Of a stretch of 64,000 nt of DNA, positions 1 through 64,000 are shown piece after piece; position 1 is the first letter of the stretch, and the number at the start of each line of letters is the position of its first letter. The DNA comes from a virus. Lineage: Duplodnaviria > Caudoviricetes. The translations under genes were made by a program, and so were the position numbers. The notes under the pieces were generated by a model that saw only the letters and a list, made by a program, of their open reading frames with translations, was not told where the DNA came from and made no database searches. The stretch spans positions 320,001-384,000 of the IMG/VR virus record IMGVR_UViG_3300035208_004923; one strand, 5' to 3'.

Positions 1-197
1 TCACCTATTGAAGTTGAATAACAAGTATCAGATGGCTGATTGCAATTTTGACCGTACTTGTAAATTTTTTCAAGATCTTCATCTGCAATTCCTGTTAATT
101 CGGAAGAATCAACGGTTATTATGCGAATTGCAGGTCGAATAACTGATGCATCTTTTTTGCAAAAAGCAGTTTGATACGAAATAAATGTTTTTTCCAT
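1..197 (-). CDS. hypothetical protein, runs off window edge (possible YodL-like STSIGD motif)
   Basis: ATG at 197, open to position 1: MEKTFISYQTAF...IYKYGQNCNQPSDTCYSTSIG. Confidence 0.5.
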   Translation of the reverse strand, partial: MEKTFISYQTAFCKKDASVIRPAIRIITVDSSELTGIADEDLEKIYKYGQNCNQPSDTCYSTSIG

Positions 198-199
198 AA

Positions 200-523
200 T
201 TACGATTTTTTTAATTTTTGTAATTTCTTTTCGTAACGTTTAATAATTAATCCAAACAATTTCTCTGTATCATTCGGAAATAATATTCGAGAAACTTTTG
301 TTCCATATACCGTGATTTCATTGGTAACAGGATTTAATTGATACATTGCGGTTCCAAAATATCCAGGCATTATTCTACGAATGTAACCAGATTTCAAATA
401 AATACCAACCCGTTCTTTTGGATTATCAATTTCTTGAAACATGTAAGTTCCATTTGCTTTTTGTTTTTCTGTTGAAATATTTTTCAACCCGAATGATTCG
501 ATTTTTGCAATAAGATTTTCCAT
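200..523 (-). CDS. hypothetical protein (early)
   Basis: ORF; MENLIAK start lies just downstream of a class I promoter. Confidence 0.7.
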   Translation of the reverse strand: MENLIAKIESFGLKNISTEKQKANGTYMFQEIDNPKERVGIYLKSGYIRRIMPGYFGTAMYQLNPVTNEITVYGTKVSRILFPNDTEKLFGLIIKRYEKKLQKLKKS

Positions 524-537
524 AGCGATTTGTTTTA

Positions 538-586
538 TCAATTAATTAAAATCAAATATACAACATTTTTTACGCAATAGCAATAG
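538..586 (-). promoter_or_regulatory. class I promoter repeat (Bacteroidota sigma-A-like, TTG...TATATTTG)
   Basis: minus strand CTATTGCTATTGC-N-AATGTTGTATATTTGATTTTAATTAATTGA; one of 10 copies. Confidence 0.8.
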
Positions 587-625
587 AAAATGAAAAAAAG
601 TTTTAATAAATATAATAAAACAAAA

Positions 626-1024
626 ATGAAACGATTATGTCCAAGAAAAGAAATACTTATTGTTGATGACGATGAAGTATCACGATACTATGCGGAATCC
701 GTAATCAGAAAAGAATCAACATTTGGCGTTTGTAAGTATCGAATAACAACAGCATCAAATGGAGCTGACGCTTATGAAATTATTGAGGAATTAAAACCAA
801 GTTTAATCATAACAGATTTACTTATGTTTCATATGAACGGATTTGAACTTATTGCAAAATTACATGCTTCTGAATTGTATAAGAATATTCCTGTCATTGT
901 TTTATCTTGTTTAGACGACAGCGAAACTCGTGAAAATGTTGATAAATTAAAAATTAATGCATTTATCAGAAAACCATATACACCAGAAACATTAATATCA
1001 GCAATACATAATTTGCTAAAATAA
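626..1024 (+). CDS. CheY-like response regulator receiver domain protein
   Basis: ILIVDDD, LIITD (phospho-Asp), MNGFEL, IPVIVLS, FIRKPY motifs. Confidence 0.9.
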   Translation: MKRLCPRKEILIVDDDEVSRYYAESVIRKESTFGVCKYRITTASNGADAYEIIEELKPSLIITDLLMFHMNGFELIAKLHASELYKNIPVIVLSCLDDSETRENVDKLKINAFIRKPYTPETLISAIHNLLK

Positions 1025-1100
1025 ATGAATCATTTAAGAAACTTTTAAAATTGATATAGTTGTATTTTATATTAAGTTTAGAGTTTCTTAAATGATTCAT
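1025..1100. repeat. perfect 19-bp inverted repeat between convergent genes (probable bidirectional terminator)
   Basis: ATGAATCATTTAAGAAACT (1025-1043) / AGTTTCTTAAATGATTCAT (1082-1100). Confidence 0.75.
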
Positions 1101-1115
1101 AGAATTCATTTAATG

Positions 1116-1439
1116 CTATTCCTTATTGAGAATTAAATCAATGATTGTATAAGTCATTTGATGTTTCTCTAATGTATTCAAGAAAAATTCTGTATATTTA
1201 GTATCGTGTTTTGAACGTATGATCATATCAGGAAACTTAAATTCAAAAATTGAAATTATGCATTTAATATCAATTTCATTAAACCCATATTCGTCATACG
1301 GATACCAATAGTTTGGAGCGTAATTTGCTTTTGTTAAATTATGATTTATTTCAGATTCGATAACGTCGAATTTTTCTGCAATTACTGCCCAAGACAATGG
1401 TTGCAAATCGTTTACTAAAAATTCATTTTTTGATTCCAT
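1116..1439 (-). CDS. hypothetical protein
   Basis: 107-aa ORF. Confidence 0.6.
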   Translation of the reverse strand: MESKNEFLVNDLQPLSWAVIAEKFDVIESEINHNLTKANYAPNYWYPYDEYGFNEIDIKCIISIFEFKFPDMIIRSKHDTKYTEFFLNTLEKHQMTYTIIDLILNKE

Positions 1440-1531
1440 TTATTTTTTATTTTAAGATTTTGAAACTATTTCCGAAATGTGAATATAATAATTACTCAAT
1501 TTTCGGTAAGGGTAATATAGAAAGACTATAG

Positions 1532-2047
1532 TTATTCAGGTAAATTCTCAGTCGTTAGACAATTCTCGGACTCACCATTATGTAATTTCAATTTTTCAGA
1601 TATTCTCTGTAGAGTTGATTCTCCATGTATTGTTTTAAATTCTTCAAAATCAGTATATCCTGTTATAATAAAACATGCTTTATATTTTGTTTTAAATGGT
1701 ACCCATGGTTCACCATTATCTGCATAATAAGCTTTTGTTGGGTCACCTGTCGGTTTTGCACAAACAAATTCAGATTCTGCTTCACTGTTACAAACTGCAT
1801 ATTTGCTTTTATCTATTTTTATTTTCGATAATTCGCCATTTCCTTCAATAACGCCAATCTGTGGTGATGGTTCACGATACCCAGGCATCATAATTAATCG
1901 TCCTGCATTTGGATCTTGTTCAATAGGTCCAAAAGATACTTGTATTGAATTTTTATCGTTTTCTTCATGATACCAAACAGGTATGCCTTCAAGTTCACCT
2001 GTTACATACATAACAGTTTTTTCTAATTGTTCTTCGGTTTTTTCCAT
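1532..2047 (-). CDS. hypothetical protein
   Basis: 171-aa ORF in tightly packed run. Confidence 0.7.
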   Translation of the reverse strand: MEKTEEQLEKTVMYVTGELEGIPVWYHEENDKNSIQVSFGPIEQDPNAGRLIMMPGYREPSPQIGVIEGNGELSKIKIDKSKYAVCNSEAESEFVCAKPTGDPTKAYYADNGEPWVPFKTKYKACFIITGYTDFEEFKTIHGESTLQRISEKLKLHNGESENCLTTENLPE

Positions 2048-2051
2048 TTTA

Positions 2052-2573
2052 TTAATTTTTTGGTAATACGTATTTTTCTTTGAGTAATTTCAGATATGAT
2101 TCGTATTCTTCAGTTTTAACAGTTTTTCCAAAACAAATTAAGTTATCAAAATCGTATGAATATACATTACCAATGGAATACGTGCTCGGAAATGCGGATT
2201 TGATAAGTACTATCATAAACGGTGTTGCATTTTTAAATTCTTCATATTCAGAGAAAACTTCATTAAAAATGTCAGTATCAATTTCAAGATGATCATATTC
2301 TAATTGACTTAACAAATCAATATGCATAATGTCATTTGGCAATTCACCATTTATCATTCTTTCATAATCTGATTTTGCTAAAAAATAATTTGTAAGTATA
2401 GCGCTTTTTGTATTGCTATTATTCTTACCCAATATTTTAAATTCTTTATCTACAGATTCAACAACATGTGCATCTGTGCAGTCTCCATTTTCTACTAATA
2501 CATATCGTCTTAGCATTTCACCTAAAGCTGCATCATTAGGATACTTGTTTACTAAATTTACTAATTTATTCAT
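2052..2573 (-). CDS. hypothetical protein
   Basis: 173-aa ORF, packed. Confidence 0.7.
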   Translation of the reverse strand: MNKLVNLVNKYPNDAALGEMLRRYVLVENGDCTDAHVVESVDKEFKILGKNNSNTKSAILTNYFLAKSDYERMINGELPNDIMHIDLLSQLEYDHLEIDTDIFNEVFSEYEEFKNATPFMIVLIKSAFPSTYSIGNVYSYDFDNLICFGKTVKTEEYESYLKLLKEKYVLPKN

Positions 2574-2863
2574 TTTTTGATTCTTGTTAAGTTATTAAAT
2601 ACTGCAAATCTGCAATTACCGCAGCCATCATCATACATTACTAATGTGTAATCCTCCTTTGTCCAAATTGAACTTCCGAAAATGTCACCTGCATATTCGC
2701 CTGGATCATCGGAATATTCATCCTCATTCCACATTATTGTTTTTTCATCTAATGTCCAACATGCTACTTCAGTCATATCATCGAAACCTTCATATATATC
2801 TGCTCCAAAATATTCTGAAAACCATTTTTTTAATTCTGCAAATTGTTTAAGTTTTTCTTTCAT
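2570..2863 (-). CDS. hypothetical protein
   Basis: 97-aa acidic ORF, ATGA overlap. Confidence 0.7.
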   Translation of the reverse strand: MKEKLKQFAELKKWFSEYFGADIYEGFDDMTEVACWTLDEKTIMWNEDEYSDDPGEYAGDIFGSSIWTKEDYTLVMYDDGCGNCRFAVFNNLTRIKK

Positions 2864-2865
2864 GT

Positions 2866-3069
2866 TTAATCAATTTTAACGTCTTCTTTATAATTGCTTA
2901 TCATTCTTGATAAAAATTCTTTTGATTTTTCGACTTTTTCGATTTCATCAAGTTTATCTTGCTTTTTCTTTTTAAATTCCCACCAATGTCTTTTTGGTAA
3001 TCCAATAGGAATTTTTATGCGTAATACTTTTTCGCCATTTTCGTTTACGCCTTCTGTGATTTCTTCCAT
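2866..3069 (-). CDS. hypothetical protein
   Basis: 67-aa ORF, packed. Confidence 0.6.
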   Translation of the reverse strand: MEEITEGVNENGEKVLRIKIPIGLPKRHWWEFKKKKQDKLDEIEKVEKSKEFLSRMISNYKEDVKID

Positions 3070-3072
3070 AAT

Positions 3073-3705
3073 TTATATTTTTGTGTTTAAAATTTTTATT
3101 GCTTTATCTGCACATTCTGTATTTAGGCCATCATAATCTTTTGTTTTGACAAAATTATCTTTTTGTTCTAAAAGCATATCTGCGTCATCATCTAAAATTA
3201 CATAACTTTCAATCATGCCATTTTCTTTTGACCAATGCGGTCTATAATGGCTAAAACCTACACCCCTAAGCCATTGTTGAATTTCGTATCCTCGAGGTAT
3301 TGATGTACCAGGTGTTGCAACAATTGACTGCACAGTTTCATTTGGACCACGTTTAGCCCAATAATATGGCGTGATGTCAATAACTTCACCTGGCATATTC
3401 ATATCTTCCCACATATCACGAATATATTTTAAACCTATACATGTAGGATCTTCTTTATCTCGTGAACCATGACGCCATGACGATGATACAACAATGTATG
3501 CACCTGTTTGTTTAACGATTCGTTCTAATTCTCGAATTGTGTTATTATCAAAAACGATTCCCCATTTTCCGCCTCTTGTTGGATTTAAAGAACCGCCTGT
3601 GTACATTAATTGATTATTCAAGACACCGTCAAAATCAAGAAAAATGACTTTGATTCGTTTTTTGTACGCAATGAATTCAGTGTTTAATTCGTCTATTGTA
3701 GTCAT
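3073..3705 (-). CDS. HAD-superfamily phosphatase (Swiss Army Knife RNA-repair-like HAD)
   Basis: IFLDFDGVLN, IVVSSSWR, YVILDDD motifs. Confidence 0.85.
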   Translation of the reverse strand: MTTIDELNTEFIAYKKRIKVIFLDFDGVLNNQLMYTGGSLNPTRGGKWGIVFDNNTIRELERIVKQTGAYIVVSSSWRHGSRDKEDPTCIGLKYIRDMWEDMNMPGEVIDITPYYWAKRGPNETVQSIVATPGTSIPRGYEIQQWLRGVGFSHYRPHWSKENGMIESYVILDDDADMLLEQKDNFVKTKDYDGLNTECADKAIKILNTKI

Positions 3706-4022
3706 TATGCTTGTTTAAAAAATGTTATTGTTGATTCATCAGATAAGATTATGTCTTTTAAAGAATCGACATTACGTACTTTATATTCTTTATCGCAAAA
3801 GTGCCAAATGTCTTCCATAAATTTTTCTAACGCTGGAGATTCTTCACCATAAATTTCAAATATGCTTCCGCATCTATAATAGCAGTCATAACTTCCACCT
3901 TTGTTGTAATCTTTTATAAATGATTCCAATTCAGATTTGTCGTTACATAAATAATATCCCATTGGTCGAGAACCCCAACCTGATTCGTGTTCAGTACCTT
4001 CAGTTGCATAAATCTTTTTCAT
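3705..4022 (-). CDS. hypothetical protein
   Basis: 105-aa ORF with ESGWGSRP motif. Confidence 0.7.
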   Translation of the reverse strand: MKKIYATEGTEHESGWGSRPMGYYLCNDKSELESFIKDYNKGGSYDCYYRCGSIFEIYGEESPALEKFMEDIWHFCDKEYKVRNVDSLKDIILSDESTITFFKQA

Positions 4023-4044
4023 ATCAATAAGTATTTAAAATTAA

Positions 4045-5322
4045 TTAATGTGTTCCATCTATTAAAGAAATTCCATGTTTTACACCATGAATAAAATCAT
4101 TTACGTTATTATCTTCTGTTAAATGTTTTGCAATTGATATTCCTATTTCATTGCCTATATCTGATAAATCGCCATTAGTATACTGAATTGATTCTAATTG
4201 GTTTTTTATCGAATCAATCATTTGAGCAAATTTCCCTACTGACCATTTATCGCTTATAAATTCTGATTCGTCAAATTCACAATCTACTGTATATCCTGTA
4301 AGCCATTTTATTACACGAACGTCAGATGATGTTATACGTTCTTCTATTTTTATAAGTTTACCTTTGATATTTGTACAGTCAGGATTTGCAAATTTACAAA
4401 CACCAGATTTGAATAAATAGCATACATGTTTATCTTTATTGATTATTGTATGTTTAAACGGTATGTTTAATGAAGTAACTTCAGATATATCACGTTCTTG
4501 TATAAACGATTTGCATGTGTTATTCATTACGCATTTTGAACAACGCATTTCATTTGGGCGATAATAATGAGCATTATAATCACGATTTAAACCATGCGAA
4601 TAACTTATCAAACAACTTGTTTTTCTGAAAACAGGAACATTATATTTTTCTGACATATTATAAAATATATCTTCAACTTCTTTCGATACTGCTTTCTTTA
4701 AACCAAAGTCATATCCTTCATATGGTTCAAAGTTTATGTTATTTTCTTTAAAATAATTTGCTAATTCTGGCGTAACTTGTAATCCACAAAATCCTATAGG
4801 TGCATCATATTTCTTTGCAATTTTTACAATGTTTTCAATAGCTTCTTGAGAATCATTAATGCCTTTTATAACAGGTCTAAATTCGATTGAATACTGATAT
4901 TTATGAATCCTATCATTTTTCATGCTTGACAAATTTGCATTAAGTGTTCTTAATGAACCGCCATCGTATTTAGAATTTATGCCAAATGTTGAAAATGCAA
5001 AATGTAAATCAAGGTCAAACTTAATATCTGGAAATTTCCAAATTTCACCTTTTGTTATTATGATAACAGGACCTTTGTGATTATCGGCTTCTAATGCTCG
5101 CAAGTATTCAATTGTCTTTTCTACTTGCAATAAAGGGTCGCCATAAAATAAATTTACAGCAACAGGAAGTTGTCTGAAAAGTGGATTAATTGATGATGGT
5201 AATTTTTCATATTTCGATTGCTCTTTACCTGTTAGACGGCAGTATGAACAATTAAGGCAGCCTTTAAGCGACTGCCCCATCATATAAAAAGATTTTGTAA
5301 AACAAGAATCTGTCAATTGCAT
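4045..5322 (-). CDS. radical-SAM-like Fe-S protein (spore photoproduct lyase-like)
   Basis: GCLNCSYC, YGDP, IITKG, RPVIKGINDS, extra C-terminal Cys clusters. Confidence 0.6.
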   Translation of the reverse strand: MQLTDSCFTKSFYMMGQSLKGCLNCSYCRLTGKEQSKYEKLPSSINPLFRQLPVAVNLFYGDPLLQVEKTIEYLRALEADNHKGPVIIITKGEIWKFPDIKFDLDLHFAFSTFGINSKYDGGSLRTLNANLSSMKNDRIHKYQYSIEFRPVIKGINDSQEAIENIVKIAKKYDAPIGFCGLQVTPELANYFKENNINFEPYEGYDFGLKKAVSKEVEDIFYNMSEKYNVPVFRKTSCLISYSHGLNRDYNAHYYRPNEMRCSKCVMNNTCKSFIQERDISEVTSLNIPFKHTIINKDKHVCYLFKSGVCKFANPDCTNIKGKLIKIEERITSSDVRVIKWLTGYTVDCEFDESEFISDKWSVGKFAQMIDSIKNQLESIQYTNGDLSDIGNEIGISIAKHLTEDNNVNDFIHGVKHGISLIDGTH

Positions 5323-5326
5323 ATTT

Positions 5327-5962
5327 TTAATTTTTAAGTAATTTCAATTTTTTAATTTCGTACGCATACGGAATATTTGCAATTAATCTTTCGTATGGAA
5401 TTTCTTCATATAATTTTGAATCATCGTTATTGAAAATATAGCATGTTATCTTTCCTGTTTTGAGATTCTTAATTATCTTATAGCAAAAAGCAGGAACTAT
5501 TATGTTGTCTTTTTGTTCAAAAGAAAACCCGCCACAAATTATTAATAGCGAATCGTTTTGTGACTGTTTACGAACCTTTGTTTCAATAGTTTTCCAGTGT
5601 CCTCTATTGCATTCAACAGTTTGAGGTAATGCATTATAAAATCTGAACGTTTCTTCTTCATATTGACAGTTATATGCAAAATCTTCTGCGTTTGCCATAT
5701 GACCTATGTCATAACCTGAATGCGAATAATTTTTATTTGACTGTCCTGTTTTAATGCCATCTGTTTTAAATGTGAAATGTTCATCTGCTCTACTGCATGT
5801 TCCACCGCCATGATATAATTTGTAAACAACAAACAAGGGATTTTTTGCATCATAACTGAAGTAACTTTTATAAATATCAGTAGTTATAACGGTATCAACT
5901 TTTTGACCGAATGATGATAATGTTATAAAAGCAAACATTAAAATTAAAAGAATCTTTTTCAT
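5327..5962 (-). CDS. secreted DNA/RNA non-specific endonuclease (NucA/EndoG family)
   Basis: signal peptide; GYDIGHMA, NALPQ..NRGHWK motifs. Confidence 0.85.
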   Translation of the reverse strand: MKKILLILMFAFITLSSFGQKVDTVITTDIYKSYFSYDAKNPLFVVYKLYHGGGTCSRADEHFTFKTDGIKTGQSNKNYSHSGYDIGHMANAEDFAYNCQYEEETFRFYNALPQTVECNRGHWKTIETKVRKQSQNDSLLIICGGFSFEQKDNIIVPAFCYKIIKNLKTGKITCYIFNNDDSKLYEEIPYERLIANIPYAYEIKKLKLLKN

Positions 5963-5969
5963 ATAGTAA

Positions 5970-6452
5970 TTATTTTCGTGTTATCATTGACTCCAACTTG
6001 AATCCAATGCAATATCTTTTAGGTTTTTCGACAATAAGATTCGATACTTTACGTTTTTTACTTTGCGGAATAGAAACAACAGCTTTAATTTTCATGTTAA
6101 ATCGTTGCTCAAATTCAAATACAAGAATTGAATCGTTTTGCGAATTATCGTATATTACATTATTTGTTCCGTATTCATATAATCTTAATATAGGCATATA
6201 TTCATAACTTGAGCATATGCTCATTCTATAATCTCTGCCAGAAAAAATGTCAAATACTGTTTCAAGTATTTCAACATCTGAAATATTCGCACTTTTACTT
6301 ACGCCTTGTCCTTTATCGTTCACAACCAATTGATAACTGTCATGATAATTATTTACAGTATCATTATGGCATGTATTCCAATATCCGTTGCAATCTTGAG
6401 ATTTTAAATTTAAAGACAAAAACAAAAGAACGAATAATAGAATGTATCTCAT
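5970..6452 (-). CDS. exported hypothetical protein
   Basis: N-terminal hydrophobic signal peptide ending LKS-Q. Confidence 0.7.
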   Translation of the reverse strand: MRYILLFVLLFLSLNLKSQDCNGYWNTCHNDTVNNYHDSYQLVVNDKGQGVSKSANISDVEILETVFDIFSGRDYRMSICSSYEYMPILRLYEYGTNNVIYDNSQNDSILVFEFEQRFNMKIKAVVSIPQSKKRKVSNLIVEKPKRYCIGFKLESMITRK

Positions 6453-6856
6453 ATTTTAAATATTTTTAAAGGTTTTTTTGTTTTTTTAGCATATTTTATA
6501 CTATCATTTGTACCTGATGATACGCCATCCCAAAAAGCAATAACAATATGGGCATTATCAACAATATCTTTATTTCTTCGCATTCCTGCATTTGCATCAT
6601 ATTGTTTACCCCACTTGTTGATTAATATTCTTGCATTTGGATGTGATAAATCATCCCAAGATGGTATGAAAATTAATGTTTCTAACGAATTTTCATTAGC
6701 CCATTTTTCACCCAATTTGTCTGCGCCGTTTGCGCCACCTGATACTACTGTTATTTTATGATCTTTATAATATTCTTTTAAAGTGTTCATGACACTTTTC
6801 AATTTATCATAATCATTAAAAGATCTTGAACCAACAATAGCAATTTTAAGATTCAT
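6449..6856 (-). CDS. YspA/DUF2493-like SLOG family protein
   Basis: IAIVGSR, VSGGANGAD, RRNKDIV, AFWDG.S.GT. Confidence 0.85.
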   Translation of the reverse strand: MNLKIAIVGSRSFNDYDKLKSVMNTLKEYYKDHKITVVSGGANGADKLGEKWANENSLETLIFIPSWDDLSHPNARILINKWGKQYDANAGMRRNKDIVDNAHIVIAFWDGVSSGTNDSIKYAKKTKKPLKIFKI

Positions 6857-6884
6857 ACAGTCAATACTAAAATTTATTTATATA

Positions 6885-6910
6885 TTATATACAAGAAAAG
6901 CAAATAGTTT
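6885..6910 (-). promoter_or_regulatory. class II promoter AAACT-N12-TGTATATAA (overlaps a class III TAATATATAA box at 6878-6887)
   Basis: fixed-spacing bipartite motif, 9 copies, each upstream of a minus-strand gene. Confidence 0.75.
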
Positions 6911-6946
6911 CCTACTTGCTTATCAGTTATTTGAATTTATATTTCG

Positions 6947-7960
6947 TTATTCCTTGTGAAACATGTAGTTTTCGCTTTTCGGCGTTGTGTCATTAAAATA
7001 TCCAGTGTATTCTTTACCGCCGTACGTAAATGAATAATTCTTTCCAGTTTTTATTGATAAACTACGTGCAATGGATTTATCTAAAAGAAACGTATTATAT
7101 TTTGACCATGGAAATACATATTTCGATAATTCAGATTCAGGACCATAATTTTCAGAAACAAACTCATCCCAAGTTGGTATTAGATTTTTCTTAATTGGAT
7201 TTGCTGATTCTTCTTTTGCAAATGGCTCTTTAAAATCAATTACACCTTTTTCTAAATCATCTATTGCACCCGGTGCTTTTGCAGGCTGTGGCATATAAAC
7301 TCTGTCAGGTGCATCTTTAATTGGTTGATTTGATTTTCTCAACAATAAAACATTATTCCACATGTAATCTGCAAGTTCATCTTTACTTTTTGTGTATGCA
7401 TCCAAAACAGTTTCCGTTACGTTTTTCTTTACGTATGATTTAAACGCTTCTTCAGACATGTCATAAAGATTTGTTCCTTCAGGTGACGACGTTGGTATTT
7501 TATTTGAATTTGCAGCAATTGCGAGTTGAATAATTTTTAATGCTTCAATAGGTTCAACATTTATTTTCATATCGTTAACAATAACTCTAGTATTAGGATT
7601 AACAATATATGCTTCAACCCATCGGTGATGGCCATCAATAATGTACTTACCGTTTAATGTAACAACTGGTGAATTATTAATTGCAGCCGCACGGCCTTTA
7701 AGCATATCATGTAAACTATCTAAAGATTTACCTGCTAATGAATGCTTAATTGACGATTCAAGTAAAAGTTGTTTTTGACAAGGTATTAAATTTCTTGCAA
7801 CAACTTCGCCTGTTGTAAATTTTATCTTTTCGTCATCTGGAAAACCATCTTCACGTCCCGATTTGATTAAAGATTTAACTTTATCCTTTGCAGCGTCATC
7901 CATTAATTGTTTGACAAATCGAGTATATCCTAATTTTACGATATTAGATAAGTATGACAT
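6947..7960 (-). CDS. ParB/Srx-like nuclease domain protein with internal RIP-leader-like motif
   Basis: YIIDGHHRW; KKNLIPTWDEFVSE near C-terminus. Confidence 0.7.
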   Translation of the reverse strand: MSYLSNIVKLGYTRFVKQLMDDAAKDKVKSLIKSGREDGFPDDEKIKFTTGEVVARNLIPCQKQLLLESSIKHSLAGKSLDSLHDMLKGRAAAINNSPVVTLNGKYIIDGHHRWVEAYIVNPNTRVIVNDMKINVEPIEALKIIQLAIAANSNKIPTSSPEGTNLYDMSEEAFKSYVKKNVTETVLDAYTKSKDELADYMWNNVLLLRKSNQPIKDAPDRVYMPQPAKAPGAIDDLEKGVIDFKEPFAKEESANPIKKNLIPTWDEFVSENYGPESELSKYVFPWSKYNTFLLDKSIARSLSIKTGKNYSFTYGGKEYTGYFNDTTPKSENYMFHKE

Positions 7961-7972
7961 TAATTTTATTTT

Positions 7973-8254
7973 TTAAGCTTTTTCAAATCTCGATGAATTT
8001 AAAGAACGAATATCTTTTGAACTATCTTCAATTGCGTATACTCGTAAGTTACTTCCATCATATCCATCTGCAATAAAAATCTGTCCAATTGGGTATTTCT
8101 TAAATCCTGCAATTGCGGAACCTAACATTGTATGCTCACTTTTTTGGACTTCATTATATGCAGCATCTGTTAATTTTACTTTATCACCTCTTTTAAAATT
8201 AGATGAATTTGATTCATTGATGAATTCTTCGATTGTAGGTATTCTTCTTTTCAT
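7973..8254 (-). CDS. RIP-leader protein (putative internal virion protein)
   Basis: MKRRIPTIEEFINES. Confidence 0.8.
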   Translation of the reverse strand: MKRRIPTIEEFINESNSSNFKRGDKVKLTDAAYNEVQKSEHTMLGSAIAGFKKYPIGQIFIADGYDGSNLRVYAIEDSSKDIRSLNSSRFEKA

Positions 8255-8255
8255 A

Positions 8256-8537
8256 TTATTCGCCTGTAACGTCTGACCACGTGTATATGTTATTTGCATT
8301 TTTCGTTATTGATAAAATGACAGTCTCATCTTTTTCAAGTTTTCTTTCAAGCCATTCGATAATTCCTTTGCCATTTGTTATGCTTGTAATTGTCGATTCT
8401 TCAACTTTTGGCGCAGGTGCTGTTTCAGCTTCCTCATCTGTTGTTATGAATGCATCAAACGTTTTGAATTTTTCTTCTTGATTTTCTTGTTCGTTTGGAA
8501 CTTCTGAATTGATTAATTCTTTAAAATCTTTTATCAT
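8256..8537 (-). CDS. acidic hypothetical protein, degenerate leader
   Basis: MIKDFKELINSE, inside leader cluster. Confidence 0.65.
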   Translation of the reverse strand: MIKDFKELINSEVPNEQENQEEKFKTFDAFITTDEEAETAPAPKVEESTITSITNGKGIIEWLERKLEKDETVILSITKNANNIYTWSDVTGE

Positions 8538-8544
8538 GATTACT

Positions 8545-9225
8545 TTATTTTGTTAAGCTTGCGTATAATGCAGCATAGTGTTCTGCTTTTTGTTTTATTT
8601 CAGCAATACGAGTTTTCATTCTGGCTTGGTCAATTTCTTGTACGCCATTGCTAATCCAATCTGTTGTTTTTGCCTTTGTTTTTGCAATTTCTTCTGTTGG
8701 CGCTTGCACAAATTCAACAGTTCCGCCATAACCCCAACCTTTATATGGGTCAGTGTATATAAATACTTCAAACCATTTATCTTTGAATGCTTCTGGCATT
8801 TTTTCATACATATAAGATTCGATATCATTCCATCCTATCCATTTGCCATTATCATATTCCAAATCAACACTTGTTCCTGCAATTCTATCAGTTGTAATAA
8901 CTTTTATATCATTATTGCTATCTATATAAAATGTATATTTGCCATTAAATGAAGAAGGACCCCATTGTCTGTCTAGTGCTTTCGTGTAACTTTTCGATTG
9001 CAAAATTTCTGAAAACCATCCATGGCCTTTTGCTTCATTTGATACAAATTTTTTAATGATATCATATGTATCAGGACCAAATTTTATAGGACTTAATCCT
9101 TTTAAAATTTTACTTAGATACTTTATAAGTGCATTATCGACATCGGTATTTCTTGCTTCATTTAATACATTAATTTTTTGATTTTCATTAATGTATTCTT
9201 CAATCGTTGGTATTCTTCTATTCAT
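8545..9225 (-). CDS. RIP-leader protein (putative internal virion protein)
   Basis: MNRRIPTIEEYINE...VLNEA. Confidence 0.8.
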   Translation of the reverse strand: MNRRIPTIEEYINENQKINVLNEARNTDVDNALIKYLSKILKGLSPIKFGPDTYDIIKKFVSNEAKGHGWFSEILQSKSYTKALDRQWGPSSFNGKYTFYIDSNNDIKVITTDRIAGTSVDLEYDNGKWIGWNDIESYMYEKMPEAFKDKWFEVFIYTDPYKGWGYGGTVEFVQAPTEEIAKTKAKTTDWISNGVQEIDQARMKTRIAEIKQKAEHYAALYASLTK

Positions 9226-9240
9226 ATAAAACTTATTTTA

Positions 9241-9250
9241 TTATATATTC
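9241..9250 (-). promoter_or_regulatory. class III (putative late) promoter GAATATATAA
   Basis: same box before other leader clusters. Confidence 0.65.
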
Positions 9251-9261
9251 ACAAATAAAAC

Positions 9262-9996
9262 TTAAAATAATCCTTTTGCGCCTTTATGATCTTTTTGAAA
9301 ATAACAAAAAAGACATTTGTGTGCACATTGCGCTCTACTATTCAACAATTCAAATTTATTATCTAAACAATGACAAGTAGTTCGTTGGTATCCTGCTGGT
9401 TTTCCAGGTTCAACTCCAAGAATTTGACAATCCAATTCTGATATACAAGGTGTTGACGGTAATCCTTCTTCTGCACATAATGCTGGCATTTCAAATTCTC
9501 GCCATATTCTTTTTCTTATATCTAAAGGTAAATTGAAAGATGTGTATTTTAATTGAAAACCTTTTTCTTCAATTCTTTTTTGCGTATGTGGATAGTTATC
9601 GTAAAACGATATTCTTACTCTACACATGTTTTCTTTAAGATTTGCTTTTGCCTCTTTCCACACATTTATCGAATTATACATATAATTGGATATTGGCATT
9701 ATCGGGTCAATTCTTAAAACAACACGTTGCGGACCTAATAATTCAACAAATTTATAAAGGTATTCTAAACTTTCTTTTGCGGATGGTGCATTAGGTTCTA
9801 AAGCAGTTCCACCATTTCCTGTTATTGTACAATGCACAATAATATTATAAGGTACATTAAGTTCGCTTATAATTTCATATATTTTTTTAGGGTTTTTAGA
9901 TATAATGATTGCGGGATTCTTTTCAGATACCCATTTAATCCAACGATGGTCAAATGCAGCATCCCCATGTTCCGTAATTCCTATTTTTCTCGACAT
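9262..9996 (-). CDS. DUF1848-like radical-SAM-related protein
   Basis: SKNP, TITG, LEPN, LRIDPI and C-terminal CHC...CAHKCLFCY. Confidence 0.75.
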   Translation of the reverse strand: MSRKIGITEHGDAAFDHRWIKWVSEKNPAIIISKNPKKIYEIISELNVPYNIIVHCTITGNGGTALEPNAPSAKESLEYLYKFVELLGPQRVVLRIDPIMPISNYMYNSINVWKEAKANLKENMCRVRISFYDNYPHTQKRIEEKGFQLKYTSFNLPLDIRKRIWREFEMPALCAEEGLPSTPCISELDCQILGVEPGKPAGYQRTTCHCLDNKFELLNSRAQCAHKCLFCYFQKDHKGAKGLF

Positions 9997-10039
9997 CTAT
10001 AATTTTTGTTTTTTGTTATATATTCATATTTTTAAACTG

Positions 10040-10086
10040 AAAAACCTTGACTAATATCACTAAAAGCAATCGTAGTCAAGGTTTTT
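10040..10086. terminator. 14-bp stem hairpin downstream of thyX
   Basis: AAAAACCTTGACTA / TAGTCAAGGTTTTT. Confidence 0.65.
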
Positions 10087-10118
10087 GATTATTTTAGAAT
10101 CGCGATATCACGTATTCT

Positions 10119-10847
10119 TTAGAATGTGATATCATCAAAAATAATTGGAATTTGTTTTTTGAAATCCTCAAGTAACGGAATTGTCAATTCACGCATTTGT
10201 GGATGTGCTGCGGTAGAACAACGAAGTTTGAAAAAATGTCTCCATTCACGAAGATTGCATGCCATATTGATTTCTGTTTTTAATGAATTTGGCAATACCG
10301 CTCTTGCTTCTTGAGGTTTCCAACCACGTTTTAATAAAGATTGATATGAAATTTCAGCAGTTGCCATTGCATTTAAAAATACAAGTTCATTGTAATCTTT
10401 ATCTGTAAATTCTTGTTCTTCGGGTATTTCTGCAAATTGTTTTGCAATAAGTTTACTGTCATGAATTCCTAATTGAATTTCATCAACCCATGGCGGTAGT
10501 ATAAATTGAATATCAGCACCATTTTTTTGTTCGTCAGAGTAATCAACATATCGTGTTGATTCTTGAGCAAAACTTGCAATACGATGTCTTACTAGTTCGT
10601 GTGAAACACCACGATCACAAGTGAACTTAACAGATATCATTCCACCAAATTCAAGCATTGCTTCATGACCTTTTGAAAGCAGAACACCTTTGATTAATTT
10701 TCTAGCAGAAATAGCTTCACCATTTTCTCCATGTTCAATTCGACCTTCGGATTTATAACATGTGCGAGCAGCAACTTCAATTTGTTTTAGAATTTGTTCT
10801 CCATCTATTGGAGTAGTAATTGTGTAAGAAGGTTTTATTAATTTCAT
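10119..10847 (-). CDS. thyX: FAD-dependent thymidylate synthase
   Basis: HELVRHRIASFAQESTRY, EARAVLPN, NLREWRHF..LR. Confidence 0.97.
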   Translation of the reverse strand: MKLIKPSYTITTPIDGEQILKQIEVAARTCYKSEGRIEHGENGEAISARKLIKGVLLSKGHEAMLEFGGMISVKFTCDRGVSHELVRHRIASFAQESTRYVDYSDEQKNGADIQFILPPWVDEIQLGIHDSKLIAKQFAEIPEEQEFTDKDYNELVFLNAMATAEISYQSLLKRGWKPQEARAVLPNSLKTEINMACNLREWRHFFKLRCSTAAHPQMRELTIPLLEDFKKQIPIIFDDITF

Positions 10848-10855
10848 AAAAATAA

Positions 10856-10900
10856 AAGGATTAATGTATAATATTTGTATACATTAATCCTTAATAGTTT
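10856..10900 (-). promoter_or_regulatory. class II promoter variant embedded in a 15-bp perfect palindrome
   Basis: AAACT-N12-TGTATACAA (10875-10900); IR arms 10856-10870 / 10878-10892. Confidence 0.65.
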
Positions 10901-11522
10901 TAGGTAATTTTAATGAGTAATACGGATTATACTGATATGCAATTAACGGATATGCTAATTCGATATTTGCATATTTTGTAATGATTCCTCTGTTTTTATT
11001 ATATCTTTCAATCGTTAAATAGCCATTCATTATACCTTGGTATGTTCCACGACCAAGACATTTAATGTACTTCTTTTTTAATTTTCTAGGCAGTTTCATT
11101 TTCGATTGAAATAGGAACAACTTCGATAAACTCAGGTGCCATATAAAGATGCATTAAAGTTCCGCATTCTCGCGAATCTAAACTGCAATATTTGTACTTC
11201 TTTTTGCCGTACCACGTACGATAAGGTATTTCAACCATAAAATCATGTACGTATTCAGATTGTCGAAGTATTTCTTCTTTTTCTGCTTCAGTACTTACCG
11301 TAATTTTTAACATGATATTCCTGTTGGCTTGTGAATTACTTTTATTGCTGTTACTTCGTACCGAGGATTTCTTTCGAAACGATCATTTGATACATCACAT
11401 TGAACAAACTCAATTGTTATTTCATTTACCGGTACTTTAAGATCTGCAGCAATTAATTCAGCTAATTGCTTCTTCTTAATTTCATACGTTTTTGTAACGT
11501 TTTCACCATTTATGATTCCCAT
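10884..11522 (-). CDS. three small hypothetical proteins (10884-11120, 11086-11313, 11307-11522)
   Basis: overlapping packed ORFs. Confidence 0.55.
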
Positions 11523-11523
11523 A

Positions 11524-12192
11524 TTACTTTGTATTATTTATATGAATGTCAACTACTTTTCTTTTAAATTGTCCAAGATTATATTTATCTTTATTGCCGG
11601 TGTATCCGCCATGTTTAAAACCTTTTTCTGTCCATATGAAAAAATCAGCAGGACCTTTTAAGCCTTTTTGAAAAATAACAACGTCATTTTTAGTTGAACC
11701 TTGAGAAACAAATTTAATCGTGCAATTTTCTCCACCCCATGAAACTGTGTTAGGACATGCGTGTATAAGATTTTCAATTGAATGCTTAATATCAATTGGC
11801 AATTGCGTTATTTCGATATCTTGGTCGTATACGTTAATGTTATTTTGATATTCTTTTATTTTTGCTTCCCATTTTTTGTTTTTATGCAAAATTTCTGGCA
11901 AGATATCATTTACAATATCAATTCCGGTTTTTTCACCAAGTTCGATATAAATACTTAATAAACATTGTAAAGCATCGGCCAATTCTTCCTTTAAGTGTTC
12001 TTTATCGTATGGCTTATAAGTATGTCCTAAGTACTTCAATGCTTCAGCTGTCATTTCACCAAATTCTTCATCGAACTTCATGAACTTTGCTTCAATCGGT
12101 TTTGTTTCAAGTTTATTCAATCTTTCGATGTCATCAAGGATTACATGCAATTGCAATCCTAGTATTGTGTTTCTGTCGAGATTATGATTCAT
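11524..12192 (-). CDS. MazG-like NTP pyrophosphohydrolase fused to a GPAD-motif domain
   Basis: KFDEEFGE...LKEELADALQ; C-terminus shared with 12182-12724. Confidence 0.75.
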   Translation of the reverse strand: MNHNLDRNTILGLQLHVILDDIERLNKLETKPIEAKFMKFDEEFGEMTAEALKYLGHTYKPYDKEHLKEELADALQCLLSIYIELGEKTGIDIVNDILPEILHKNKKWEAKIKEYQNNINVYDQDIEITQLPIDIKHSIENLIHACPNTVSWGGENCTIKFVSQGSTKNDVVIFQKGLKGPADFFIWTEKGFKHGGYTGNKDKYNLGQFKRKVVDIHINNTK

Positions 12193-12724
12193 GATATTTT
12201 ATGTTATTTTTATTAACGTTATTAATATAATATGCAAGTTCAACAATTGTGTATGATTCTTTATATCCGGTGTATGCACCATGATAAAATTTGCCTTCTT
12301 TGTAATAGAACCAATCAGCAGGTCCTCGTACGCCTGCCTCGAAAACAATGATATCGTCGTATGTTGGATTTCCGCTTACAAATTCAATCGTTTTATTTTT
12401 ACCGCCTCTTGAAACCATGTCAGGATACATTGCGACCAATTCGTCAATCATACCATTTATTTCCTTTGGTAATTTTGAATCGTTTTCGCCAGATAAAAGA
12501 ATCAAAAATGAATTAGTTTTTAATGGACATTCCTCAAAAATTTCGTGTTTGATTGTAGGTTCAACATTTGAATCGTTATGATAAGCAAGTAACTTAAAAT
12601 AACTACCTTCATTTAACGTATCTTTATGATTACACGAAATTTGAAACATTGAGCCAGAACCTTTTATAAAATGCTTATAAACAAACGGACAATTATGGCA
12701 GTTTGTTACTTTGATTTCTTCCAT
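12182..12724 (-). CDS. hypothetical protein, Cys-rich N-terminus plus GPAD-motif domain
   Basis: CHNCPF; VSRGG..GPADWF..HGAYTG. Confidence 0.7.
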   Translation of the reverse strand: MEEIKVTNCHNCPFVYKHFIKGSGSMFQISCNHKDTLNEGSYFKLLAYHNDSNVEPTIKHEIFEECPLKTNSFLILLSGENDSKLPKEINGMIDELVAMYPDMVSRGGKNKTIEFVSGNPTYDDIIVFEAGVRGPADWFYYKEGKFYHGAYTGYKESYTIVELAYYINNVNKNNIKYHES

Positions 12725-12725
12725 A

Positions 12726-14924
12726 TTATTTTTTTATAAATGATAATGTATTTCCGTTAACTATTGCAATATAATATCCAGCAGATAAATTTTCAACATT
12801 AATTGATTCTTCATCTGTAATTTCTTTTTCTATTACAGAAACACCATTTGCACCTATAATTTTTACTTTAGATGTTCCTATATTTTTAATTTTAATATAA
12901 TCAGTTGTAGGATTTGGATATATTGAAATTTCATTTGTAATAATACCAACGGCCGTAGTATCTCCAACCGATGTAGTATCTTCAATTCCTGCTTGAATAA
13001 TTATGATTGTTTTTGATACGTTGCCTACAGGTTTTACCTCATCTGCCGCATATACTGTGATTTTAGCAGTTCTCTTTGTTTTTGTCGTATTTGCGCTTGC
13101 GGTAAATGATATTGAGTTTTGATTGCCAACAGTAGTTACAGTTAACCATGTTTGGTCAGAATTTACTTGTATGTAACCTGCATTTGATATTGCATACAGA
13201 TTTTTAAAATTCGATGAACTTGATAAGACAATTGTTGCTGTATCAATTGTTATAATAACATCAGCAGGTTCTTGGGTAACAATTATTGAATCTTTTACAT
13301 TTCCTGCCCAAACAGTAACCTTTGCATGTCGGGGTATTGACATTGGATTTGCTTGTGCAGTAAATGTAATTACAGAATTTGTGATTGCTGCAGTTAACCA
13401 TGGTTCTGATGAAATTGGATAAAGCGAAGTATTTGAAGTAACTGTTACTGTTGCAATACTGTTAGTATCTTTACCAATACTTATAGAATCTTTCAAAATT
13501 GTTATTGTGCCATTGCCTGGTTTTTGTATAATCGTTAATGTTTTAGATGCGGGAACTCCTTTAATTGAATAAAGAATATGTGCTGTAGCAGTTCGAGTGG
13601 TTACATTTGGGTTTTCTTCAATTGCTTTAAATTCAATTGTTCCATTTCCATTTGTTTGCAAATTACTTGTGGTTAACCAAGAATCATTTGATTCAACAGT
13701 CCATGTTGCATTTGATGATACATTGAAAGATACCGTACTGTTTTTTGTGTAATCAATTGTTGCAGTCGTTGAAACAAGGTCAATATATTCGATACCTGCA
13801 GGTTGTGTAATTGTTATGATTTGGTCAGCAATGCCGTTTCCTTTAATTGTAACTGTTGCAGTTCTGTCAATAAGTGTTGGATTTACAGATGCAATCAAGT
13901 TAATAGTTGTTCCATTTGTTGTTAAACTTAACCATGTTTGGTCAGATGTAGCAGTCCATTGTACATTTGCATCAATTGTAACATTTGCTGTATTTACAAT
14001 ATTAATAGTATTTGATGTAACGGATATGTATGGACTTTCGCCTTCTTGCACAATTGTCAAAGTATCTGCTATTGTATCCGCATAACTAGTTGAATTGGTA
14101 GTTAATTGTGTTGTTGCTATTACAATTTTTGCAGTTCTTTTTGATGTAGTATGATTTGCTGATAACGTATATGAAACTGTACCGCCATCCAATCCAGTTG
14201 AATTATTAATAGTTATCCATGGCGAATCTGATGTTGCTGTCCAATCGCCTTGTCCTGTAAATGTGTTATCATATGATGCAGAAGTACTTGGCACTGTATC
14301 AACCGTTTTTGTCAATAATACGCCATTCATTTCAAATATGTACGTAGATGCGGGGATAGTTACCAAGTTTTTATACAATTGCAATGAACCGAACGGAACA
14401 TAATAACTGACAGTATATGTACTATACGTTAAATTTGTAGGAGGGACTTTCGAGAAAAGATAAATGAAACTCCTATTTGCTTTTGTTCCACACAACGTGA
14501 ACATTGCATATGAACCGATTGACGTTACATTTTTTGGTATAGCTAACCATCTAAGCGATGTGCATTGATAAAATGCGTATTTTCCGATTGCTGTCAATGA
14601 TTGCGGTAATTTAATCCAAGTAATGACAAACCGATAAAACGCACTGTCGGGGAGTGCATTATTTGCATAAATTTTAGTTCCACTGTTATATTCAACAATG
14701 TTAGCATTTGATAAATCAACTGTCTTTAATTGATTTTTCATTGTTGTCATGAACACAAAATCACGGTAATCAATAGGACCAGTTACGATTAAATCGGTAA
14801 CTGTTGTAGTAGTAAATTTCACTGACATTTCGCCAGCGGCAGTAGAGTTGTACGTTGAGTACACTTGGGCGTTTACTGCGATTGCAATAAAAAATCCCGT
14901 CAATAAAAGGAATAGTTTTTTCAT
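12726..14924 (-). CDS. T9SS-secreted surface protein: signal peptide, BspA-type LRR, multiple BACON domains, Por secretion CTD
   Basis: LP.SLT.IG.YAF LRRs; repeated WTATSD..W(I/L)...AN...R.A; C-terminal IYPNPT...LSAGYY...FIKK. Confidence 0.9.
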   Translation of the reverse strand: MKKLFLLLTGFFIAIAVNAQVYSTYNSTAAGEMSVKFTTTTVTDLIVTGPIDYRDFVFMTTMKNQLKTVDLSNANIVEYNSGTKIYANNALPDSAFYRFVITWIKLPQSLTAIGKYAFYQCTSLRWLAIPKNVTSIGSYAMFTLCGTKANRSFIYLFSKVPPTNLTYSTYTVSYYVPFGSLQLYKNLVTIPASTYIFEMNGVLLTKTVDTVPSTSASYDNTFTGQGDWTATSDSPWITINNSTGLDGGTVSYTLSANHTTSKRTAKIVIATTQLTTNSTSYADTIADTLTIVQEGESPYISVTSNTINIVNTANVTIDANVQWTATSDQTWLSLTTNGTTINLIASVNPTLIDRTATVTIKGNGIADQIITITQPAGIEYIDLVSTTATIDYTKNSTVSFNVSSNATWTVESNDSWLTTSNLQTNGNGTIEFKAIEENPNVTTRTATAHILYSIKGVPASKTLTIIQKPGNGTITILKDSISIGKDTNSIATVTVTSNTSLYPISSEPWLTAAITNSVITFTAQANPMSIPRHAKVTVWAGNVKDSIIVTQEPADVIITIDTATIVLSSSSNFKNLYAISNAGYIQVNSDQTWLTVTTVGNQNSISFTASANTTKTKRTAKITVYAADEVKPVGNVSKTIIIIQAGIEDTTSVGDTTAVGIITNEISIYPNPTTDYIKIKNIGTSKVKIIGANGVSVIEKEITDEESINVENLSAGYYIAIVNGNTLSFIKK

Positions 14925-14953
14925 TTTGTTTAAGAATTGGTTAAATTATATGT

Positions 14954-14992
14954 AAAATCAAATATAAACTATATTTGATGTAATAGCAATAG
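14954..14992 (-). promoter_or_regulatory. class I promoter (variant copy)
   Basis: CTATTGCTATT...TATATTTGATTTT upstream of T9SS cargo gene. Confidence 0.7.
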
Positions 14993-15017
14993 AAAATGAA
15001 ATTATTTTCAAAAAAAG

Positions 15018-15830
15018 TTAAAATAATGTTACAGATTTTTCAACAAGTTTTTTTCCTTCAGTTATTTTTGCAAATTCTTTGATAATTTTACGGAATTCTT
15101 CTGGAATTATTCGCAAAACGCGTTCTGCTAATTCATTAGGCAATTTTTCATAAAACACATATGCAAGGCCACAAGCAATTGCAGCCAATGTATCGGTATC
15201 TCCACCATGCATAATGCTTTCTCTAAGTACTTCGGTAAAATCATTTCCAGTAAAGAAACAATTGAATGCTTCATGAACACCTGTTATCGAATGTAAAGAA
15301 TTTTTACGTGTATCAACATCACCTGGTTTTTTGTATTCATAACCATATGTTGATTTCAACATTTTGTACAATTCAGATTTATCTTTGCAAGTTCGCGCCA
15401 TGAATGTTACATGAGCAAGTTGCATTACAGCGTCAAGCGAATCTGTATGATTATGTGTGCATGATGATTGTTTTACAGCTTGTCTTAAAACTGTTGGCAA
15501 ATCGTTGTAAAATAACGGAATTGATAACCCACGCATTGCTGAACCATTTCCATAGCTGTTGTACGCAGCTCTATCACCGGCAGTATTTGCCCATTTTGTA
15601 AACATTCCGCCGTATCCCATTCTTGGGTATTTTCTAGCATATTTTTGAATCATCATATCAAATGGACGGTTTTTCAATAAAGCTTCAGAAACAGCCAATG
15701 TTAAAATTGTATCATCTGTAAAACGATTTGCCTTTGTTATAAATTTGAACTCTGGGCTGATATCAGTTTTCCATTCCTTTGTTGACCCAACAACATCGCC
15801 GATTACAGCGCCAAGTAAAAAGTATTTCAT
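15018..15830 (-). CDS. ADP-ribosylglycohydrolase (DraG/ARH family)
   Basis: GAVIGD, FTDDT, SYGNGSAMR, GGDTDT. Confidence 0.93.
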   Translation of the reverse strand: MKYFLLGAVIGDVVGSTKEWKTDISPEFKFITKANRFTDDTILTLAVSEALLKNRPFDMMIQKYARKYPRMGYGGMFTKWANTAGDRAAYNSYGNGSAMRGLSIPLFYNDLPTVLRQAVKQSSCTHNHTDSLDAVMQLAHVTFMARTCKDKSELYKMLKSTYGYEYKKPGDVDTRKNSLHSITGVHEAFNCFFTGNDFTEVLRESIMHGGDTDTLAAIACGLAYVFYEKLPNELAERVLRIIPEEFRKIIKEFAKITEGKKLVEKSVTLF

Positions 15831-15831
15831 G

Positions 15832-16579
15832 TTATGCCATTTGTTTTTTTAATTCAGCAATTCTTTTTTCTAAATTTTCTATAGTATTTTGCAGTTCAAC
15901 ATTATCCTTGAATGCGTCAACCGTAATTATTTGTAATCCTTGATATAATTTTGTAGCGGATTCATTAATATGTTTCAACGCTGTTTTTTTGGTTCCTAAT
16001 AAATTTGAACTAATGAAAGGGTCAATCCCAACTCGAACGCGTTCTTTATAAACAGTATCAATACAGTATGTATCTTGTAACGTTAATTTAATGTTATTTG
16101 CGATAATTGGTGTTCTTAATGTTTTGTTATGTTGTTGTAGTAACAATTTTCACAATTCAACGTCAACATCTTTTTTATTACGTTCAGCATAAATTTTATG
16201 CACGATATCATAAAATGCAGCGGTAAATGTATCGTGACAAATAATTACAAGTGGTTTTGACCTGCGACCGTCTGCAATTGGAAATTTTAACGATAAATTC
16301 ATTCTTGATGAATTTTTTGCAATTGATGTTTTATCGCCATAAATTTTATGCACCCAAATTTTACCGTTTTTTTTCAGTAAATACCCATTTTACAGATTTT
16401 GTTTTGATTGTAGTATCTTCCATTTCAATAGTTGTACTGATGTTTTTCCATTTATTTGCAGGAATCAACGTTACATGCAAACCAATTGCTTTTGCGTAGT
16501 TAAAAGCACCAGTTTCTCTAAAAAGTTCAAAATCTTTTAAATAAGATTGACGGATTTTTGGATTTTCAATTATTGTCAT
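15832..16579 (-). CDS. three small hypothetical proteins (15832-16146, 16150-16353, 16361-16579)
   Basis: packed ORFs downstream of a class I promoter. Confidence 0.6.
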
Positions 16580-16602
16580 AAGTAGTGATTTTTAATGTTT
16601 TT

Positions 16603-16652
16603 ATCAATTAATTAAAATCAAATATACAACATTTATGATGCAATAGCAATAG
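16603..16652 (-). promoter_or_regulatory. class I promoter
   Basis: near-identical repeat copy. Confidence 0.8.
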
Positions 16653-16661
16653 TTTTGGCAA

Positions 16662-17582
16662 TTATTTTTGATAAATTTCGTGAACTACAATTTTCATTTT
16701 TGCAATATCTTGCGAAACGATTCTTAAAGCTTCATCTCGATTATTTTTTTCAGGATACTCTCTTACGCATTCATCACCAATCCATAACATTGCTTTATAT
16801 GAACGGCTTTTCACAACGTCTTCAACCGTTACATTTAATTTCACAATATCATTTGAAACAATTACATCATCCTCAACAACTTTCGGTTGTTCATTGTTTA
16901 CTGTATTAAATGATACGTCCAATGTTTTCTTTTGTTGTTCTAATCTTTGCGTTCTGAGATTTTCATCAATATCATCTTGATTAAGACCAAGTTGTCCGTA
17001 TAAACTTGCAGATTCAACCTTGACTGGGATTCCTTTATAATCAATACATGCTTTTTCATAAATATTCAAATCTTCAACATCTGGTAACAATGTATCTGAA
17101 TCAAAGCCATCAACTTTTGATAAATAATACTTTATGACATGATACATATCAGGTCCAACAACGAATTTACAACGTTTATCGAAAACATCATACATTCTTT
17201 TGTACTCTAACTTTGCAACTTCGCCTACTGTGTTTGCGATACGATATTTTAAAATGGTTTTTATAGACATATACATTCTATATCCAATTGTTGATTTTGG
17301 AAATTTGTCTTTAACTATAAACGAATAGCTATTCTCGCTTCCTTCAATCAATCGCGTACATGTTCCATTTTTATGAAACTTATAAATAGAATATGGCAAA
17401 GTTACAATATCTCGTACTTTTATAATATAGTCATCCGAATAAGTCCATGGCATATTCAGTATGTGCGCATAAAAGCTATAAATTAATGAACTTTTTAATA
17501 TGTGTAATTCAATACTTCTATTCGTTGCTGCTTGTCTGTACAATTCTGTTCCGTATACTGTCATATTCTTAATTGTTTTCAA
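16662..17582 (-). CDS. hypothetical protein
   Basis: 306-aa ORF. Confidence 0.7.
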   Translation of the reverse strand: MKTIKNMTVYGTELYRQAATNRSIELHILKSSLIYSFYAHILNMPWTYSDDYIIKVRDIVTLPYSIYKFHKNGTCTRLIEGSENSYSFIVKDKFPKSTIGYRMYMSIKTILKYRIANTVGEVAKLEYKRMYDVFDKRCKFVVGPDMYHVIKYYLSKVDGFDSDTLLPDVEDLNIYEKACIDYKGIPVKVESASLYGQLGLNQDDIDENLRTQRLEQQKKTLDVSFNTVNNEQPKVVEDDVIVSNDIVKLNVTVEDVVKSRSYKAMLWIGDECVREYPEKNNRDEALRIVSQDIAKMKIVVHEIYQK

Positions 17583-17934
17583 TTATAATTCCTAATGCTT
17601 TAGACAAAACCCGTTCTGTTAATGAATCAAAATCAGGTAATTCCAATTCATCATTTGTTTTGACTTTTATTGTTTTAAATGCAACGCCATCAGCATCAAG
17701 TATTTCCATGCGATAAAATATTTCATCTCGTACATTAACACCAACTTCATAAGTTACAGTAAAGTCATTACTTAATTCATAAACTGCTTTAATTTTATGC
17801 GCATTTTTTGCAACAATTGATGCGGCTGTTATTTCGATTTTTTCATCAAAGAAAAAGTTTTCAATAACATCAATTTCTTCTGCTGCATTTATAATATGTT
17901 CGCATGAACTGCTTATGCTTATATTTAATTCCAT
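17569..17934 (-). CDS. hypothetical protein
   Basis: 121-aa acidic ORF. Confidence 0.7.
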   Translation of the reverse strand: MELNISISSSCEHIINAAEEIDVIENFFFDEKIEITAASIVAKNAHKIKAVYELSNDFTVTYEVGVNVRDEIFYRMEILDADGVAFKTIKVKTNDELELPDFDSLTERVLSKALGIIIENN

Positions 17935-17935
17935 T

Positions 17936-18472
17936 CTAACGTTTTTTAGGGTTCATTACATTGTCTAATGATAAATTGGCAGATTCCTTTGTTTTAAAGA
18001 AATTGTTTGTTCTTTTACGATACGTTGTTTTATAATCGTCAGAAACGTAAGTATCTTGACAAACTTTACCACTAGAATTGATAAACCAATAAAAAGTTGG
18101 TATATGAATATTATCTTCGATAACAGTGCATATTACCTTAGTTCCATTTTTAAGTGAATACTTATGAGGAACACCAGGCGTTGTTGATTGCAATACTTCT
18201 TGAACAATAAGTGCTGTTTTTTCACCTATTCCATTACCTATTACTTTAACCTTGTCAGGTCTTAAGTAAACAGAATCGCCTTTTTTATATTTTGGCATTG
18301 CAAATTCAACAAAGAAATGTGGTTCTTTTGTTGGGTCAAACATGCATGGTGCTGATGTTGTGTTCCAGTACCATACGCCTACACCTCTATCTGATACCAT
18401 GTCTCCTACGTTATATCCGCCAGGAAATTTTGATTTTAAAATAAATGTTCTTACTTGTGGCATATCTTTCAA
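17936..18472 (-). CDS. hypothetical protein
   Basis: 178-aa ORF. Confidence 0.7.
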   Translation of the reverse strand: MKDMPQVRTFILKSKFPGGYNVGDMVSDRGVGVWYWNTTSAPCMFDPTKEPHFFVEFAMPKYKKGDSVYLRPDKVKVIGNGIGEKTALIVQEVLQSTTPGVPHKYSLKNGTKVICTVIEDNIHIPTFYWFINSSGKVCQDTYVSDDYKTTYRKRTNNFFKTKESANLSLDNVMNPKKR

Positions 18473-18486
18473 TTTTAAATTTTATT

Positions 18487-18512
18487 TTATATACAGAAAT
18501 TTCAATTAGTTT
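18487..18512 (-). promoter_or_regulatory. class II promoter
   Basis: AAACT-N12-TGTATATAA. Confidence 0.7.
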
Positions 18513-18753
18513 TACTTAATATTTCAAAATTATATGCATGACCTGTTTGTGAGACAACAAATTTAACTTTCATGCCAATATACGGTTTTATTGATTGCCG
18601 TTGCATATATCCTCGGCCGCCTACGTTTTTTGCATCTATTAATACTTGCGGATAACCTTCGCCATCAATTCCTCTTACACTATCAATAAAATATGTTACC
18701 CCATCATCACCTAATACTGCAGCACTGTAACTGTCTTTTATTATTCCTTCCAT
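18502..18753 (-). CDS. hypothetical protein
   Basis: 83-aa ORF. Confidence 0.65.
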   Translation of the reverse strand: MEGIIKDSYSAAVLGDDGVTYFIDSVRGIDGEGYPQVLIDAKNVGGRGYMQRQSIKPYIGMKVKFVVSQTGHAYNFEILSKTN

Positions 18754-19289
18754 TAAAAAATCACTTTTGCATTTTCGTTTAAATATAATTCAGGATCGTA
18801 AGAAACATATTGAATTCTTGCAATATCGTGACAATGTTTATCACGAATTCCACCAGCATCAATTGCAAATGCAGCAGATACTTTCAATTCAGTTTCTTTA
18901 TAAGTTTCTTTTGTTGCTGTTGTTGGAATCAATACTTTTAAGCCATTTCCTGACGGCGTGATAAAAGCAGCAAAAACGTAATTTAGTTTTGTTGCTCTTT
19001 TTTTCAAATCTTCAACATTTTCAACATGGTCAATGTCAAGACAAATGAATCCATTATATTCAGCCATTCCGTTTATAGAACGGGTAATGAATTGTCCTGT
19101 TGGCGTAAAAAGTGGCAACTTGTATTTAAGGTCCTCTCGTTTTTTCTTATCGGTTTCTTTGAAAATTGGTTCAACAAGATTCTTAAATTTGCCGTTTTTT
19201 ATATCAGCAAGAATTTCGGTAATATCTCTATTGCCTGAAGGCGTTGTAACTTTTACAGATGGAAATTCGGAAACAATAAATTTAGACAT
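18753..19289 (-). CDS. VirE N-terminal/BT4734-like primase-polymerase domain protein
   Basis: KLP.FTP.G.F, ICLDIDH, F.TPSGNGLK, D..RIQYVSYDP. Confidence 0.85.
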   Translation of the reverse strand: MSKFIVSEFPSVKVTTPSGNRDITEILADIKNGKFKNLVEPIFKETDKKKREDLKYKLPLFTPTGQFITRSINGMAEYNGFICLDIDHVENVEDLKKRATKLNYVFAAFITPSGNGLKVLIPTTATKETYKETELKVSAAFAIDAGGIRDKHCHDIARIQYVSYDPELYLNENAKVIF

Positions 19290-19301
19290 AATAAAAAGTT
19301 T

Positions 19302-19871
19302 TTAGTTAATACTTGTTGTTAATTCAATGCCGTTTTTTGCAGATTTATTGCGAATTGTGATTAAATAATCTTTAGCAATATTATAATCATCAGTTGCTTT
19401 TTTCAATTCGTTTTTGAACCATGCAGAAACATTTGATTTTAATTTTGTTCCTATCGGGACAATATACGTTTTGCCATCAATGATACTTTCAAAATATAAT
19501 TTATGGTCAGCAATGTTTATAAGTTTACCAGGATGCAGAATTATTCGTTTTGATGAATAATAACGAGGTGATAAATAAGTTTCACCAATTATTGGAGTGC
19601 CAGTAATTGATTGATTTGCAACAGGTTCAGCATATGTTGATTCGTATACAGTAACAATGCCTTTTGCAATATTTTCATCTATAAATTTGCAAGTAAAACC
19701 GTTTTCATCAACGAATTCTTTTCCTTTTGCTGAACATTTACGAACATGATATGTTTTAACACCTTTCTCGAAAATGGAATCTCGTATTTTCATTACTTTT
19801 ACGAATTTTGCAAACCTTGATATTTCTGAAATATCAAGGACTTTTCCGATTAAATTTTCACCTGTTTCCAT
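19302..19871 (-). CDS. hypothetical protein (early)
   Basis: ORF directly after a class I promoter. Confidence 0.7.
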   Translation of the reverse strand: METGENLIGKVLDISEISRFAKFVKVMKIRDSIFEKGVKTYHVRKCSAKGKEFVDENGFTCKFIDENIAKGIVTVYESTYAEPVANQSITGTPIIGETYLSPRYYSSKRIILHPGKLINIADHKLYFESIIDGKTYIVPIGTKLKSNVSAWFKNELKKATDDYNIAKDYLITIRNKSAKNGIELTTSIN

Positions 19872-19880
19872 AAATTTGTT

Positions 19881-19931
19881 TATCAATTAATTAAAATCAA
19901 ATATACAACATTTTTTGTGCAATAGCAATGG
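19881..19931 (-). promoter_or_regulatory. class I promoter
   Basis: repeat copy. Confidence 0.8.
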
Positions 19932-20089
19932 TTTTCTTGATTATTTTATAACGAATCAACCAAATTTCTAATGTCTTCTCTATTCTTCATAGATTCGGAC
20001 GGGTAAACTGGCGTAAACAAAATATGTAAAAATTGAATAAGAAGGATTGCAATAAGGCAACAACCGATAAATAAATCTTCCATATTATT

Positions 20090-20868
20090 TTAGTTTCTAA
20101 GTTTTAACATTTCTCTGCGGTGTGCAACAAATTCAGATGGTTTCATATTGTCACAATCAATATCACCATGGTAATAACTCCAGCATTCAAATGATGGTCG
20201 AATTGTTATGTATTCTTCTAATCCTTCTTTGACAAATTCATCAATTTTTGCTAGCATCAATTCCTCGTTTTTTTCGATTGCACTCGGATTATTTATTATG
20301 TTTATTTTATGGCATTCCCACGTTCCTTTTGAATGTATTAATGAATCAGCATTAATTGTTGGGTCATTTAAATGACTTGGTGCAAGATTTTTACAATCAT
20401 CAATTGCAATCATCCATCTTTGGAATTCAGATATAAGCCATTGAAGTTTTTGGAACTTATCAGAACAAAAAGTATTTGAAATTTCATTAGATAAATCCAT
20501 GAAATTGTCTTTTGAGTTAGGTTTGAATGACATTTCAAAACAAGTCCATAAAGAACCATTCAATAATCTTTTACTTGCATCGTTTTTTATGTAATCTTGT
20601 TTTCGAGTAAGAACTAATGCATTCGGTATTGAGTATTGCAAATCAATTCTGAAGTTTACTTTTGTTTTCATAATTAGCAATTTTGTTTAAAGTTAGACAT
20701 TATAACTGCAATTTCGGATAATGTATTAGATAACTCATTACATGTAAGATACTGATTAGCATCATTTACATATTCTAATTCGATTTCTTCTGCCTTTTCA
20801 ACGTCATTAAATCCACATTTGTTAAGGTCAAAATTAAAATTCCAAATTATATCTTCTGCTGTAATCAT
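20090..20868 (-). CDS. two hypothetical proteins (20090-20680, 20674-20868)
   Basis: ORFs after a class I promoter. Confidence 0.65.
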
Positions 20869-20878
20869 GTTTTATTTT

Positions 20879-20927
20879 TATCAATTAATTAAAATCAAAT
20901 ATACAACATTATTTAAGCAATAGCAAT
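20879..20927 (-). promoter_or_regulatory. class I promoter
   Basis: repeat copy, back-to-back with class III box. Confidence 0.8.
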
Positions 20928-20947
20928 TTTTTACGATACTTTTTTAT

Positions 20948-20957
20948 GAATATATAA
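20948..20957 (+). promoter_or_regulatory. class III promoter GAATATATAA
   Basis: heads plus-strand leader cluster. Confidence 0.65.
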
Positions 20958-20974
20958 AATAAATTATTAATATT

Positions 20975-21214
20975 ATGGAAAGAAGAATACCAACAATTGA
21001 AGAATTTTCAGCAAAGCCAGAAGAAACTAATGAAGCTGTTGGAACTGTAGACTTACATTTCAAAGCAAAAATGTTCTGTCAAGAAGTTTTGAAATTAGGA
21101 ACAAAAAATAACTTATTTGATACTTATATGAAAAGTCATCAAATAAATCCAGATGATTTAAGCGATTTCATGGTAGCAGTTATTGAAAACATTCAAACAA
21201 ATTATTTAGTATAA
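20975..21214 (+). CDS. RIP-leader protein
   Basis: MERRIPTIEEFSAKPEETNEA. Confidence 0.8.
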   Translation: MERRIPTIEEFSAKPEETNEAVGTVDLHFKAKMFCQEVLKLGTKNNLFDTYMKSHQINPDDLSDFMVAVIENIQTNYLV

Positions 21215-21522
21215 TGAAAAAAAGAATACCCACTTTAGATGAACACATTAATGAATCAAAATTGAATGAATTTTGCACTACTACTGTTTATAAATTCTCT
21301 GGCTCTGCTTCTCAATGGAATGAATTGCTTAAACTTTTAGATAAACTTGAGAATAAGAAAGAATTGGCATATGATTCCGAAGATTTACCGTATGGTGCAC
21401 AATCATTTGCAGTATTCGATATTTTGCCAAAAAAACCTGAGACAGTTAATTGTCATATCATAGATTTAGAAACATTAATTCCAAAAGACTTAATGAAATT
21501 TATTTCACCAATATCAAAATAA
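21214..21522 (+). CDS. RIP-leader protein
   Basis: MKKRIPTLDEHINESKLNE. Confidence 0.8.
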   Translation: MKKRIPTLDEHINESKLNEFCTTTVYKFSGSASQWNELLKLLDKLENKKELAYDSEDLPYGAQSFAVFDILPKKPETVNCHIIDLETLIPKDLMKFISPISK

Positions 21523-21530
21523 TAAGATAA

Positions 21531-22640
21531 ATGAAAAATAGAATACCTACGTTTGATGATTTTTTATTCGAAAGAACACCAGATAAAATTCCACATCCAA
21601 AACATAAATGGTTTGAAGTTAATCCAAAAGATTATGACGATTTGGAAGATGATTTTTATAAATTGATTCAAACTGCATATAAAGATGTTCCTGGCGGTCA
21701 CTTGAAAGTTCAAAAACCAGATGACGTATTTGATGCTGGATGGACTTATTGGGTTGCAATGGATAATGATAATAATCCCGATTTTAATGTTGTGAAAGGT
21801 TATAAAGTAACACCATACGGTTATAAATCAGCAGTTGCAGGTCATGATGTTACAAAGGTATCAAAAACTGATTATCTTACTAAATTTGCTGAAGATATGA
21901 GCAAACCTGGTAAATACGCTGAGGTTTCTGAAAAACTAGCAGAAATTCTTATCAATAAATATCATGTTCATATTGTATCAAATCCCGATGCAATTAAAGC
22001 AGTACTTGGTAAAAGCGATGTTGTGTTTTATGGCAAAAATCCTGAGAATCCTTCAATGCCTGGTGATGGATGGTATACACGAAAAATTGCAGGCGGCGTT
22101 CATGCAAAAATATTAGTAGGAAAACCTATTGTACAGGAATCTGTTACAGAAGGACTTGATAACGGTAAACCTACCGTTTTAGTTCTTCACGGATATGAAT
22201 CATCAGTATATCCTCCAAGATTAAAAGTATTATCTGCAGATTATAATTTATTAACGCCTGAAATGGATTATGACCATAACCAAGGATTGTTTGAAAAAAC
22301 ATACCAAACGTATAAAAATGCAAATATTGATTTAATAGTCGGTTCATCAATGGGCGGATACTTTGGATATTATTTAGCATCATTACTTGATGTTCCTGCT
22401 TTATTATTCAATCCCGCGGTAATCGAAACAACATCAGGCATCAAAAAACAAGAAGTTCGAAAAGGCAAATATAATCCTGCAATTTATGTTGTTTCAGGCA
22501 AAGATGATGATATCGTTATTTCATGGAAACTTAAACAATGGTTTAAGGAAAACGCAAGAAACTATGAATTTATTACTGAAAACATGGGACATCGCCCTTC
22601 CGATGAAACTTATATAAAATATGTTAAAAAATATGTATAA
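21531..22640 (+). CDS. RIP-leader protein: unknown domain plus YqiA/YcfP-like alpha/beta esterase
   Basis: MKNRIPTFDDFLFE; LHGYES, GSSMGG, LFNPA, DD, GH. Confidence 0.8.
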   Translation: MKNRIPTFDDFLFERTPDKIPHPKHKWFEVNPKDYDDLEDDFYKLIQTAYKDVPGGHLKVQKPDDVFDAGWTYWVAMDNDNNPDFNVVKGYKVTPYGYKSAVAGHDVTKVSKTDYLTKFAEDMSKPGKYAEVSEKLAEILINKYHVHIVSNPDAIKAVLGKSDVVFYGKNPENPSMPGDGWYTRKIAGGVHAKILVGKPIVQESVTEGLDNGKPTVLVLHGYESSVYPPRLKVLSADYNLLTPEMDYDHNQGLFEKTYQTYKNANIDLIVGSSMGGYFGYYLASLLDVPALLFNPAVIETTSGIKKQEVRKGKYNPAIYVVSGKDDDIVISWKLKQWFKENARNYEFITENMGHRPSDETYIKYVKKYV

Positions 22641-22992
22641 AAGAATACCAACATTTGATGAACATGTAAATGAAGGCACATGGAATAATGAAAAATATGG
22701 TTTCAGAATATCGAAATTTTTAGAACAGCATACAGGTAAAAACCTAACAGGCGAAATGAAAGTTCAAATTATTTTTAACGATTTTTTCAAAGCAAGTACT
22801 TATGAATATGCTAATAATTTATTATTGTGTTCAAGAATCGAAGGTTACATTAAATCGTATAAAATTCTTGAACATGATAGATTGATAGGCAGTTACAGAA
22901 ATATATTTATTGTAGATGTTGATGTAATTAAATGGTACGAATTTTTACGCAAACTAGATGATGGTCATTTAGATAACTTTAAAATATTATAA
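22633..22992 (+). CDS. RIP-leader protein
   Basis: MYKRIPTFDEHVNEG. Confidence 0.8.
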   Translation: MYKRIPTFDEHVNEGTWNNEKYGFRISKFLEQHTGKNLTGEMKVQIIFNDFFKASTYEYANNLLLCSRIEGYIKSYKILEHDRLIGSYRNIFIVDVDVIKWYEFLRKLDDGHLDNFKIL

Positions 22993-22995
22993 GAA

Positions 22996-23268
22996 ATGAA
23001 AAAGAGAATACCAACATTTGATGAACATGTAAACGAAGGCATATTGCAAAGTTTTATTGATTTGTTCAAGAAAAAACCTGATGTAAGTACATGGACGCCA
23101 CCAGAATTTAAAATTGAAGCAACATTAAAAAAGATTTTAACTGACGATGGCTGGACAAACTTAGGACGTGATGAAGAAGGCCGACTAATCGGAAACAATA
23201 CAAAGTACGGCGGTAATGGATTAGATGTTATCGAAACAATGCGTGATGAAAAAAAATTAAACTTCTAA
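22996..23268 (+). CDS. RIP-leader protein
   Basis: MKKRIPTFDEHVNEG. Confidence 0.8.
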   Translation: MKKRIPTFDEHVNEGILQSFIDLFKKKPDVSTWTPPEFKIEATLKKILTDDGWTNLGRDEEGRLIGNNTKYGGNGLDVIETMRDEKKLNF

Positions 23269-23269
23269 T

Positions 23270-24043
23270 ATGAAAACCAGAATTCCATCTTTTGATGATT
23301 TCTTATTTGAATCTAATGATAGAATCATTACATTATATCATGGGACGGCTTCTGGGAAATTATCATCTATAAAGCTTAACGGACTTGATACTAATGCAGA
23401 AACAAATCAAAAAACGCATGGCTTTAATACAAGTAATCAAATTTCATTAAGCTTTAATTATTCTGATGCATATTATTATGGTTCATTATTTGTTAAAACA
23501 AACGAACCAGTTACTGTTTTGATAATTAAACTTCCGTATTCGTATATAGCAGGAAAAGGGCTTTCGTTAAACGAAGTTCTTGTTAAACAAAATATATCAT
23601 CAAAATACATAATAGGTGCATATAAAGACAAAGATATCGTAAAATTAGATAAATTGTCAACAAATGAAACATATGTAAATCCTGATATGCTATCAACAAG
23701 TGATTTGCAACATTATAAGTCGCATTATAAAATTAACGAATCAATTGATGCCTTAGAAAAGATGGGGATCCAAGCAGATCCTGACAAACCTTCAATATTC
23801 TTATATACGATATATCGTACGCCAAGTTCCGATGAAATTAAGGAATTTGAAAATTATCCGCAACTTACAGCTGATGAAATATTGAACGGTTTTTGTTATA
23901 CATGCATTGGCAGAGGAATTACGTCAAGTAGAAATATTGCATTAATAAAAGATAGCATAAATATGCTTATTGCTGCATACCCAGATGATCCTCGATATAC
24001 TGAAGCATTAAGAATAAGCGATGAATTAAAACCTAAATTTTAA
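23270..24043 (+). CDS. RIP-leader protein with putative H-Y-E ADP-ribosyltransferase-fold domain
   Basis: MKTRIPSFDDFLFES; TLYHGT..SI..NGL, ISLS, A..Y, NEVLV..NI. Confidence 0.6.
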   Translation: MKTRIPSFDDFLFESNDRIITLYHGTASGKLSSIKLNGLDTNAETNQKTHGFNTSNQISLSFNYSDAYYYGSLFVKTNEPVTVLIIKLPYSYIAGKGLSLNEVLVKQNISSKYIIGAYKDKDIVKLDKLSTNETYVNPDMLSTSDLQHYKSHYKINESIDALEKMGIQADPDKPSIFLYTIYRTPSSDEIKEFENYPQLTADEILNGFCYTCIGRGITSSRNIALIKDSINMLIAAYPDDPRYTEALRISDELKPKF

Positions 24044-24246
24044 AACATTACTTCATAAATTGTTTTACCTTTTTCTGTAATTTCCCATTCGTTTTTCTCA
24101 TTGCATACAGCAAGTCCTAAATGAACCATTTTTTGCAATGCTAAAATTATATCTTCTTCAGAAATATTTTCAATAATCGGAAGCTCATGAAAGATTTTTT
24201 CTTTTATGAGCTTCGTGTATATTATGCTTACTTGTTTATCATTCAT
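24040..24246 (-). CDS. small winged-helix-like protein
   Basis: L.KMVHLGL...WEITEKG. Confidence 0.5.
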   Translation of the reverse strand: MNDKQVSIIYTKLIKEKIFHELPIIENISEEDIILALQKMVHLGLAVCNEKNEWEITEKGKTIYEVMF

Positions 24247-25010
24247 ATTAATTGTCCTTTCTTATTAAATACCATGTATCTAAATTTTATGCCCGATTTT
24301 AGTACAGCAGCCATTTTTAACGCATTTATATCTTCATTTTTTTGAAATGTCCATTCTGATTTAACTTCAATTATAGTATGCAAAGACTTGATATAAATAT
24401 CTGGCACATATAAATGCTTTTTTTCATTACACACATAAAAAATATTGCCAAGTTCTTTGCGTATAGCTTTTCCTCCTATTATTATATCTTCTTCATTATA
24501 AGATAACAGCAATAATAAAATTGCTTTATTTTCGTATCCTTGCGTTTTCACAACAGCGCCTGACGGCAATATGAATTTATGCCATTTATATCGACCTCCG
24601 TAATTCAAAGCATCTGCCCTTTTTATTTTGTTCTCCTCTATACTATTGTATAATAATAATTTTTGTGATAAATTCTCTCGCCATTTTGCGTTATGTGATA
24701 CAGCTTTCATAGATTCTGAAACGCGTGCACGAAGTTCATGAGTCCATCTATTTGGATCCTTAAGATGTATTTCCATTTTTTCTTTGTACATTGGATCTTC
24801 ATATTTTTTTTTCATACTGCAATTTCGCGAACACGCAACTCTCCTATATGGCGTAAACATTTTACCGCATATCGGGCAAGCAATATCTTGCAATTTATTT
24901 TTTTGTATTCTTGCTTTGCCAATGCAAGAACGGGAACAAAATTGTGCACTTTTTTTATTTGTTTTGAATTCTTTGTTACATACCGAACAATTTTTAATAT
25001 ATGTTGTCAT
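24243..25010 (-). CDS. putative homing endonuclease (Zn fingers plus PD-(D/E)xK)
   Basis: CSVC..FCSRSC, CPICG; YVPDIYI...IIEVKS; paralog of 44393-45235. Confidence 0.7.
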   Translation of the reverse strand: MTTYIKNCSVCNKEFKTNKKSAQFCSRSCIGKARIQKNKLQDIACPICGKMFTPYRRVACSRNCSMKKKYEDPMYKEKMEIHLKDPNRWTHELRARVSESMKAVSHNAKWRENLSQKLLLYNSIEENKIKRADALNYGGRYKWHKFILPSGAVVKTQGYENKAILLLLLSYNEEDIIIGGKAIRKELGNIFYVCNEKKHLYVPDIYIKSLHTIIEVKSEWTFQKNEDINALKMAAVLKSGIKFRYMVFNKKGQLI

Positions 25011-25058
25011 GATTTTTATTTATATATTAAAAGATACGCATTGTTATTTTGAAGTTAT

Positions 25059-26795
25059 TTAAAATCTTACATATACACATCTATCTAAAAAATCTTGAGG
25101 AAACATATGTCTATTCTGCGTAATTAGCCTGAAAAAATCGCTATCTAGAATATACGTTGTTGCGTAATCGTTTTCATTCCTAACTGAACGACCAACACCC
25201 TGTAAGACCGACAGTATTGTAATCCATGCGTACCAATCTTTATCTGTCTTCATTTTCGCATTTACGAATTTGTCCATGAGCGATGGGTAAGGAACTTTTG
25301 CAAATATTTGAAACCGGGACTTATCATTTCCTAAATCTAATCCTTCTAATAGACTGGGACCCATTAGAACTTTATTGTTTGCACTGCTAAAATCAAATAA
25401 AACATTTTTTTTATCTGAACTATTTATGTATGAAATAATTCTATCACTTTTTATGTTTTCATTCAAGTATACACTATTTGTGTAACTTCCGGTGTGAATG
25501 ATTCCATTCTCATTTTTGTGTTTTTCTAAAATTTCTGTTATTTTATTTGCAATTTTTGGCAAAGCAACTTCTTTATTTTTAAACGACATGCTTACACCTT
25601 GATAAATTAATATTGGCGAACGGTCAAAATTGAATGTACTAGGTATTTTTCTATACTTTGCATTGTTTGCATTTATACTTTTTGCAAACAGCGTAGGTTC
25701 ACCCATCGTTGCTGTCATCATGACAGCAAAGTTATTTTTGTCATGAAAATGTTTTTTCATGAGGTATTTTTCATTGATGCAATTAAACTGTATATTTGCA
25801 CCGTTTTGGTTTTTAATCATTGCTCTAATATCAGTTGACGCAATAATTTGATTATAATCTTCAAATTTACAATGTAGATCTTTGCATTCATCGCACAAGT
25901 TTAATCCTTTTCTCCATTCTGCTGGAACTGATTTGCCAGCATATTTTCTTCCTACGAATTTTTTTATTTCATCGGCGTGTTGAACAAACGAATGAAGCAT
26001 TTTCTCAAACATTCTGTTATGAATAAACAATTTTGCATTATCGTCTTCAGCAACAATTTTATTTATGATTTCTTTCAATTCATATCCGCTATACGGAACT
26101 GCCATTGAATGTTCAGCAAGGAATCCTCGTAAACGTTCAAGCATAGGATATGTATTATCATTTACAATAGGACTAAAGTGTTTTTGTACAATGTTAACAA
26201 CTTTATGCGCCTCATCGCATATAATAAAATCACGTTCATCAAATAACGCATGAGACGAATCCGTCATTTTTTCCAATACGTAATTCATTTGTATCAAATA
26301 ATACGAATAGTTGAATATTGATGTTGGAGTAAAACTTGCGTAATCTCTTGCAAAATAATAAGGGCAGTCCTTATAACATGGTAGTTGTTTTGTTGCATTT
26401 GAATTTAAGTGCTTCATTTTACATTCACCAAGACTATGTTTTTCTTGGTTTTCTGTACAAAGATAATTATCAACACCTTTTACACTTCCAAATCCTAAAT
26501 GCAATTTCAATACGTCTTGTTCGTATTGGTCTTGTAATGCAAGATCTGATGATAGAATATATCCTTTTTTGCCGAATCTGTTTAATACATATGAGGAGCA
26601 TAATGCAATTAATGATTTACCGCTACCTGTTGGTGCGTCGATAAGATATATCTTTTTTTCTTCACCCATGCATGTTGCAACAACATCAATAATTGCTTCT
26701 TTTTGACCTGTCCTGAACTCGAAATTTGTCCACCCATGATTTTTAACGAACATGTCAATATATTCGTTTATTTTATCTTCAAGTTCTTGATTCAT
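25059..26795 (-). CDS. DinG/Rad3-like SF2 helicase
   Basis: APTGSGKS, DEAH, TAT, EGLD, QGVGRSVR. Confidence 0.93.
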   Translation of the reverse strand: MNQELEDKINEYIDMFVKNHGWTNFEFRTGQKEAIIDVVATCMGEEKKIYLIDAPTGSGKSLIALCSSYVLNRFGKKGYILSSDLALQDQYEQDVLKLHLGFGSVKGVDNYLCTENQEKHSLGECKMKHLNSNATKQLPCYKDCPYYFARDYASFTPTSIFNYSYYLIQMNYVLEKMTDSSHALFDERDFIICDEAHKVVNIVQKHFSPIVNDNTYPMLERLRGFLAEHSMAVPYSGYELKEIINKIVAEDDNAKLFIHNRMFEKMLHSFVQHADEIKKFVGRKYAGKSVPAEWRKGLNLCDECKDLHCKFEDYNQIIASTDIRAMIKNQNGANIQFNCINEKYLMKKHFHDKNNFAVMMTATMGEPTLFAKSINANNAKYRKIPSTFNFDRSPILIYQGVSMSFKNKEVALPKIANKITEILEKHKNENGIIHTGSYTNSVYLNENIKSDRIISYINSSDKKNVLFDFSSANNKVLMGPSLLEGLDLGNDKSRFQIFAKVPYPSLMDKFVNAKMKTDKDWYAWITILSVLQGVGRSVRNENDYATTYILDSDFFRLITQNRHMFPQDFLDRCVYVRF

Positions 26796-26816
26796 TATTT
26801 ATCTAATCTTTTTATG

Positions 26817-26852
26817 TAATATATAATTATATACATAAAGTAAAAAAAGTTT
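26817..26852. promoter_or_regulatory. interlocked divergent promoters: class III (+, 26817-26826) and class II (-, 26827-26852)
   Basis: TAATATATAA and AAACT-N12-TGTATATAA. Confidence 0.6.
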
Positions 26853-26855
26853 ATC

Positions 26856-27296
26856 ATGAATCAACGAATACCTACGTTTGACAATTTCCTGTTTGAAGCA
26901 GGAATAAAATATGAACCTGGTTCGATTAGCGAACTATTAGCAGGACTGCGCGGTAACCAAGAGTTTTATGATTTTTGCAAAAAACATGGACATCCAAATC
27001 CACAAGCCTGGAATCCTATGGAATTTACGATGAGTTCTTGTACATTCGTTGCAAAATTTTTAGAGGAAAAAGGATTTGGTAAAGCATTATCAAGTCACGG
27101 TCCATACGGCATGGCACCACATGCTTTTGTTTTGTATAACGGATTATATTATGATTATGAAGCAAGAGAAGGCGTTAAGAATGTTTATGACTTGCCAAAC
27201 TTTCAAGATTTACGATACAATGTTAAAAAAGGTGATTCCTGGCCAAATTACAAAAAAGAAATAGTCAAAAACGTACAAAATTTTAATTTTCAATAA
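26856..27296 (+). CDS. RIP-leader protein (possible Cys-His-Asp papain/transglutaminase-like fold)
   Basis: MNQRIPTFDNFLFEA; SCTFVA...HAFV...YYD. Confidence 0.7.
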   Translation: MNQRIPTFDNFLFEAGIKYEPGSISELLAGLRGNQEFYDFCKKHGHPNPQAWNPMEFTMSSCTFVAKFLEEKGFGKALSSHGPYGMAPHAFVLYNGLYYDYEAREGVKNVYDLPNFQDLRYNVKKGDSWPNYKKEIVKNVQNFNFQ

Positions 27297-28210
27297 TGAA
27301 GCTACGAATACCAAATTTTGATGATTTTATATTTGAATCTAATTATGAATGGATTCCAATGACCGTTGCATCTGCTAAAATTGTTGCTGATGGCATGATA
27401 AAATTGTTTGCGCCAAATAGTGATGAAATTGCAAAAAACAAAAAAATTGCCGAACTTGTATTAGCTGCGCTAGAAAAGCATATTGAACGTATGAAGTATT
27501 TCGATAAATTTCCCGACTTCAAGAAATTGATTGAGGATAACGTAAAACATATAATTGCAAATGATAAACGTCATGGCATCGAACCTGAAGACCCAAACAT
27601 GGTTAAGGCATATGCAATGGAATATGCAATGGAAACAATTTACGAAAGAACAAAGGGCCAAGAATCACAAGAAGAAAAAGACAAGAAAACACAAGTTACA
27701 TTTTTCAATAAAGTTTTTAATGAAGGCGCGGCATTACGCACAAAAGCAATTACAAATGCTGGTTTGAAATTTTACAAACAGAACTTGTTTGCATTTGAGG
27801 AAATAAACAGAAAATTACGAACAGATCATTCAAAAATGAGTGAGCATGATTGGTCAGTTGCAACTGATGTAGGAAATGCAATTGACTTATTTAAAACATC
27901 AAAAGAAGTAACGGTTTTCCGTATTATTGATTCTGAAGATTTTCCATTTTCATTAAGCAAAGGAAAAAAGTTTACAGAAAAAGGAATACTGTCAACATCA
28001 TTTGACATTAATTATCTTTTAGAAAACAAAGAAAATTTTGAATCACCAGTTATATTGCAAATAGTAGTTCCGTCTGGCACTACATATTACAGATTTCCGA
28101 ATGATTTTGAATCAGAAGTAGTTTTTGATTGTGATCATGAGATTATAATAACTGATAATTCATACGAATATTTAGACACACCAATCATAAAATGCAAAAT
28201 TATAAAGTAA
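27296..28210 (+). CDS. RIP-leader protein with VIP2/Alt-like ADP-ribosyltransferase
   Basis: MKLRIPNFDDFIFES; INRKLR, TVFR, STS, ESEVVF (R-S-E triad). Confidence 0.85.
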   Translation: MKLRIPNFDDFIFESNYEWIPMTVASAKIVADGMIKLFAPNSDEIAKNKKIAELVLAALEKHIERMKYFDKFPDFKKLIEDNVKHIIANDKRHGIEPEDPNMVKAYAMEYAMETIYERTKGQESQEEKDKKTQVTFFNKVFNEGAALRTKAITNAGLKFYKQNLFAFEEINRKLRTDHSKMSEHDWSVATDVGNAIDLFKTSKEVTVFRIIDSEDFPFSLSKGKKFTEKGILSTSFDINYLLENKENFESPVILQIVVPSGTTYYRFPNDFESEVVFDCDHEIIITDNSYEYLDTPIIKCKIIK

Positions 28211-28212
28211 CA

Positions 28213-28587
28213 ATGAATCAACGAATACCAAATTTTGATGATTTTGTTAATGAAGCAAAATCTGTTCCTAGAGAAAATACAGAACGTGAAACTGTATTAG
28301 ATTACATTATCAAAAACAAACAAGTCCGTTTAGAAAAGCTCAAGGAAATTAAAGCGCCTGAAATTATCATCACAGGAACTGAGAACCAAATACATTTATT
28401 AAAATCAGGTCAATCAAAAATTAAAGGACTTGACATTTACGGTTCTAATATTTATAAAACGTTGGAATGGAGAAAAGGCAATGGTGGAGTTGATTTCATA
28501 CAATTTGTAATGAATGATGATTCAGTTATAAATTATTTTCCAAATGCAAAATACGGAGCATTTTTCGCACCTAATACTAAAAAATAA
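28213..28587 (+). CDS. RIP-leader protein
   Basis: MNQRIPNFDDFVNEA. Confidence 0.8.
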   Translation: MNQRIPNFDDFVNEAKSVPRENTERETVLDYIIKNKQVRLEKLKEIKAPEIIITGTENQIHLLKSGQSKIKGLDIYGSNIYKTLEWRKGNGGVDFIQFVMNDDSVINYFPNAKYGAFFAPNTKK

Positions 28588-28907
28588 TGGAAAGCTTATA
28601 TATCATAACAGACGGAGAAAAATACAAAATAGGTTATAGCAAAGACGTGGCTAATCGTAAGAGACAACTACAGACAGCAAACGGATCTTTACTGGATATT
28701 GTATTTGAATTTGAAACGGTTCATGGAATGAAATTAGAAAGATCCATTCAACGGTCAATGAAACATAAAAACATTATCGGCGAATGGTTTGATTTAGAAA
28801 AAGAAGATATTGCAAAAATAAAAGAACTTTGTATTTTGCAAGAAAAAAACTTTAACATCATAAAGAAAAATGAAACAGAGAATTCCTACGTTAGAGGACT
28901 TTATTAA
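28587..28907 (+). CDS. T5orf172/MUG113 GIY-YIG-like domain protein
   Basis: LYII...YKIGYS...R..QLQT, GEWF. Confidence 0.85.
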   Translation: MESLYIITDGEKYKIGYSKDVANRKRQLQTANGSLLDIVFEFETVHGMKLERSIQRSMKHKNIIGEWFDLEKEDIAKIKELCILQEKNFNIIKKNETENSYVRGLY

Positions 28908-29325
28908 TGAATCGTCGAATGAAATTTTCACTAGTTCTGACATTATAGATTTGCAAAAAAATGGTGCAAGACCAGACGACACTTGGCAATCAATAAAATC
29001 ATCGGCAAAATTTCAAAAAATAGATAATGTTAGTATTTCAAAAATTAATTGGTCAGAAAAAAATGTTGATATTTTAAAGAAACAAGAACGCAGATTAAAC
29101 CGATTATTCGATGAAGATGATGGCACACAATACTATAAAGATGCCATTAAAAGAGAACAGTCAGAATTACAGCATATACAAAATCTTATTCAAATGGTAA
29201 AAAGCAATAAAAAATTAAATCCGATTGTTGTAGATTCAAATTATAGATTGCTTGATGGTTTTCATAGAATAGGTGCATATCAAATTGCAGGTAAAAAAAC
29301 TATTGACATATTTAAAGAAATTTGA
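28870..29325 (+). CDS. RIP-leader protein with ParB/Srx-like domain
   Basis: MKQRIPTLEDFINES; PIVVD...LLDGFHR. Confidence 0.8.
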   Translation: MKQRIPTLEDFINESSNEIFTSSDIIDLQKNGARPDDTWQSIKSSAKFQKIDNVSISKINWSEKNVDILKKQERRLNRLFDEDDGTQYYKDAIKREQSELQHIQNLIQMVKSNKKLNPIVVDSNYRLLDGFHRIGAYQIAGKKTIDIFKEI

Positions 29326-29379
29326 TAATTTTTAAATTTATACTGCATGTGCCATTACAAAGAAAAATATACATACACA

Positions 29380-30126
29380 ATGAAAAACAGAATACCAGCA
29401 TTTGATGACTTCATAGTTGAACGAGAATTTCCATTTACAGATACATCATTTGTTACACGGATTCTTACTAAATTAAAATCTCAAATTTTAGAAAAAAATT
29501 TAGGAAACCTTGAAGTTGAAACAATTTTAAATAAAGCATTTAGAAGTTTTTTAGTTTCTTTTGAAAGTAACAGTGGACAATCTGCATTTGATGATATGAC
29601 TAGAGTCGGACTGATTCAATCACGAATTGACCAAGACGGCAACATAATTGTTGATTATGCAGATTATTTTTATGAAACATTTGAAGACGAAGAATTATAT
29701 GATGAATTTGGAACAGTTCTTGCAAGAATTCTTGCGCATGAAAGAACGCATGCAGGCCAATTAGATAAAATACGAATGGGAAGAAATTCTTATGACTTTT
29801 ACAACATTTTAGGAAAAATAGGTAAAGACCCATCAAACCGTTTTAAATATTTGTCAAGCAAACAAGAAATGATGGCATTTGCGGTTGAATGCGTAGAAGA
29901 ATTCAGAGGAATGGGATATTCCGATTCTGATATTTTACGTAAAATTAAAACACCGTTTAAAGACTATCAAGAATCCAATATTTTCTATTTATACATTGAC
30001 TATTTCGATTATAGAGGTCATGTATTCGATAACGACGAAAAGGAAAGAAAAAAATGCAAAGACGTAATTGACGGATTCTTAAAATATATGTATCAATATA
30101 TAACAAAACCGAAATCTTTAGAATAA
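29380..30126 (+). CDS. RIP-leader protein with HExxH zincin motif
   Basis: MKNRIPAFDDFIVE; LAHERTHAGQ...QEMMAFA. Confidence 0.75.
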   Translation: MKNRIPAFDDFIVEREFPFTDTSFVTRILTKLKSQILEKNLGNLEVETILNKAFRSFLVSFESNSGQSAFDDMTRVGLIQSRIDQDGNIIVDYADYFYETFEDEELYDEFGTVLARILAHERTHAGQLDKIRMGRNSYDFYNILGKIGKDPSNRFKYLSSKQEMMAFAVECVEEFRGMGYSDSDILRKIKTPFKDYQESNIFYLYIDYFDYRGHVFDNDEKERKKCKDVIDGFLKYMYQYITKPKSLE

Positions 30127-30590
30127 TGCAATTTAAACAACTATTAAATATGAATGAAGCAAAACAAATTTGGAACAAAAAAGTGTTCCTAGGTGGCACA
30201 TGTAATGAATCTAAATGGCGTGATGAATTAATCAAAAAACTTAAGATTGACTATTTCAATCCAGTTGTTCCAGATTGGACCGAAGAATGCTATCAAGAAG
30301 AATTAAGACAACGGGAATCATGCGATTTTTGTTTGTACGTTATTACACCAAAAATGACAGGCAGTTATTCAATTGCTGAAGTAGTTGACGATTCAAATAA
30401 ACGTCCAGAAAAAACTGTTTTTTGTTTTGTTTCAACAGATGAAGATAAAGAATTCGATAAAGCACAAAACAAAAGTTTGGATAAAGTTGGCGTAATGGTT
30501 GCATCTAATGGCGGTACTTATTTGAAATCATTAGATGAAGTTGCAAACTTTTTAAACATGGAATATTACATAGAGAATAATGAAAAATAG
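30126..30590 (+). CDS. nucleoside 2-deoxyribosyltransferase-like protein
   Basis: KVFLGGT, WR, YFNP, YSIAE; short MQFKQLLNMNE leader. Confidence 0.8.
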   Translation: MQFKQLLNMNEAKQIWNKKVFLGGTCNESKWRDELIKKLKIDYFNPVVPDWTEECYQEELRQRESCDFCLYVITPKMTGSYSIAEVVDDSNKRPEKTVFCFVSTDEDKEFDKAQNKSLDKVGVMVASNGGTYLKSLDEVANFLNMEYYIENNEK

Positions 30591-31590
30591 AATACCTACA
30601 TTTGAATCATTTGAATTTAATGATTGCACACAATTATTTGAATTATCGAATAATAGTACTTTATATCATCATTCAATGGCAAAATTTAAAGTAGGTGATG
30701 TAATTACTTCACAGAAAAATGGTGATGGCGTTCATTGGCTTGCAAATGATCCAATGGAAATTGGATTAGAATTTTTCAGAAAAAAACATTATCCTGATAG
30801 ACCTTCACGTTTCGATTGCGTATATTCAAGCATAATCCCAAGAACGCGATTTTCAGACAAAGGATATTTATATGTAGTGCAACCAGTTGGAAGTCTTTTT
30901 ATGACAGATTCAATGATTATTGATAGCTTAGGCGATGAATTTATGAGAGAACGAATGACCCCGTATTATGAAACATTAACTATTAATGATTTCAAAAAAA
31001 ATCCAGAGGAAGCTGAAAGAATTCTTTCTTATTATTCTGCAAAAAGATATTGGGATGGCGTTAAATCGCTGCCTAGGGAAAGATGGGGCGATATTGAAGT
31101 ATTATCAAATTCCGCAATTGTGACACAGGTAATTGAAGATTCAGGAACAGTATTACGTCCAGGAATGGATGTTGTGGTTACGGAAGATAACATTATAGAT
31201 GTGACAATGACTATTTATAATCAGCACCCGAAAGAAAATGATACTCAATTATTCGATAATGAACAAATTGCAACAATGTTAAGTTATATTGAAAAACATA
31301 TCATAAACGGCAAATTTGAACAGCAATCTTATAATAAAAATGTCTATGATATTCGCGGGTATTTAAGAAAAGATGCAAAACTTAAAACTACATTTATACG
31401 TACAAATTTAGCAAAAAATGTGCATACGTATGATACCGTAAAAGGAAAGTATAGTTTAATAACATTCGATTTATACATCGATGGCCATTTATTCAAACGT
31501 GCAAATGAAGCACCGCTTTTCAGACTTGAAACAGCAATGTATTTGAAAAATAAAGCTTATGATATTGGTATGTATCTAAAGAAAGTTTAG
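30580..31590 (+). CDS. RIP-leader protein, DUF2441/ART-like N-terminal domain
   Basis: MKNRIPTFESFEFND; E.FR...YP.RPSR..C.Y, LY.V, YW.G, EVL. Confidence 0.65.
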   Translation: MKNRIPTFESFEFNDCTQLFELSNNSTLYHHSMAKFKVGDVITSQKNGDGVHWLANDPMEIGLEFFRKKHYPDRPSRFDCVYSSIIPRTRFSDKGYLYVVQPVGSLFMTDSMIIDSLGDEFMRERMTPYYETLTINDFKKNPEEAERILSYYSAKRYWDGVKSLPRERWGDIEVLSNSAIVTQVIEDSGTVLRPGMDVVVTEDNIIDVTMTIYNQHPKENDTQLFDNEQIATMLSYIEKHIINGKFEQQSYNKNVYDIRGYLRKDAKLKTTFIRTNLAKNVHTYDTVKGKYSLITFDLYIDGHLFKRANEAPLFRLETAMYLKNKAYDIGMYLKKV

Positions 31591-32558
31591 TAATACCAGC
31601 AGCCAAGGCATTCTTCGATTCTGTTATCAAATTCGTATAAATCAGATAACGTTTGCTCGCCTTCTGGAAATGGCTCGTTTGTTTCAATTTTTTGCAATAA
31701 ATCTTTAAGGTGTTTTACAAGATCTGTTCTAACTTTATTCGTTAGTTCTATTTCAACACTTTTTTCCATTACTTATTATCTATAATATCTTTGATTGCTT
31801 TTTTGTTTTTGATAAAGAATACCTCAACTCCATCTTCATCGTCAATCGAATCCAATAAACCTTTACGTTTTAAATTGTAAAGAAACACTGTTGACGCGCA
31901 GTTTTGTATTTCTAATAGCAATTCTTCTTCTGTAGGTTCTGTTAGATATAAACAAATAGTGCCGTCTTCGATAAAGTTTTTTAATGTCTTTTCGCCATAA
32001 ACACTAGTTATTGCTGCTTCATAAACTTCATCCGGCGCATCGGTAACCATCTCGTTTCTTGATGCAGCGTCATCAATCAATACTGCTTTTAATGTAGGAA
32101 CAAACGATCTTAAGTAATCCTGAATTTCTTCAGGATACTTAGGAAGGTTATATGTATTATTGTTGAAAGTTATCATAATCCTCTTTACTTTTGAATTCAT
32201 TAAACCCTGTGATAATTAGATTAGACGTACTTGTATTTCTATCCATTATTTGTTGTTTCAATTTTGAATACAATGGCATTGTTTCTGATTCAACGTAATG
32301 AATACCGTAGCCGGAAGCCGAACGTTCATCTTTTCGTCCTTCCATGTATATATAGTAAAAAATAAAATATCTCATTATTTATCTGTAAAGAATTGTTAAT
32401 GTATAACATACTTCGAGGTAATGTGTCGATTCCTTTGTTGATTGTGATTGCGTCATTTGCAATACTTCGATACCTTGAGCTTCTTCAGATATCAACCAAT
32501 TATTCATACCATTTTCAATATCGCTAGGATAATTTCCGCTGATTACTTTTACTTTCAT
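31587..32558 (-). CDS. four small hypothetical proteins (31587-31769, 31769-32200, 32157-32375, approx. 32379-32558)
   Basis: packed ORFs. Confidence 0.55.
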
Positions 32559-32559
32559 A

Positions 32560-33819
32560 TTACATTAAATATTTAATTCCGTTTACTTCAATAAAATATC
32601 TGAACCAAGATTCATTACGAATCTCCGATTCTTTCATTGTTTTTTCTTCACTTCTGTAAGAATATCTGTCAGGTTTTTCTATATTGATAACTATTTTGTT
32701 ATTCTTTTCATCTAATGTATACTTTCCAGTTACATAAGTACTTACCTTTTCTATATCAGATTGTACCCAACTGTACGAATTTCTGTATGGCTCATTAAGA
32801 TATCCGTTGCCGACAAATTTAAATGTTCCACGACTTTTAGATATCATTGGATATAATGATGTTGAATATCCACGTGAGCATTTCGATTTCCATTTTACAA
32901 TTTCTTCGTCAATGTTAACAGCTTCTTCAAAAACACTTGATACTTTAATTTTGTTCAATGACAACAAATAATTAGCATTCGATTGTCGCATGTTAATTTT
33001 ATTTGGTGCATAATTTGGCGGTTCATTTTTTAAAACTTTCAAATCATAACTTTGTTTTGCAAGATTATATGTATCGACAAATTCCTCAATAGAAATAACA
33101 GATTTTCCAGATGGCTTCTTTGTTATTACTTGTAATGATGTGAAGAATTCATAATCGCCATTTGAATCCATTAGCACATGTAAACGTTCGTCTTTTATTG
33201 TGTAATGAGCAGAAGATCTGTACGCACTGAATGAATGACTTGCAGAAATACCCCAGCATTTGCCAATGTATGTGTATATTTTTTCATTCTTCATTTCGAT
33301 TTCATCACCATTCAACAAATCCGTAGGTTTTATTGTAATTGCATTTTTCTTTCTTGTTGATTCTGTGGCAGACTCATATAATGCAGAATTTGTTGCAAGT
33401 AAAGCAAGATCTTTACCTTCCCATGCCCATACACAAGTGCCAACAAGTTTTCCTTCAATGATTGTTGAATTGCAAACCAATGCAACTAAATTTGCTGCTG
33501 TGATTTCAAGGTCAAATCCATAAGGATCTGATATTCTGAACATTGTTCGTCCAGAAGAAAACCATTCGGAACTTCTTTTATCAAATTCACTAAAGTAAAA
33601 ACCTTCACGTGGAATATTGTCGAGAACCTGTGGCGCAATATTTTTATCTCGCCATCCTTCCCAAGATGTCTCTTTACGTAATTTGCCTTTGTCTCTAAAA
33701 GTTGCATATCCAAGTAAATATGATGGGCCATCAAAGTATTCTCCATCTACACCTCTAATATGCTTATGCTGTCTTTTATTGAAACCTACTTCAATTTTTT
33801 CAGGAATTATCAATGCCAT
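32560..33819 (-). CDS. hypothetical phage protein
   Basis: 419-aa ORF. Confidence 0.75.
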   Translation of the reverse strand: MALIIPEKIEVGFNKRQHKHIRGVDGEYFDGPSYLLGYATFRDKGKLRKETSWEGWRDKNIAPQVLDNIPREGFYFSEFDKRSSEWFSSGRTMFRISDPYGFDLEITAANLVALVCNSTIIEGKLVGTCVWAWEGKDLALLATNSALYESATESTRKKNAITIKPTDLLNGDEIEMKNEKIYTYIGKCWGISASHSFSAYRSSAHYTIKDERLHVLMDSNGDYEFFTSLQVITKKPSGKSVISIEEFVDTYNLAKQSYDLKVLKNEPPNYAPNKINMRQSNANYLLSLNKIKVSSVFEEAVNIDEEIVKWKSKCSRGYSTSLYPMISKSRGTFKFVGNGYLNEPYRNSYSWVQSDIEKVSTYVTGKYTLDEKNNKIVINIEKPDRYSYRSEEKTMKESEIRNESWFRYFIEVNGIKYLM

Positions 33820-33826
33820 AATTTAT

Positions 33827-34237
33827 TTAATTTTTAGTTAGTAAATATTTTAATTTTTCAATTTCTTGAAGTTTTTCTTCAATTTGTTTGTTGATTTCAG
33901 CATTTCTTTTTTTGTCTGCCAATTGTTGTGCTGTCATTTTTGCTTCTGCTTCCTCTTCTTGTATTTTATCTGCAAGTGTTTTTGCATTTATTACAATAGG
34001 ATCATTTAAAGGAAAAATACAAACTTCATAATCACTAATTGTTTTTTTAGGATCTGCTTTTCCACTATACGGACGATAGCTTCCTGCTTCTCTTATAAAA
34101 TTTTTCAAAGCATCAATAGCACCTTTGGATGTTGCCCATGATGCTTTAGGTTGACAACCAGGATTAATAAATTTTGTATCACCAACTAATCGAATGCGAT
34201 ACATGAATTTTTCTTTCGGCTTTTTAATTTTTGACAT
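33827..34237 (-). CDS. hypothetical protein, paralog of C-terminus of 34254-35354
   Basis: YRIR..GDTK..PG....W...AIDA.K...DYE.C..P.NDPI. Confidence 0.75.
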   Translation of the reverse strand: MSKIKKPKEKFMYRIRLVGDTKFINPGCQPKASWATSKGAIDALKNFIREAGSYRPYSGKADPKKTISDYEVCIFPLNDPIVINAKTLADKIQEEEAEAKMTAQQLADKKRNAEINKQIEEKLQEIEKLKYLLTKN

Positions 34238-34253
34238 GACAATAAGATTTTAA

Positions 34254-35354
34254 TTACTTAACGTTAATGTATTGAGTTTTAAGCAATTCGATTTCTGCAA
34301 TTTTTTCATCAATTGCTTTTTGTAAATCTGCTTTTTTCTTTTTAATTTCGCGTTGTTTTGCGGATAATGCCTTTTCTTTTTCTTTTTCAATACGTAATCT
34401 TACAAAAACATCAGCAGAAACTGTAATAGGATCATTTACAGGCAGCATACAGATTTCGTAATCTGCTAATGTTTGATTTCCATGCATATGACTTTTAATA
34501 GCGTCAATTGCACTTGAAGCACGTTGCCATGTTGATTTCGATTTATACCCAGGTGATAAGTATTTTGTGTCACCTTTCATTCGAATTCTGTATAAATATT
34601 TTGGTTCAGCAGGTTTTTTGCTTTTTGCAACTGCTGCAGTTACCGCATTATTACTTTTTTTGCATGAATCCTCATTATTTTCTTTCATTGCATCAATGAT
34701 TGATGTAATGCCATTCTTTTTCGATTTTAATGGAAATTCAGTATTTGATAATTGAGCTTTGATATCTTCATACTCAGCTTTTTGCTCAACTATTGTTGGC
34801 ACTCTTGTTAATCCCATATAAGCATGTATTGTTCTGTCTTGTCCTGCAATTGTGCGAGAAGAAGGTGTAAATGTTCCTGGTTTTATTAAAGCGTCAGGAT
34901 CTGTAACAACTGTTGACCTTGTAACTGGTGTAGATGCTTTATCATTAATTGAAAGTTCACCTGACTTTTCATTATAATCAACATCAATTTTTGAAATTGC
35001 ACCTGTACGTATTGCAGCAGCAAATGTTACATCTTTAATGTCAAACCCATTGATTTCTAATGTTTTTCTAACTAAAGTAGTTTTATCAAGAACGATTTTC
35101 TGTTTGTACTTCATGTCAGCAGGTTCATTAATAGCAAATGTTAATGAATATTCATTATCAGATACTGTAATAATAAAACCGTTCTTTACTCTAATTTTGT
35201 CAGTTCCATTGATAATGGCATTAGACAAATCGAGAATTGTTTCATGTTGCAAACGAGGTTGCATAATGTTTGCCATTTTAGGCAATGAACCTAAAAGATT
35301 CATCCAGTCGAAGTTATCGACAAGTGCTTGTGCTAAATTGATTGGTGTTGTCAT
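34254..35354 (-). CDS. hypothetical protein
   Basis: 366-aa ORF, shared C-terminal domain. Confidence 0.75.
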   Translation of the reverse strand: MTTPINLAQALVDNFDWMNLLGSLPKMANIMQPRLQHETILDLSNAIINGTDKIRVKNGFIITVSDNEYSLTFAINEPADMKYKQKIVLDKTTLVRKTLEINGFDIKDVTFAAAIRTGAISKIDVDYNEKSGELSINDKASTPVTRSTVVTDPDALIKPGTFTPSSRTIAGQDRTIHAYMGLTRVPTIVEQKAEYEDIKAQLSNTEFPLKSKKNGITSIIDAMKENNEDSCKKSNNAVTAAVAKSKKPAEPKYLYRIRMKGDTKYLSPGYKSKSTWQRASSAIDAIKSHMHGNQTLADYEICMLPVNDPITVSADVFVRLRIEKEKEKALSAKQREIKKKKADLQKAIDEKIAEIELLKTQYINVK

Positions 35355-35359
35355 ATTTC

Positions 35360-36027
35360 TTATAATTGTGATTTAAAAATGTCTAAATGTTTTGCGGTTG
35401 ATATTGTGTATAAATGTTCGGTGAGTTCTGTACAATTATGATACTTTTCAAAATTACGTATCATTCGATTGCATGCGTTGATATGTCCTTGACGTGTGCA
35501 AGATTCAATAGTTTTGCAAATTTTTTCTACGCTATCTTCAATTATTATAGCTGTATATGGATTCCATGGAATCCATATTTCCGGTGTCTCGTTCATTATT
35601 TTGTTAATTTAGTTAGCATGTATTGTACTTCAGATTCTGTTAGTTTGATTACGTTCTTCAATTTTATTTTGCAGATTTCATCAATTGATAACATGGAATA
35701 CACTAATGAATTTTCATTGTCGGCAATCAATAATGCAACGGCAAATGCAGTTGTTGTATCATTAGCAACAGCAAGGTTTTCATTTAACGTTTTTACCGTT
35801 TGTCTGAAATTTGCATTTTCAATTGCAGCTTCAGATAATTCATTTTGTATTTCATTAATACTCCAAAGTTTATTTTCGATTTCCGTCCCGTTCAAAAAAG
35901 AAAAATCACTTCGAATATTACTTCGGAATCTTTCCAATTCTCCAGGAAATGCTTGTGCAAAATATGAATCAGAATTCATCAATTCTTCAATCAATTTAAT
36001 TTCGGCGTTTTTCGATAATGTTCCCAT
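35360..36027 (-). CDS. two hypothetical proteins (35360-35596, 35596-36027)
   Basis: TAATG-coupled ORFs. Confidence 0.65.
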
Positions 36028-36048
36028 ACAATAAAGTTTTAAGTTAAA

Positions 36049-36186
36049 TTAAGCAAAAATCCACATTGAAACAAAAAATAAACCAAAAAAACCAAGAATG
36101 ATTACAAATCCTTTAATTGCTTCAGCTTTTTCATTTGTAGGATTTACAACAATTTCAGATAATTTAGTGTCAGTATAATTTTCCAT
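36049..36186 (-). CDS. 45-aa single-TM early protein (not in ORF track)
   Basis: MENYTDTK...GFVIILGFFGLFFVSMWIFA; same 5' UTR as gene starting at 523. Confidence 0.6.
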   Translation of the reverse strand: MENYTDTKLSEIVVNPTNEKAEAIKGFVIILGFFGLFFVSMWIFA

Positions 36187-36199
36187 AGCGATTTGTTTT

Positions 36200-36250
36200 T
36201 ATCAATTAATTAAAATCAAATATACAACATTTATGAAGCAATAGCAATAG
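36200..36250 (-). promoter_or_regulatory. class I promoter
   Basis: repeat copy. Confidence 0.8.
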
Positions 36251-36251
36251 T

Positions 36252-37871
36252 TTATGAAAATAATTTTACATAAGATGATAATGAATCGTATGCATCTGTT
36301 AATTTGAATTCTTCAACTATTAATTTTCCATCGTATATTTTGCCGTTTATTGCATCAACTGAAATAAAATCGCCTTCTTTATAAACTTTATTGTTAATTG
36401 TTAATGTTAATGTTTTCATATCAATTGTCATATTGCTACAGCCAACAACACAAGGTTTATTCATTTGTCTTGCAACAATTGCTGCGTGGCATGTCATACC
36501 ACCTCTTGTTGTTATAACGCCATCTGATAATTTCATACCAATTAAATCAGCAGGTGATGTATCAATTCTAACTAAAATTGAGTTTTCTCCGGATTTATTA
36601 AATTTTTCAACACTTTCATTATTAAAAGCAATACGGCCAACCGCAATACCGCTTGATGCACTTAATCCTGTTGAAATATGAATATCGTTTACTTTTAATC
36701 TTTTTGCATTAAGAAAATGCAATTGAGTTTTATCTATTCTATTCAATGCAGTATTAGGTGATATTAAACCTTCGCACGCCATATCATATGCAATATTAAC
36801 AGCGCCAAGTATATTACATTTTGCATTTCTTGTTTGTAAAATGTAAACAATTTCATTTTCTATCGTAAATTCGATATCTTGAACATCGCCATAATGTTGC
36901 TCTAATTTATTAGCATAAGATATGAGTTTACTATATGCAATTGGCATTGATTCTTCTAATGAAATGTAGTTTTTATTTCGTTCAGTTTCATCTATAAAAT
37001 TATCAGTTGCCCATTTTGCCGATTCATATTTCGATATTTTTTTAGGTGTAACAACACCTGATACGATATCTTCACCTTGTGCTTTTGTCAAATATTCTCC
37101 AGTTATCAGATTTTCACCTGTAATAGGATTTCGTGTAAATAATACACCCGTTCCTGAATTGTCATTTATATTTCCAAAGACCATTGATTGTACAACAACA
37201 GCAGTTCCTAATGAATCATCTATGCCGTATGATTTTCTGTAATAAACAGCAACATCATTATTGAAAGAATTGAATACTGCAGATATTGAACGGAATAACT
37301 GCGTGTATACATCAATAGGAAATTCTTCACCGATTTCTTTGAAATACAACTTTTTATATTCTGCAATTGCTGTTTGCAATTCTTCTACTGTTGCGTTATT
37401 ATTGCAAAAATCAAATAAATCTTCATCGATGCCAGACACATGAATTGCAAAAGTTTCGATGAATTTCAAATATAATCGTAATGGAAATATTGCATCTCCA
37501 GTTTCTTTAGCAATTACATTAACAATATCATCATTGATTCCAACATTTAAAATTGTTGTCATCATGCCAGGCATTGATTCAACACCGCTTGAACGTATTG
37601 ATAAAAGTAATGGATTAGAACTTCCGCCGAACAACTTGTTTGTTTCTGATTCTAATGTTTTTATATCATTAGTAATATGCTGTTTTAATTCAGATGTTAT
37701 GTTTTTATCGTTTTTCCATTTTGCGTATGCATCAGTTGAAACAATAAAACCGTATGGCAATGAAACATTCAAACGATTCATTTCTAAAAGATTGAATCCT
37801 TTTCTACCTACTGCTGTTAATTCGGCAGTATCTGAAAAATTTGTTCTAAAAAAATACGATAGTTTATTCAT
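36252..37871 (-). CDS. pyruvate phosphate dikinase-like protein lacking the C-terminal pyruvate-binding domain
   Basis: PLLLSIRSSG..SMPGMM.TILN, AVVVQSMVFGN, SGTGVLFTRNP, AQGEDIVSG, DIEFTIE, LQTR, GGMTCHAAIVAR. Confidence 0.85.
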   Translation of the reverse strand: MNKLSYFFRTNFSDTAELTAVGRKGFNLLEMNRLNVSLPYGFIVSTDAYAKWKNDKNITSELKQHITNDIKTLESETNKLFGGSSNPLLLSIRSSGVESMPGMMTTILNVGINDDIVNVIAKETGDAIFPLRLYLKFIETFAIHVSGIDEDLFDFCNNNATVEELQTAIAEYKKLYFKEIGEEFPIDVYTQLFRSISAVFNSFNNDVAVYYRKSYGIDDSLGTAVVVQSMVFGNINDNSGTGVLFTRNPITGENLITGEYLTKAQGEDIVSGVVTPKKISKYESAKWATDNFIDETERNKNYISLEESMPIAYSKLISYANKLEQHYGDVQDIEFTIENEIVYILQTRNAKCNILGAVNIAYDMACEGLISPNTALNRIDKTQLHFLNAKRLKVNDIHISTGLSASSGIAVGRIAFNNESVEKFNKSGENSILVRIDTSPADLIGMKLSDGVITTRGGMTCHAAIVARQMNKPCVVGCSNMTIDMKTLTLTINNKVYKEGDFISVDAINGKIYDGKLIVEEFKLTDAYDSLSSYVKLFS

Positions 37872-37872
37872 A

Positions 37873-37921
37873 ATCAATTTTTAAAATCAAATATACAACA
37901 TTTAGAAATCATTAGCAATGG
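37873..37921 (-). promoter_or_regulatory. class I promoter
   Basis: repeat copy. Confidence 0.75.
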
Positions 37922-37935
37922 TTTCATCTAAAACT

Positions 37936-40800
37936 TTATAATAAAATTTGTAGCATTGTGATTCGTTTCTTTTCACAATTGTTTCTTTTTATAAATAACT
38001 TAAATTCTAAAACCTCACGACCTGGTGGAACGTTTACTCCTTTTTTATTGAAATGATATTTCAATTGTAAAAATTCAGGATATCCACGTTTCATGTGTTC
38101 TGCATTGCAAATTGGAATATAAACACTTGAATGCATGTCGCCATCATGTAATGCTTTTAAACTATAACGTCTAATCAACGTGTCAGCCGCACCGTATAAC
38201 AGTAATTTAAAAGTTAATTCATTAGGTTCCCATTCAGATGGCGATTGTGGCCATTGTTCGTCATGATAATCTGCTTGTTCACAAATTGCAGACATGCACC
38301 GTTTCTCACAAAAATTTCCAATTGCTTTTGCAAATGATTTGATACTAATTTTTGGTTTTTTCATTTTCTTCTAAGTATTTGTTTGCTGCTTTACGAACTT
38401 GTTCTTTTGATTTAAACTCGCCAATTTGTGTTAAAATACCATCTTCGTGTGTTTTTTTGCCTTCATAATTAGCATGAAATAACAAAAATCGTGATTCTGT
38501 TACCGTGATAATAGGTATTTCAGATTTCCCTAAGCCAGTTCTATTTTTTTCTGTTTCTAAATAATATGATGCCCAAACCTTAGTTTTTATAATAAACGTT
38601 GGCCTACGCCAATCATCTTTTTTCAATTCGCCACAGCCGTTTTTTCTATATATCCATGATATTGTTGAATTTTCTAATTGTTCAAACTTATCAGGCACAT
38701 AATTTTCATGCAACTTTTGTCCTTTATCATATTGGTCATCCCAAGTAAACTTTAATTGCGATGCGGTTTTGGGCGTTATTTGCAAATCGTACGGTTCGTA
38801 CTCTATTCCATTAATATCTTTAGCAGTTACTTCTAAACATGATACCATTTTTTTGAACATACCGCCTCTTAAGTTAATCGACATTGTATCGCTTCCAAAT
38901 TTGTATAATGAATTGAATTGCACAATAGTTCCTGCAGGAATTTTGTACGATTTATTTTTTGAATCGTATATATCAGCGTATGCTGCAAATTTAAAACGTG
39001 CGCCCCACGATGTATGTAATTCCCAATCATTTAAAAGAATTATGCATTCTTTACTTGCTGGCAACCAAAGTTTACTCATTAGTCTCCTCTTTTCGTTTTT
39101 TTCTGTATGTCTTCACAATCTGATTCCAAGCATCTTTATTTTCTTTTCGCCATTCACGATTATAATCGGCGACCTTTTCTTTGTTTTTATCTCGCCATTT
39201 TTTTTGATACTCTTTTAATTTCTCTGGATTGTTTTGTCGCCATTCCTTTTGAGCTTGACGTTGTCTTTCCTTTTGTTCTTCTTCAGTGAGTTTGCTTGAC
39301 ATAATGTTAATTATTTTAAAGTATCTTCAGAATTTTCATCTGAAGCTGTTGGTATAGGTTCAACGGATGAACCAAATAGTTTCATTCTTTTTGTTGTTCT
39401 TTTATTCATTTCTTTACCAATGAAATTTGCATTTTTATGGAATTTTTTTATTCTTGCAGGTTCAGCAGTCTTTAAATCGAAATATATGCCTTCTTTATCT
39501 TCACGTTTATCAACTATTTGAAAGGAAACAACATTACCTTCTGCATCAATAATCATTGATAATGCTAGTCCTAATCTGTGAAAAAATTGTCGGTTCGCTT
39601 CTTGAAGATATCCTTTATCTCTAAATTCTTCTCCAGACATTGTTTTCAAATCTTCCATTACTTTTCGTCAAATTTTGGAATAGTTGAAACAAATTTTATA
39701 CCGTTCTTTTCATCTGTATTTTTCCAAATTGTCTTTTGAGCAGTCTCGCTGTATTTTTCAGACAATACTTTTACGTTATTGAAACGTTTATATGTTGCAA
39801 CATATTCGTCTGGATTTTCAATGTTATAAATCTTTTCGCCGTTTTCGTTTACAATAAACCAGCCTTTCATTATACATTTTTCTTTGTGTCCTGGTTTTAA
39901 AACAGGTTCCTTAGTTTCTTCCATATTGTTTCTTTTTTATTTTGTGAATTTTCGTTTTCGTATAAAGCTTTATGCCTATCAGGTATTTCAAATGAACCGC
40001 ATATTTTATCTTCAGATTTATTTGGTGTTGGACTAGTCAAATTATGTGTATTGTACCAAGGTCCTTGACATAATACAGAATTTTCAAGGTTTGTCTCCCA
40101 TTCTTCTTTTGTTATTGTCATTTTAGCACCAGCAAACCCGGGTTCGCTTATAAGATAATCACCATACCGTATGTTTGGGTATTTTCTTGGACTAAAGTCA
40201 GGTTCGGTTTTTCCTCTACTTTTAAAATCATCAATACTTTGTTGATTTTGTTGATAAATTGGACTTACCGACACCTCAACATATTCATTGCATTTATTGC
40301 AATAAAATCCATTGTAATCTGTTTCTGCAGGTCTTTTTATTTTGTAAGATCCGCAATGATTGCAAACTACTGGGATCTTTTGTTTTGTTTCTTCATTAAA
40401 GAAGTAATCATAAACGTTTCCTGACATATCAAGTATTTTAATTTATTTCAACATATAATTCAGTATATAATTCATGTCCTTCTGATTGTAAAATTTCCTT
40501 TTTTGCTTTATCAATTGCTTCTTTTTTAATGTCGTCATCAGCAATTAAAAACCAATCATTTAATTTTGCAATACGAACTAGCTCATTATAGTATTCTTCA
40601 TCAATTTTACCTTTTAATGGAATTTGTGGGCATAACGGACTGTCGAATGATAACTTTCTACCATCCCAATAAATCAAAAAGTAATCATGTTCATCACCAC
40701 CTATTCCAATCAATCTTGCAACATTGTGATATCCCGTAATTAAAAATTGACCTTTACGTTCATTGAATAACTCAAGTAATCTTTCTAAACTTTTATCCAT
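37936..40800 (-). CDS. run of seven hypothetical proteins (37936-38364, 38345-39079, 39072-39302, 39311-39658, 39658-39924, 39897-40427, 40438-40800)
   Basis: packed ORFs downstream of a class II promoter. Confidence 0.65.
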
Positions 40801-40817
40801 TTGATTATTATTTTATT

Positions 40818-40843
40818 TTATATACACAAGCAATTAAAAGTTT
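40818..40843 (-). promoter_or_regulatory. class II promoter
   Basis: AAACT-N12-TGTATATAA. Confidence 0.75.
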
Positions 40844-41687
40844 ACTTTTTCAGTTTATTCTCCAGCATCGGTATAATTACCAATTCAAATGTTTCCTTTT
40901 CTGTTATGTAGTTATCTTTGTTTACCTGACCAATGCTTCTACTTGAAATAGAGCATGTTGATTGTTTGAATACTGATTCAAGAAACTTTGGATCGTCAAA
41001 TTTGATTTCATTATTCTGATTTGCATAACCAACAATTTCATCTTTATATTTTACAGGAATTGTGTATAACTTCATTTTTGTAAGTCGTTCTTCACGTCTT
41101 AATAACGTGTCAGCCCATTTTACACTTGCATTAAAAGTATCAGAATCGTTTTCAGTATTTATCATGCACATTGCTGCTTTTCGATACTCATCATATGTTG
41201 ATTGTTTTTCATTGATTTTTGCAAACTCGTCCTTTGTTTTCCCATCACGCAATTTGACGCGTTTTAATCTGGCTTTGAAATCATCGGTTGCATTTGTTCC
41301 CGCAACAACCGCAATTACTTTATCGTATTTTGATGAATTGCCCAAAGACAATGCTTGTGCACATTCAACTAATACGTAATCTGCATGCTGATTATCGCAC
41401 CACATATCAAATAATGTATTGATATATGGAATCATAAAATCTTCGATTATTTTTTTCTTTTCATGATTTTCATAGAATTCTGTTACGAATTCTCGTTTCA
41501 ATCGAAATTCTTCTGTGAAGCAATCCTCACCAAATACTTTTTTATACACTTCTTGCACTACAGGATTCTTTAATGCAATTCTGTTTTCATTATCAACAAA
41601 AAATACAGGAACGCCAAGTTCTTGGAATTTTTTAGCAACAGTAGTTTTACCTGCTCCAATATTTCCAGTAAGTAATACTTTTAACAT
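40842..41687 (-). CDS. coaE: dephospho-CoA kinase-like protein with C-terminal extension
   Basis: LTGNIGAGKTTV, D, R..RV..RDG, Q motifs. Confidence 0.75.
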   Translation of the reverse strand: MLKVLLTGNIGAGKTTVAKKFQELGVPVFFVDNENRIALKNPVVQEVYKKVFGEDCFTEEFRLKREFVTEFYENHEKKKIIEDFMIPYINTLFDMWCDNQHADYVLVECAQALSLGNSSKYDKVIAVVAGTNATDDFKARLKRVKLRDGKTKDEFAKINEKQSTYDEYRKAAMCMINTENDSDTFNASVKWADTLLRREERLTKMKLYTIPVKYKDEIVGYANQNNEIKFDDPKFLESVFKQSTCSISSRSIGQVNKDNYITEKETFELVIIPMLENKLKK

Positions 41688-41840
41688 TATTTTTTTTCTT
41701 TAAATTGTTTTTTATACGAATTCCATGTTTTCTTACAAGATGTTGTAAACATCGGTTTATCATTTAATCTATCTTCTTCAGATTTATAAATGTAATAAGT
41801 TGTTTGTTCTAAAAAGACTGCTCCGTTGATTGATTCTGTT

Positions 41841-42349
41841 TTAATCATTTTCAATATGTTTTAATTCGTTTGCATACCATTCACCAACCCACCTTTGATA
41901 TCTAGGTTTTACCATAACGTAAAAGCCATTTTGAGAAATAACTCTTCCATATATCGGCCGAGGTTTATTTTCAAATTGTTTACCCAAGTTACCAATAATT
42001 ATAACTTTTTCGCCATTTACATACGTATGTCGGGCTCTTTTTTGTTTTGGTTTTTCCATGATATGCTACTATACATTAATGTTATTCTAATGAACTTATT
42101 ATAACTTTTAATATACAACTATATCAAAAATTATAAGTCAGATATGAATTTCTATTTTGGGTTAATAATTATTTTATATCCTTCAGTTATTGCAATTTCC
42201 ATATGTCCAAAATCAAGACACCGTCCTACTGTAAATCTTGGGTGATTAGATTCAAATATTCTTAATTGAATTCCATCATTATCTTTCCACATGCTGCCTG
42301 CTTGACTTTTAGGTTCCGCAAAGCATACAATTTCTCCGTATTTTGCCAT
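41841..42349 (-). CDS. two small hypothetical proteins (41841-42059, 42152-42349)
   Basis: ORFs. Confidence 0.55.
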
Positions 42350-42365
42350 AATTTAATATTTTATA

Positions 42366-42391
42366 TTATATACACAAAAGGCAGATAGTTT
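42366..42391 (-). promoter_or_regulatory. class II promoter
   Basis: AAACT-N12-TGTATATAA. Confidence 0.75.
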
Positions 42392-42426
42392 AACTTTGAA
42401 AAGTTTTAAAACTTTGAAAACTTTAA
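42391..42426 (+). repeat. four tandem 9-bp direct repeats (consensus AAACTTTGA), putative HTH operator
   Basis: TAACTTTGA AAAGTTTTA AAACTTTGA AAACTTTAA abutting GAATATATAA box (42428-42437). Confidence 0.7.
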
Positions 42427-42457
42427 TGAATATATAAATAAATTAATACTTATAAAC

Positions 42458-42664
42458 ATGACACTTTACACACCTGCGCAAGTTGCAAAATTATTCGGCG
42501 TATCAACTAACACAATCCGAAACTACGAATCTCAAGGTATTATTCCTAAAAGATTGCCAAGCGGTTATAGGAAATACACAATTCAAAACATCAAGGAACT
42601 TGTGGACCTTTTAGGAATTGACTCCGATGAAATTAAAAAAATTCTAACAGATGAACAAAACTAA
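42458..42664 (+). CDS. MerR-like / IS607 TnpA-type HTH protein
   Basis: YTPAQVAKLFGVSTNTIRNYE..G..P.RLPSGYRKY. Confidence 0.85.
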   Translation: MTLYTPAQVAKLFGVSTNTIRNYESQGIIPKRLPSGYRKYTIQNIKELVDLLGIDSDEIKKILTDEQN

Positions 42665-43829
42665 ATACTTTTACGTTTACAAACTTGTACATAAGGAAAC
42701 TGACGAATTTTACATAGGTTCTAGAGTTTGCAATTGTAAACCTGAAAAAGATATAAACTATCTTGGTTCAATGAAAACATGGAAAACCGATAAATCGAAA
42801 CTTTTAAAATCAATTCTTAAAACTGATTTTACTGCGACTGAGGATATGATTGAATTTGAAAGTAAACTTATATCAGAAAACATTAAAAACCCACTAAATC
42901 GAAATTACCACATTCCTAATTTAGGTTTTAGAACACACGGCAAAACTGCAGTTAAAGATAAAGATGGCAATGGGTTTCTTGTTGACGTTAACGACGAAAG
43001 AATACTAACAGGCGAACTTCATCATGCGTGTAAAGGAAAATTTACGGCGCAAGACAGAGATGGAAATACTTTTCAAATTGCAATAAACGATAATATGTTT
43101 TTATCAGGTAACGCTTTCGGTTTAGCGAAAGGGATGCTGCCTGTTAAAGATAAAGATGGCAATACGTTTCAGGTTAATAAAAACGATCCTAGATTTATTT
43201 CAGGCAATGTAACATCAATTTTTAAAGGAAAGGTTGTTGTAATTGATAAAAATAATAATACACTACAAGTAGATACTAACGATCCTAAATATATTTCTGG
43301 GGAATATGTGCATAACACAACAGGAAAGACAACTGTTAAAGATGAAAATGGAAATACGTTCCAAATTAACACAAACGATGAAAGATATGTATCAGGAGAA
43401 CTTCATCATATGAATATTGGTAAAGTTCCTGTTAAAGACAAAGAAGGCAATAGCTTTCAAGTTGCTAAAAATGATCCTCGACTTTTATCTGGTGAATTAC
43501 AGCATGTTACAAAAGGTGCCAACATCGGTAAATGTATCGTTAAAGATGCAAATGGCAAAATATATCGTGTAGATCGTACAGATCCTCGGTTCATATCAGG
43601 CGAACTTGTGCATATTGCAGCAGGAAGAATTACTGTAAAGGACAAAGAGGGTAATACATTCCAAGTTGATAAAAACGATCCTAGATATTTATCAGGCGAA
43701 TTAATCAGTATTAACGCGGGTATGGCGTGGGGAACTGGAAAAGATAATACGCCTATCAGAACAAAAATCGATGATCCAAGATTTAAAACTGGAGAATTAC
43801 AGCGAGGTCGAAAATACAGAATACGTTAG
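42651..43829 (+). CDS. GIY-YIG endonuclease with nine ~32-aa tandem repeats
   Basis: YVYKL...FYIGSR, YLGS, E; repeats G..VKD..GN.FQV..NDPR..SGEL. Confidence 0.8.
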   Translation: MNKTKYFYVYKLVHKETDEFYIGSRVCNCKPEKDINYLGSMKTWKTDKSKLLKSILKTDFTATEDMIEFESKLISENIKNPLNRNYHIPNLGFRTHGKTAVKDKDGNGFLVDVNDERILTGELHHACKGKFTAQDRDGNTFQIAINDNMFLSGNAFGLAKGMLPVKDKDGNTFQVNKNDPRFISGNVTSIFKGKVVVIDKNNNTLQVDTNDPKYISGEYVHNTTGKTTVKDENGNTFQINTNDERYVSGELHHMNIGKVPVKDKEGNSFQVAKNDPRLLSGELQHVTKGANIGKCIVKDANGKIYRVDRTDPRFISGELVHIAAGRITVKDKEGNTFQVDKNDPRYLSGELISINAGMAWGTGKDNTPIRTKIDDPRFKTGELQRGRKYRIR

Positions 43830-44392
43830 TCACGTTTATTGTAAACCGTAAACTCTTCTTCAGGAACGAATACCAATTCGTTTTTAGCACGAGTACATGC
43901 GACGTAGTCTATGTTGCGTTCTTGCTGTATGTCCATATCCTTTTTCGCCCATGGTGCTTGTAGGATTTTTGGTTCAATGATAAATACTTTGTGCGATTCT
44001 AAACCTTTAACTTTATGAATTGTTGAACAACAAATTCCTGCTTTATTATCAGCAAAGATTGCAGCAATCAATGATGTTAATTCAGAAACCTTACTTAAAC
44101 GTTTTGAATCTGTAAGAATTTCCATTACTTGAATTTTTTCTTCGAAATTTCTGTACGATGTTGTGTTTGTTGCCTCTTCAGGTGTCATTCCTAAGCCCAT
44201 CAATTTAACTCTAATTTTTGAAAGGTCACCGTAAAGTGTTGAAATTGCACCTTTAATAGTTGGGCGTTTTGTTTTCTCCAACATTGTGATTAAGTTTTTT
44301 CCTATATCAGAACCTTTAACGTATGCTTTTTTATGTTGAGCAATAAATTTCATACAAAGGGTAACAAGTGGACGAGTTGTACGGCAAAGAAA
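43826..44392 (-). pseudogene. C-terminal fragment of UvrD/Rep-like SF1 helicase
   Basis: STIHKVKGLE, YVACTRAK; in-frame FLCRTTRPL upstream of the ATG at 44353; no Walker A/B. Confidence 0.75.
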
Positions 44393-45235
44393 ATGAAAGC
44401 ACCGATAATTAAAATTTGTCCTTTTTGCTTAATTGAATTTATTGCAAAACGAACAAAGTCAGTTTTTTGTTGTAGATCGCATGCGCAAACATATGCAGCA
44501 AACAAACCCGAACGTATTGCATTAAGTTCTTTAAATGCAAAAGCTAGATGGACGGATGCTACATTCAGAAATCATATGTTAGAAGAAATTAAAAATTTTG
44601 CATCATCTGCGGAATTCAAAGAAAAACAGTCGGTTGTTCAAAAGGAAAGACAATCTCATCAATCGGTAAAAGCGGAAATTAGCAAACGTTCCAAAGAACA
44701 ATGGGCAAGACAAGAAACGAAGGAAAAACAATCTGCATCGCAAAAAATTGCGCAAAATAAGTCAGACGTTAAAGAAAATAAGTCACACAAACTTAAGCAA
44801 ATAACAAATGAATGGCACTGGCGTAAAAGACAATCCCAAAATATGTTAAATTTATGGAAAAATGCAGATTATGCAGAACGTGTATTTGCTGGAAATAAAG
44901 CAGCAATGTATAAACGTTACGATTTTATATTGCCATCTGGCACAATAGTAAAGTTGCAAGGATATGAACCTCGCGCATTGCGTGAACTGTTAGAAACTTA
45001 TCATGAATCAGATATAGTAATCGGCGTTAAAGAAATGAATTCCGTCATAGGAACAATTTCGTATTTGTTTGAAAGTAAAGAAAGAACATATTATCCAGAT
45101 TTTTATATAAAGTCAACTAATACAATAATAGAAGTTAAAAGCACGTGGACGTTTGAATCGGAAAAGGAAAAAAATATAGCAAAAGAACAAAGTTGTTTAT
45201 CAAAAGGATTTGCTTTTAAATTTATTATTTATTAA
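44393..45235 (+). CDS. putative homing endonuclease (Zn finger plus PD-(D/E)xK)
   Basis: CPFC..FCCRSH; LPSG..VK.QGYE, YYPDFYI...IIEVKS. Confidence 0.75.
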   Translation: MKAPIIKICPFCLIEFIAKRTKSVFCCRSHAQTYAANKPERIALSSLNAKARWTDATFRNHMLEEIKNFASSAEFKEKQSVVQKERQSHQSVKAEISKRSKEQWARQETKEKQSASQKIAQNKSDVKENKSHKLKQITNEWHWRKRQSQNMLNLWKNADYAERVFAGNKAAMYKRYDFILPSGTIVKLQGYEPRALRELLETYHESDIVIGVKEMNSVIGTISYLFESKERTYYPDFYIKSTNTIIEVKSTWTFESEKEKNIAKEQSCLSKGFAFKFIIY

Positions 45236-45920
45236 ATCGTGCAAATGCCTTCTCTGTTATAAATATTTTTCTCGACTTTTTAAATTCTAACAAATTCTTA
45301 GACGAAGTATAGCTCATTGCACTTGACAGATAATGTTTAAAATTTTCAACCCAACCGTCAATTGTGTATTCAACAGGATTCATTCTTGTAATTCCTTCCG
45401 ACGTTTTTATTACGTCAGCGCCTAAAGATTTTTGTGCACCTTTAGTACTCATTCCTCTAAATTTTTTGAAAAATTGAGTTCCGTAATTAAATGCAATTTC
45501 TGTTTCCTCTGCATATTGATTCACCTTTTCACCTGGTTCAGTCCAGCCATCGTTCTTTTTATTTTGTTTGTATGTATCGCCACAACTTTCCAATGCTTTA
45601 TTGAAAATTGAACCAATCATACAAAAATCAGCACCTAACGCAAGTGCTTTAAGTATATCTGAGTAACTTTTAAATCCACCATCTGCAATTATTTTTGCAG
45701 GTTTTTCTAATCTTAAAGACATTTCATAGCATTCAGAAATAAGTGATGCCATTGGATAACCTATTCCTGTTTGAACAGTTGTAAGACACCCGCTGTTATG
45801 AACAATAATTCCGTTTATATTATATGAATGATCTGTTTCTATACATAAATCATGTACTGTACCTTCGTAATATTCAACACTTTTTTTTATTTCTATTAAA
45901 TTAAAACTTCGTTTTCCCAT
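45225..45920 (-). CDS. split-intein C-part fused to IMPDH/GMP reductase C-terminal half
   Basis: VHDL...HSY...IVHN|SGCLTT, IIADGG, KALALGAD, FRGMS, SEG. Confidence 0.92.
   Translation of the reverse strand: MGKRSFNLIEIKKSVEYYEGTVHDLCIETDHSYNINGIIVHNSGCLTTVQTGIGYPMASLISECYEMSLRLEKPAKIIADGGFKSYSDILKALALGADFCMIGSIFNKALESCGDTYKQNKKNDGWTEPGEKVNQYAEETEIAFNYGTQFFKKFRGMSTKGAQKSLGADVIKTSEGITRMNPVEYTIDGWVENFKHYLSSAMSYTSSKNLLEFKKSRKIFITEKAFARFNK
45795..45920 (-). mobile_element. C-intein (42 aa)
   Basis: blocks F and G, terminal His-Asn, +1 Ser. Confidence 0.9.
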
Positions 45921-47008
45921 GATTTTATTCTTTTAAATTCGCATTTTAGATATGTTCGTATTTCTTCTTCTCGTATTTTATCTTTCTCTCGTAAGTTCCC
46001 ATTTCTATCAAAATGATATGGCTCATCATATTCATATACAATATTATTTATTTCATCATAGCCATCAACAAAATAACCTAAATCTTTAATATGATATTCG
46101 CCGCCGTTCAATGCATGACATATTTGCGTATTTGTCTTTTTTGCAAGTTTATCAAAATACGTGCAGCCATTTACATTAAAATTGGGTTGATGAATACAAC
46201 CGTTTGGAAAATACATTGCAATACGTTTAAGCATTGTAACTCTAAGATTTCTTCTATGTTCTGTTGAAAATTCGCGGCCTTTTAATGATTCTGATATTTT
46301 ATCTAAAATGTCATTCCATTTATCTGTTTCTTTTAACTTTCGTATCGCGTTTTTCATATTTTGTTTGTATGCTTCAAACTTTATATCTGCCACTTCTTTC
46401 CCATATTTTTCTTCCCACACAGAATAAACAGATTTACCAAACATTGGATTATTATCGCATGAACTCGCAAACTGTTGTCTCACTTTGTACGCTTCAAACT
46501 TTATATCTGCCACTTCTTTCCCATATTTTTCTTCCCATACAGAATAAACAGATTTACCAAACATTGGATTATTTTCGCCATCGTATTTTCCTTTCATCCC
46601 ATCAGACCTATGTTTTTTCATTTCTGGAGAATGCCGTTTATTATAAAACGGATTATTTTCGCCGATAAAATTTTCTTTGATATGATTATCCCACATCGAA
46701 TTGCCTGTTTCTTCACCATACTTTCCAATCCATATTGTCTTCAAAGATTTTTCAAACATTGGATTATTTTCGCCTTTAATTCTGCATTTTCTACATAGAA
46801 AGATTTTATCCAATTTTGGCCGTGATCTTTGAACAGTTTCATGTCCGCAATCGCTGCATATAATTTTATTGAATTTCATATTTGCTTCCTTTGCACGCAT
46901 TTCATTGCCATCAATAAACTTAAATACAAAACAATTTTTATTTTTTAATTCATACGCAATAACTTGAACGTCATCAATATAAAATGTCGGTATTATTTTT
47001 GTTTCCAT
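45896..47008 (-). CDS. free-standing endonuclease (NUMOD3-like repeats plus Vsr-like domain) between split-intein halves
   Basis: GENNP(M)F repeats; GYFVDGYD...YEYDEPYH. Confidence 0.8.
   Translation of the reverse strand: METKIIPTFYIDDVQVIAYELKNKNCFVFKFIDGNEMRAKEANMKFNKIICSDCGHETVQRSRPKLDKIFLCRKCRIKGENNPMFEKSLKTIWIGKYGEETGNSMWDNHIKENFIGENNPFYNKRHSPEMKKHRSDGMKGKYDGENNPMFGKSVYSVWEEKYGKEVADIKFEAYKVRQQFASSCDNNPMFGKSVYSVWEEKYGKEVADIKFEAYKQNMKNAIRKLKETDKWNDILDKISESLKGREFSTEHRRNLRVTMLKRIAMYFPNGCIHQPNFNVNGCTYFDKLAKKTNTQICHALNGGEYHIKDLGYFVDGYDEINNIVYEYDEPYHFDRNGNLREKDKIREEEIRTYLKCEFKRIKSWENEVLI
46367..46572. repeat. near-perfect intragenic duplication with 120-bp period
   Basis: NNPMFGKSVYSVWEEKYGKEVADIKFEAYK encoded twice. 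Confidence 0.85.
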
Positions 47009-47069
47009 TTCTTGTTTATTTTATATATAAAGAATATGAAATGCAAATTATACAAGAATTGGAGTTGGG

Positions 47070-47372
47070 CTAATATTGAATCAATAAATGTGTGTTTTCA
47101 TCCAAATCAACAGCAGATATCCATTTTGCATATGCTGATATGTTATCATCATCGACTATATCTTTATACTTTTTGTCAATAACGTAGTATTCATGATTCA
47201 TTGTTGAACCTTCACCATTAATAAATATTATGTCTTCTTCTTTATTATATGTATATGTTTCTATTACTTTTTGCCATATGTTTGTGTGTGTTAAGACATA
47301 ATCACCAACTTTAACATCTTCTATATTTTTCAATCCTGTTTTTGTCAAAACTTTTGTTCCTCTGATGAAACA
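47070..47372 (-). mobile_element. N-intein (100 aa)
   Basis: block A CFIRGTKV, IEDVKVGD, block B TMNH. Confidence 0.9.
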
Positions 47373-47885
47373 GCCGCCTCCAATACCGCAACGAATTGCA
47401 TCGGCGCCAGCAATTGATAAATCCCAATACGTTTCTGGATTAGCAATATTACCTACCATAAGATACAATTTTGTTCCGTATTTTCTTTTTGCTGCACCGA
47501 TAGCGGATGACAAACTTGCCATGTGTCCATTAGCAATATCAATAAGTACATAATACGTTCTATCATTACCTAAGATTAATTTAGATAATGTTGAATCTTT
47601 TAAAAACAAATCAGTAAATTGCGTTAAACTGTATGATTTAAAAATTTTTGCAAAATCGCTGTAATCTTGAGACCTTGCATCTTGTACTCTTGGAAATACT
47701 GCATATATGTTATTATTCAAAAAATATTCATAGTTATCATTATTAATAACAGTATCCATTGGTGCTGTCATAATTGGTAACATGCCATCATCATTAAACA
47801 AATTGCATTCGCTTCTTGATGAAATTTCCGTCGATACGGATGGGACGATAAGAATATCGTCAAAATCAAATTTTCTTTCTATCAT
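47070..47885 (-). CDS. IMPDH/GMP reductase N-terminal half fused to N-intein
   Basis: DFDDILIVP, APMDTV, IDIANGH, GNIA, GADAIRCGIGGG|CFIRGTKV. Confidence 0.92.
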   Translation of the reverse strand: MIERKFDFDDILIVPSVSTEISSRSECNLFNDDGMLPIMTAPMDTVINNDNYEYFLNNNIYAVFPRVQDARSQDYSDFAKIFKSYSLTQFTDLFLKDSTLSKLILGNDRTYYVLIDIANGHMASLSSAIGAAKRKYGTKLYLMVGNIANPETYWDLSIAGADAIRCGIGGGCFIRGTKVLTKTGLKNIEDVKVGDYVLTHTNIWQKVIETYTYNKEEDIIFINGEGSTMNHEYYVIDKKYKDIVDDDNISAYAKWISAVDLDENTHLLIQY

Positions 47886-48120
47886 CTTTTCCTTTTTTAA
47901 GTGCTTTTTCGATTCCGTCGCATATTGCAACAAAATCTGGGTTTAACGATTGTCTTAAATATACGCCTGTGCCTTGTAATGAAGTTTCGGCATAACACTC
48001 AACAAGTTCGATAATTCTATTCTGAATTTCTTTTTTATTGTGTTTCCAATCAGCGCCTTTTGTTTCTTTTGACATTTCAATCATTTTCATGATTGCTTTT
48101 AGTTCTTTATCAAAATCCAT
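47866..48120 (-). CDS. hypothetical protein
   Basis: 84-aa ORF. Confidence 0.6.
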   Translation of the reverse strand: MDFDKELKAIMKMIEMSKETKGADWKHNKKEIQNRIIELVECYAETSLQGTGVYLRQSLNPDFVAICDGIEKALKKGKDDRKKI

Positions 48121-48123
48121 AAA

Positions 48124-49071
48124 TTAATGTTTTAGTTTACAATTATCAAAATGAAATAATTTAAAATTACTTTTTCCAGATTTTCCACAATGCGGGCATT
48201 CGTACACTGGTCTATATTGGTTTTTTGCAATTTCCCGTTTCTTTTTACGAAATGCTTCACGTTCTTCTTCTGTCATCTTTGCAAAATATGCTTTACTAGT
48301 TTCGCGTAATTTTTCACGCCGTTTCTGTTTATCATCTTCGGACTTTGCATCAATTGTTTGTTTGAATTTTGCTGTGCGTTCTTTAAGTTTATCTTCTGAC
48401 ATATTCAATACACGTTCGCTAGCATCTTTGCGGATTTTTTCTTTATGTTCATCAGTTAAATTATTAAACGCATTCCGTAAATTCTCTTTTTTCAATTCTC
48501 TTTCATCGTCTGTTAAATTACGCCATTGTTGTCTTACATTTTCTTTGCAATTTTCTTTCTGTTCGTTTGTCATGTTAGACATTCCTTGCTTTACCGCATT
48601 TGCAATATTTTGTCTTTCATCTTGCGACAATTTTGACCATCTTTTCTGCATTCCAAGAGAATGCTTTTGCTTTTGTTCTTCCGCAATAATATCAGATTTA
48701 TAAATCTCGGCGTATGTTTTTCCTTTTAATGCATCAGATAATTTTGTTCGTGTTTCCGCAGTAGGACTATAATCCAGTATCAATTTACCGCCGCCAGTGA
48801 TTAAATTCATACATAATGGCTCATTTATTAAAGTGATTGTTACAATTTCTTTTTCTCTTAAAACAACAGATGCTCTATCTTTGCAATATTCTAAAATTTC
48901 AGTTTTAAAATTGTTACGTCCATACTTTTGTATTGAACGCCACAAATATAATCCCGAACCAATGTAACCATCATTCAAATCAAAAGTAGAATGCATACCG
49001 ATATAAAACTTATTATTTATAAGATTTGTTGTTTTATAAATATAATGATACGTGTGAGGTTTCCTTGCCAT
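48124..49071 (-). CDS. GIY-YIG (Seg-like) homing endonuclease
   Basis: YIYKTTNLINNKFYIG.H, YIGSG, C-terminal CPHCGK. Confidence 0.88.
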   Translation of the reverse strand: MARKPHTYHYIYKTTNLINNKFYIGMHSTFDLNDGYIGSGLYLWRSIQKYGRNNFKTEILEYCKDRASVVLREKEIVTITLINEPLCMNLITGGGKLILDYSPTAETRTKLSDALKGKTYAEIYKSDIIAEEQKQKHSLGMQKRWSKLSQDERQNIANAVKQGMSNMTNEQKENCKENVRQQWRNLTDDERELKKENLRNAFNNLTDEHKEKIRKDASERVLNMSEDKLKERTAKFKQTIDAKSEDDKQKRREKLRETSKAYFAKMTEEEREAFRKKKREIAKNQYRPVYECPHCGKSGKSNFKLFHFDNCKLKH

Positions 49072-49116
49072 AACTTTAATTTTTATTTATATATTAAAGT
49101 TTACGGTACATTTTAT

Positions 49117-50643
49117 TCACGCCCAATATCCTCTAGCGTCAGTGCCATCACCCATATCCCAATCACTATCTTTGTCAATGTTGACAACACCAGTTCCTTT
49201 TATGATAGTGTTCATTTCAGCCCATTCTGCATTGGCAAGATCATTAGCTTTTCTGATACATTCTGAACGTTCTTCTGCTGTTTGTTTGCCGTCTGTTGTA
49301 ACCACACGATATAATTTTTCGCCTTTAGGTTTGTCTTTTGTTTCTTCTATTAATTCAAAATCGAATTCTTGGTCATATAGATATCCACAGCGTTCAGCGT
49401 AATCATCTTTTAAATGGTTTTCACAAAGTTCAATCCAACGTTTCATTTGTTTGACTTTTAACCCTTTGCTTGTATTTTCTTCATAACCTTTATCTATATC
49501 GGCTAATAGAATTCCCATTTGAAATTTTTGCATTTCAAGAATATATGCGTAATCCCATGGACGCATTTTAGTTACAACTTTGAAATATTTTCTTAATGCC
49601 CAAAACGTCCATTTTGCATCATAATACAAATCAACCCATTTAAGCCAAAAGTAATATTTAAGATTAAAAAGGAAGATATCTTTTTTAGTTCTTTTCATAT
49701 TTTTTATTTTTTATCTTTTTTGCAATATGCATCCCATGCACATAATATTTCGTAAAATGCATCAGTACTATCTGCTAAATATTCTTTATTATCAATTGTT
49801 GCTTCCATTGGCGTTTCACCAAATTGACAATCATACATAAACCATTCAAGCCAATTCGATTCGCATTCTTCTGGTGTATCACAATGCTCAACTGTTATAG
49901 CCCACAATCTTTGAAATGCCAAATTCAATTGAACAGATAATGTTGATGCCATATTGCCATCAATGTATGTTTGCATGAATTCTGTAAACTTGTTTTCAAG
50001 TTCGTGTTGTTCTTTGACTGCATTGATTATGTAATCAAAATCTTTTTTACTTATCATCATCAATATCTTTAATGTTGAACTCTACATTTCCTGTTCCGTT
50101 CATTTCGATTGTTGCTCGAACAACTTCCCCGAAATCTTCACCTTCCGCAATTTTTGCAAATTCTTTCAATTTGCTTTCGTCCATTTCATTAACTTGACTA
50201 ATGATATCGTACAACGTTTTAATCAGTGCAGCATCGGCTTCAGTTAATAAATTTGCGCCACATTGAGGACATGGTTTGTTTAACCATTCTGCAATTACAG
50301 CATCAGCATCTGTCCATAAGACGGTATTATCTTGCCATCCGCATTTTGGATTATCGCATTTTATCCCGTTGCTTTCGATTTCAACATTTACTTTTTCTTT
50401 TGCCATTTTTTTGATTTTTATTATTAATGTTTCCTTTTCCAAATGATTATCTAAAAAGGGACTGTTCGTTGTGATTGTTCCATCTGCAAGTTCATAATAG
50501 ATTTTGCCATCTACCGAATAAACAAGTGGAATACCACGTTCTTTGTTTTCTAATTGTACTTCACGAATTGCTTTATTACCAATGCTTTGAATTTCAAATC
50601 CTTTTAAGTACAAATTAAGATCATCAAATTTTTTGACTTCCAT
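49117..50643 (-). CDS. three hypothetical proteins (49117-49698, 49704-50063, 50047-50643)
   Basis: packed ORFs; last has CDNPKC..CPQC Zn finger. Confidence 0.65.
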
Positions 50644-50667
50644 AATTTATTTTTTTTACAAACAACG

Positions 50668-50886
50668 TCAAACAGTTGTTTTTATGTACCCATGATTATA
50701 AGGGTCTCCTTCAATGTGGTTTAGTTTATATTCAGCAAGTATTTCAATTACAATGTTTTTCATTGCTGTTGAATTTCCTGTTACAAAAATAACATCAACA
50801 TTTGCATTCCAGTGTCTTTCAATTTCTCGTATAATATCATTTCTAACGGATATGTGAGAACGTCCATGCAAATCTAAAACGTACAT
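50668..50886 (-). CDS. Smr-domain-like protein
   Basis: LDLHG, VTGNS. Confidence 0.7.
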   Translation of the reverse strand: MYVLDLHGRSHISVRNDIIREIERHWNANVDVIFVTGNSTAMKNIVIEILAEYKLNHIEGDPYNHGYIKTTV

Positions 50887-50888
50887 AT

Positions 50889-51299
50889 TTATTCAAATTT
50901 ATAAGATTTCAGTGTTTGAAATCTTTTTGTTAAATCGTCAATTTCTTCTGGAAAGCAAGGTCCTATACCTATGCATGTTATTGTCGGTTCAGTGAAAACT
51001 GTATAACCTGCATCTTTTATTATTGCAACAGGAATGTTTCTTGCTTTCACATCTTCTGCTAACTTTAATAATTTGTCAAGACTTTTGCATCCCAATATAA
51101 TTTTAACAAATGGTCCATCTAACCAAAGTTGTAAAGCAGAACCTTCCTTTGTAATTAATGTTCGAACGTCGCCAGACTTTGTCATTTGATTATACACAGG
51201 TGCTTCACTTGCATGCGATATTTGTGCACCTAATTTGCCCATTGGCATAACTAAATCGGTTCTTACAACAATAACTTGTTTTGGTAAATTTTGAGGCAT
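50889..51299 (-). CDS. peptidyl-tRNA hydrolase, Pth2 type
   Basis: KQVIVVRTDL.M..GK..AQ..HA, DAG.T, TCIGIGP. Confidence 0.92.
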   Translation of the reverse strand: MPQNLPKQVIVVRTDLVMPMGKLGAQISHASEAPVYNQMTKSGDVRTLITKEGSALQLWLDGPFVKIILGCKSLDKLLKLAEDVKARNIPVAIIKDAGYTVFTEPTITCIGIGPCFPEEIDDLTKRFQTLKSYKFE

Positions 51300-51322
51300 A
51301 TTGCTTTTTATTTGTTTGATTT

Positions 51323-51348
51323 ATATATACATAACTATCCGTTAGTTT
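51323..51348 (-). promoter_or_regulatory. class II promoter
   Basis: AAACT-N12-TGTATATAT. Confidence 0.65.
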
Positions 51349-52490
51349 TCTACTATATGCAGTTCATGCGCTTCAATATTCAACGGCACTTCTAATTTTT
51401 TGCGCATTTTATCCATCACGCATAACGGAACTTGTTCTTTTTCTGTTCTGCTTAAATTTTGTTTTACACAATCAGCATAAGGTGTTGCAATAAAAATTAT
51501 TTTTACATACGCCTTATACGAAGTGAACAATGAAATAAGTCCTTCTCTCATTTGTCTTGTTATGTTAGTTGCATTCCAAACAAAATCAATTCCTTTTGCC
51601 ATATATTCTTTGGCAGTTTTCTTTGCTTCTTGAATAACACGACCTTGTTCATCAGTCGGCTTTATTTTTAATCTTCTTCGTATTTCGTCTAAAGATATCA
51701 CAGGTATTCCTGACATATGTTTCGATATGTAATAATCTTTACCCGAACCAGGCAAACCTACCATCATGCATACGGTTGATTTTGTATCATCAAACGGACA
51801 ATCTGAATGATGATGTGTTCTTTCAACAAGATACTTATATTTTGCAATTCCTGTTCCGAATTCGTATGCACCGTCAATAAGATCCAAATCAAAAGCTAAT
51901 AATAAAAAGTAATCAATTGCTTCAAGTCTTTTATCAATGTCTGATGCAATTCTTCCTTTAAAATCACTTTTTGTCATGTAATAAAGATTGTCCATTCTGC
52001 AATCTTGTGACATTTTAATAATTGAACGTTCTTGTTCTTCTCTTGTTTTATCAATAAGCCATGTAGGTTTTCCATGATATAGAATAAGATTGCAAATTTC
52101 GATACGATCCAAAATAGGCATCTTATCACCATTAATTATTGATACTTTAAGGTTCTCTAATAATTCCCATGCAATTTTTGCGCCTGTTGCTTCGTGTCCA
52201 TGTGCTCTAATTTTGCCATCCTCTAATTTTGAGACTATCGGTTTTGCAATATCATGAAGTAACAATGCATAATTTATAATTGTTATGTCATGCGCGCATA
52301 ACGATAATTCTTCATCAATTCCGTCAAGTTCATTACAAATTTTTTCAAATTCGTCAAGAACCATTTTTGTATGTGTTAGCACATCGCCTTCACCGTGCCA
52401 GTCTGGATTTTGTTCGCATAATGACATTGCATTTAAGTATGGATGCAATTCTTTCCATTGCGGAACAACATAATCATAAAATTTACTCAT
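51342..52490 (-). CDS. HD phosphohydrolase fused to P-loop polynucleotide-kinase-like domain
   Basis: WHGEGDV..HT, LLHDIAK, GLPGSGK, WNATN. Confidence 0.88.
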   Translation of the reverse strand: MSKFYDYVVPQWKELHPYLNAMSLCEQNPDWHGEGDVLTHTKMVLDEFEKICNELDGIDEELSLCAHDITIINYALLLHDIAKPIVSKLEDGKIRAHGHEATGAKIAWELLENLKVSIINGDKMPILDRIEICNLILYHGKPTWLIDKTREEQERSIIKMSQDCRMDNLYYMTKSDFKGRIASDIDKRLEAIDYFLLLAFDLDLIDGAYEFGTGIAKYKYLVERTHHHSDCPFDDTKSTVCMMVGLPGSGKDYYISKHMSGIPVISLDEIRRRLKIKPTDEQGRVIQEAKKTAKEYMAKGIDFVWNATNITRQMREGLISLFTSYKAYVKIIFIATPYADCVKQNLSRTEKEQVPLCVMDKMRKKLEVPLNIEAHELHIVEN

Positions 52491-52493
52491 TTC

Positions 52494-53687
52494 TTATAAT
52501 TTTAATAGTCCTTGTTCAATATGTCCCGAATATAATTCTCTAAGTTTATCGTGTCCGATATTCAATATTTCAGATTCAAGTTTCGCTCTCCTCCAATTTT
52601 TCGACCAATGTTCATCGGTTTTCACATGTTTTGCTCTTACATATTTGTAAACAGAATTGTAAAACATGTCATTTGGAAATTCTTCTTGTATTCTAGCAAC
52701 CACGCCTTCTTTAGGTGATTCAAATATCATATCGTTCGATAAATGAGATGTGTGTGTCATCAAATCATTTATTATGTCTTCCATTGTTTGCGGCTGTTGA
52801 ACACGGAATTTATTTTCAACTCGCCAGTTTGATGAATCAACTCTGAAAAGAATCGGAACAGTTACAAAATCAAACATTTTTGCCCAATATTCTGTTTCCT
52901 CCCACGATAAGAAAACATCATGTTTCATATTTCTTACACCAAATACGTAAAAGTGTTCCTGCAATCCAGAATAAATAATAGAATGCTCACCATACATATT
53001 TTCGCCACAAATTTCAAGGTCGAAATCTTTTAAATCATTTTTGATTGAATCCCATTTGGGTTTAAGCCATTGCGCCCATGGGTTTTTTGTTGGTGCTGTT
53101 CGTGATCTTGCAAATAAACCGTATTGTGAAATACTTGTGTTTTCGCCATCAAGTTTTTCTGTTATGATAACAGGTCTTTTGTAAAGAATATTTGTATTTT
53201 TTGCAATCCTATCATCTGATGTTGTACCAGGTGAAAATGGAAAATGATAAGTTCGAGGATACTTATCAACAATAGGATCATACGGTTTATCGAAATCTTT
53301 AAGACGAGATTGTATGATCTTTTGAACATTTGCATTGCGGAAGATATATCCTTTCAATCTTCGTCCATCTTTTAAAATTGGATTTCCCCATTTATCATAA
53401 TCCATAACAAATTCGTTAAGTGATAAATCGGAAGGATATAATATGTTTTTTATTTTTGCGTGCGATCTTAAAAATTCGCAAGATATTTCAGTTTCCTCTG
53501 CCAACATATGATGTTCAAAACACAATGAAACACCGTTATCTAAATAATAACCGCCGTCATCGAATAACGAACGGTCGATTATATGATGTGCATCAACTGC
53601 AGGTTTTCCGCATATAACGCATTTATGATTATCTCGTTTGAATACAGATTCTTTGAATTCTGTTCTATTTAACAATGTCTGATTCAT
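52494..53687 (-). CDS. HNH domain fused to ATP-dependent RNA ligase
   Basis: CVICG..DAHHI..N..LC..HH; KYPRT.H, TEKLDGEN, GEN, EGVVAR, KYVR. Confidence 0.88.
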   Translation of the reverse strand: MNQTLLNRTEFKESVFKRDNHKCVICGKPAVDAHHIIDRSLFDDGGYYLDNGVSLCFEHHMLAEETEISCEFLRSHAKIKNILYPSDLSLNEFVMDYDKWGNPILKDGRRLKGYIFRNANVQKIIQSRLKDFDKPYDPIVDKYPRTYHFPFSPGTTSDDRIAKNTNILYKRPVIITEKLDGENTSISQYGLFARSRTAPTKNPWAQWLKPKWDSIKNDLKDFDLEICGENMYGEHSIIYSGLQEHFYVFGVRNMKHDVFLSWEETEYWAKMFDFVTVPILFRVDSSNWRVENKFRVQQPQTMEDIINDLMTHTSHLSNDMIFESPKEGVVARIQEEFPNDMFYNSVYKYVRAKHVKTDEHWSKNWRRAKLESEILNIGHDKLRELYSGHIEQGLLKL

Positions 53688-53704
53688 ATATAATTTATTT
53701 TATA

Positions 53705-53730
53705 TTATATACACAAAGTGTTCAAAGTTT
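53705..53730 (-). promoter_or_regulatory. class II promoter
   Basis: AAACT-N12-TGTATATAA. Confidence 0.75.
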
Positions 53731-53736
53731 ATAAAT

Positions 53737-54653
53737 TTATGATTTTAAAATTTCTGGCCATGCTGCATAATCAACATTTTCAGACATGCAATATTCGCGA
53801 ACTGAACGCTTTTGAGCAGCAGACATTTTATCAGGCAATACAAAATTAGGTGGGTCAGTCCAACCTAATATACGAGCCCATCCCATATCTTGTAGAATTT
53901 CATAATGATATTTGCCAAATTGCTTTTCAACAAATCCGTATTTATCGCAAAGTTCTGGACAATTGTCTTTTAAGTAATCTGCAGCAAATTCTTCATGACA
54001 CGCAAAACCTACCCAATGAACATGGCCTGACGGTTCAATCCAACAAGATTTATATGTTCTACGAACAACTTCAATACTTACTTCTTCAATTTTTTTAAGT
54101 TCTTTTGTTCCTTCGGTTTTTGCAACTTTTGGTTTTCTTGTTGCTTTCTTGCGTTTTTTTGCAAACACTAGTCTGCCTTCAATAACAGGAACAGATAAAA
54201 TAGTATCATACGGTTTTGCATTTGTTTTCTTGAATGAAAGAACAACCCATTCAAATACTAATTGAAAATCGAATTCTCTGCATAATGAAGGTATTTGGTC
54301 GTCAACCCAATTTCTTGCTTCATATATTGAGTCGAATGTTGTATCTTCAATAACAGTTTCAAAAACTGCTTTGTAAAAAGATGCATTCTCGCAATACGTA
54401 CAATAAAATATGAGTTTTGTGTTTTTCATTATATTAAAACTTTAACAATTTTTGAATCAAAAGATCCATTACTTTCAACGATAACAAATTGCTTGGGATA
54501 CTTTGAATTTTCATTTAAATTTATCGCATGAATTTCACATTCTTCAGCAGAATCAAAATAATGTTTAAATTTACCGGTTGCTGTTTTTGAATTTTTATTA
54601 CCTTGTACTCTTAGTGAGCCGTATTGATAATAATATAAAAGATATGTTAACAT
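53737..54653 (-). CDS. two hypothetical proteins (53737-54429, 54429-54653)
   Basis: ORFs after a class I promoter. Confidence 0.65.
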
Positions 54654-54664
54654 TTTTTGTTTGT

Positions 54665-54713
54665 TTAATTGTTAAAAATCAAATATACAACATTAATGAA
54701 GCAATAGCAATAG
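54665..54713 (-). promoter_or_regulatory. class I promoter
   Basis: repeat copy. Confidence 0.8.
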
Positions 54714-54721
54714 ATTATGCA

Positions 54722-55063
54722 TTAAAATTTTTCTGGCTCTCCTTGTTTTTCTTCAATTAATTTGTAAAATTCTGCATGAATTCCAGGCCAAGATGAATGC
54801 ACTCTATATGCAGGAAATTTAACATTTTGTTTTTCGCATTCTTTTTTCAAATATTCAGCACAATCCAAACCTGTTTTAGGACCAAGTATGTTATAATCGA
54901 AAGATACAAAATTTGGAATACCGTTTTCCTCAATTACATTGATAAAATCGCCATACGATAACGCTAATTTGAATTCCGCAGTATCATAAATTGATTCATC
55001 ACCAGGATAATCACGACAATGTTTTGGTTGACGTTCATCGTCAAGAAATAAATTATAACTCAT
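54722..55063 (-). CDS. cyclic-phosphate-processing receiver-domain-like protein
   Basis: LFLDDER.P, VSFDY..LG, TG.DCA, VHS. Confidence 0.75.
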   Translation of the reverse strand: MSYNLFLDDERQPKHCRDYPGDESIYDTAEFKLALSYGDFINVIEENGIPNFVSFDYNILGPKTGLDCAEYLKKECEKQNVKFPAYRVHSSWPGIHAEFYKLIEEKQGEPEKF

Positions 55064-55556
55064 AAGTTGCAAGTTTTTCGTTTAATTCGTTAATGTATTT
55101 TTGGTAAGAATTGATTGTGTTTTTTATTTCAGCAATTTTACGTTCGCGAACAAGTTTTATTTTTGTTGCAATTTCTTCATCGGTTGCTTTGCGAAATTGC
55201 CCTAGCATTAAACCCATATCAGAATCAGCAACTGAAACCGTTTCACCATAGTTATAGAATTTTTCAATTTGATATGCTTCACCAACGTTTCCTTCGCTAT
55301 TGTAATTTACGTAGTATTCAGCAAATCTTTTTCCTTTTACCGGAGCGTGATTATCTAAAGCAGTAACCCAATCACCAACTTTTAAATTTTCAAATGATGT
55401 TATCATGCCTTGTTTAAGATATGACTCATACATTTCTTTTGCTTCGGAATAATTTTCAGGTTTGTACGGATATAAATTACGCAATGTTTTCAACATTTTT
55501 GCCGAATGATTACGGTATGCAGTTGATGCGTTTATATATTTTTTATTGGTTTCCAT
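55053..55556 (-). CDS. hypothetical protein (possibly frameshifted 5' end to 55666)
   Basis: 167-aa ORF; frame stays open upstream. Confidence 0.65.
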   Translation of the reverse strand: METNKKYINASTAYRNHSAKMLKTLRNLYPYKPENYSEAKEMYESYLKQGMITSFENLKVGDWVTALDNHAPVKGKRFAEYYVNYNSEGNVGEAYQIEKFYNYGETVSVADSDMGLMLGQFRKATDEEIATKIKLVRERKIAEIKNTINSYQKYINELNEKLATYEL

Positions 55557-55687
55557 AATGAGTGCTGCGCGATTAACACCTGCGGTATTGCAAAGGGAAT
55601 TATCTTTAACGATATGAGATATAAGACGTTTATATATGCAATGATTTCTTTTGGATTTGTTATCATATTTTTAAAATTTTGTTTTGT

Positions 55688-55735
55688 TTAATTGTTAAAA
55701 TCAAATATACAACATTAATGAAGCAATAGCAATAG
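55688..55735 (-). promoter_or_regulatory. class I promoter
   Basis: repeat copy. Confidence 0.8.
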
Positions 55736-56556
55736 TTATGCAACTTTTTTTATTTTTAATGTTAACATAAATTTTGACATCAACAAATCTCGAAATCTTC
55801 TAAGAACTTCGGGCTTATCCATTTCTGAACCAATTTTGACTGTAAAGAAAATATCAAATTCGTCATGTTTAATATAAGTACCGCCGCATTGCGCCGCGCC
55901 TACAAATAAGTATTGTAATGCTTTTTCTGCCGTCATTTTATTTAAAGATAAATTTAACAATTGCTATCTGTTCATCAACGGTATATCCGTTTTTTATTCC
56001 TTCTTCAATATCTTTTGATATGTTATTCATGCGAACAATAATTCTATCATCTGATAAGAATTCTTGCCAATCAGATTCATTCATCCAAGATTCTCTGAAA
56101 ACATCTGATAGCAATTTTTTGATTTCTTTTTCGTATTTCATATTACCCGAAAATTACTTCTTGATACACTATTGATTGTAAAAGCGAATCTGCAGTACAT
56201 GCATCATCATTGCCTTCAACGTAATCAATTAAAGTTGTTGCCGGTGCAAACTTGTAGTTTTCATGCACCATTTCTAGGGTAATTTCGCGATTATATTCGC
56301 CTTCGCATTCCTCATCAATAATTTGCAATGTTTTACCATTTCTCAATATTTCAACAAGTACATCTTCGAAACAAATAGTTTCACTTGGGATTTCGTTGTT
56401 CAACATTTTTGCTTTAAGTGAACATTTTGCATCAAGATAATCGGATTGCATATAGTCAAGTCGTAAACCGTATCCTTGGAATTCAGAAATTCCGCCATTG
56501 CATAAAGCTGAATGAAAGTATTCTTCAGCTTCTTTTTTTGATAAAATAATTTCCAT
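55736..56556 (-). CDS. three hypothetical proteins (55736-55960, 55938-56141, 56143-56556)
   Basis: packed ORFs. Confidence 0.65.
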
Positions 56557-56560
56557 ATTC

Positions 56561-56957
56561 TTATTTTGCTAAAAGTGAATCAAATATTTCTTTTTGCGAT
56601 TTTGTCATATCAGGAACGTATATGAATTCATAATTCTCATATGCATGTTCGATACGTAACATTTTTACTCGTCTTGAATAAATGCCATTTGCTGTTTCTT
56701 CAATTTGCTCGATGATATCATCAGTATCATCAGTATGTGGTTTTGCTACTGCAATTGCGGTTAGTCTTGCAATGTATTCTGCTTTTTCTTTTTGCAAGGA
56801 ATCAGGAACTTCGTCGTTAATTGATATTTTGTACTTTGGATACTCCTGGCTTTTCCATTGCGCCTTTTGATTTTGGTGTACACGCAATAACAAATAATGT
56901 TAAAATTATAGCAATAGCATTGGCAGATACAACAAAACGTGTGATATAACATTTCAT
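56561..56957 (-). pseudogene. frameshifted putative lipoprotein
   Basis: ATG 56957 gives lipobox LFVIA-C then stop; body continues in +1 frame. Confidence 0.5.
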
Positions 56958-56976
56958 AATTTTAAGATTTAAGATT

Positions 56977-57027
56977 TATCAATTAATTAAAATCAAATAT
57001 ACAACATTATGAATGCAATAGCAATGG
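56977..57027 (-). promoter_or_regulatory. class I promoter
   Basis: repeat copy. Confidence 0.8.
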
Positions 57028-57055
57028 TTTATGCAAATATTTTCAAAAAATGTGT

Positions 57056-57085
57056 AAAAAAAAAGGAACCCGATTGAGTTCCTTT
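57056..57085 (-). terminator. intrinsic terminator
   Basis: minus strand AAAGGAACTC-AATC-GGGTTCCTTT followed by T run. Confidence 0.8.
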
Positions 57086-57107
57086 GTGATGTTATAATAA
57101 TGTATGT

Positions 57108-57749
57108 TTATTTGTTATATTTCTTACCGCTGAATACATCGGATTTGATGACATAGTTTACTAATTTTTGAGATCCCATGTCAAATAAGTTATTTGTTGA
57201 AACAATAAAACACCAATCAGAATACATTTTTATAACAAATACATCCTTTGCAACTTCGTTTACTTTGCCGCCATCATGCGACAATTTCTTTAACGCTAAT
57301 TTAGGACTATCTGCAGATACTGTTGTTGAACCGTAGTTATTGCCTCTATTTGCTAATGCGCTTTCAATTGCTCCTTTGATTGTTTCTTTACCGACGCCGC
57401 CCATGCTAACACTTATGACATAATATTCTGTTCCGTATTCGATAAGACCCCACTTATTTAATTGTTTTGCAATTGCTGGATATTTTTCTGGCGTAAATAA
57501 ATCAAAGTGTGATTCAAAGTCAGAAATTTCTACATCACTATAATGTTCTTGATTAGGATTTGCATACGTTAAGTATACATACTGTTTTTTTGGAGAATAT
57601 TGTGCAGCTTTCTTTATATACGGTTCTCCCTTTAAAAACCTTCCTATGTCACCATTCAAATTACTTGTGCATATATAAATTTCTAATGGCTTTTTAGCAG
57701 CTTCATTAACAAATTCAAAGCTATCAAATGTAGGTATTCTGTTTTTCAT
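57108..57749 (-). CDS. RIP-leader protein
   Basis: MKNRIPTFDSFEFVNEA. Confidence 0.8.
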   Translation of the reverse strand: MKNRIPTFDSFEFVNEAAKKPLEIYICTSNLNGDIGRFLKGEPYIKKAAQYSPKKQYVYLTYANPNQEHYSDVEISDFESHFDLFTPEKYPAIAKQLNKWGLIEYGTEYYVISVSMGGVGKETIKGAIESALANRGNNYGSTTVSADSPKLALKKLSHDGGKVNEVAKDVFVIKMYSDWCFIVSTNNLFDMGSQKLVNYVIKSDVFSGKKYNK

Positions 57750-57751
57750 AA

Positions 57752-58324
57752 TTACTTTTTCTTTTTATTGCATTCGTATAAATTTGATGTAATTTGTGGT
57801 GGCAATTGCTCAAATTTCATATCAGCATATTTTTCACAATCATCAGGATCTTCGCACGCGCCAGATACTGCTTCACATCTATCATCAAAACTCATTTTAT
57901 CCCATGTTTGTTTTGTAATAAGAACTTGTTTGCCTTCATTTGTTTTGATTTCATCATACAGTTCTTTCAACTTCTTACCGCCAAATTTGCTTATAAGATT
58001 TTTAAATTCGTCTTTGAATCTTTTTTCAAATTCCGCAAAAGTATCGCATTCATCAGCTAATGCATAAACGTCAGAAAGATCTGATTCGTTTACAAAACTT
58101 TCATTTGTTTCGCTTTGAACTCTGTTATACAACTCGTGCAATTTCACACCTTTAAAATTACGAACAAATTGTTTAAAATCTACGTTAAATCTTTTGTCGA
58201 ATTCTTCAAATGTATCACATTCTTTTGCTAACGATTCTATATCAGATAGTATGTCAGATATTTCTTTTTCATTAACTTTTGATTCGTTGATGTATTCATC
58301 GAGTGTAGGTATTCTTCTTTCCAT
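57752..58324 (-). CDS. RIP-leader protein with duplicated helical module and internal xNE sites
   Basis: MERRIPTLDEYINESKVNE; LA.ECDTF.EF.KRF x2. Confidence 0.8.
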   Translation of the reverse strand: MERRIPTLDEYINESKVNEKEISDILSDIESLAKECDTFEEFDKRFNVDFKQFVRNFKGVKLHELYNRVQSETNESFVNESDLSDVYALADECDTFAEFEKRFKDEFKNLISKFGGKKLKELYDEIKTNEGKQVLITKQTWDKMSFDDRCEAVSGACEDPDDCEKYADMKFEQLPPQITSNLYECNKKKK

Positions 58325-58339
58325 TATATGTACTTTATT

Positions 58340-58349
58340 TTATATATTC
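58340..58349 (-). promoter_or_regulatory. class III promoter GAATATATAA
   Basis: heads leader pair. Confidence 0.65.
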
Positions 58350-58352
58350 CAA

Positions 58353-59759
58353 TTATTTAATAGCATTTATATAATAATTTCGCTCAAAGTATTTAGTCAA
58401 ACTTCCATGCATATCAGGACCATAATTTTTGAATGATTTTTCTAAATTTGAATACGATGGCCTTTGGAATACCGTCATGGGAACTGCAAGATACGATTTG
58501 TCATTTCTTTGAATATCGCATAAAATCCAATCCCATATGTCTCTAAGGTTATTATCGTTTAAATCTGTTATATGTTCTGTTCTTTTAATAATTTCATCAA
58601 ATACCGTATGATTGTAACATATTGCATGCGCTAACAAACCTTCCTTCAATTTCAATAAATTGGCAGATGATTGAAAAACATAAGTATTTAACCAAACGCC
58701 AAAATACAAAAGTTCCCAATCAGTTTCCTGCACTTGACACGTTGCTTTATAAATTGTATTATGAACAGACTTTGCATTACGGAAAATTACATCATCTTCA
58801 AATATCAGGATATTTTTTAATCCTTTATCTTTTGCATATTTTATTAATGTAGAAAAAGATTTCAAACAGCCTAACGGGCCATTTTCATTTTCGATTGCAG
58901 AGAATCTTTTAACCCTATCTTTAATTCCAATTGCATCAAATTCGATTAAGCATTCTTCCCATCTATCTTTACGGCTATCTAAATTGATACACCAAATTTC
59001 TTCAAAAAAATCAAATGGATTGTGTAAAGGCTCACTGTTTATCGTTTTGAATTGTGGCGTTATACCAGCAGCAATTAATTCGGTTGAAAATGTTTCTTCT
59101 GATTCAATAAAATCTTTTATGTATCTTTGGTTATACATTTTAATACAAAGATTCTTATGGTAATCAATTACGTTTTGAGCGTCAGAATACGATTCATATT
59201 GCAATGCAATCATGGGTGATGCCATTACTGTTATGTTATCATATTGTAATTTTTGCAATTTTACATCGTATATGTTTTCATGCGTATCGGTATACGAATT
59301 TTCATTGAATAATGATATTACTGAATCGTATATGTTTGCATTATAGCAAACAGCATGTGTATACGCAGCATCACGTATTTTTGCAAGGTTAGGTCGAATA
59401 TGTCCAAAATCATGAACTACATATGCACCAAAATAAAATAAAGACCAATTGATTTCTTTTAATTGATTTACGCAGTTGCTTATTGTATTGATGTCAGCTG
59501 TAAATTCTACATCATCCTCAAATATAAGAATGTTTTTCAATCCTTTATCTTTTGCATATTTAATTATTGCAACATTCGATTTTATAATTCCATCGATGTG
59601 TGATTCGTGATTTTCAATTGCCGAAAACCGTTGAACACGATGCTCTATGCCAATTTTAGAAAATTCTTCAAGCGCATGATTCCATCTGTCTTTTCGACGG
59701 TCTAAATTAATACACCAAATTTCTTCAAAAAAATCAAAAGGGTTTGTGTCTATTGACAT
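58353..59759 (-). CDS. tandem double glycosyltransferase (GT25-like)
   Basis: NPFDFFEEIWCINLD.RKDRW...RFSAI...ILIFEDDV twice. Confidence 0.85.
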   Translation of the reverse strand: MSIDTNPFDFFEEIWCINLDRRKDRWNHALEEFSKIGIEHRVQRFSAIENHESHIDGIIKSNVAIIKYAKDKGLKNILIFEDDVEFTADINTISNCVNQLKEINWSLFYFGAYVVHDFGHIRPNLAKIRDAAYTHAVCYNANIYDSVISLFNENSYTDTHENIYDVKLQKLQYDNITVMASPMIALQYESYSDAQNVIDYHKNLCIKMYNQRYIKDFIESEETFSTELIAAGITPQFKTINSEPLHNPFDFFEEIWCINLDSRKDRWEECLIEFDAIGIKDRVKRFSAIENENGPLGCLKSFSTLIKYAKDKGLKNILIFEDDVIFRNAKSVHNTIYKATCQVQETDWELLYFGVWLNTYVFQSSANLLKLKEGLLAHAICYNHTVFDEIIKRTEHITDLNDNNLRDIWDWILCDIQRNDKSYLAVPMTVFQRPSYSNLEKSFKNYGPDMHGSLTKYFERNYYINAIK

Positions 59760-59761
59760 AT

Positions 59762-60492
59762 TTATTCTTTATGAAAGATTGCTTCTAATATTTTGTTATC
59801 TGATTCCAAGAATTCTTGTACCTCAGCATAAGGTTTTAAAACAATGTATATTTCATTTACACCGTTTTTATCTTTTGTTCCAATAAATTCGATGCGGGTT
59901 GTATGTTTCTCTCTCCAGTTATTTGATATTTTACAAGTTCCTAAGATTAGAGTTTCTGCACCGCCGTTGATTATTTTCATGATTTCATAACATTATTTTA
60001 TGTTATGGAGTTTTAAGTGATGCTACGCATTCTCTATAGCATGTCCACAATTTATTATCAATTTCGTATAACTTATTAACGTTTTCACGTTCGTCAGACC
60101 AAGGAATTTGAACTTTAAAATGATACACATTTTCTAGAACTTTGCCTGTTCCGTTACAATTTTCGCATGTCACAAAAGTACTATCTCTAAATCCATGTTC
60201 CTCTCGTTTACCACTGCCTTTACACGTTTCGCATAACTTAATATCCATTGTTTTATATATTACTTTGTTGTTGGACTTTCGAATGTTTATCTGATACTTT
60301 GGCACGTTCTTTTTCTAATGCACGTGTGATTTTACTCTTTGGAAAGAAAACCCTAATTAAAGAAACCGGAACTAAGGGTGCCCACCAAAATGTTAACCAA
60401 ATAGGAATATGTCCTATTGCAAATAATGAAACTAAAATTGCAACAACTGCTATTCCGATTGTTCCAAAAAATATGTAATCAGCTATTCTCAT
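59762..60492 (-). CDS. three small proteins (59762-59980; 60003-60248 DnaJ-type CxxCxGxG Zn finger; 60253-60492 membrane)
   Basis: CETCKGSG..CENCNGTG; two hydrophobic segments. Confidence 0.65.
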
Positions 60493-61196
60493 TAATATGC
60501 ATTTAAGTGTGCCATCAATTCAATTACGCCTGATGTTGCTGGTTTTTGTATATGAACAAAAGAGACATCAGATTTTGAATTTACTTCAGCAGGGTCGATT
60601 AAATAAATTTCAGTTGTGGTTGCAATATCAAGTAATGATGCTGCAGGATATACTTGTAAGCTTGTTCCTACAACGACAACAATATCAGCATCACGTACAA
60701 TTTTTGCAGCTTCATGCATTTTAGGAACTGCTTCGCCAAAGAACACAACAGCAGGTCTGTAATCAGGTCTTTCTTTTAAATCTAAAGGAGCGTATCCTAT
60801 ATCAATTGTTTGCGAATTATCACCTCTTAATACATAAACAGGATCTTGGTCTTTACGAATTTTTGTTAATTCACCATGAATATGTAAAATATTTGTACTT
60901 CCCGCTCGTTCGTGTAAATCATCAACGTTTTGTGTAATCACATGTACGTCAAAGTGTTTTTCAAGTCGGACGATATTAAAATGCGCGCTATTGGGTTTTA
61001 TTGATTCAAGATCTTTTCGTCTTTCATTATAAAACTCATTCATTTTATCTTTCATCGAATGCCAAGATCTGATATTTGCATATACAGCAGGATCATATTT
61101 TTCCCATAAGCCCCCTTTGTCACGATATGTATCAATTCCGCTTTCTTTTGAAATACCAGCACCTGTTATGAATACTAATTTTTGTTTCTTTTCCAT
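60492..61196 (-). CDS. cobB: Sir2/CobB NAD-dependent protein deacylase
   Basis: TGAGIS.ESG, TQNVD.LH, HG, RP.VV.FGE, GTSL.VYPAA. Confidence 0.95.
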   Translation of the reverse strand: MEKKQKLVFITGAGISKESGIDTYRDKGGLWEKYDPAVYANIRSWHSMKDKMNEFYNERRKDLESIKPNSAHFNIVRLEKHFDVHVITQNVDDLHERAGSTNILHIHGELTKIRKDQDPVYVLRGDNSQTIDIGYAPLDLKERPDYRPAVVFFGEAVPKMHEAAKIVRDADIVVVVGTSLQVYPAASLLDIATTTEIYLIDPAEVNSKSDVSFVHIQKPATSGVIELMAHLNAY

Positions 61197-62054
61197 TATT
61201 CTAAATTTTGTGTTATTACCGATATTGACTTAAGTGATTCAATCAACGCTTCTCTTGCTGGTAAATGTTTCCTACATGTGTATGTAATTGATAAAAATCC
61301 TAATATAAATTGTAAAGAATATTTTTCAGTTGACAATTTTGCTAGAATGTCATTGCATTCTTCGTATTTTTTTTCAATACATAAATCATCAAGTCTATCC
61401 ATTACAAAATCTAATACACGTGCAGTACTTTCCATTGAAATAATGCAATCTAGCATTATGTAAAATGCTTTTGTTTTATCTTCGATACTTAAATCCGATT
61501 TATCTTCTTTATACATTGGATTATTTGGGTCAATGCATAAGTCAATTTCTCTGATTAAACCGCATGCTTCACGCCATGTGTATTCGTTTGTTTGTTCACC
61601 AATATTATTTGCAATATGTTCTAGAAACTTTTTTGTTTCTAGCAGTACCATATTTAGATGTTCGTTATTCTTCATCGTTATTCTTTAATTTTCTCAACTC
61701 GAGTATTCGCATATTAGGATTATTATTAATTTCTTGTTTTATCCAATCAGCATATTGTGCAGCAGTTTCTACTGAATCGAAATACAAACAAATTGACTTT
61801 GCATCTTCATTATTGCCTTGACATATGAGGATATATGGTCTCAAATAAACCGCATTATCAATAATTGCATAATAAGATAGCGCGCCAATATCTTCTAATG
61901 TAACTTTTGTTTGCTTAAACGTTACATCATTTTGTTTATTTTTTATGCATTCAGTTAATTTTGTTGTATAGATAGTATGCAAAGATTTATCATGAACTTC
62001 GATATCTCTAATATTATTTACATTAATGTATCTTTTAAATAGCATCCTTTTCAA
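61196..62054 (-). CDS. two hypothetical proteins (61196-61675, 61665-62054)
   Basis: packed ORFs. Confidence 0.65.
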
Positions 62055-62442
62055 TTATTAAGTTATTTTTTAAATTATCTATCATGTATCGACGCCATAA
62101 TCTGCTAACAGGATGTGGCAATTTTTTATGTTCAACTTTTAAATCGTCAAGTGCTTTACCAGCAGTTTTACCACATGCAATTATTGCAAACCAAGAATCT
62201 CTATCAATTGCTGATTTAACCCATTTTAAATCAACAGGAAACTTTGTATCTTTGTTATCTGCAATTTCTGGAGTTGTTTCAGTAAACCAAAGTTCAAAGT
62301 GTTCTTCAAGAGAAAGCAGTCTTGAATATGTTGCGTTTTTTCGATTGATGATTCTTGTATCATATACAGGAATCTTGAACTTGTTTTTACGATATCCGTA
62401 AAAATTTTCAAGTACAATAAGTATTTTTGGTTTTTCTTCCAT
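62035..62442 (-). CDS. uracil-DNA-glycosylase-like fold protein
   Basis: ILIVLEN, IIACGKTA, LPHP. Confidence 0.5.
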   Translation of the reverse strand: MEEKPKILIVLENFYGYRKNKFKIPVYDTRIINRKNATYSRLLSLEEHFELWFTETTPEIADNKDTKFPVDLKWVKSAIDRDSWFAIIACGKTAGKALDDLKVEHKKLPHPVSRLWRRYMIDNLKNNLIIEKDAI

Positions 62443-62660
62443 TACGCAATAAGTAATACTTTTGATGCAATTCTTTCAACATTTTCAATATTTGTTTCTT
62501 TTGCAGTTTTTAATGCTGCAAGATAACCGTCAATGTATCCTTCTTTGGCAGCACCAAATTTATCTTCGGAAATTCTACCGACAGCATGCAATCCGTTATA
62601 TGTATGAAATTTATCTTCAGCGTATTGCCATGCAACAAATTCTAGTTCATCATTCTCCAT
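62442..62660 (-). CDS. hypothetical protein
   Basis: MENDELEF after class II promoter. Confidence 0.6.
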   Translation of the reverse strand: MENDELEFVAWQYAEDKFHTYNGLHAVGRISEDKFGAAKEGYIDGYLAALKTAKETNIENVERIASKVLLIA

Positions 62661-62676
62661 TGGTATCAATTTTATT

Positions 62677-62702
62677 TTATATACACAATGAAGGAAAAGT
62701 TT
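62677..62702 (-). promoter_or_regulatory. class II promoter
   Basis: AAACT-N12-TGTATATAA. Confidence 0.75.
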
Positions 62703-63297
62703 TACTATACAGCCATTCAGAAACAATTCTTTCGCAAAAAGTACCTCTTACTTCTTCACGTTCAGGATGCCATTGAACAAGCATACAATTATCGCCTGCC
62801 CACGCCATTTCTATAATGCCATCATCTGATTTTGCAACAGGATGGATATCTTGTCCCAATGTTTTTATTGCTTGATGATGTCTTGAATTAACTTCAGCTT
62901 GCATTCCATTGATTGCAATAAAATGCCAACTTGATTCTAAAGATGGCAGTGGCTCATTTGCAATTGCAACTGCATTTGCCGAATGATTTATTTTTGTTTG
63001 CGTTTCATTTAAAATGTCACCGTATAAAGTGCCGCCTAATGCAACATTTACTAATTGTAAACCACGGCAGATACCAAGAACTGGGATATTTCCGTATGCT
63101 GAACCAAACCATTTTGTTTCTCTTAAATCTCGTTCAAAATTTTTACCAATATCAGCTCCACCACAAAGTAATAACATGCTAAATTTATCGGTTATGAGTT
63201 CATCTTCGTTAAGTACATGGTATTTCAATTGACGGTATTCAAGCCATTCTAAATAATTATTTAGTTGATTCTTATGTGGCGGTGCAACTGCTATCAT
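62677..63297 (-). CDS. class I glutamine amidotransferase-like (peptidase C26/PuuD family)
   Basis: GGAD, GICRGLQ, NSRHHQ, QWHPE. Confidence 0.9.
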   Translation of the reverse strand: MIAVAPPHKNQLNNYLEWLEYRQLKYHVLNEDELITDKFSMLLLCGGADIGKNFERDLRETKWFGSAYGNIPVLGICRGLQLVNVALGGTLYGDILNETQTKINHSANAVAIANEPLPSLESSWHFIAINGMQAEVNSRHHQAIKTLGQDIHPVAKSDDGIIEMAWAGDNCMLVQWHPEREEVRGTFCERIVSEWLYSKTFPSLCI

Positions 63298-63313
63298 TTT
63301 GCTTTCATTTAAA

Positions 63314-64000
63314 TTAATTACGTTTTCTTTTTTTTGCTGATTCGCGCATTTTTTGTTTCGTTTCGTCTGTTCGTTTTTGACCTCTCCTAGATTCTGCTGC
63401 TTTGTCTATAGATTCTTGCTTTTGTCTTACACCTCTTGTTATACCTACCAATTCACCTGATAAATATCTGGGGTCATCTCGTAAAACTTTGTATGTTTTA
63501 CCTGATGCGTCTTTAACCATTACCATTCCCTTTGATATGTTTACCAATTCCCCCGATAAATATCTAGGATCGTTTTTATCAACTTGTAATGTACAGCCAT
63601 TGGCATCTTTAACAGTTACTCTTCCTTTAGCAATACCCACCAATTCGCCAGATAAATATCTTACGTCGTCAGGTAATACAGAAAAATAATTGCCATTTGC
63701 ATCTTTAACACTTATACGTCCTTTAAACATGTGAATTAATTCACCAGATACATATCTTGGATCATTTTTATCAACCATATGATAATTATTATCTGAATCT
63801 AATGTTGGCACAATGCCTTTTGTTACGCCAACAAAATTCCCAGATAAATACAGTTCGCTGTCTTTACGTAATAACTTCACATTTCCGTTAGCATCCTTTA
63901 GTGATGCTGCACCTGTTGTGTGAAAGCCAACAGATGGAATATGATAGTTTTCATTTAAAGGATCTTCAATCCATTTTGAAATTTCTTCAGTTTCAAACTT
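63314..64000 (-). CDS. paralog of the 32-aa-repeat GIY-YIG endonuclease, 5' end outside window, NUMOD3-like tail
   Basis: frame open to 64000: PLNENYHIP..GF; DPRYLSGEL repeats; GQKRTDETKQKM. Confidence 0.8.
   Translation of the reverse strand, partial: KFETEEISKWIEDPLNENYHIPSVGFHTTGAASLKDANGNVKLLRKDSELYLSGNFVGVTKGIVPTLDSDNNYHMVDKNDPRYVSGELIHMFKGRISVKDANGNYFSVLPDDVRYLSGELVGIAKGRVTVKDANGCTLQVDKNDPRYLSGELVNISKGMVMVKDASGKTYKVLRDDPRYLSGELVGITRGVRQKQESIDKAAESRRGQKRTDETKQKMRESAKKRKRN

Follow-up and report, generated by a model that had tools for sequence, protein, structure and literature searches.

A predicted type IX secretion cargo protein with an LRR head and a BACON stalk, encoded under a host-sigma-type promoter in a T4-like jumbo phage of Bacteroidota

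[quoted passage not shown] Cryophage (Bellas et al. 2020, PMC7468147) carries three genes for type A T9SS cargo, for which hijacking of the host T9SS and superinfection exclusion were proposed, and a crAss-like cluster 2 ORF combining BACON with a T9SS sorting domain was described by de Jonge et al. (2019, PMC6949934). No functional study of phage T9SS cargo was found in the literature on phages, jumbo phages and T9SS, nor any experimental report of exclusion by a phage protein placed outside the outer membrane through the host T9SS. The principle of phage T9SS cargo, including an ORF with BACON and a C-terminal domain (CTD), is thus already published, and the novelty implied by the first-pass annotation of the present locus, made from the letters of the DNA, was too high; the gene studied here is a well-supported further example.

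The gene lies in a window of 64,000 nucleotides, the whole stretch of DNA that was analysed, to which the positions below refer unless a contig is named. The window is enclosed in a contig of 425,361 bp (C1) with a terminal overlap of 4.6 kb, so the genome is taken as circular, of about 421 kb. A T4-like capsid protein (Gp23), T4 portal, terminase and prohead protease are all encoded on this contig, together with about 52 tRNAs, and no tyrosine integrase was found in the phage genome. Among named records, the capsid protein was closest to LR756500 (47%) and to Lak megaphages (41%). The phage is a circular, T4-like, Lak-related jumbo phage. The GTDB genome that holds contig C1 is a small archaeal MAG, about a quarter of which is this mis-binned Bacteroidota jumbo phage; the other contigs of the bin (C2–C78) belong to a small archaeon, and the MAG is irrelevant to the host question. 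Shine-Dalgarno motifs precede 2.8% of the phage genes versus 23% in the remainder of the bin, and adenine is enriched near −12 and −3 ahead of phage genes, in line with translation in Bacteroidota (PMC6847099). No match to SprA or PorV was found in the phage genome or in the archaeal bin. The host is almost certainly a member of Bacteroidota, and Paludibacter/Prolixibacteraceae are a plausible host group. The phage was present in landfill, groundwater and wastewater samples, runs with a small share of phage not being taken as habitat evidence. The genome also contains a Sir2-like gene (60492–61196) and, recognised by eye only, pyruvate phosphate dikinase-like and IMP dehydrogenase/GMP reductase-like genes (36252–37877 and 45225–47933, minus strand), the latter type broken up by an endonuclease ORF and an intein-like sequence.

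The target ORF (12726–14924, minus strand) is an intact frame of 732 aa, composed as follows from the N-terminus to the C-terminus.

14868–14924, minus strand: Sec/SPase I signal peptide, residues 1–19, assigned by eye and with a hydrophobicity heuristic
14325–14867, minus strand: minimal BspA/TpLRR-type module, residues 20–200, with N-cap, 2–3 repeats and C-cap
12987–14315, minus strand: stalk of five tandem BACON domains, residues about 204–646, from PF13004 matches
12930–12992, minus strand: acidic, Thr-rich, disordered linker, residues 645–665, with candidate PorU site G654/D655
12729–12923, minus strand: type A T9SS CTD, residues 668–732, from PF18962 and TIGR04183

Read by eye, the signal peptide shows MKK, a hydrophobic core and V-N-A before Q20, with no lipobox. 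The Q20 junction fits the Bacteroidetes Q-rule for signal cleavage (PMC5837995), and host homologs have the same xNAQV junction. Of the non-lipoprotein signal-peptide-like proteins that a simple heuristic selected from the contig, 7/7 have Gln at a plausible cleavage site. Two adjoining genes (5327–5962 and 5970–6452, minus strand) encode signal-peptide proteins, each with Gln at the cleavage site, one being a DNA/RNA non-specific endonuclease (PF01223) and the other an unknown protein of 160 aa; the endonuclease has a similar counterpart in a 482-kb relative phage (L064:14572–15054).

The LRR_5 match of the head (46.5 bits, residues 91–142) was above the curated Pfam cut-off. The head aligned cap to cap, at 30–39% identity, with host modules of 176–270 aa, the shortest natural ones, and its structure model (pLDDT 77–98) matched Bacteroides BT_1240 (3SB4) with a Z of 18.2 and an rmsd of 2.0 over 143 residues. 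When the head was used for a profile search, long LRR proteins dominated the matches. With only 2–3 canonical repeats, the head is a complete minimal capped solenoid, neither a remnant nor a long BspA array. So, the BspA-type LRR read in the first pass stands as to its type, in the form of a single minimal module. Concerning the stalk, PF13004 matched five stretches (94.5 bits, above the curated cut-off), where the structure model displays five beta-sandwich domains; a Foldseek search with the whole protein returned only generic Ig-repeat matches. Each BACON repeat is closer to some bacterial repeat (38–51%) than to its siblings (23–42%), and a quick, poorly resolved tree, suggestive at most, did not group the five repeats together and left two of them on long branches. 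In the linker, pLDDT falls below 50 at residues 649–663, and G654/D655 is a candidate PorU site that fits the published preference for a small P1 and a polar or acidic P1′ (PMC5445135).

The CTD was matched at the very end of the protein by Por_Secre_tail (PF18962, residues 668–732, 36.1 bits versus a cut-off of 27) and by TIGR04183 of NCBIfam/TIGRFAM (31.4 bits versus 23). It keeps the invariant PNP (as YPNP), G and GxY motifs and a beta-sandwich fold in the model, and its family profile matches the solved CTDs 8GLK, 8GLJ, 5M11 and 5AG8. The signal peptide, about five BACON domains and CTD read in the first pass were therefore borne out in an intact ORF, and the profile matches named there for checking (TIGR04183/PF18962, BACON and LRR_5) were all above their cut-offs. 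The CTD is compact, with 64 aa from YPNP to the end, a shortness equalled in 2/126 comparison CTDs; its short last hairpin recurs in about 10% of them and in the cargo of another jumbo phage. It ends in SFIKK, lacking the first K of KxxxK, and a K..K ending was matched in only 49/126 comparison CTDs. The model of its complex with PorV, for which a Paludibacter PorV stood in, scored 0.86 versus 0.01 for the best control, a mark reached by 58/80 solved complexes and 2/110 mismatched pairs; at least 94% of contacts recurred between runs, and the partner pLDDT was 81 or higher. Similar PorV-CTD complexes have been solved (8GLJ, 8GLK, 8GL6 and 8GL8), and what the model conveys is that the CTD, for all its compactness, still looks like a ligand of PorV, a likeness to those complexes and not a proof of binding.

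The best relatives with the full architecture showed 30–34% identity and, where named, belonged to Paludibacter and other Bacteroidales; the host surface protein BspA of T. forsythia was among the closest. A genome scan with the relative closest in architecture returned mainly Paludibacter and Prolixibacteraceae, and comparison with host homologs gave the same modules in the same order at 30–39% identity. SprA and PorV were present in 5/5 donor-type genomes tested, and a PorU-like C25 gene adjoins PorV in the one such genome checked. Bacteroidales of the Paludibacter/Prolixibacteraceae type are the likely donor of the gene. Searches for an orthologue in other phages, limited at 30% identity, found none in IMG/VR, in INPHARED (only fragments) or in PHROGs. 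No syntenic relative that would polarise gain versus loss of the target gene was found through the neighbour genes.

The gene with its upstream region is base-identical, in a syntenic locus, in ENA ERZ27247363 (a 379-kb contig), ENA ERZ27247358 and Logan SRR8542065, and a single contig of even depth covers 10000–16625. Its codon usage stands at the 43rd percentile of phage genes. In a sister strain (L010), two extra mobile endonuclease-type genes occur near the locus (8088–9077 and 14985–15683; DUF7487, LEM-3 GIY-YIG), with the cargo gene unchanged. The surroundings of the gene include the following features.

14959–14989, minus strand: promoter TTG-N20-TATATTTG, 34 nt upstream of the target ATG
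10119–12724, minus strand: downstream run of a 180-aa orphan, a MazG-like gene, three small ORFs and ThyX
15018–15830, minus strand: ADP-ribosylglycohydrolase gene upstream of the target (PF03747, 101.8 bits)
12745–15000, no strand: stretch with gene and promoter that is skipped by one wastewater-metagenome contig

The promoter matches the −33/−7 consensus of the primary sigma factor, sigma-A, of Bacteroidota (PMC6847099). The TTG-N20-TATATTTG-type motif occurs in 59 copies on the phage contig versus 0–5 in ten order-3 Markov simulations, and the copies share a long consensus. A generic sigma-70 scan, the wrong model for Bacteroidota, gave 24 sites versus 25.4 expected. There are no copies within 156–288 kb of the contig, the block with the head and most structural genes. 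The motif precedes 50 genes and a AATATATAA box precedes 64, including virion genes such as those of the sheath and prohead protease, and no gene has both. About 50 unrelated ORFs (7973–58324 and across contig C1) start with an R-I-P-T/S-x-D/E-E/D-F leader that resembles the T4 capsid-targeting sequence; they stand in runs, often headed by a AATATATAA box. As far as can be read from the DNA, the target promoter would be a strong, near-consensus, host-sigma-type element with no need of a phage factor. It is a sound inference that its class is the presumed early (non-late) one, with timing assigned by analogy with T4-like phages. So, the claim that the gene has its own phage promoter and is integrated in the phage programme held, while in the wording "early promoter" the separation from the virion-gene class is observed and "early" is the part that comes from the analogy. 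RNA-library contigs cover parts of the gene, contigs alone saying nothing of transcription, its timing or its level. Positions 14957–14979 form a perfect inverted repeat (10 bp, with 3 nt as spacer) into which the −7 element of this promoter extends, and a few other copies of the class have an almost identical palindrome.

Downstream of the target, the gaps between genes are 1, −11, 1, −7, −14 and 36 nt, another promoter motif being absent from the run, and the six tightly coupled genes, of which ThyX is the last, are probably co-transcribed with the target from its promoter. The promoter is therefore no proof of a dedicated cargo role. On the other side, the ADP-ribosylglycohydrolase gene ends the preceding early-class run, whose promoter sits at 16649.

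Among the strain differences listed inside the gene, 9/13 were synonymous versus 25–29% expected (p 0.001–0.003), a small sample from low-depth wastewater contigs; these are signs of purifying selection. In the gene-less contig, position 12744 is followed directly by 15001, and the next gene is set off by a clean spacer of 37 nt. It is weak evidence (n = 1, depth 2.6, with 42 letters on its shorter side, aligned at 80% likeness); a contig of the same depth from the same run has a variant at 15033 that is also seen in another wastewater run, and the empty-site junction was not found in IMG/VR or JGI, from which near-identical records may be missing. There are thus hints of a polymorphic cassette, of which the promoter appears to be part because the junction removes it together with the gene.

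Another CTD gene was found in the same genome (contig C1 34721–36019; L012:4722–6020, minus strand), encoding type A T9SS cargo of 432 aa. It has a Cys-rich, beta-solenoid-like body and an LPIEL-type Ig domain and no promoter of its own; upstream of it, a gene for a PARP-domain protein with a weak WGR match was seen (contig C1 38148–39446; L012:8149–9447, minus strand). Its relatives of 50–56% identity are in phage-like neighbourhoods and those of 36–39% in bacterial ones. A scan with this family matched 162 IMG/VR loci, with a canonical CTD in 17 of the best 80. Most of these best 80 viral relatives (L066–L144) end in a short tail like NxLGQEV...Y.G..I..YxDG..K, which scores poorly on the CTD profile and could represent a shortened type of CTD. 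T9SS cargo genes were also seen in five other large phages: a complete phage of 482 kb, whose capsid is related, carries unrelated cargo with SprB repeats, and four further Gp23-bearing contigs of 345–508 kb have 1–3 CTD matches each, with a −7-type element just upstream in two of these CTD genes. In Lak-A2, which has an alternative code, a loose first look gave no PF18962 match, a weak negative. Predicted T9SS cargo thus recurs, in interchangeable form, among large phages of Bacteroidota, with very varied bodies (propeller, SprB repeats, glycosidases).

Considering the intact signals, the long retention and the recurrence, it is likely that the target protein is exported by the host T9SS, and infected cells would probably display this phage-made protein. 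All cargo hallmarks are intact, and T9SS genes are found in the donor-type genomes tested, no SprA or PorV having been found in the phage; against this count the unusually short CTD and the missing first K of KxxxK. The course of events could be as follows. The phage would have gained a surface-protein gene from anaerobic Bacteroidales of the Paludibacter/Prolixibacteraceae type, kept a compact version and put it under a strong host-sigma-type promoter. Expressed presumably soon after infection, the protein would be carried by Sec over the inner membrane and taken up through its CTD by host PorV/SprA; PorU, by the known pathway, would cut the acidic linker, and the product would be anchored to LPS or shed. 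It would present an LRR binding head on a five-domain stalk of some 20 nm, judging by Ig-domain size, which might bind or cover a surface receptor or the fibre of an incoming phage. Superinfection would thereby be excluded, and progeny shielded from receptors on debris.

Lytic phages often make envelope proteins early in infection that exclude superinfection; T5 Llp and T4 Imm and Spackle are examples. Because of this precedent, and because T9SS parts and cargo were proposed as phage receptors in Flavobacterium, where loss of T9SS leads to phage resistance (PMC9804748), receptor shielding or superinfection exclusion is favoured, tentatively and at less than even confidence, as the purpose of the target. 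It is doubtful, if possible, that jumbo T4-like Bacteroidota phages routinely run an early programme of exchangeable promoter-plus-cargo units that remodels the host surface via T9SS, with the LRR-BACON rod as its extracellular exclusion or receptor-shielding protein; the great variety of phage cargo argues against one shared exclusion function. Should the host T9SS prove to export such a phage protein, phages would be altering the exterior of the cells they infect by means of the host's own secretion apparatus, which would point to receptors of uncultured jumbo phages of anaerobic Bacteroidales.

Among the alternatives, an exported adhesin holding the infected cell to nearby hosts, to biofilm or to particles, with progeny released beside new hosts, is unlikely but the least so. 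The closest full-architecture relatives are host surface proteins, T. forsythia BspA included, BACON domains have been described as linkers by which binding domains are displayed on the surface (PMC6949934), and the phage occurs in landfill, groundwater and wastewater; yet one minimal LRR module, compared to up to several per host protein, would give low avidity, and late tethering would profit a lytic phage as much as early. Shielding is slightly favoured over adhesion, with no result of the analysis separating the two. It is improbable that the gene is a passenger, a weakly selected accessory heading an operon whose real payload is MazG-like and ThyX. The promoter shared with the downstream run, the contig suggesting a gene-less allele, the lack of an orthologue in the phage databases searched and the two BACON repeats on long branches would agree with it, whereas the intact 2.2-kb frame, phage-like codon usage and only 30–34% identity to any relative indicate long retention, strain differences are enriched in synonymous ones, and the gene-less junction takes the promoter along.

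A decoy that saturates PorV/SprA and lowers the display of host cargo, phage receptors included, would fit the near-consensus promoter, the compact CTD, its modelled likeness to a PorV ligand and the resistance of Flavobacterium that lost T9SS. However, jamming needs little beyond a CTD, and here a folded, ligand-type head, a long five-domain stalk and a PorU-compatible linker were kept, and the short last hairpin recurs in about 10% of comparison CTDs; so the translocon jamming offered as an option in the first pass is disfavoured, being somewhat less probable even than the passenger. A role in the virion, as decoration or as a BACON protein associated with the tail of the sort suggested for crAss-like phages, is very improbable: BACON arrays are known from phage structural regions (PMC6949934; BFVD matches), the crAss type being defined by a place among tail or structural genes and by the lack of export signals, but the target carries both a signal peptide and a CTD, has an early-class promoter, sits away from the structural block, and has neither the late box seen before the sheath and prohead-protease genes nor a RIP-type leader. 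Finally, a bacterial gene joined to a phage contig by chimeric assembly, a doubt raised in the first pass to which the mixed bin with its archaeal contigs gave some ground, can be dismissed in view of the identical syntenic locus in three other assemblies (some samples of which may share a site of origin), the even-depth contig and the phage-specific promoter and codon usage.

Compared to known systems, the likeness to T5 Llp and T4 Imm/Spackle is a functional analogy only, between early envelope proteins of lytic phages: these proteins are small, unrelated to the target and act in the periplasm or membranes, and none is known to use a host outer-membrane secretion system. With Cryophage the phage shares type A CTD proteins that vary between strains, encoded in a phage of Bacteroidetes; Cryophage is a 76-kb phage with glycoside-hydrolase-type and PA14 cargo, whereas here a 421-kb T4-like phage with no tyrosine integrase carries a non-enzymatic LRR-BACON cargo with an assignable promoter class. 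[quoted passage not shown] The Paludibacter/Prolixibacteraceae LRR-BACON-CTD proteins and T. forsythia BspA agree with it in modules, order, capped LRR, signal junction and CTD; most of these host proteins have 700–2850 aa and several or longer LRR modules, in contrast to the one minimal module, shortened caps and shorter CTD of the target, at 30–39% identity. For the phage T9SS cargo genes published so far, annotation is the whole basis. The target brings in addition a promoter class, a T9SS-bearing lineage as likely donor, indications of purifying selection and what may be a polymorphism in the presence of the gene, features which make it a clean candidate for a first test of the export of a phage protein by the host T9SS.

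Follow-up and report, generated by a model that had tools for sequence, protein, structure and literature searches.

A capsid-targeting-like leader shared by enzyme-like cargo proteins of a Lak-related, T4-like jumbo phage

Proteins that are injected ahead of gene expression decide phage survival against restriction and other first-line defences. Precedents for proteins loaded into the head are Alt and Ip1-3 of phage T4 (PMC9958956, PMC12373910), and all three tagged internal proteins of T4 are defence inhibitors. Further precedents are given by polyvalent proteins (PMC5512222) and by packaged ADP-ribosyltransferases, or ARTs (PMC9503650). The principle is already known from the T4 internal proteins, Alt and the polyvalent proteins. 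Here we describe a window of 64,000 nucleotides (positions 320,001 to 384,000 of IMG/VR record IMGVR_UViG_3300035208_004923) in which ten genes within 21531-31590 carry one shared leader.

The window is part of a complete 421-kb contig (C1) of a T4-like, Lak-related jumbo phage that had been placed in an archaeal bin by mistake. C1 encodes a T4-type gp23 major capsid protein (PF07068, E 2e-36) and a T4-type gp21 prohead protease (PF03420, E 5e-12). A sigma factor is present and an RNA polymerase of its own is absent, so that, judged by its gene content, the phage relies on the host RNA polymerase. It also carries NAD salvage genes. The region 20976-36000 was recovered identically, with zero differences, in an independent assembly that may be the source sample itself, and RNA runs yielded short pieces only, at a small share, in which no evidence on transcription or habitat was found. 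All eight open reading frames named by an earlier sequence-only reading were present at the starts it gave, on the plus strand, as are the other features of the interval described below; the start at 29380 is the second Met of an ORF spanning 29347-30126.

The leader comprises 14 residues, M-x-x-R-I-P-[TSN]-[LFI]-[DE]-[ED]-[FYH]-[ILV]-x-E, and occurs on ~65 ORFs, all of them on C1 and nearly all with the element at the N-terminus, against 0 copies per proteome in a shuffled-proteome control. Within the interval it occupies 21531..21572 at the head of the gene at 21531, and the same element starts at 22633, 22996, 23270, 26856, 27296, 28213, 28870, 29380 and 30580, the last deviating from the consensus. 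Hydrophobic residues stand 6 and 3 residues before the predicted cleavage site and a hydrophobic-x-Glu at the site itself, as in the T4 capsid-targeting sequence (CTS), whose matching targeting and processing residues are positions 4, 7, 8 and 10 (PMC9026906). The residue counts are L/F/I in 47/47, F/Y/H in 47/47, I/V/L in 41/47 and E in 38/47 leaders. The leader is kept at the amino-acid level while its codons vary synonymously, and leader DNA is more similar between neighbouring genes (0.74) than between distant genes (0.69; permutation p < 0.0002). Tagged genes are stop-start coupled. Copies were also found inside polyproteins and at esterase C-termini, and internal cleavage motifs were not significantly enriched in the tagged proteins (p ~0.1-0.6). 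The bodies behind the leader are mutually unrelated, two duplicate pairs excepted, and they are small and soluble (median 146 aa, largest 387 aa, a TM-like stretch in 1/65). With at most two domains each and no MuF, they differ from polyvalent proteins, which are recognised by many effector domains per polypeptide, often with MuF. Some are acidic repeats or coiled coils resembling core filler, and such proteins may be degraded rather than ejected. In other large phages, ART and GNAT homologues bear Glu-ended leaders of their own, lineage-specific versions that retain the hydrophobic/Glu spacing; the arrays of these phages contain proteins of matching classes (ART-PolyVal, ParB/Srx, esterase, GNAT), with ParB enriched among the leader-bearing ORFs (p 0.002). 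We found no published description of the leader in Lak-related phages, in a literature search of incomplete coverage.

A AATATATAA box (GAATATATAAAATAAA consensus) at 20949..20957 is a candidate late promoter and heads the first tagged cluster (20975-24043). The same box heads the second tagged cluster (26818..26826), lies ahead of the nucleoside 2-deoxyribosyltransferase (NDT)-like gene (30095..30103) and recurs in front of the gp21 ORF and many virion-type genes, at a spacing of 20-35 nt. It is found within 60 nt of 13/65 leader genes versus 50/580 other genes. We consider it a candidate late-promoter-like element, which would predict late expression of the tagged clusters. Behind the box, genes for sheath and tube were identified by visual inspection alone, with no match in NCBIfam.

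One enzyme of the interval is encoded at 27296..28210, where a helical N-domain is followed by an ART domain with R209, S233-T234-S235 and E272-x-E274. The R-S-E ART expected here by the sequence-only reading was borne out: a profile of 16 homologues matches Vip2 with an E of 1e-23, PF03496 is present in 16/16 members, and the R and both E are invariant across them. At profile level the protein is confirmed as a Vip2/C2-type R-S-E ART, for which NAD-dependent transfer to Arg is predicted. The E-x-E motif marks protein-arginine ARTs. Its nearest annotated relative is a MuF-ART of a Microbacterium phage, a head-associated fusion. A tblastn search of 50,697 phage records (E<=1) returned Microbacterium MuF-ARTs only and no Alt, and PHROGs gave no match. 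Orthology to T4 Alt was rejected, as these searches detected no similarity and neither the length nor the context is Alt-like. Of the structural checks proposed beforehand, a single-sequence AlphaFold model of this protein was unusable (pLDDT 41), and the N-terminal domain of 21531 gave a GNAT fold.

Two further tagged proteins that had been proposed as ART-like are probable ART folds, as suggested by motifs and structural models. The protein at 23270..24043 has the H-type ART residues in order (H24, S59/S61, Y68, E102) in its N-terminal part, followed by I-N-E|S at 155-157 and an uncharacterised C-terminal domain; its structural neighbours in the Atlas are DarT/PARP/Tpt1 (model confidence moderate), and it has no Pfam match. 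The protein at 30580..31590, with the deviant leader, appears to combine a DUF2441-like ART fold (H30, S83, E173) with a small ferredoxin-like C-terminal domain. Its support is weak, with PF10386 below the Pfam cut-off (E 1.3e-3), a PHROG match to phrog_5663 (E 8e-7) and a TM of 0.55 to an ART-clan cluster in the Atlas (model confidence moderate); the Pfam ART clan includes DUF2441 (PMC7955679). The NDT-like assignment of the protein at 30126..30590 held (PF15891, E 8e-12, 45.9 bits versus a cut-off of 30; conserved Glu E85). A leader PSSM scan found no RIP leader on it. It carries a 19-residue bolt-on extension ending in M-N-E|A, and the proposal that this extension acts as a short tag is plausible because it is absent from most close homologues: 37/56 distinct homologues begin right at the domain, and similar Glu-ended extensions occur in ~five large-phage homologues. 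Single-sequence PDB searches with 27296, 23270, 30580 and 30126 returned nothing significant.

The gene at 21531 had been described as a GxSxG esterase, which proved correct for its C-terminal part, and its GNAT-fold N-terminal half had been overlooked. The esterase (22155..22640) is a YqiA/UPF0227 alpha/beta-hydrolase (PF05728, 34.5 bits, cut-off 21) with a G-x-S-x-G elbow, a triad S273-D326-H354 that is invariant among 25 homologues, and PDB esterase matches 4fle and 9bi7. The N-domain (21573..22139) has, by its AF2 model (pLDDT 93), a GNAT fold and is a candidate for acyl transfer. Comparison with N-acetyltransferases gave a Foldseek E of 2e-4 and a best VIA Z of 10.0 (rmsd 3.5, 139 residues aligned), all 50 VIA rows were GNATs, and the Atlas gave a TM of 0.58-0.60 to Acetyltransf_1. 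This family of 43 homologues has no sequence match in Pfam or PDB; its invariant residues are H57, D78, K99, H105, D106, E131, S133 and R184, and the acetyl-CoA motif R/Q-x-x-G-x-G/A is replaced by G-H-D-G-x-K in a short loop. The two domains are joined by a V-T-E|G linker (22143..22154), a candidate prohead-protease site that resembles the Alt sites ITE-6 and LTE-619 (PMC5694885). GNAT and esterase are paired in 58/65 homologues, as a phage gene pair or as a fusion, and in the literature, which was incompletely covered, we found no published description of the pair. It represents a concrete, apparently undescribed module common to many large phages. Stand-alone esterases lack an N-terminal leader in 55/61 cases; the view that the esterase is never packaged is weakened, as 15/41 stand-alone copies, largely of one clade, have a leader-like C-terminal tail.

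The ParB/sulfiredoxin (Srx) assignment of the protein at 28870..29325 is well supported by sequence comparison. It matches seven ParB PHROGs (best a ParB-like nuclease, E 4e-5) and TIGR00180 (E 0.002), with Pfam ParB_N below the cut-off, and its P-I-x-V...D-G-x-H-R core (D129-G-F-H-R133) has the active-site Arg intact. A match to Tad3 was dismissed as chance (E 0.012, 15.8 versus 27 bits). Two other catalytic proposals stood as motifs, with no family or homologue found. The protein at 29380..30126 is a probable zincin metallopeptidase (H120-E-x-x-H124, E163) and the best match among the tagged proteins to a phage-zincin profile, yet with an E of only 0.02, and the protein at 26856..27296 has C62, H89 and D100 of a possible papain/transglutaminase-like triad, making it a possible Cys hydrolase. 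For 23270, 26856, 29380 and 30580 no homologues were found in viral or metagenome contigs, phage records or a set of 5.8 billion proteins, an absence that is not proven because the search tools need shared words. The remaining cargo consists of ORFans, two small ones of 119 and 90 aa (22633..23268), with no family or homologue, and one of 124 aa (28213..28587).

It had been proposed that the cargo forms an enzymatic toolkit for host takeover and counter-defence. The enzymatic part describes the interval, where 7/10 tagged genes are enzyme-like, and is overstated for the genome, with ~4 among the other 55, a comparison in which the interval had been picked for its enzymes and the other proteins were not folded. 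Recognisable enzymes make up only ~11/65 tagged proteins, and ~85% have no recognisable enzyme family. As to takeover, loading of the tagged enzymes into the head is supported because of the T4-type gp23 and gp21, the leader anatomy, the late-type box and the leaders on homologues elsewhere, and packaging of the tagged proteins is likely. That they are then injected and act against the host or its defences is something we infer with a little more for it than against; the proposed targets (host RNA polymerase, nucleotide signals, defence proteins) are drawn by analogy, and RNA polymerase as a target of tagged cargo is unsupported. The reading that we favour, at a probability of roughly 0.55, is that the leader is the counterpart, in this phage, of the T4 capsid-targeting sequence and that the cargo of the block is, at family or fold level, mostly made up of modifying or hydrolytic enzymes: an Arg-type mono-ART, two more ART folds, a GNAT with a serine hydrolase, a ParB/Srx nuclease or NTPase and two probable peptidases. 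Present before phage gene expression, these enzymes most likely would alter proteins or nucleotides of the host, so as to weaken its first-line defences and turn its polymerase towards phage transcription.

The packaged proteins might instead serve the particle or the phage DNA, with the peptidases and the esterase maturing or clearing the core, the GNAT, ART and ParB proteins modifying, protecting or processing incoming DNA, and many small cargos acting as filler. A role in autoprocessing, or one directed at invader DNA, has been suggested for the zincin and ParB domains of packaged proteins (PMC5512222). The closest neighbours of 23270 are ARTs of the DarT/Tpt1-like kind, which modify nucleic acids, acidic repeats account for several of the tagged proteins, and a GNAT-esterase pair kept across distant phages fits housekeeping better than an arms race. 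The E-x-E motif of 27296, however, is of the protein-arginine type, the majority of cargos are ORFans that lack relatives, which would be expected of fast-turning conflict genes, and a tagged Acb1-like 2H phosphoesterase outside the window reaches the PF23474 cut-off, the sole cargo with a named anti-defence family; we regard such a service role as unlikely, if worth keeping in mind. A narrower version of host attack, in which the cargo is aimed specifically at host RNA polymerase or at CBASS, Thoeris and restriction, appears quite unlikely. The phage needs the host RNA polymerase, 27296 shares ART clade and Arg-type motif with Alt, in phiKMV-like phages a GNAT, Rac, is known to acetylate RNAP alpha (PMC7824862), and the NDT-like fold has been grouped with TIR/SLOG nucleotide-processing domains (PMC9503650), but similarity to Alt is absent from the phage records and PHROGs searched, 28870 matches Tad3 only at a score well under the cut-off, and none of the anti-CBASS or anti-Thoeris families known so far occurs in the interval.

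We consider it highly unlikely that the leader is a cassette for late expression or gene capture, made up of a promoter, a start context and a short homology arm, in front of enzymes that stay cytoplasmic in late infection. The greater likeness of leader DNA among neighbours, the stop-start coupling and the mostly leaderless NDT-like and esterase homologues would suit it; conservation at the amino-acid level, the reproduced T4 targeting and processing positions, the hydrophobic/Glu spacing kept by the leaders of other phages and the copies in polyproteins and esterase C-termini, sites at which a translation signal could serve no purpose, argue against it. A bolder extension of the capsid-targeting reading, which we hold to be rather doubtful, is that large T4-like phages of Bacteroidota-type hosts load GNAT and YqiA into the head as a conserved, undescribed writer-eraser pair alongside dozens of further enzymes and ORFans, that the pair would both set and erase a reversible acyl modification on some target of the host or the phage within minutes of the start of infection, and that the leader would reveal the injected proteome, including new anti-defence proteins. 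The tag lists ~65 candidates in an uncultured phage, which makes for a finite screen and specific enzymes to assay.

The closest described counterparts are the T4 internal proteins IPI-III (PMC9026906, PMC12373910, PMC3012670). In both systems, protein bodies unrelated to one another begin with a short leader that has hydrophobic residues where targeting depends on them and an [ILV]-x-E processing site, gp21/gp23 are of the T4 type, and variable genes are clustered. The locus differs in a 14-residue leader with an R-I-P core and in ~65 tagged genes versus three; Ip1-3 of T4 are small GmrSD inhibitors, whereas many putative cargos here are enzymes. With the packaged Alt/VIP2 ARTs, including MuF-ART fusions (PMC9958956, PMC9503650), 27296 has in common the R-STS-ExE ART and a Glu-ended propeptide, but it is 304 aa long, its helical N-domain is unrelated, and its gene lies outside the baseplate-gene context of Alt. 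The esterase and GNAT-fold domains resemble YqiA/UPF0227 esterases in the intact Ser-Asp-His triad and GNAT N-acetyltransferases in the fold (Z ~10), and differ from both families in being joined as a conserved phage pair or fusion. Polyvalent proteins (PMC5512222) show the same repertoire of ART, GNAT, zincin, ParB and 2H domains, with co-injection with the DNA predicted; in this phage the repertoire is instead spread mostly over single proteins, each with a leader of its own.

The sequence-only reading of window 21531-31590, a block of ten genes sharing a 14-residue N-terminal leader, was largely right in what it observed, and its interpretation of what the leader-bearing proteins (the cargo) do appears plausible. 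Specifically, ORF 27296 (ORFs are on the plus strand and named by window start position) had been taken for an R-S-E ADP-ribosyltransferase (ART), which was confirmed: PF03496 was matched by 16/16 homologues, their profile hits Vip2 (E 1e-23), and the catalytic set is intact (R209, S233-T-S235, E272, E274). Across the sixteen homologues the Arg and E-x-E are invariant and S-T is near-invariant. Among annotated proteins, a MuF-ART head fusion comes closest to 27296, and no sequence link to T4 Alt was found in phage records or PHROGs. Judging from its family, the enzyme would put ADP-ribose on a protein arginine. The ART-like character proposed for 23270 and 30580 holds in part. ORF 23270 shows the residue order of H-type ARTs (H-G-T, S-x-S, Y, E) and its Atlas model adjoins DarT/PARP/Tpt1 clusters, but word-sharing searches of viral and metagenome contigs, phage records and a 5.8-billion protein set found no homologues. 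The predicted structure of 30580 matches DUF2441, a member of the ART clan (PMC7955679), but its Pfam match lies below cut-off. The ParB/Srx core of 28870 is intact, as had been suggested. The proposed zincin 29380 (HExxH and E163) and Cys-His-Asp hydrolase 26856 (C62, H89, D100) are called from motif residues, and such searches found no homologue or family for either. ORF 30126, described as nucleoside-deoxyribosyltransferase (NDT)-like with a short leader, belongs to PF15891 but lacks the shared leader; it carries a 19-residue Glu-ended extension that we regard as an addition, since most close homologues start at the domain itself, and that may be a short tag. A second NDT-like gene without leader (PF15891, E 2e-5) lies beside tagged genes at G000:C1:273537-274067 (+). 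A T5orf172/MUG113 gene within the block (28587-28907) has no leader, and at window 24243-26795 (-) the block is interrupted by a DinG/YoaA-like helicase gene and a zinc-finger homing-endonuclease-like gene, the latter with its own AATATATAA box at about 25028.

ORF 21531 is an esterase, as had been stated, with a C-terminal YqiA/UPF0227 hydrolase domain (triad S273-D326-H354). Its N-terminal domain, which had gone unmentioned, has 43 homologues and was predicted at pLDDT 93 as a GNAT fold (Foldseek E 2e-4; VIA Z 10.0, rmsd 3.5, 139 aligned) with a non-canonical acetyl-CoA loop. GNAT and esterase genes travel together: the esterase directly follows in 40 of 65 distinct GNAT homologues, is fused in 2 and nearby in 16, many of these being related rather than independent events, and the Atlas holds a cluster of 50 fusions. 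In 21531 the domains are joined by V-T-E|G, plausibly a protease site. Most free-standing esterases have no N-terminal leader and 15 of 41 carry a leader-like C-terminal tail; the leader may also function at a C-terminus. At loci L053, L054, L060, L064, L072, L079 and L083, stand-alone esterases downstream of a GNAT gene end in L-N-E plus a leader-like peptide. From what is known of these families, the GNAT domain would acylate, and the hydrolase may undo acylation or hydrolyse acyl-CoA. We found no description of the pair in the papers searched.

The phage contig C1 (425,361 bp) repeats its ends at a 420,768-bp period and is therefore a complete circular phage genome. Its genes include those for a T4-type major capsid protein (PF07068, E 2e-36) and the prohead protease gp21 (PF03420, E 5e-12); the capsid protein is closest to that of an uncultured huge phage (47%), followed by Prevotella Lak phages (about 40%). 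The cellular part of its genome bin, G000, is archaeal by RpoB, so the contig was mis-binned, a binning error in the reference by which 425 kb of bacteriophage make up a quarter of the bin. A Shine-Dalgarno motif precedes only 9/448 phage genes and 253/448 have A at -3, which, on established knowledge, points to a Bacteroidota host. Phage DNA was found in landfill and groundwater metagenomes, possibly its source samples, including one contig that exactly copies window 20976-36000. Other assemblies break at short repeated intergenic elements in window 18473-20945 (near 18480, 19890 and 20890), whose depth in one groundwater run is very high.

About 65 ORFs, all on C1, begin with M-x-x-R-I-P-[TS]-[LFI]-[DE]-[ED]-[FYH]-[ILV]-x-E in a profile search, and the same profile found none in shuffled proteomes. 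The description of the cargo as an enzymatic toolkit fits the interval, where 7 of 10 tagged genes are enzyme-like, but fits the remainder less well (about 4 of 55), the interval having been picked for its enzymes and the 55 not having been folded. These four comprise a ParB/Srx protein, a 2H phosphoesterase, an M16 (insulinase-family) peptidase with degenerate leader and own promoter box (G000:C1:401114-402274 = L018:17618-18775, -), and a 128-aa protein without family match, with a pattern reminiscent of a BECR/RelE-type RNase fold (G000:C1:219027-219413 = L012:7747-8130, -). The 2H protein, Acb1-like, is the only cargo of a named anti-defence family (G000:C1:267345-267902 = L015:3290-3844, -); with both HxT motifs, a degenerate leader and 27.3 bits to PF23474 (cut-off 27), it gives the best direct indication of an anti-CBASS protein among the tagged cargo. 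The phage also encodes a WGR-PARP homologue without leader (PF00644, E 7e-22; G000:C1:38148-39446 = L002:18327-19622, -) and NAD salvage genes (G000:C1:287287-291729, locus L016, -) for nicotinate phosphoribosyltransferase (above cut-off), nicotinamidase and a Nudix hydrolase. A ParB/Srx-like protein at window 6947-7960 (-), a relative of the tagged ParB at C1 158489-159217, has an internal leader copy at residue 256. The association of tag and enzyme is general: lineage-specific leaders of the same spacing open ART homologues and nearly all GNAT homologues, and leader arrays of two other large phages include ART-PolyVal, R-S-E ART, ParB/Srx and GNAT genes.

The T4 capsid-targeting sequence has ten residues, with 4 and 7 for targeting and 8 and 10 for processing (PMC9026906), and T4 Alt is cleaved at ITE and LTE (PMC5694885). 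Counted back from Glu, the phage leader matches these four positions with L/F/I, F/Y/H, I/V/L and E. A AATATATAA box lies 26-38 nt upstream of every plus-strand tagged cluster in the interval (20949, 26818, 30095; all +) and also precedes the gp21 ORF, and the leader-bearing proteins are small and soluble. They are probably packaged in the head; a leader unrelated to packaging seems improbable. The gp21 domain lies within a 683-aa ORF (G000:C1:280540-282591, -), the remainder of which contains many [ILV]-[NT]-E sites and is probably a fused scaffold. Leader DNA is slightly more similar between neighbouring than between distant genes, suggesting that the tag was copied locally. A tandem tagged pair whose bodies are identical and whose first codons differ (G000:C1:264594-265663, -) is a recent duplication.

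By analogy with T4, the cargo would be loaded into the core, cleaved and ejected. Most likely, at a probability of roughly 55%, it serves to modify proteins and nucleotides of the host ahead of phage gene expression. The ParB protein would, from family knowledge, act on DNA or NTPs, and service of the packaged proteins to the particle or phage DNA is a conceivable, if rather unlikely, alternative. The phage has a sigma-70-like gene and its genome yielded no RNA polymerase of its own; the narrower proposal that host RNA polymerase and signals are the targets appears doubtful, less probable still than the particle or phage DNA. The tagged cargo would work like T4's internal proteins and like Alt, which are packaged and injected and oppose defence or redirect RNA polymerase (PMC9958956, PMC12373910). 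In enzyme classes it matches polyvalent proteins (PMC5512222) and packaged ARTs (PMC9503650). While packaged injected proteins and these enzyme classes are already known, the phage differs from these systems in scale, in its layout of one tag per domain, and in the GNAT-esterase pair.
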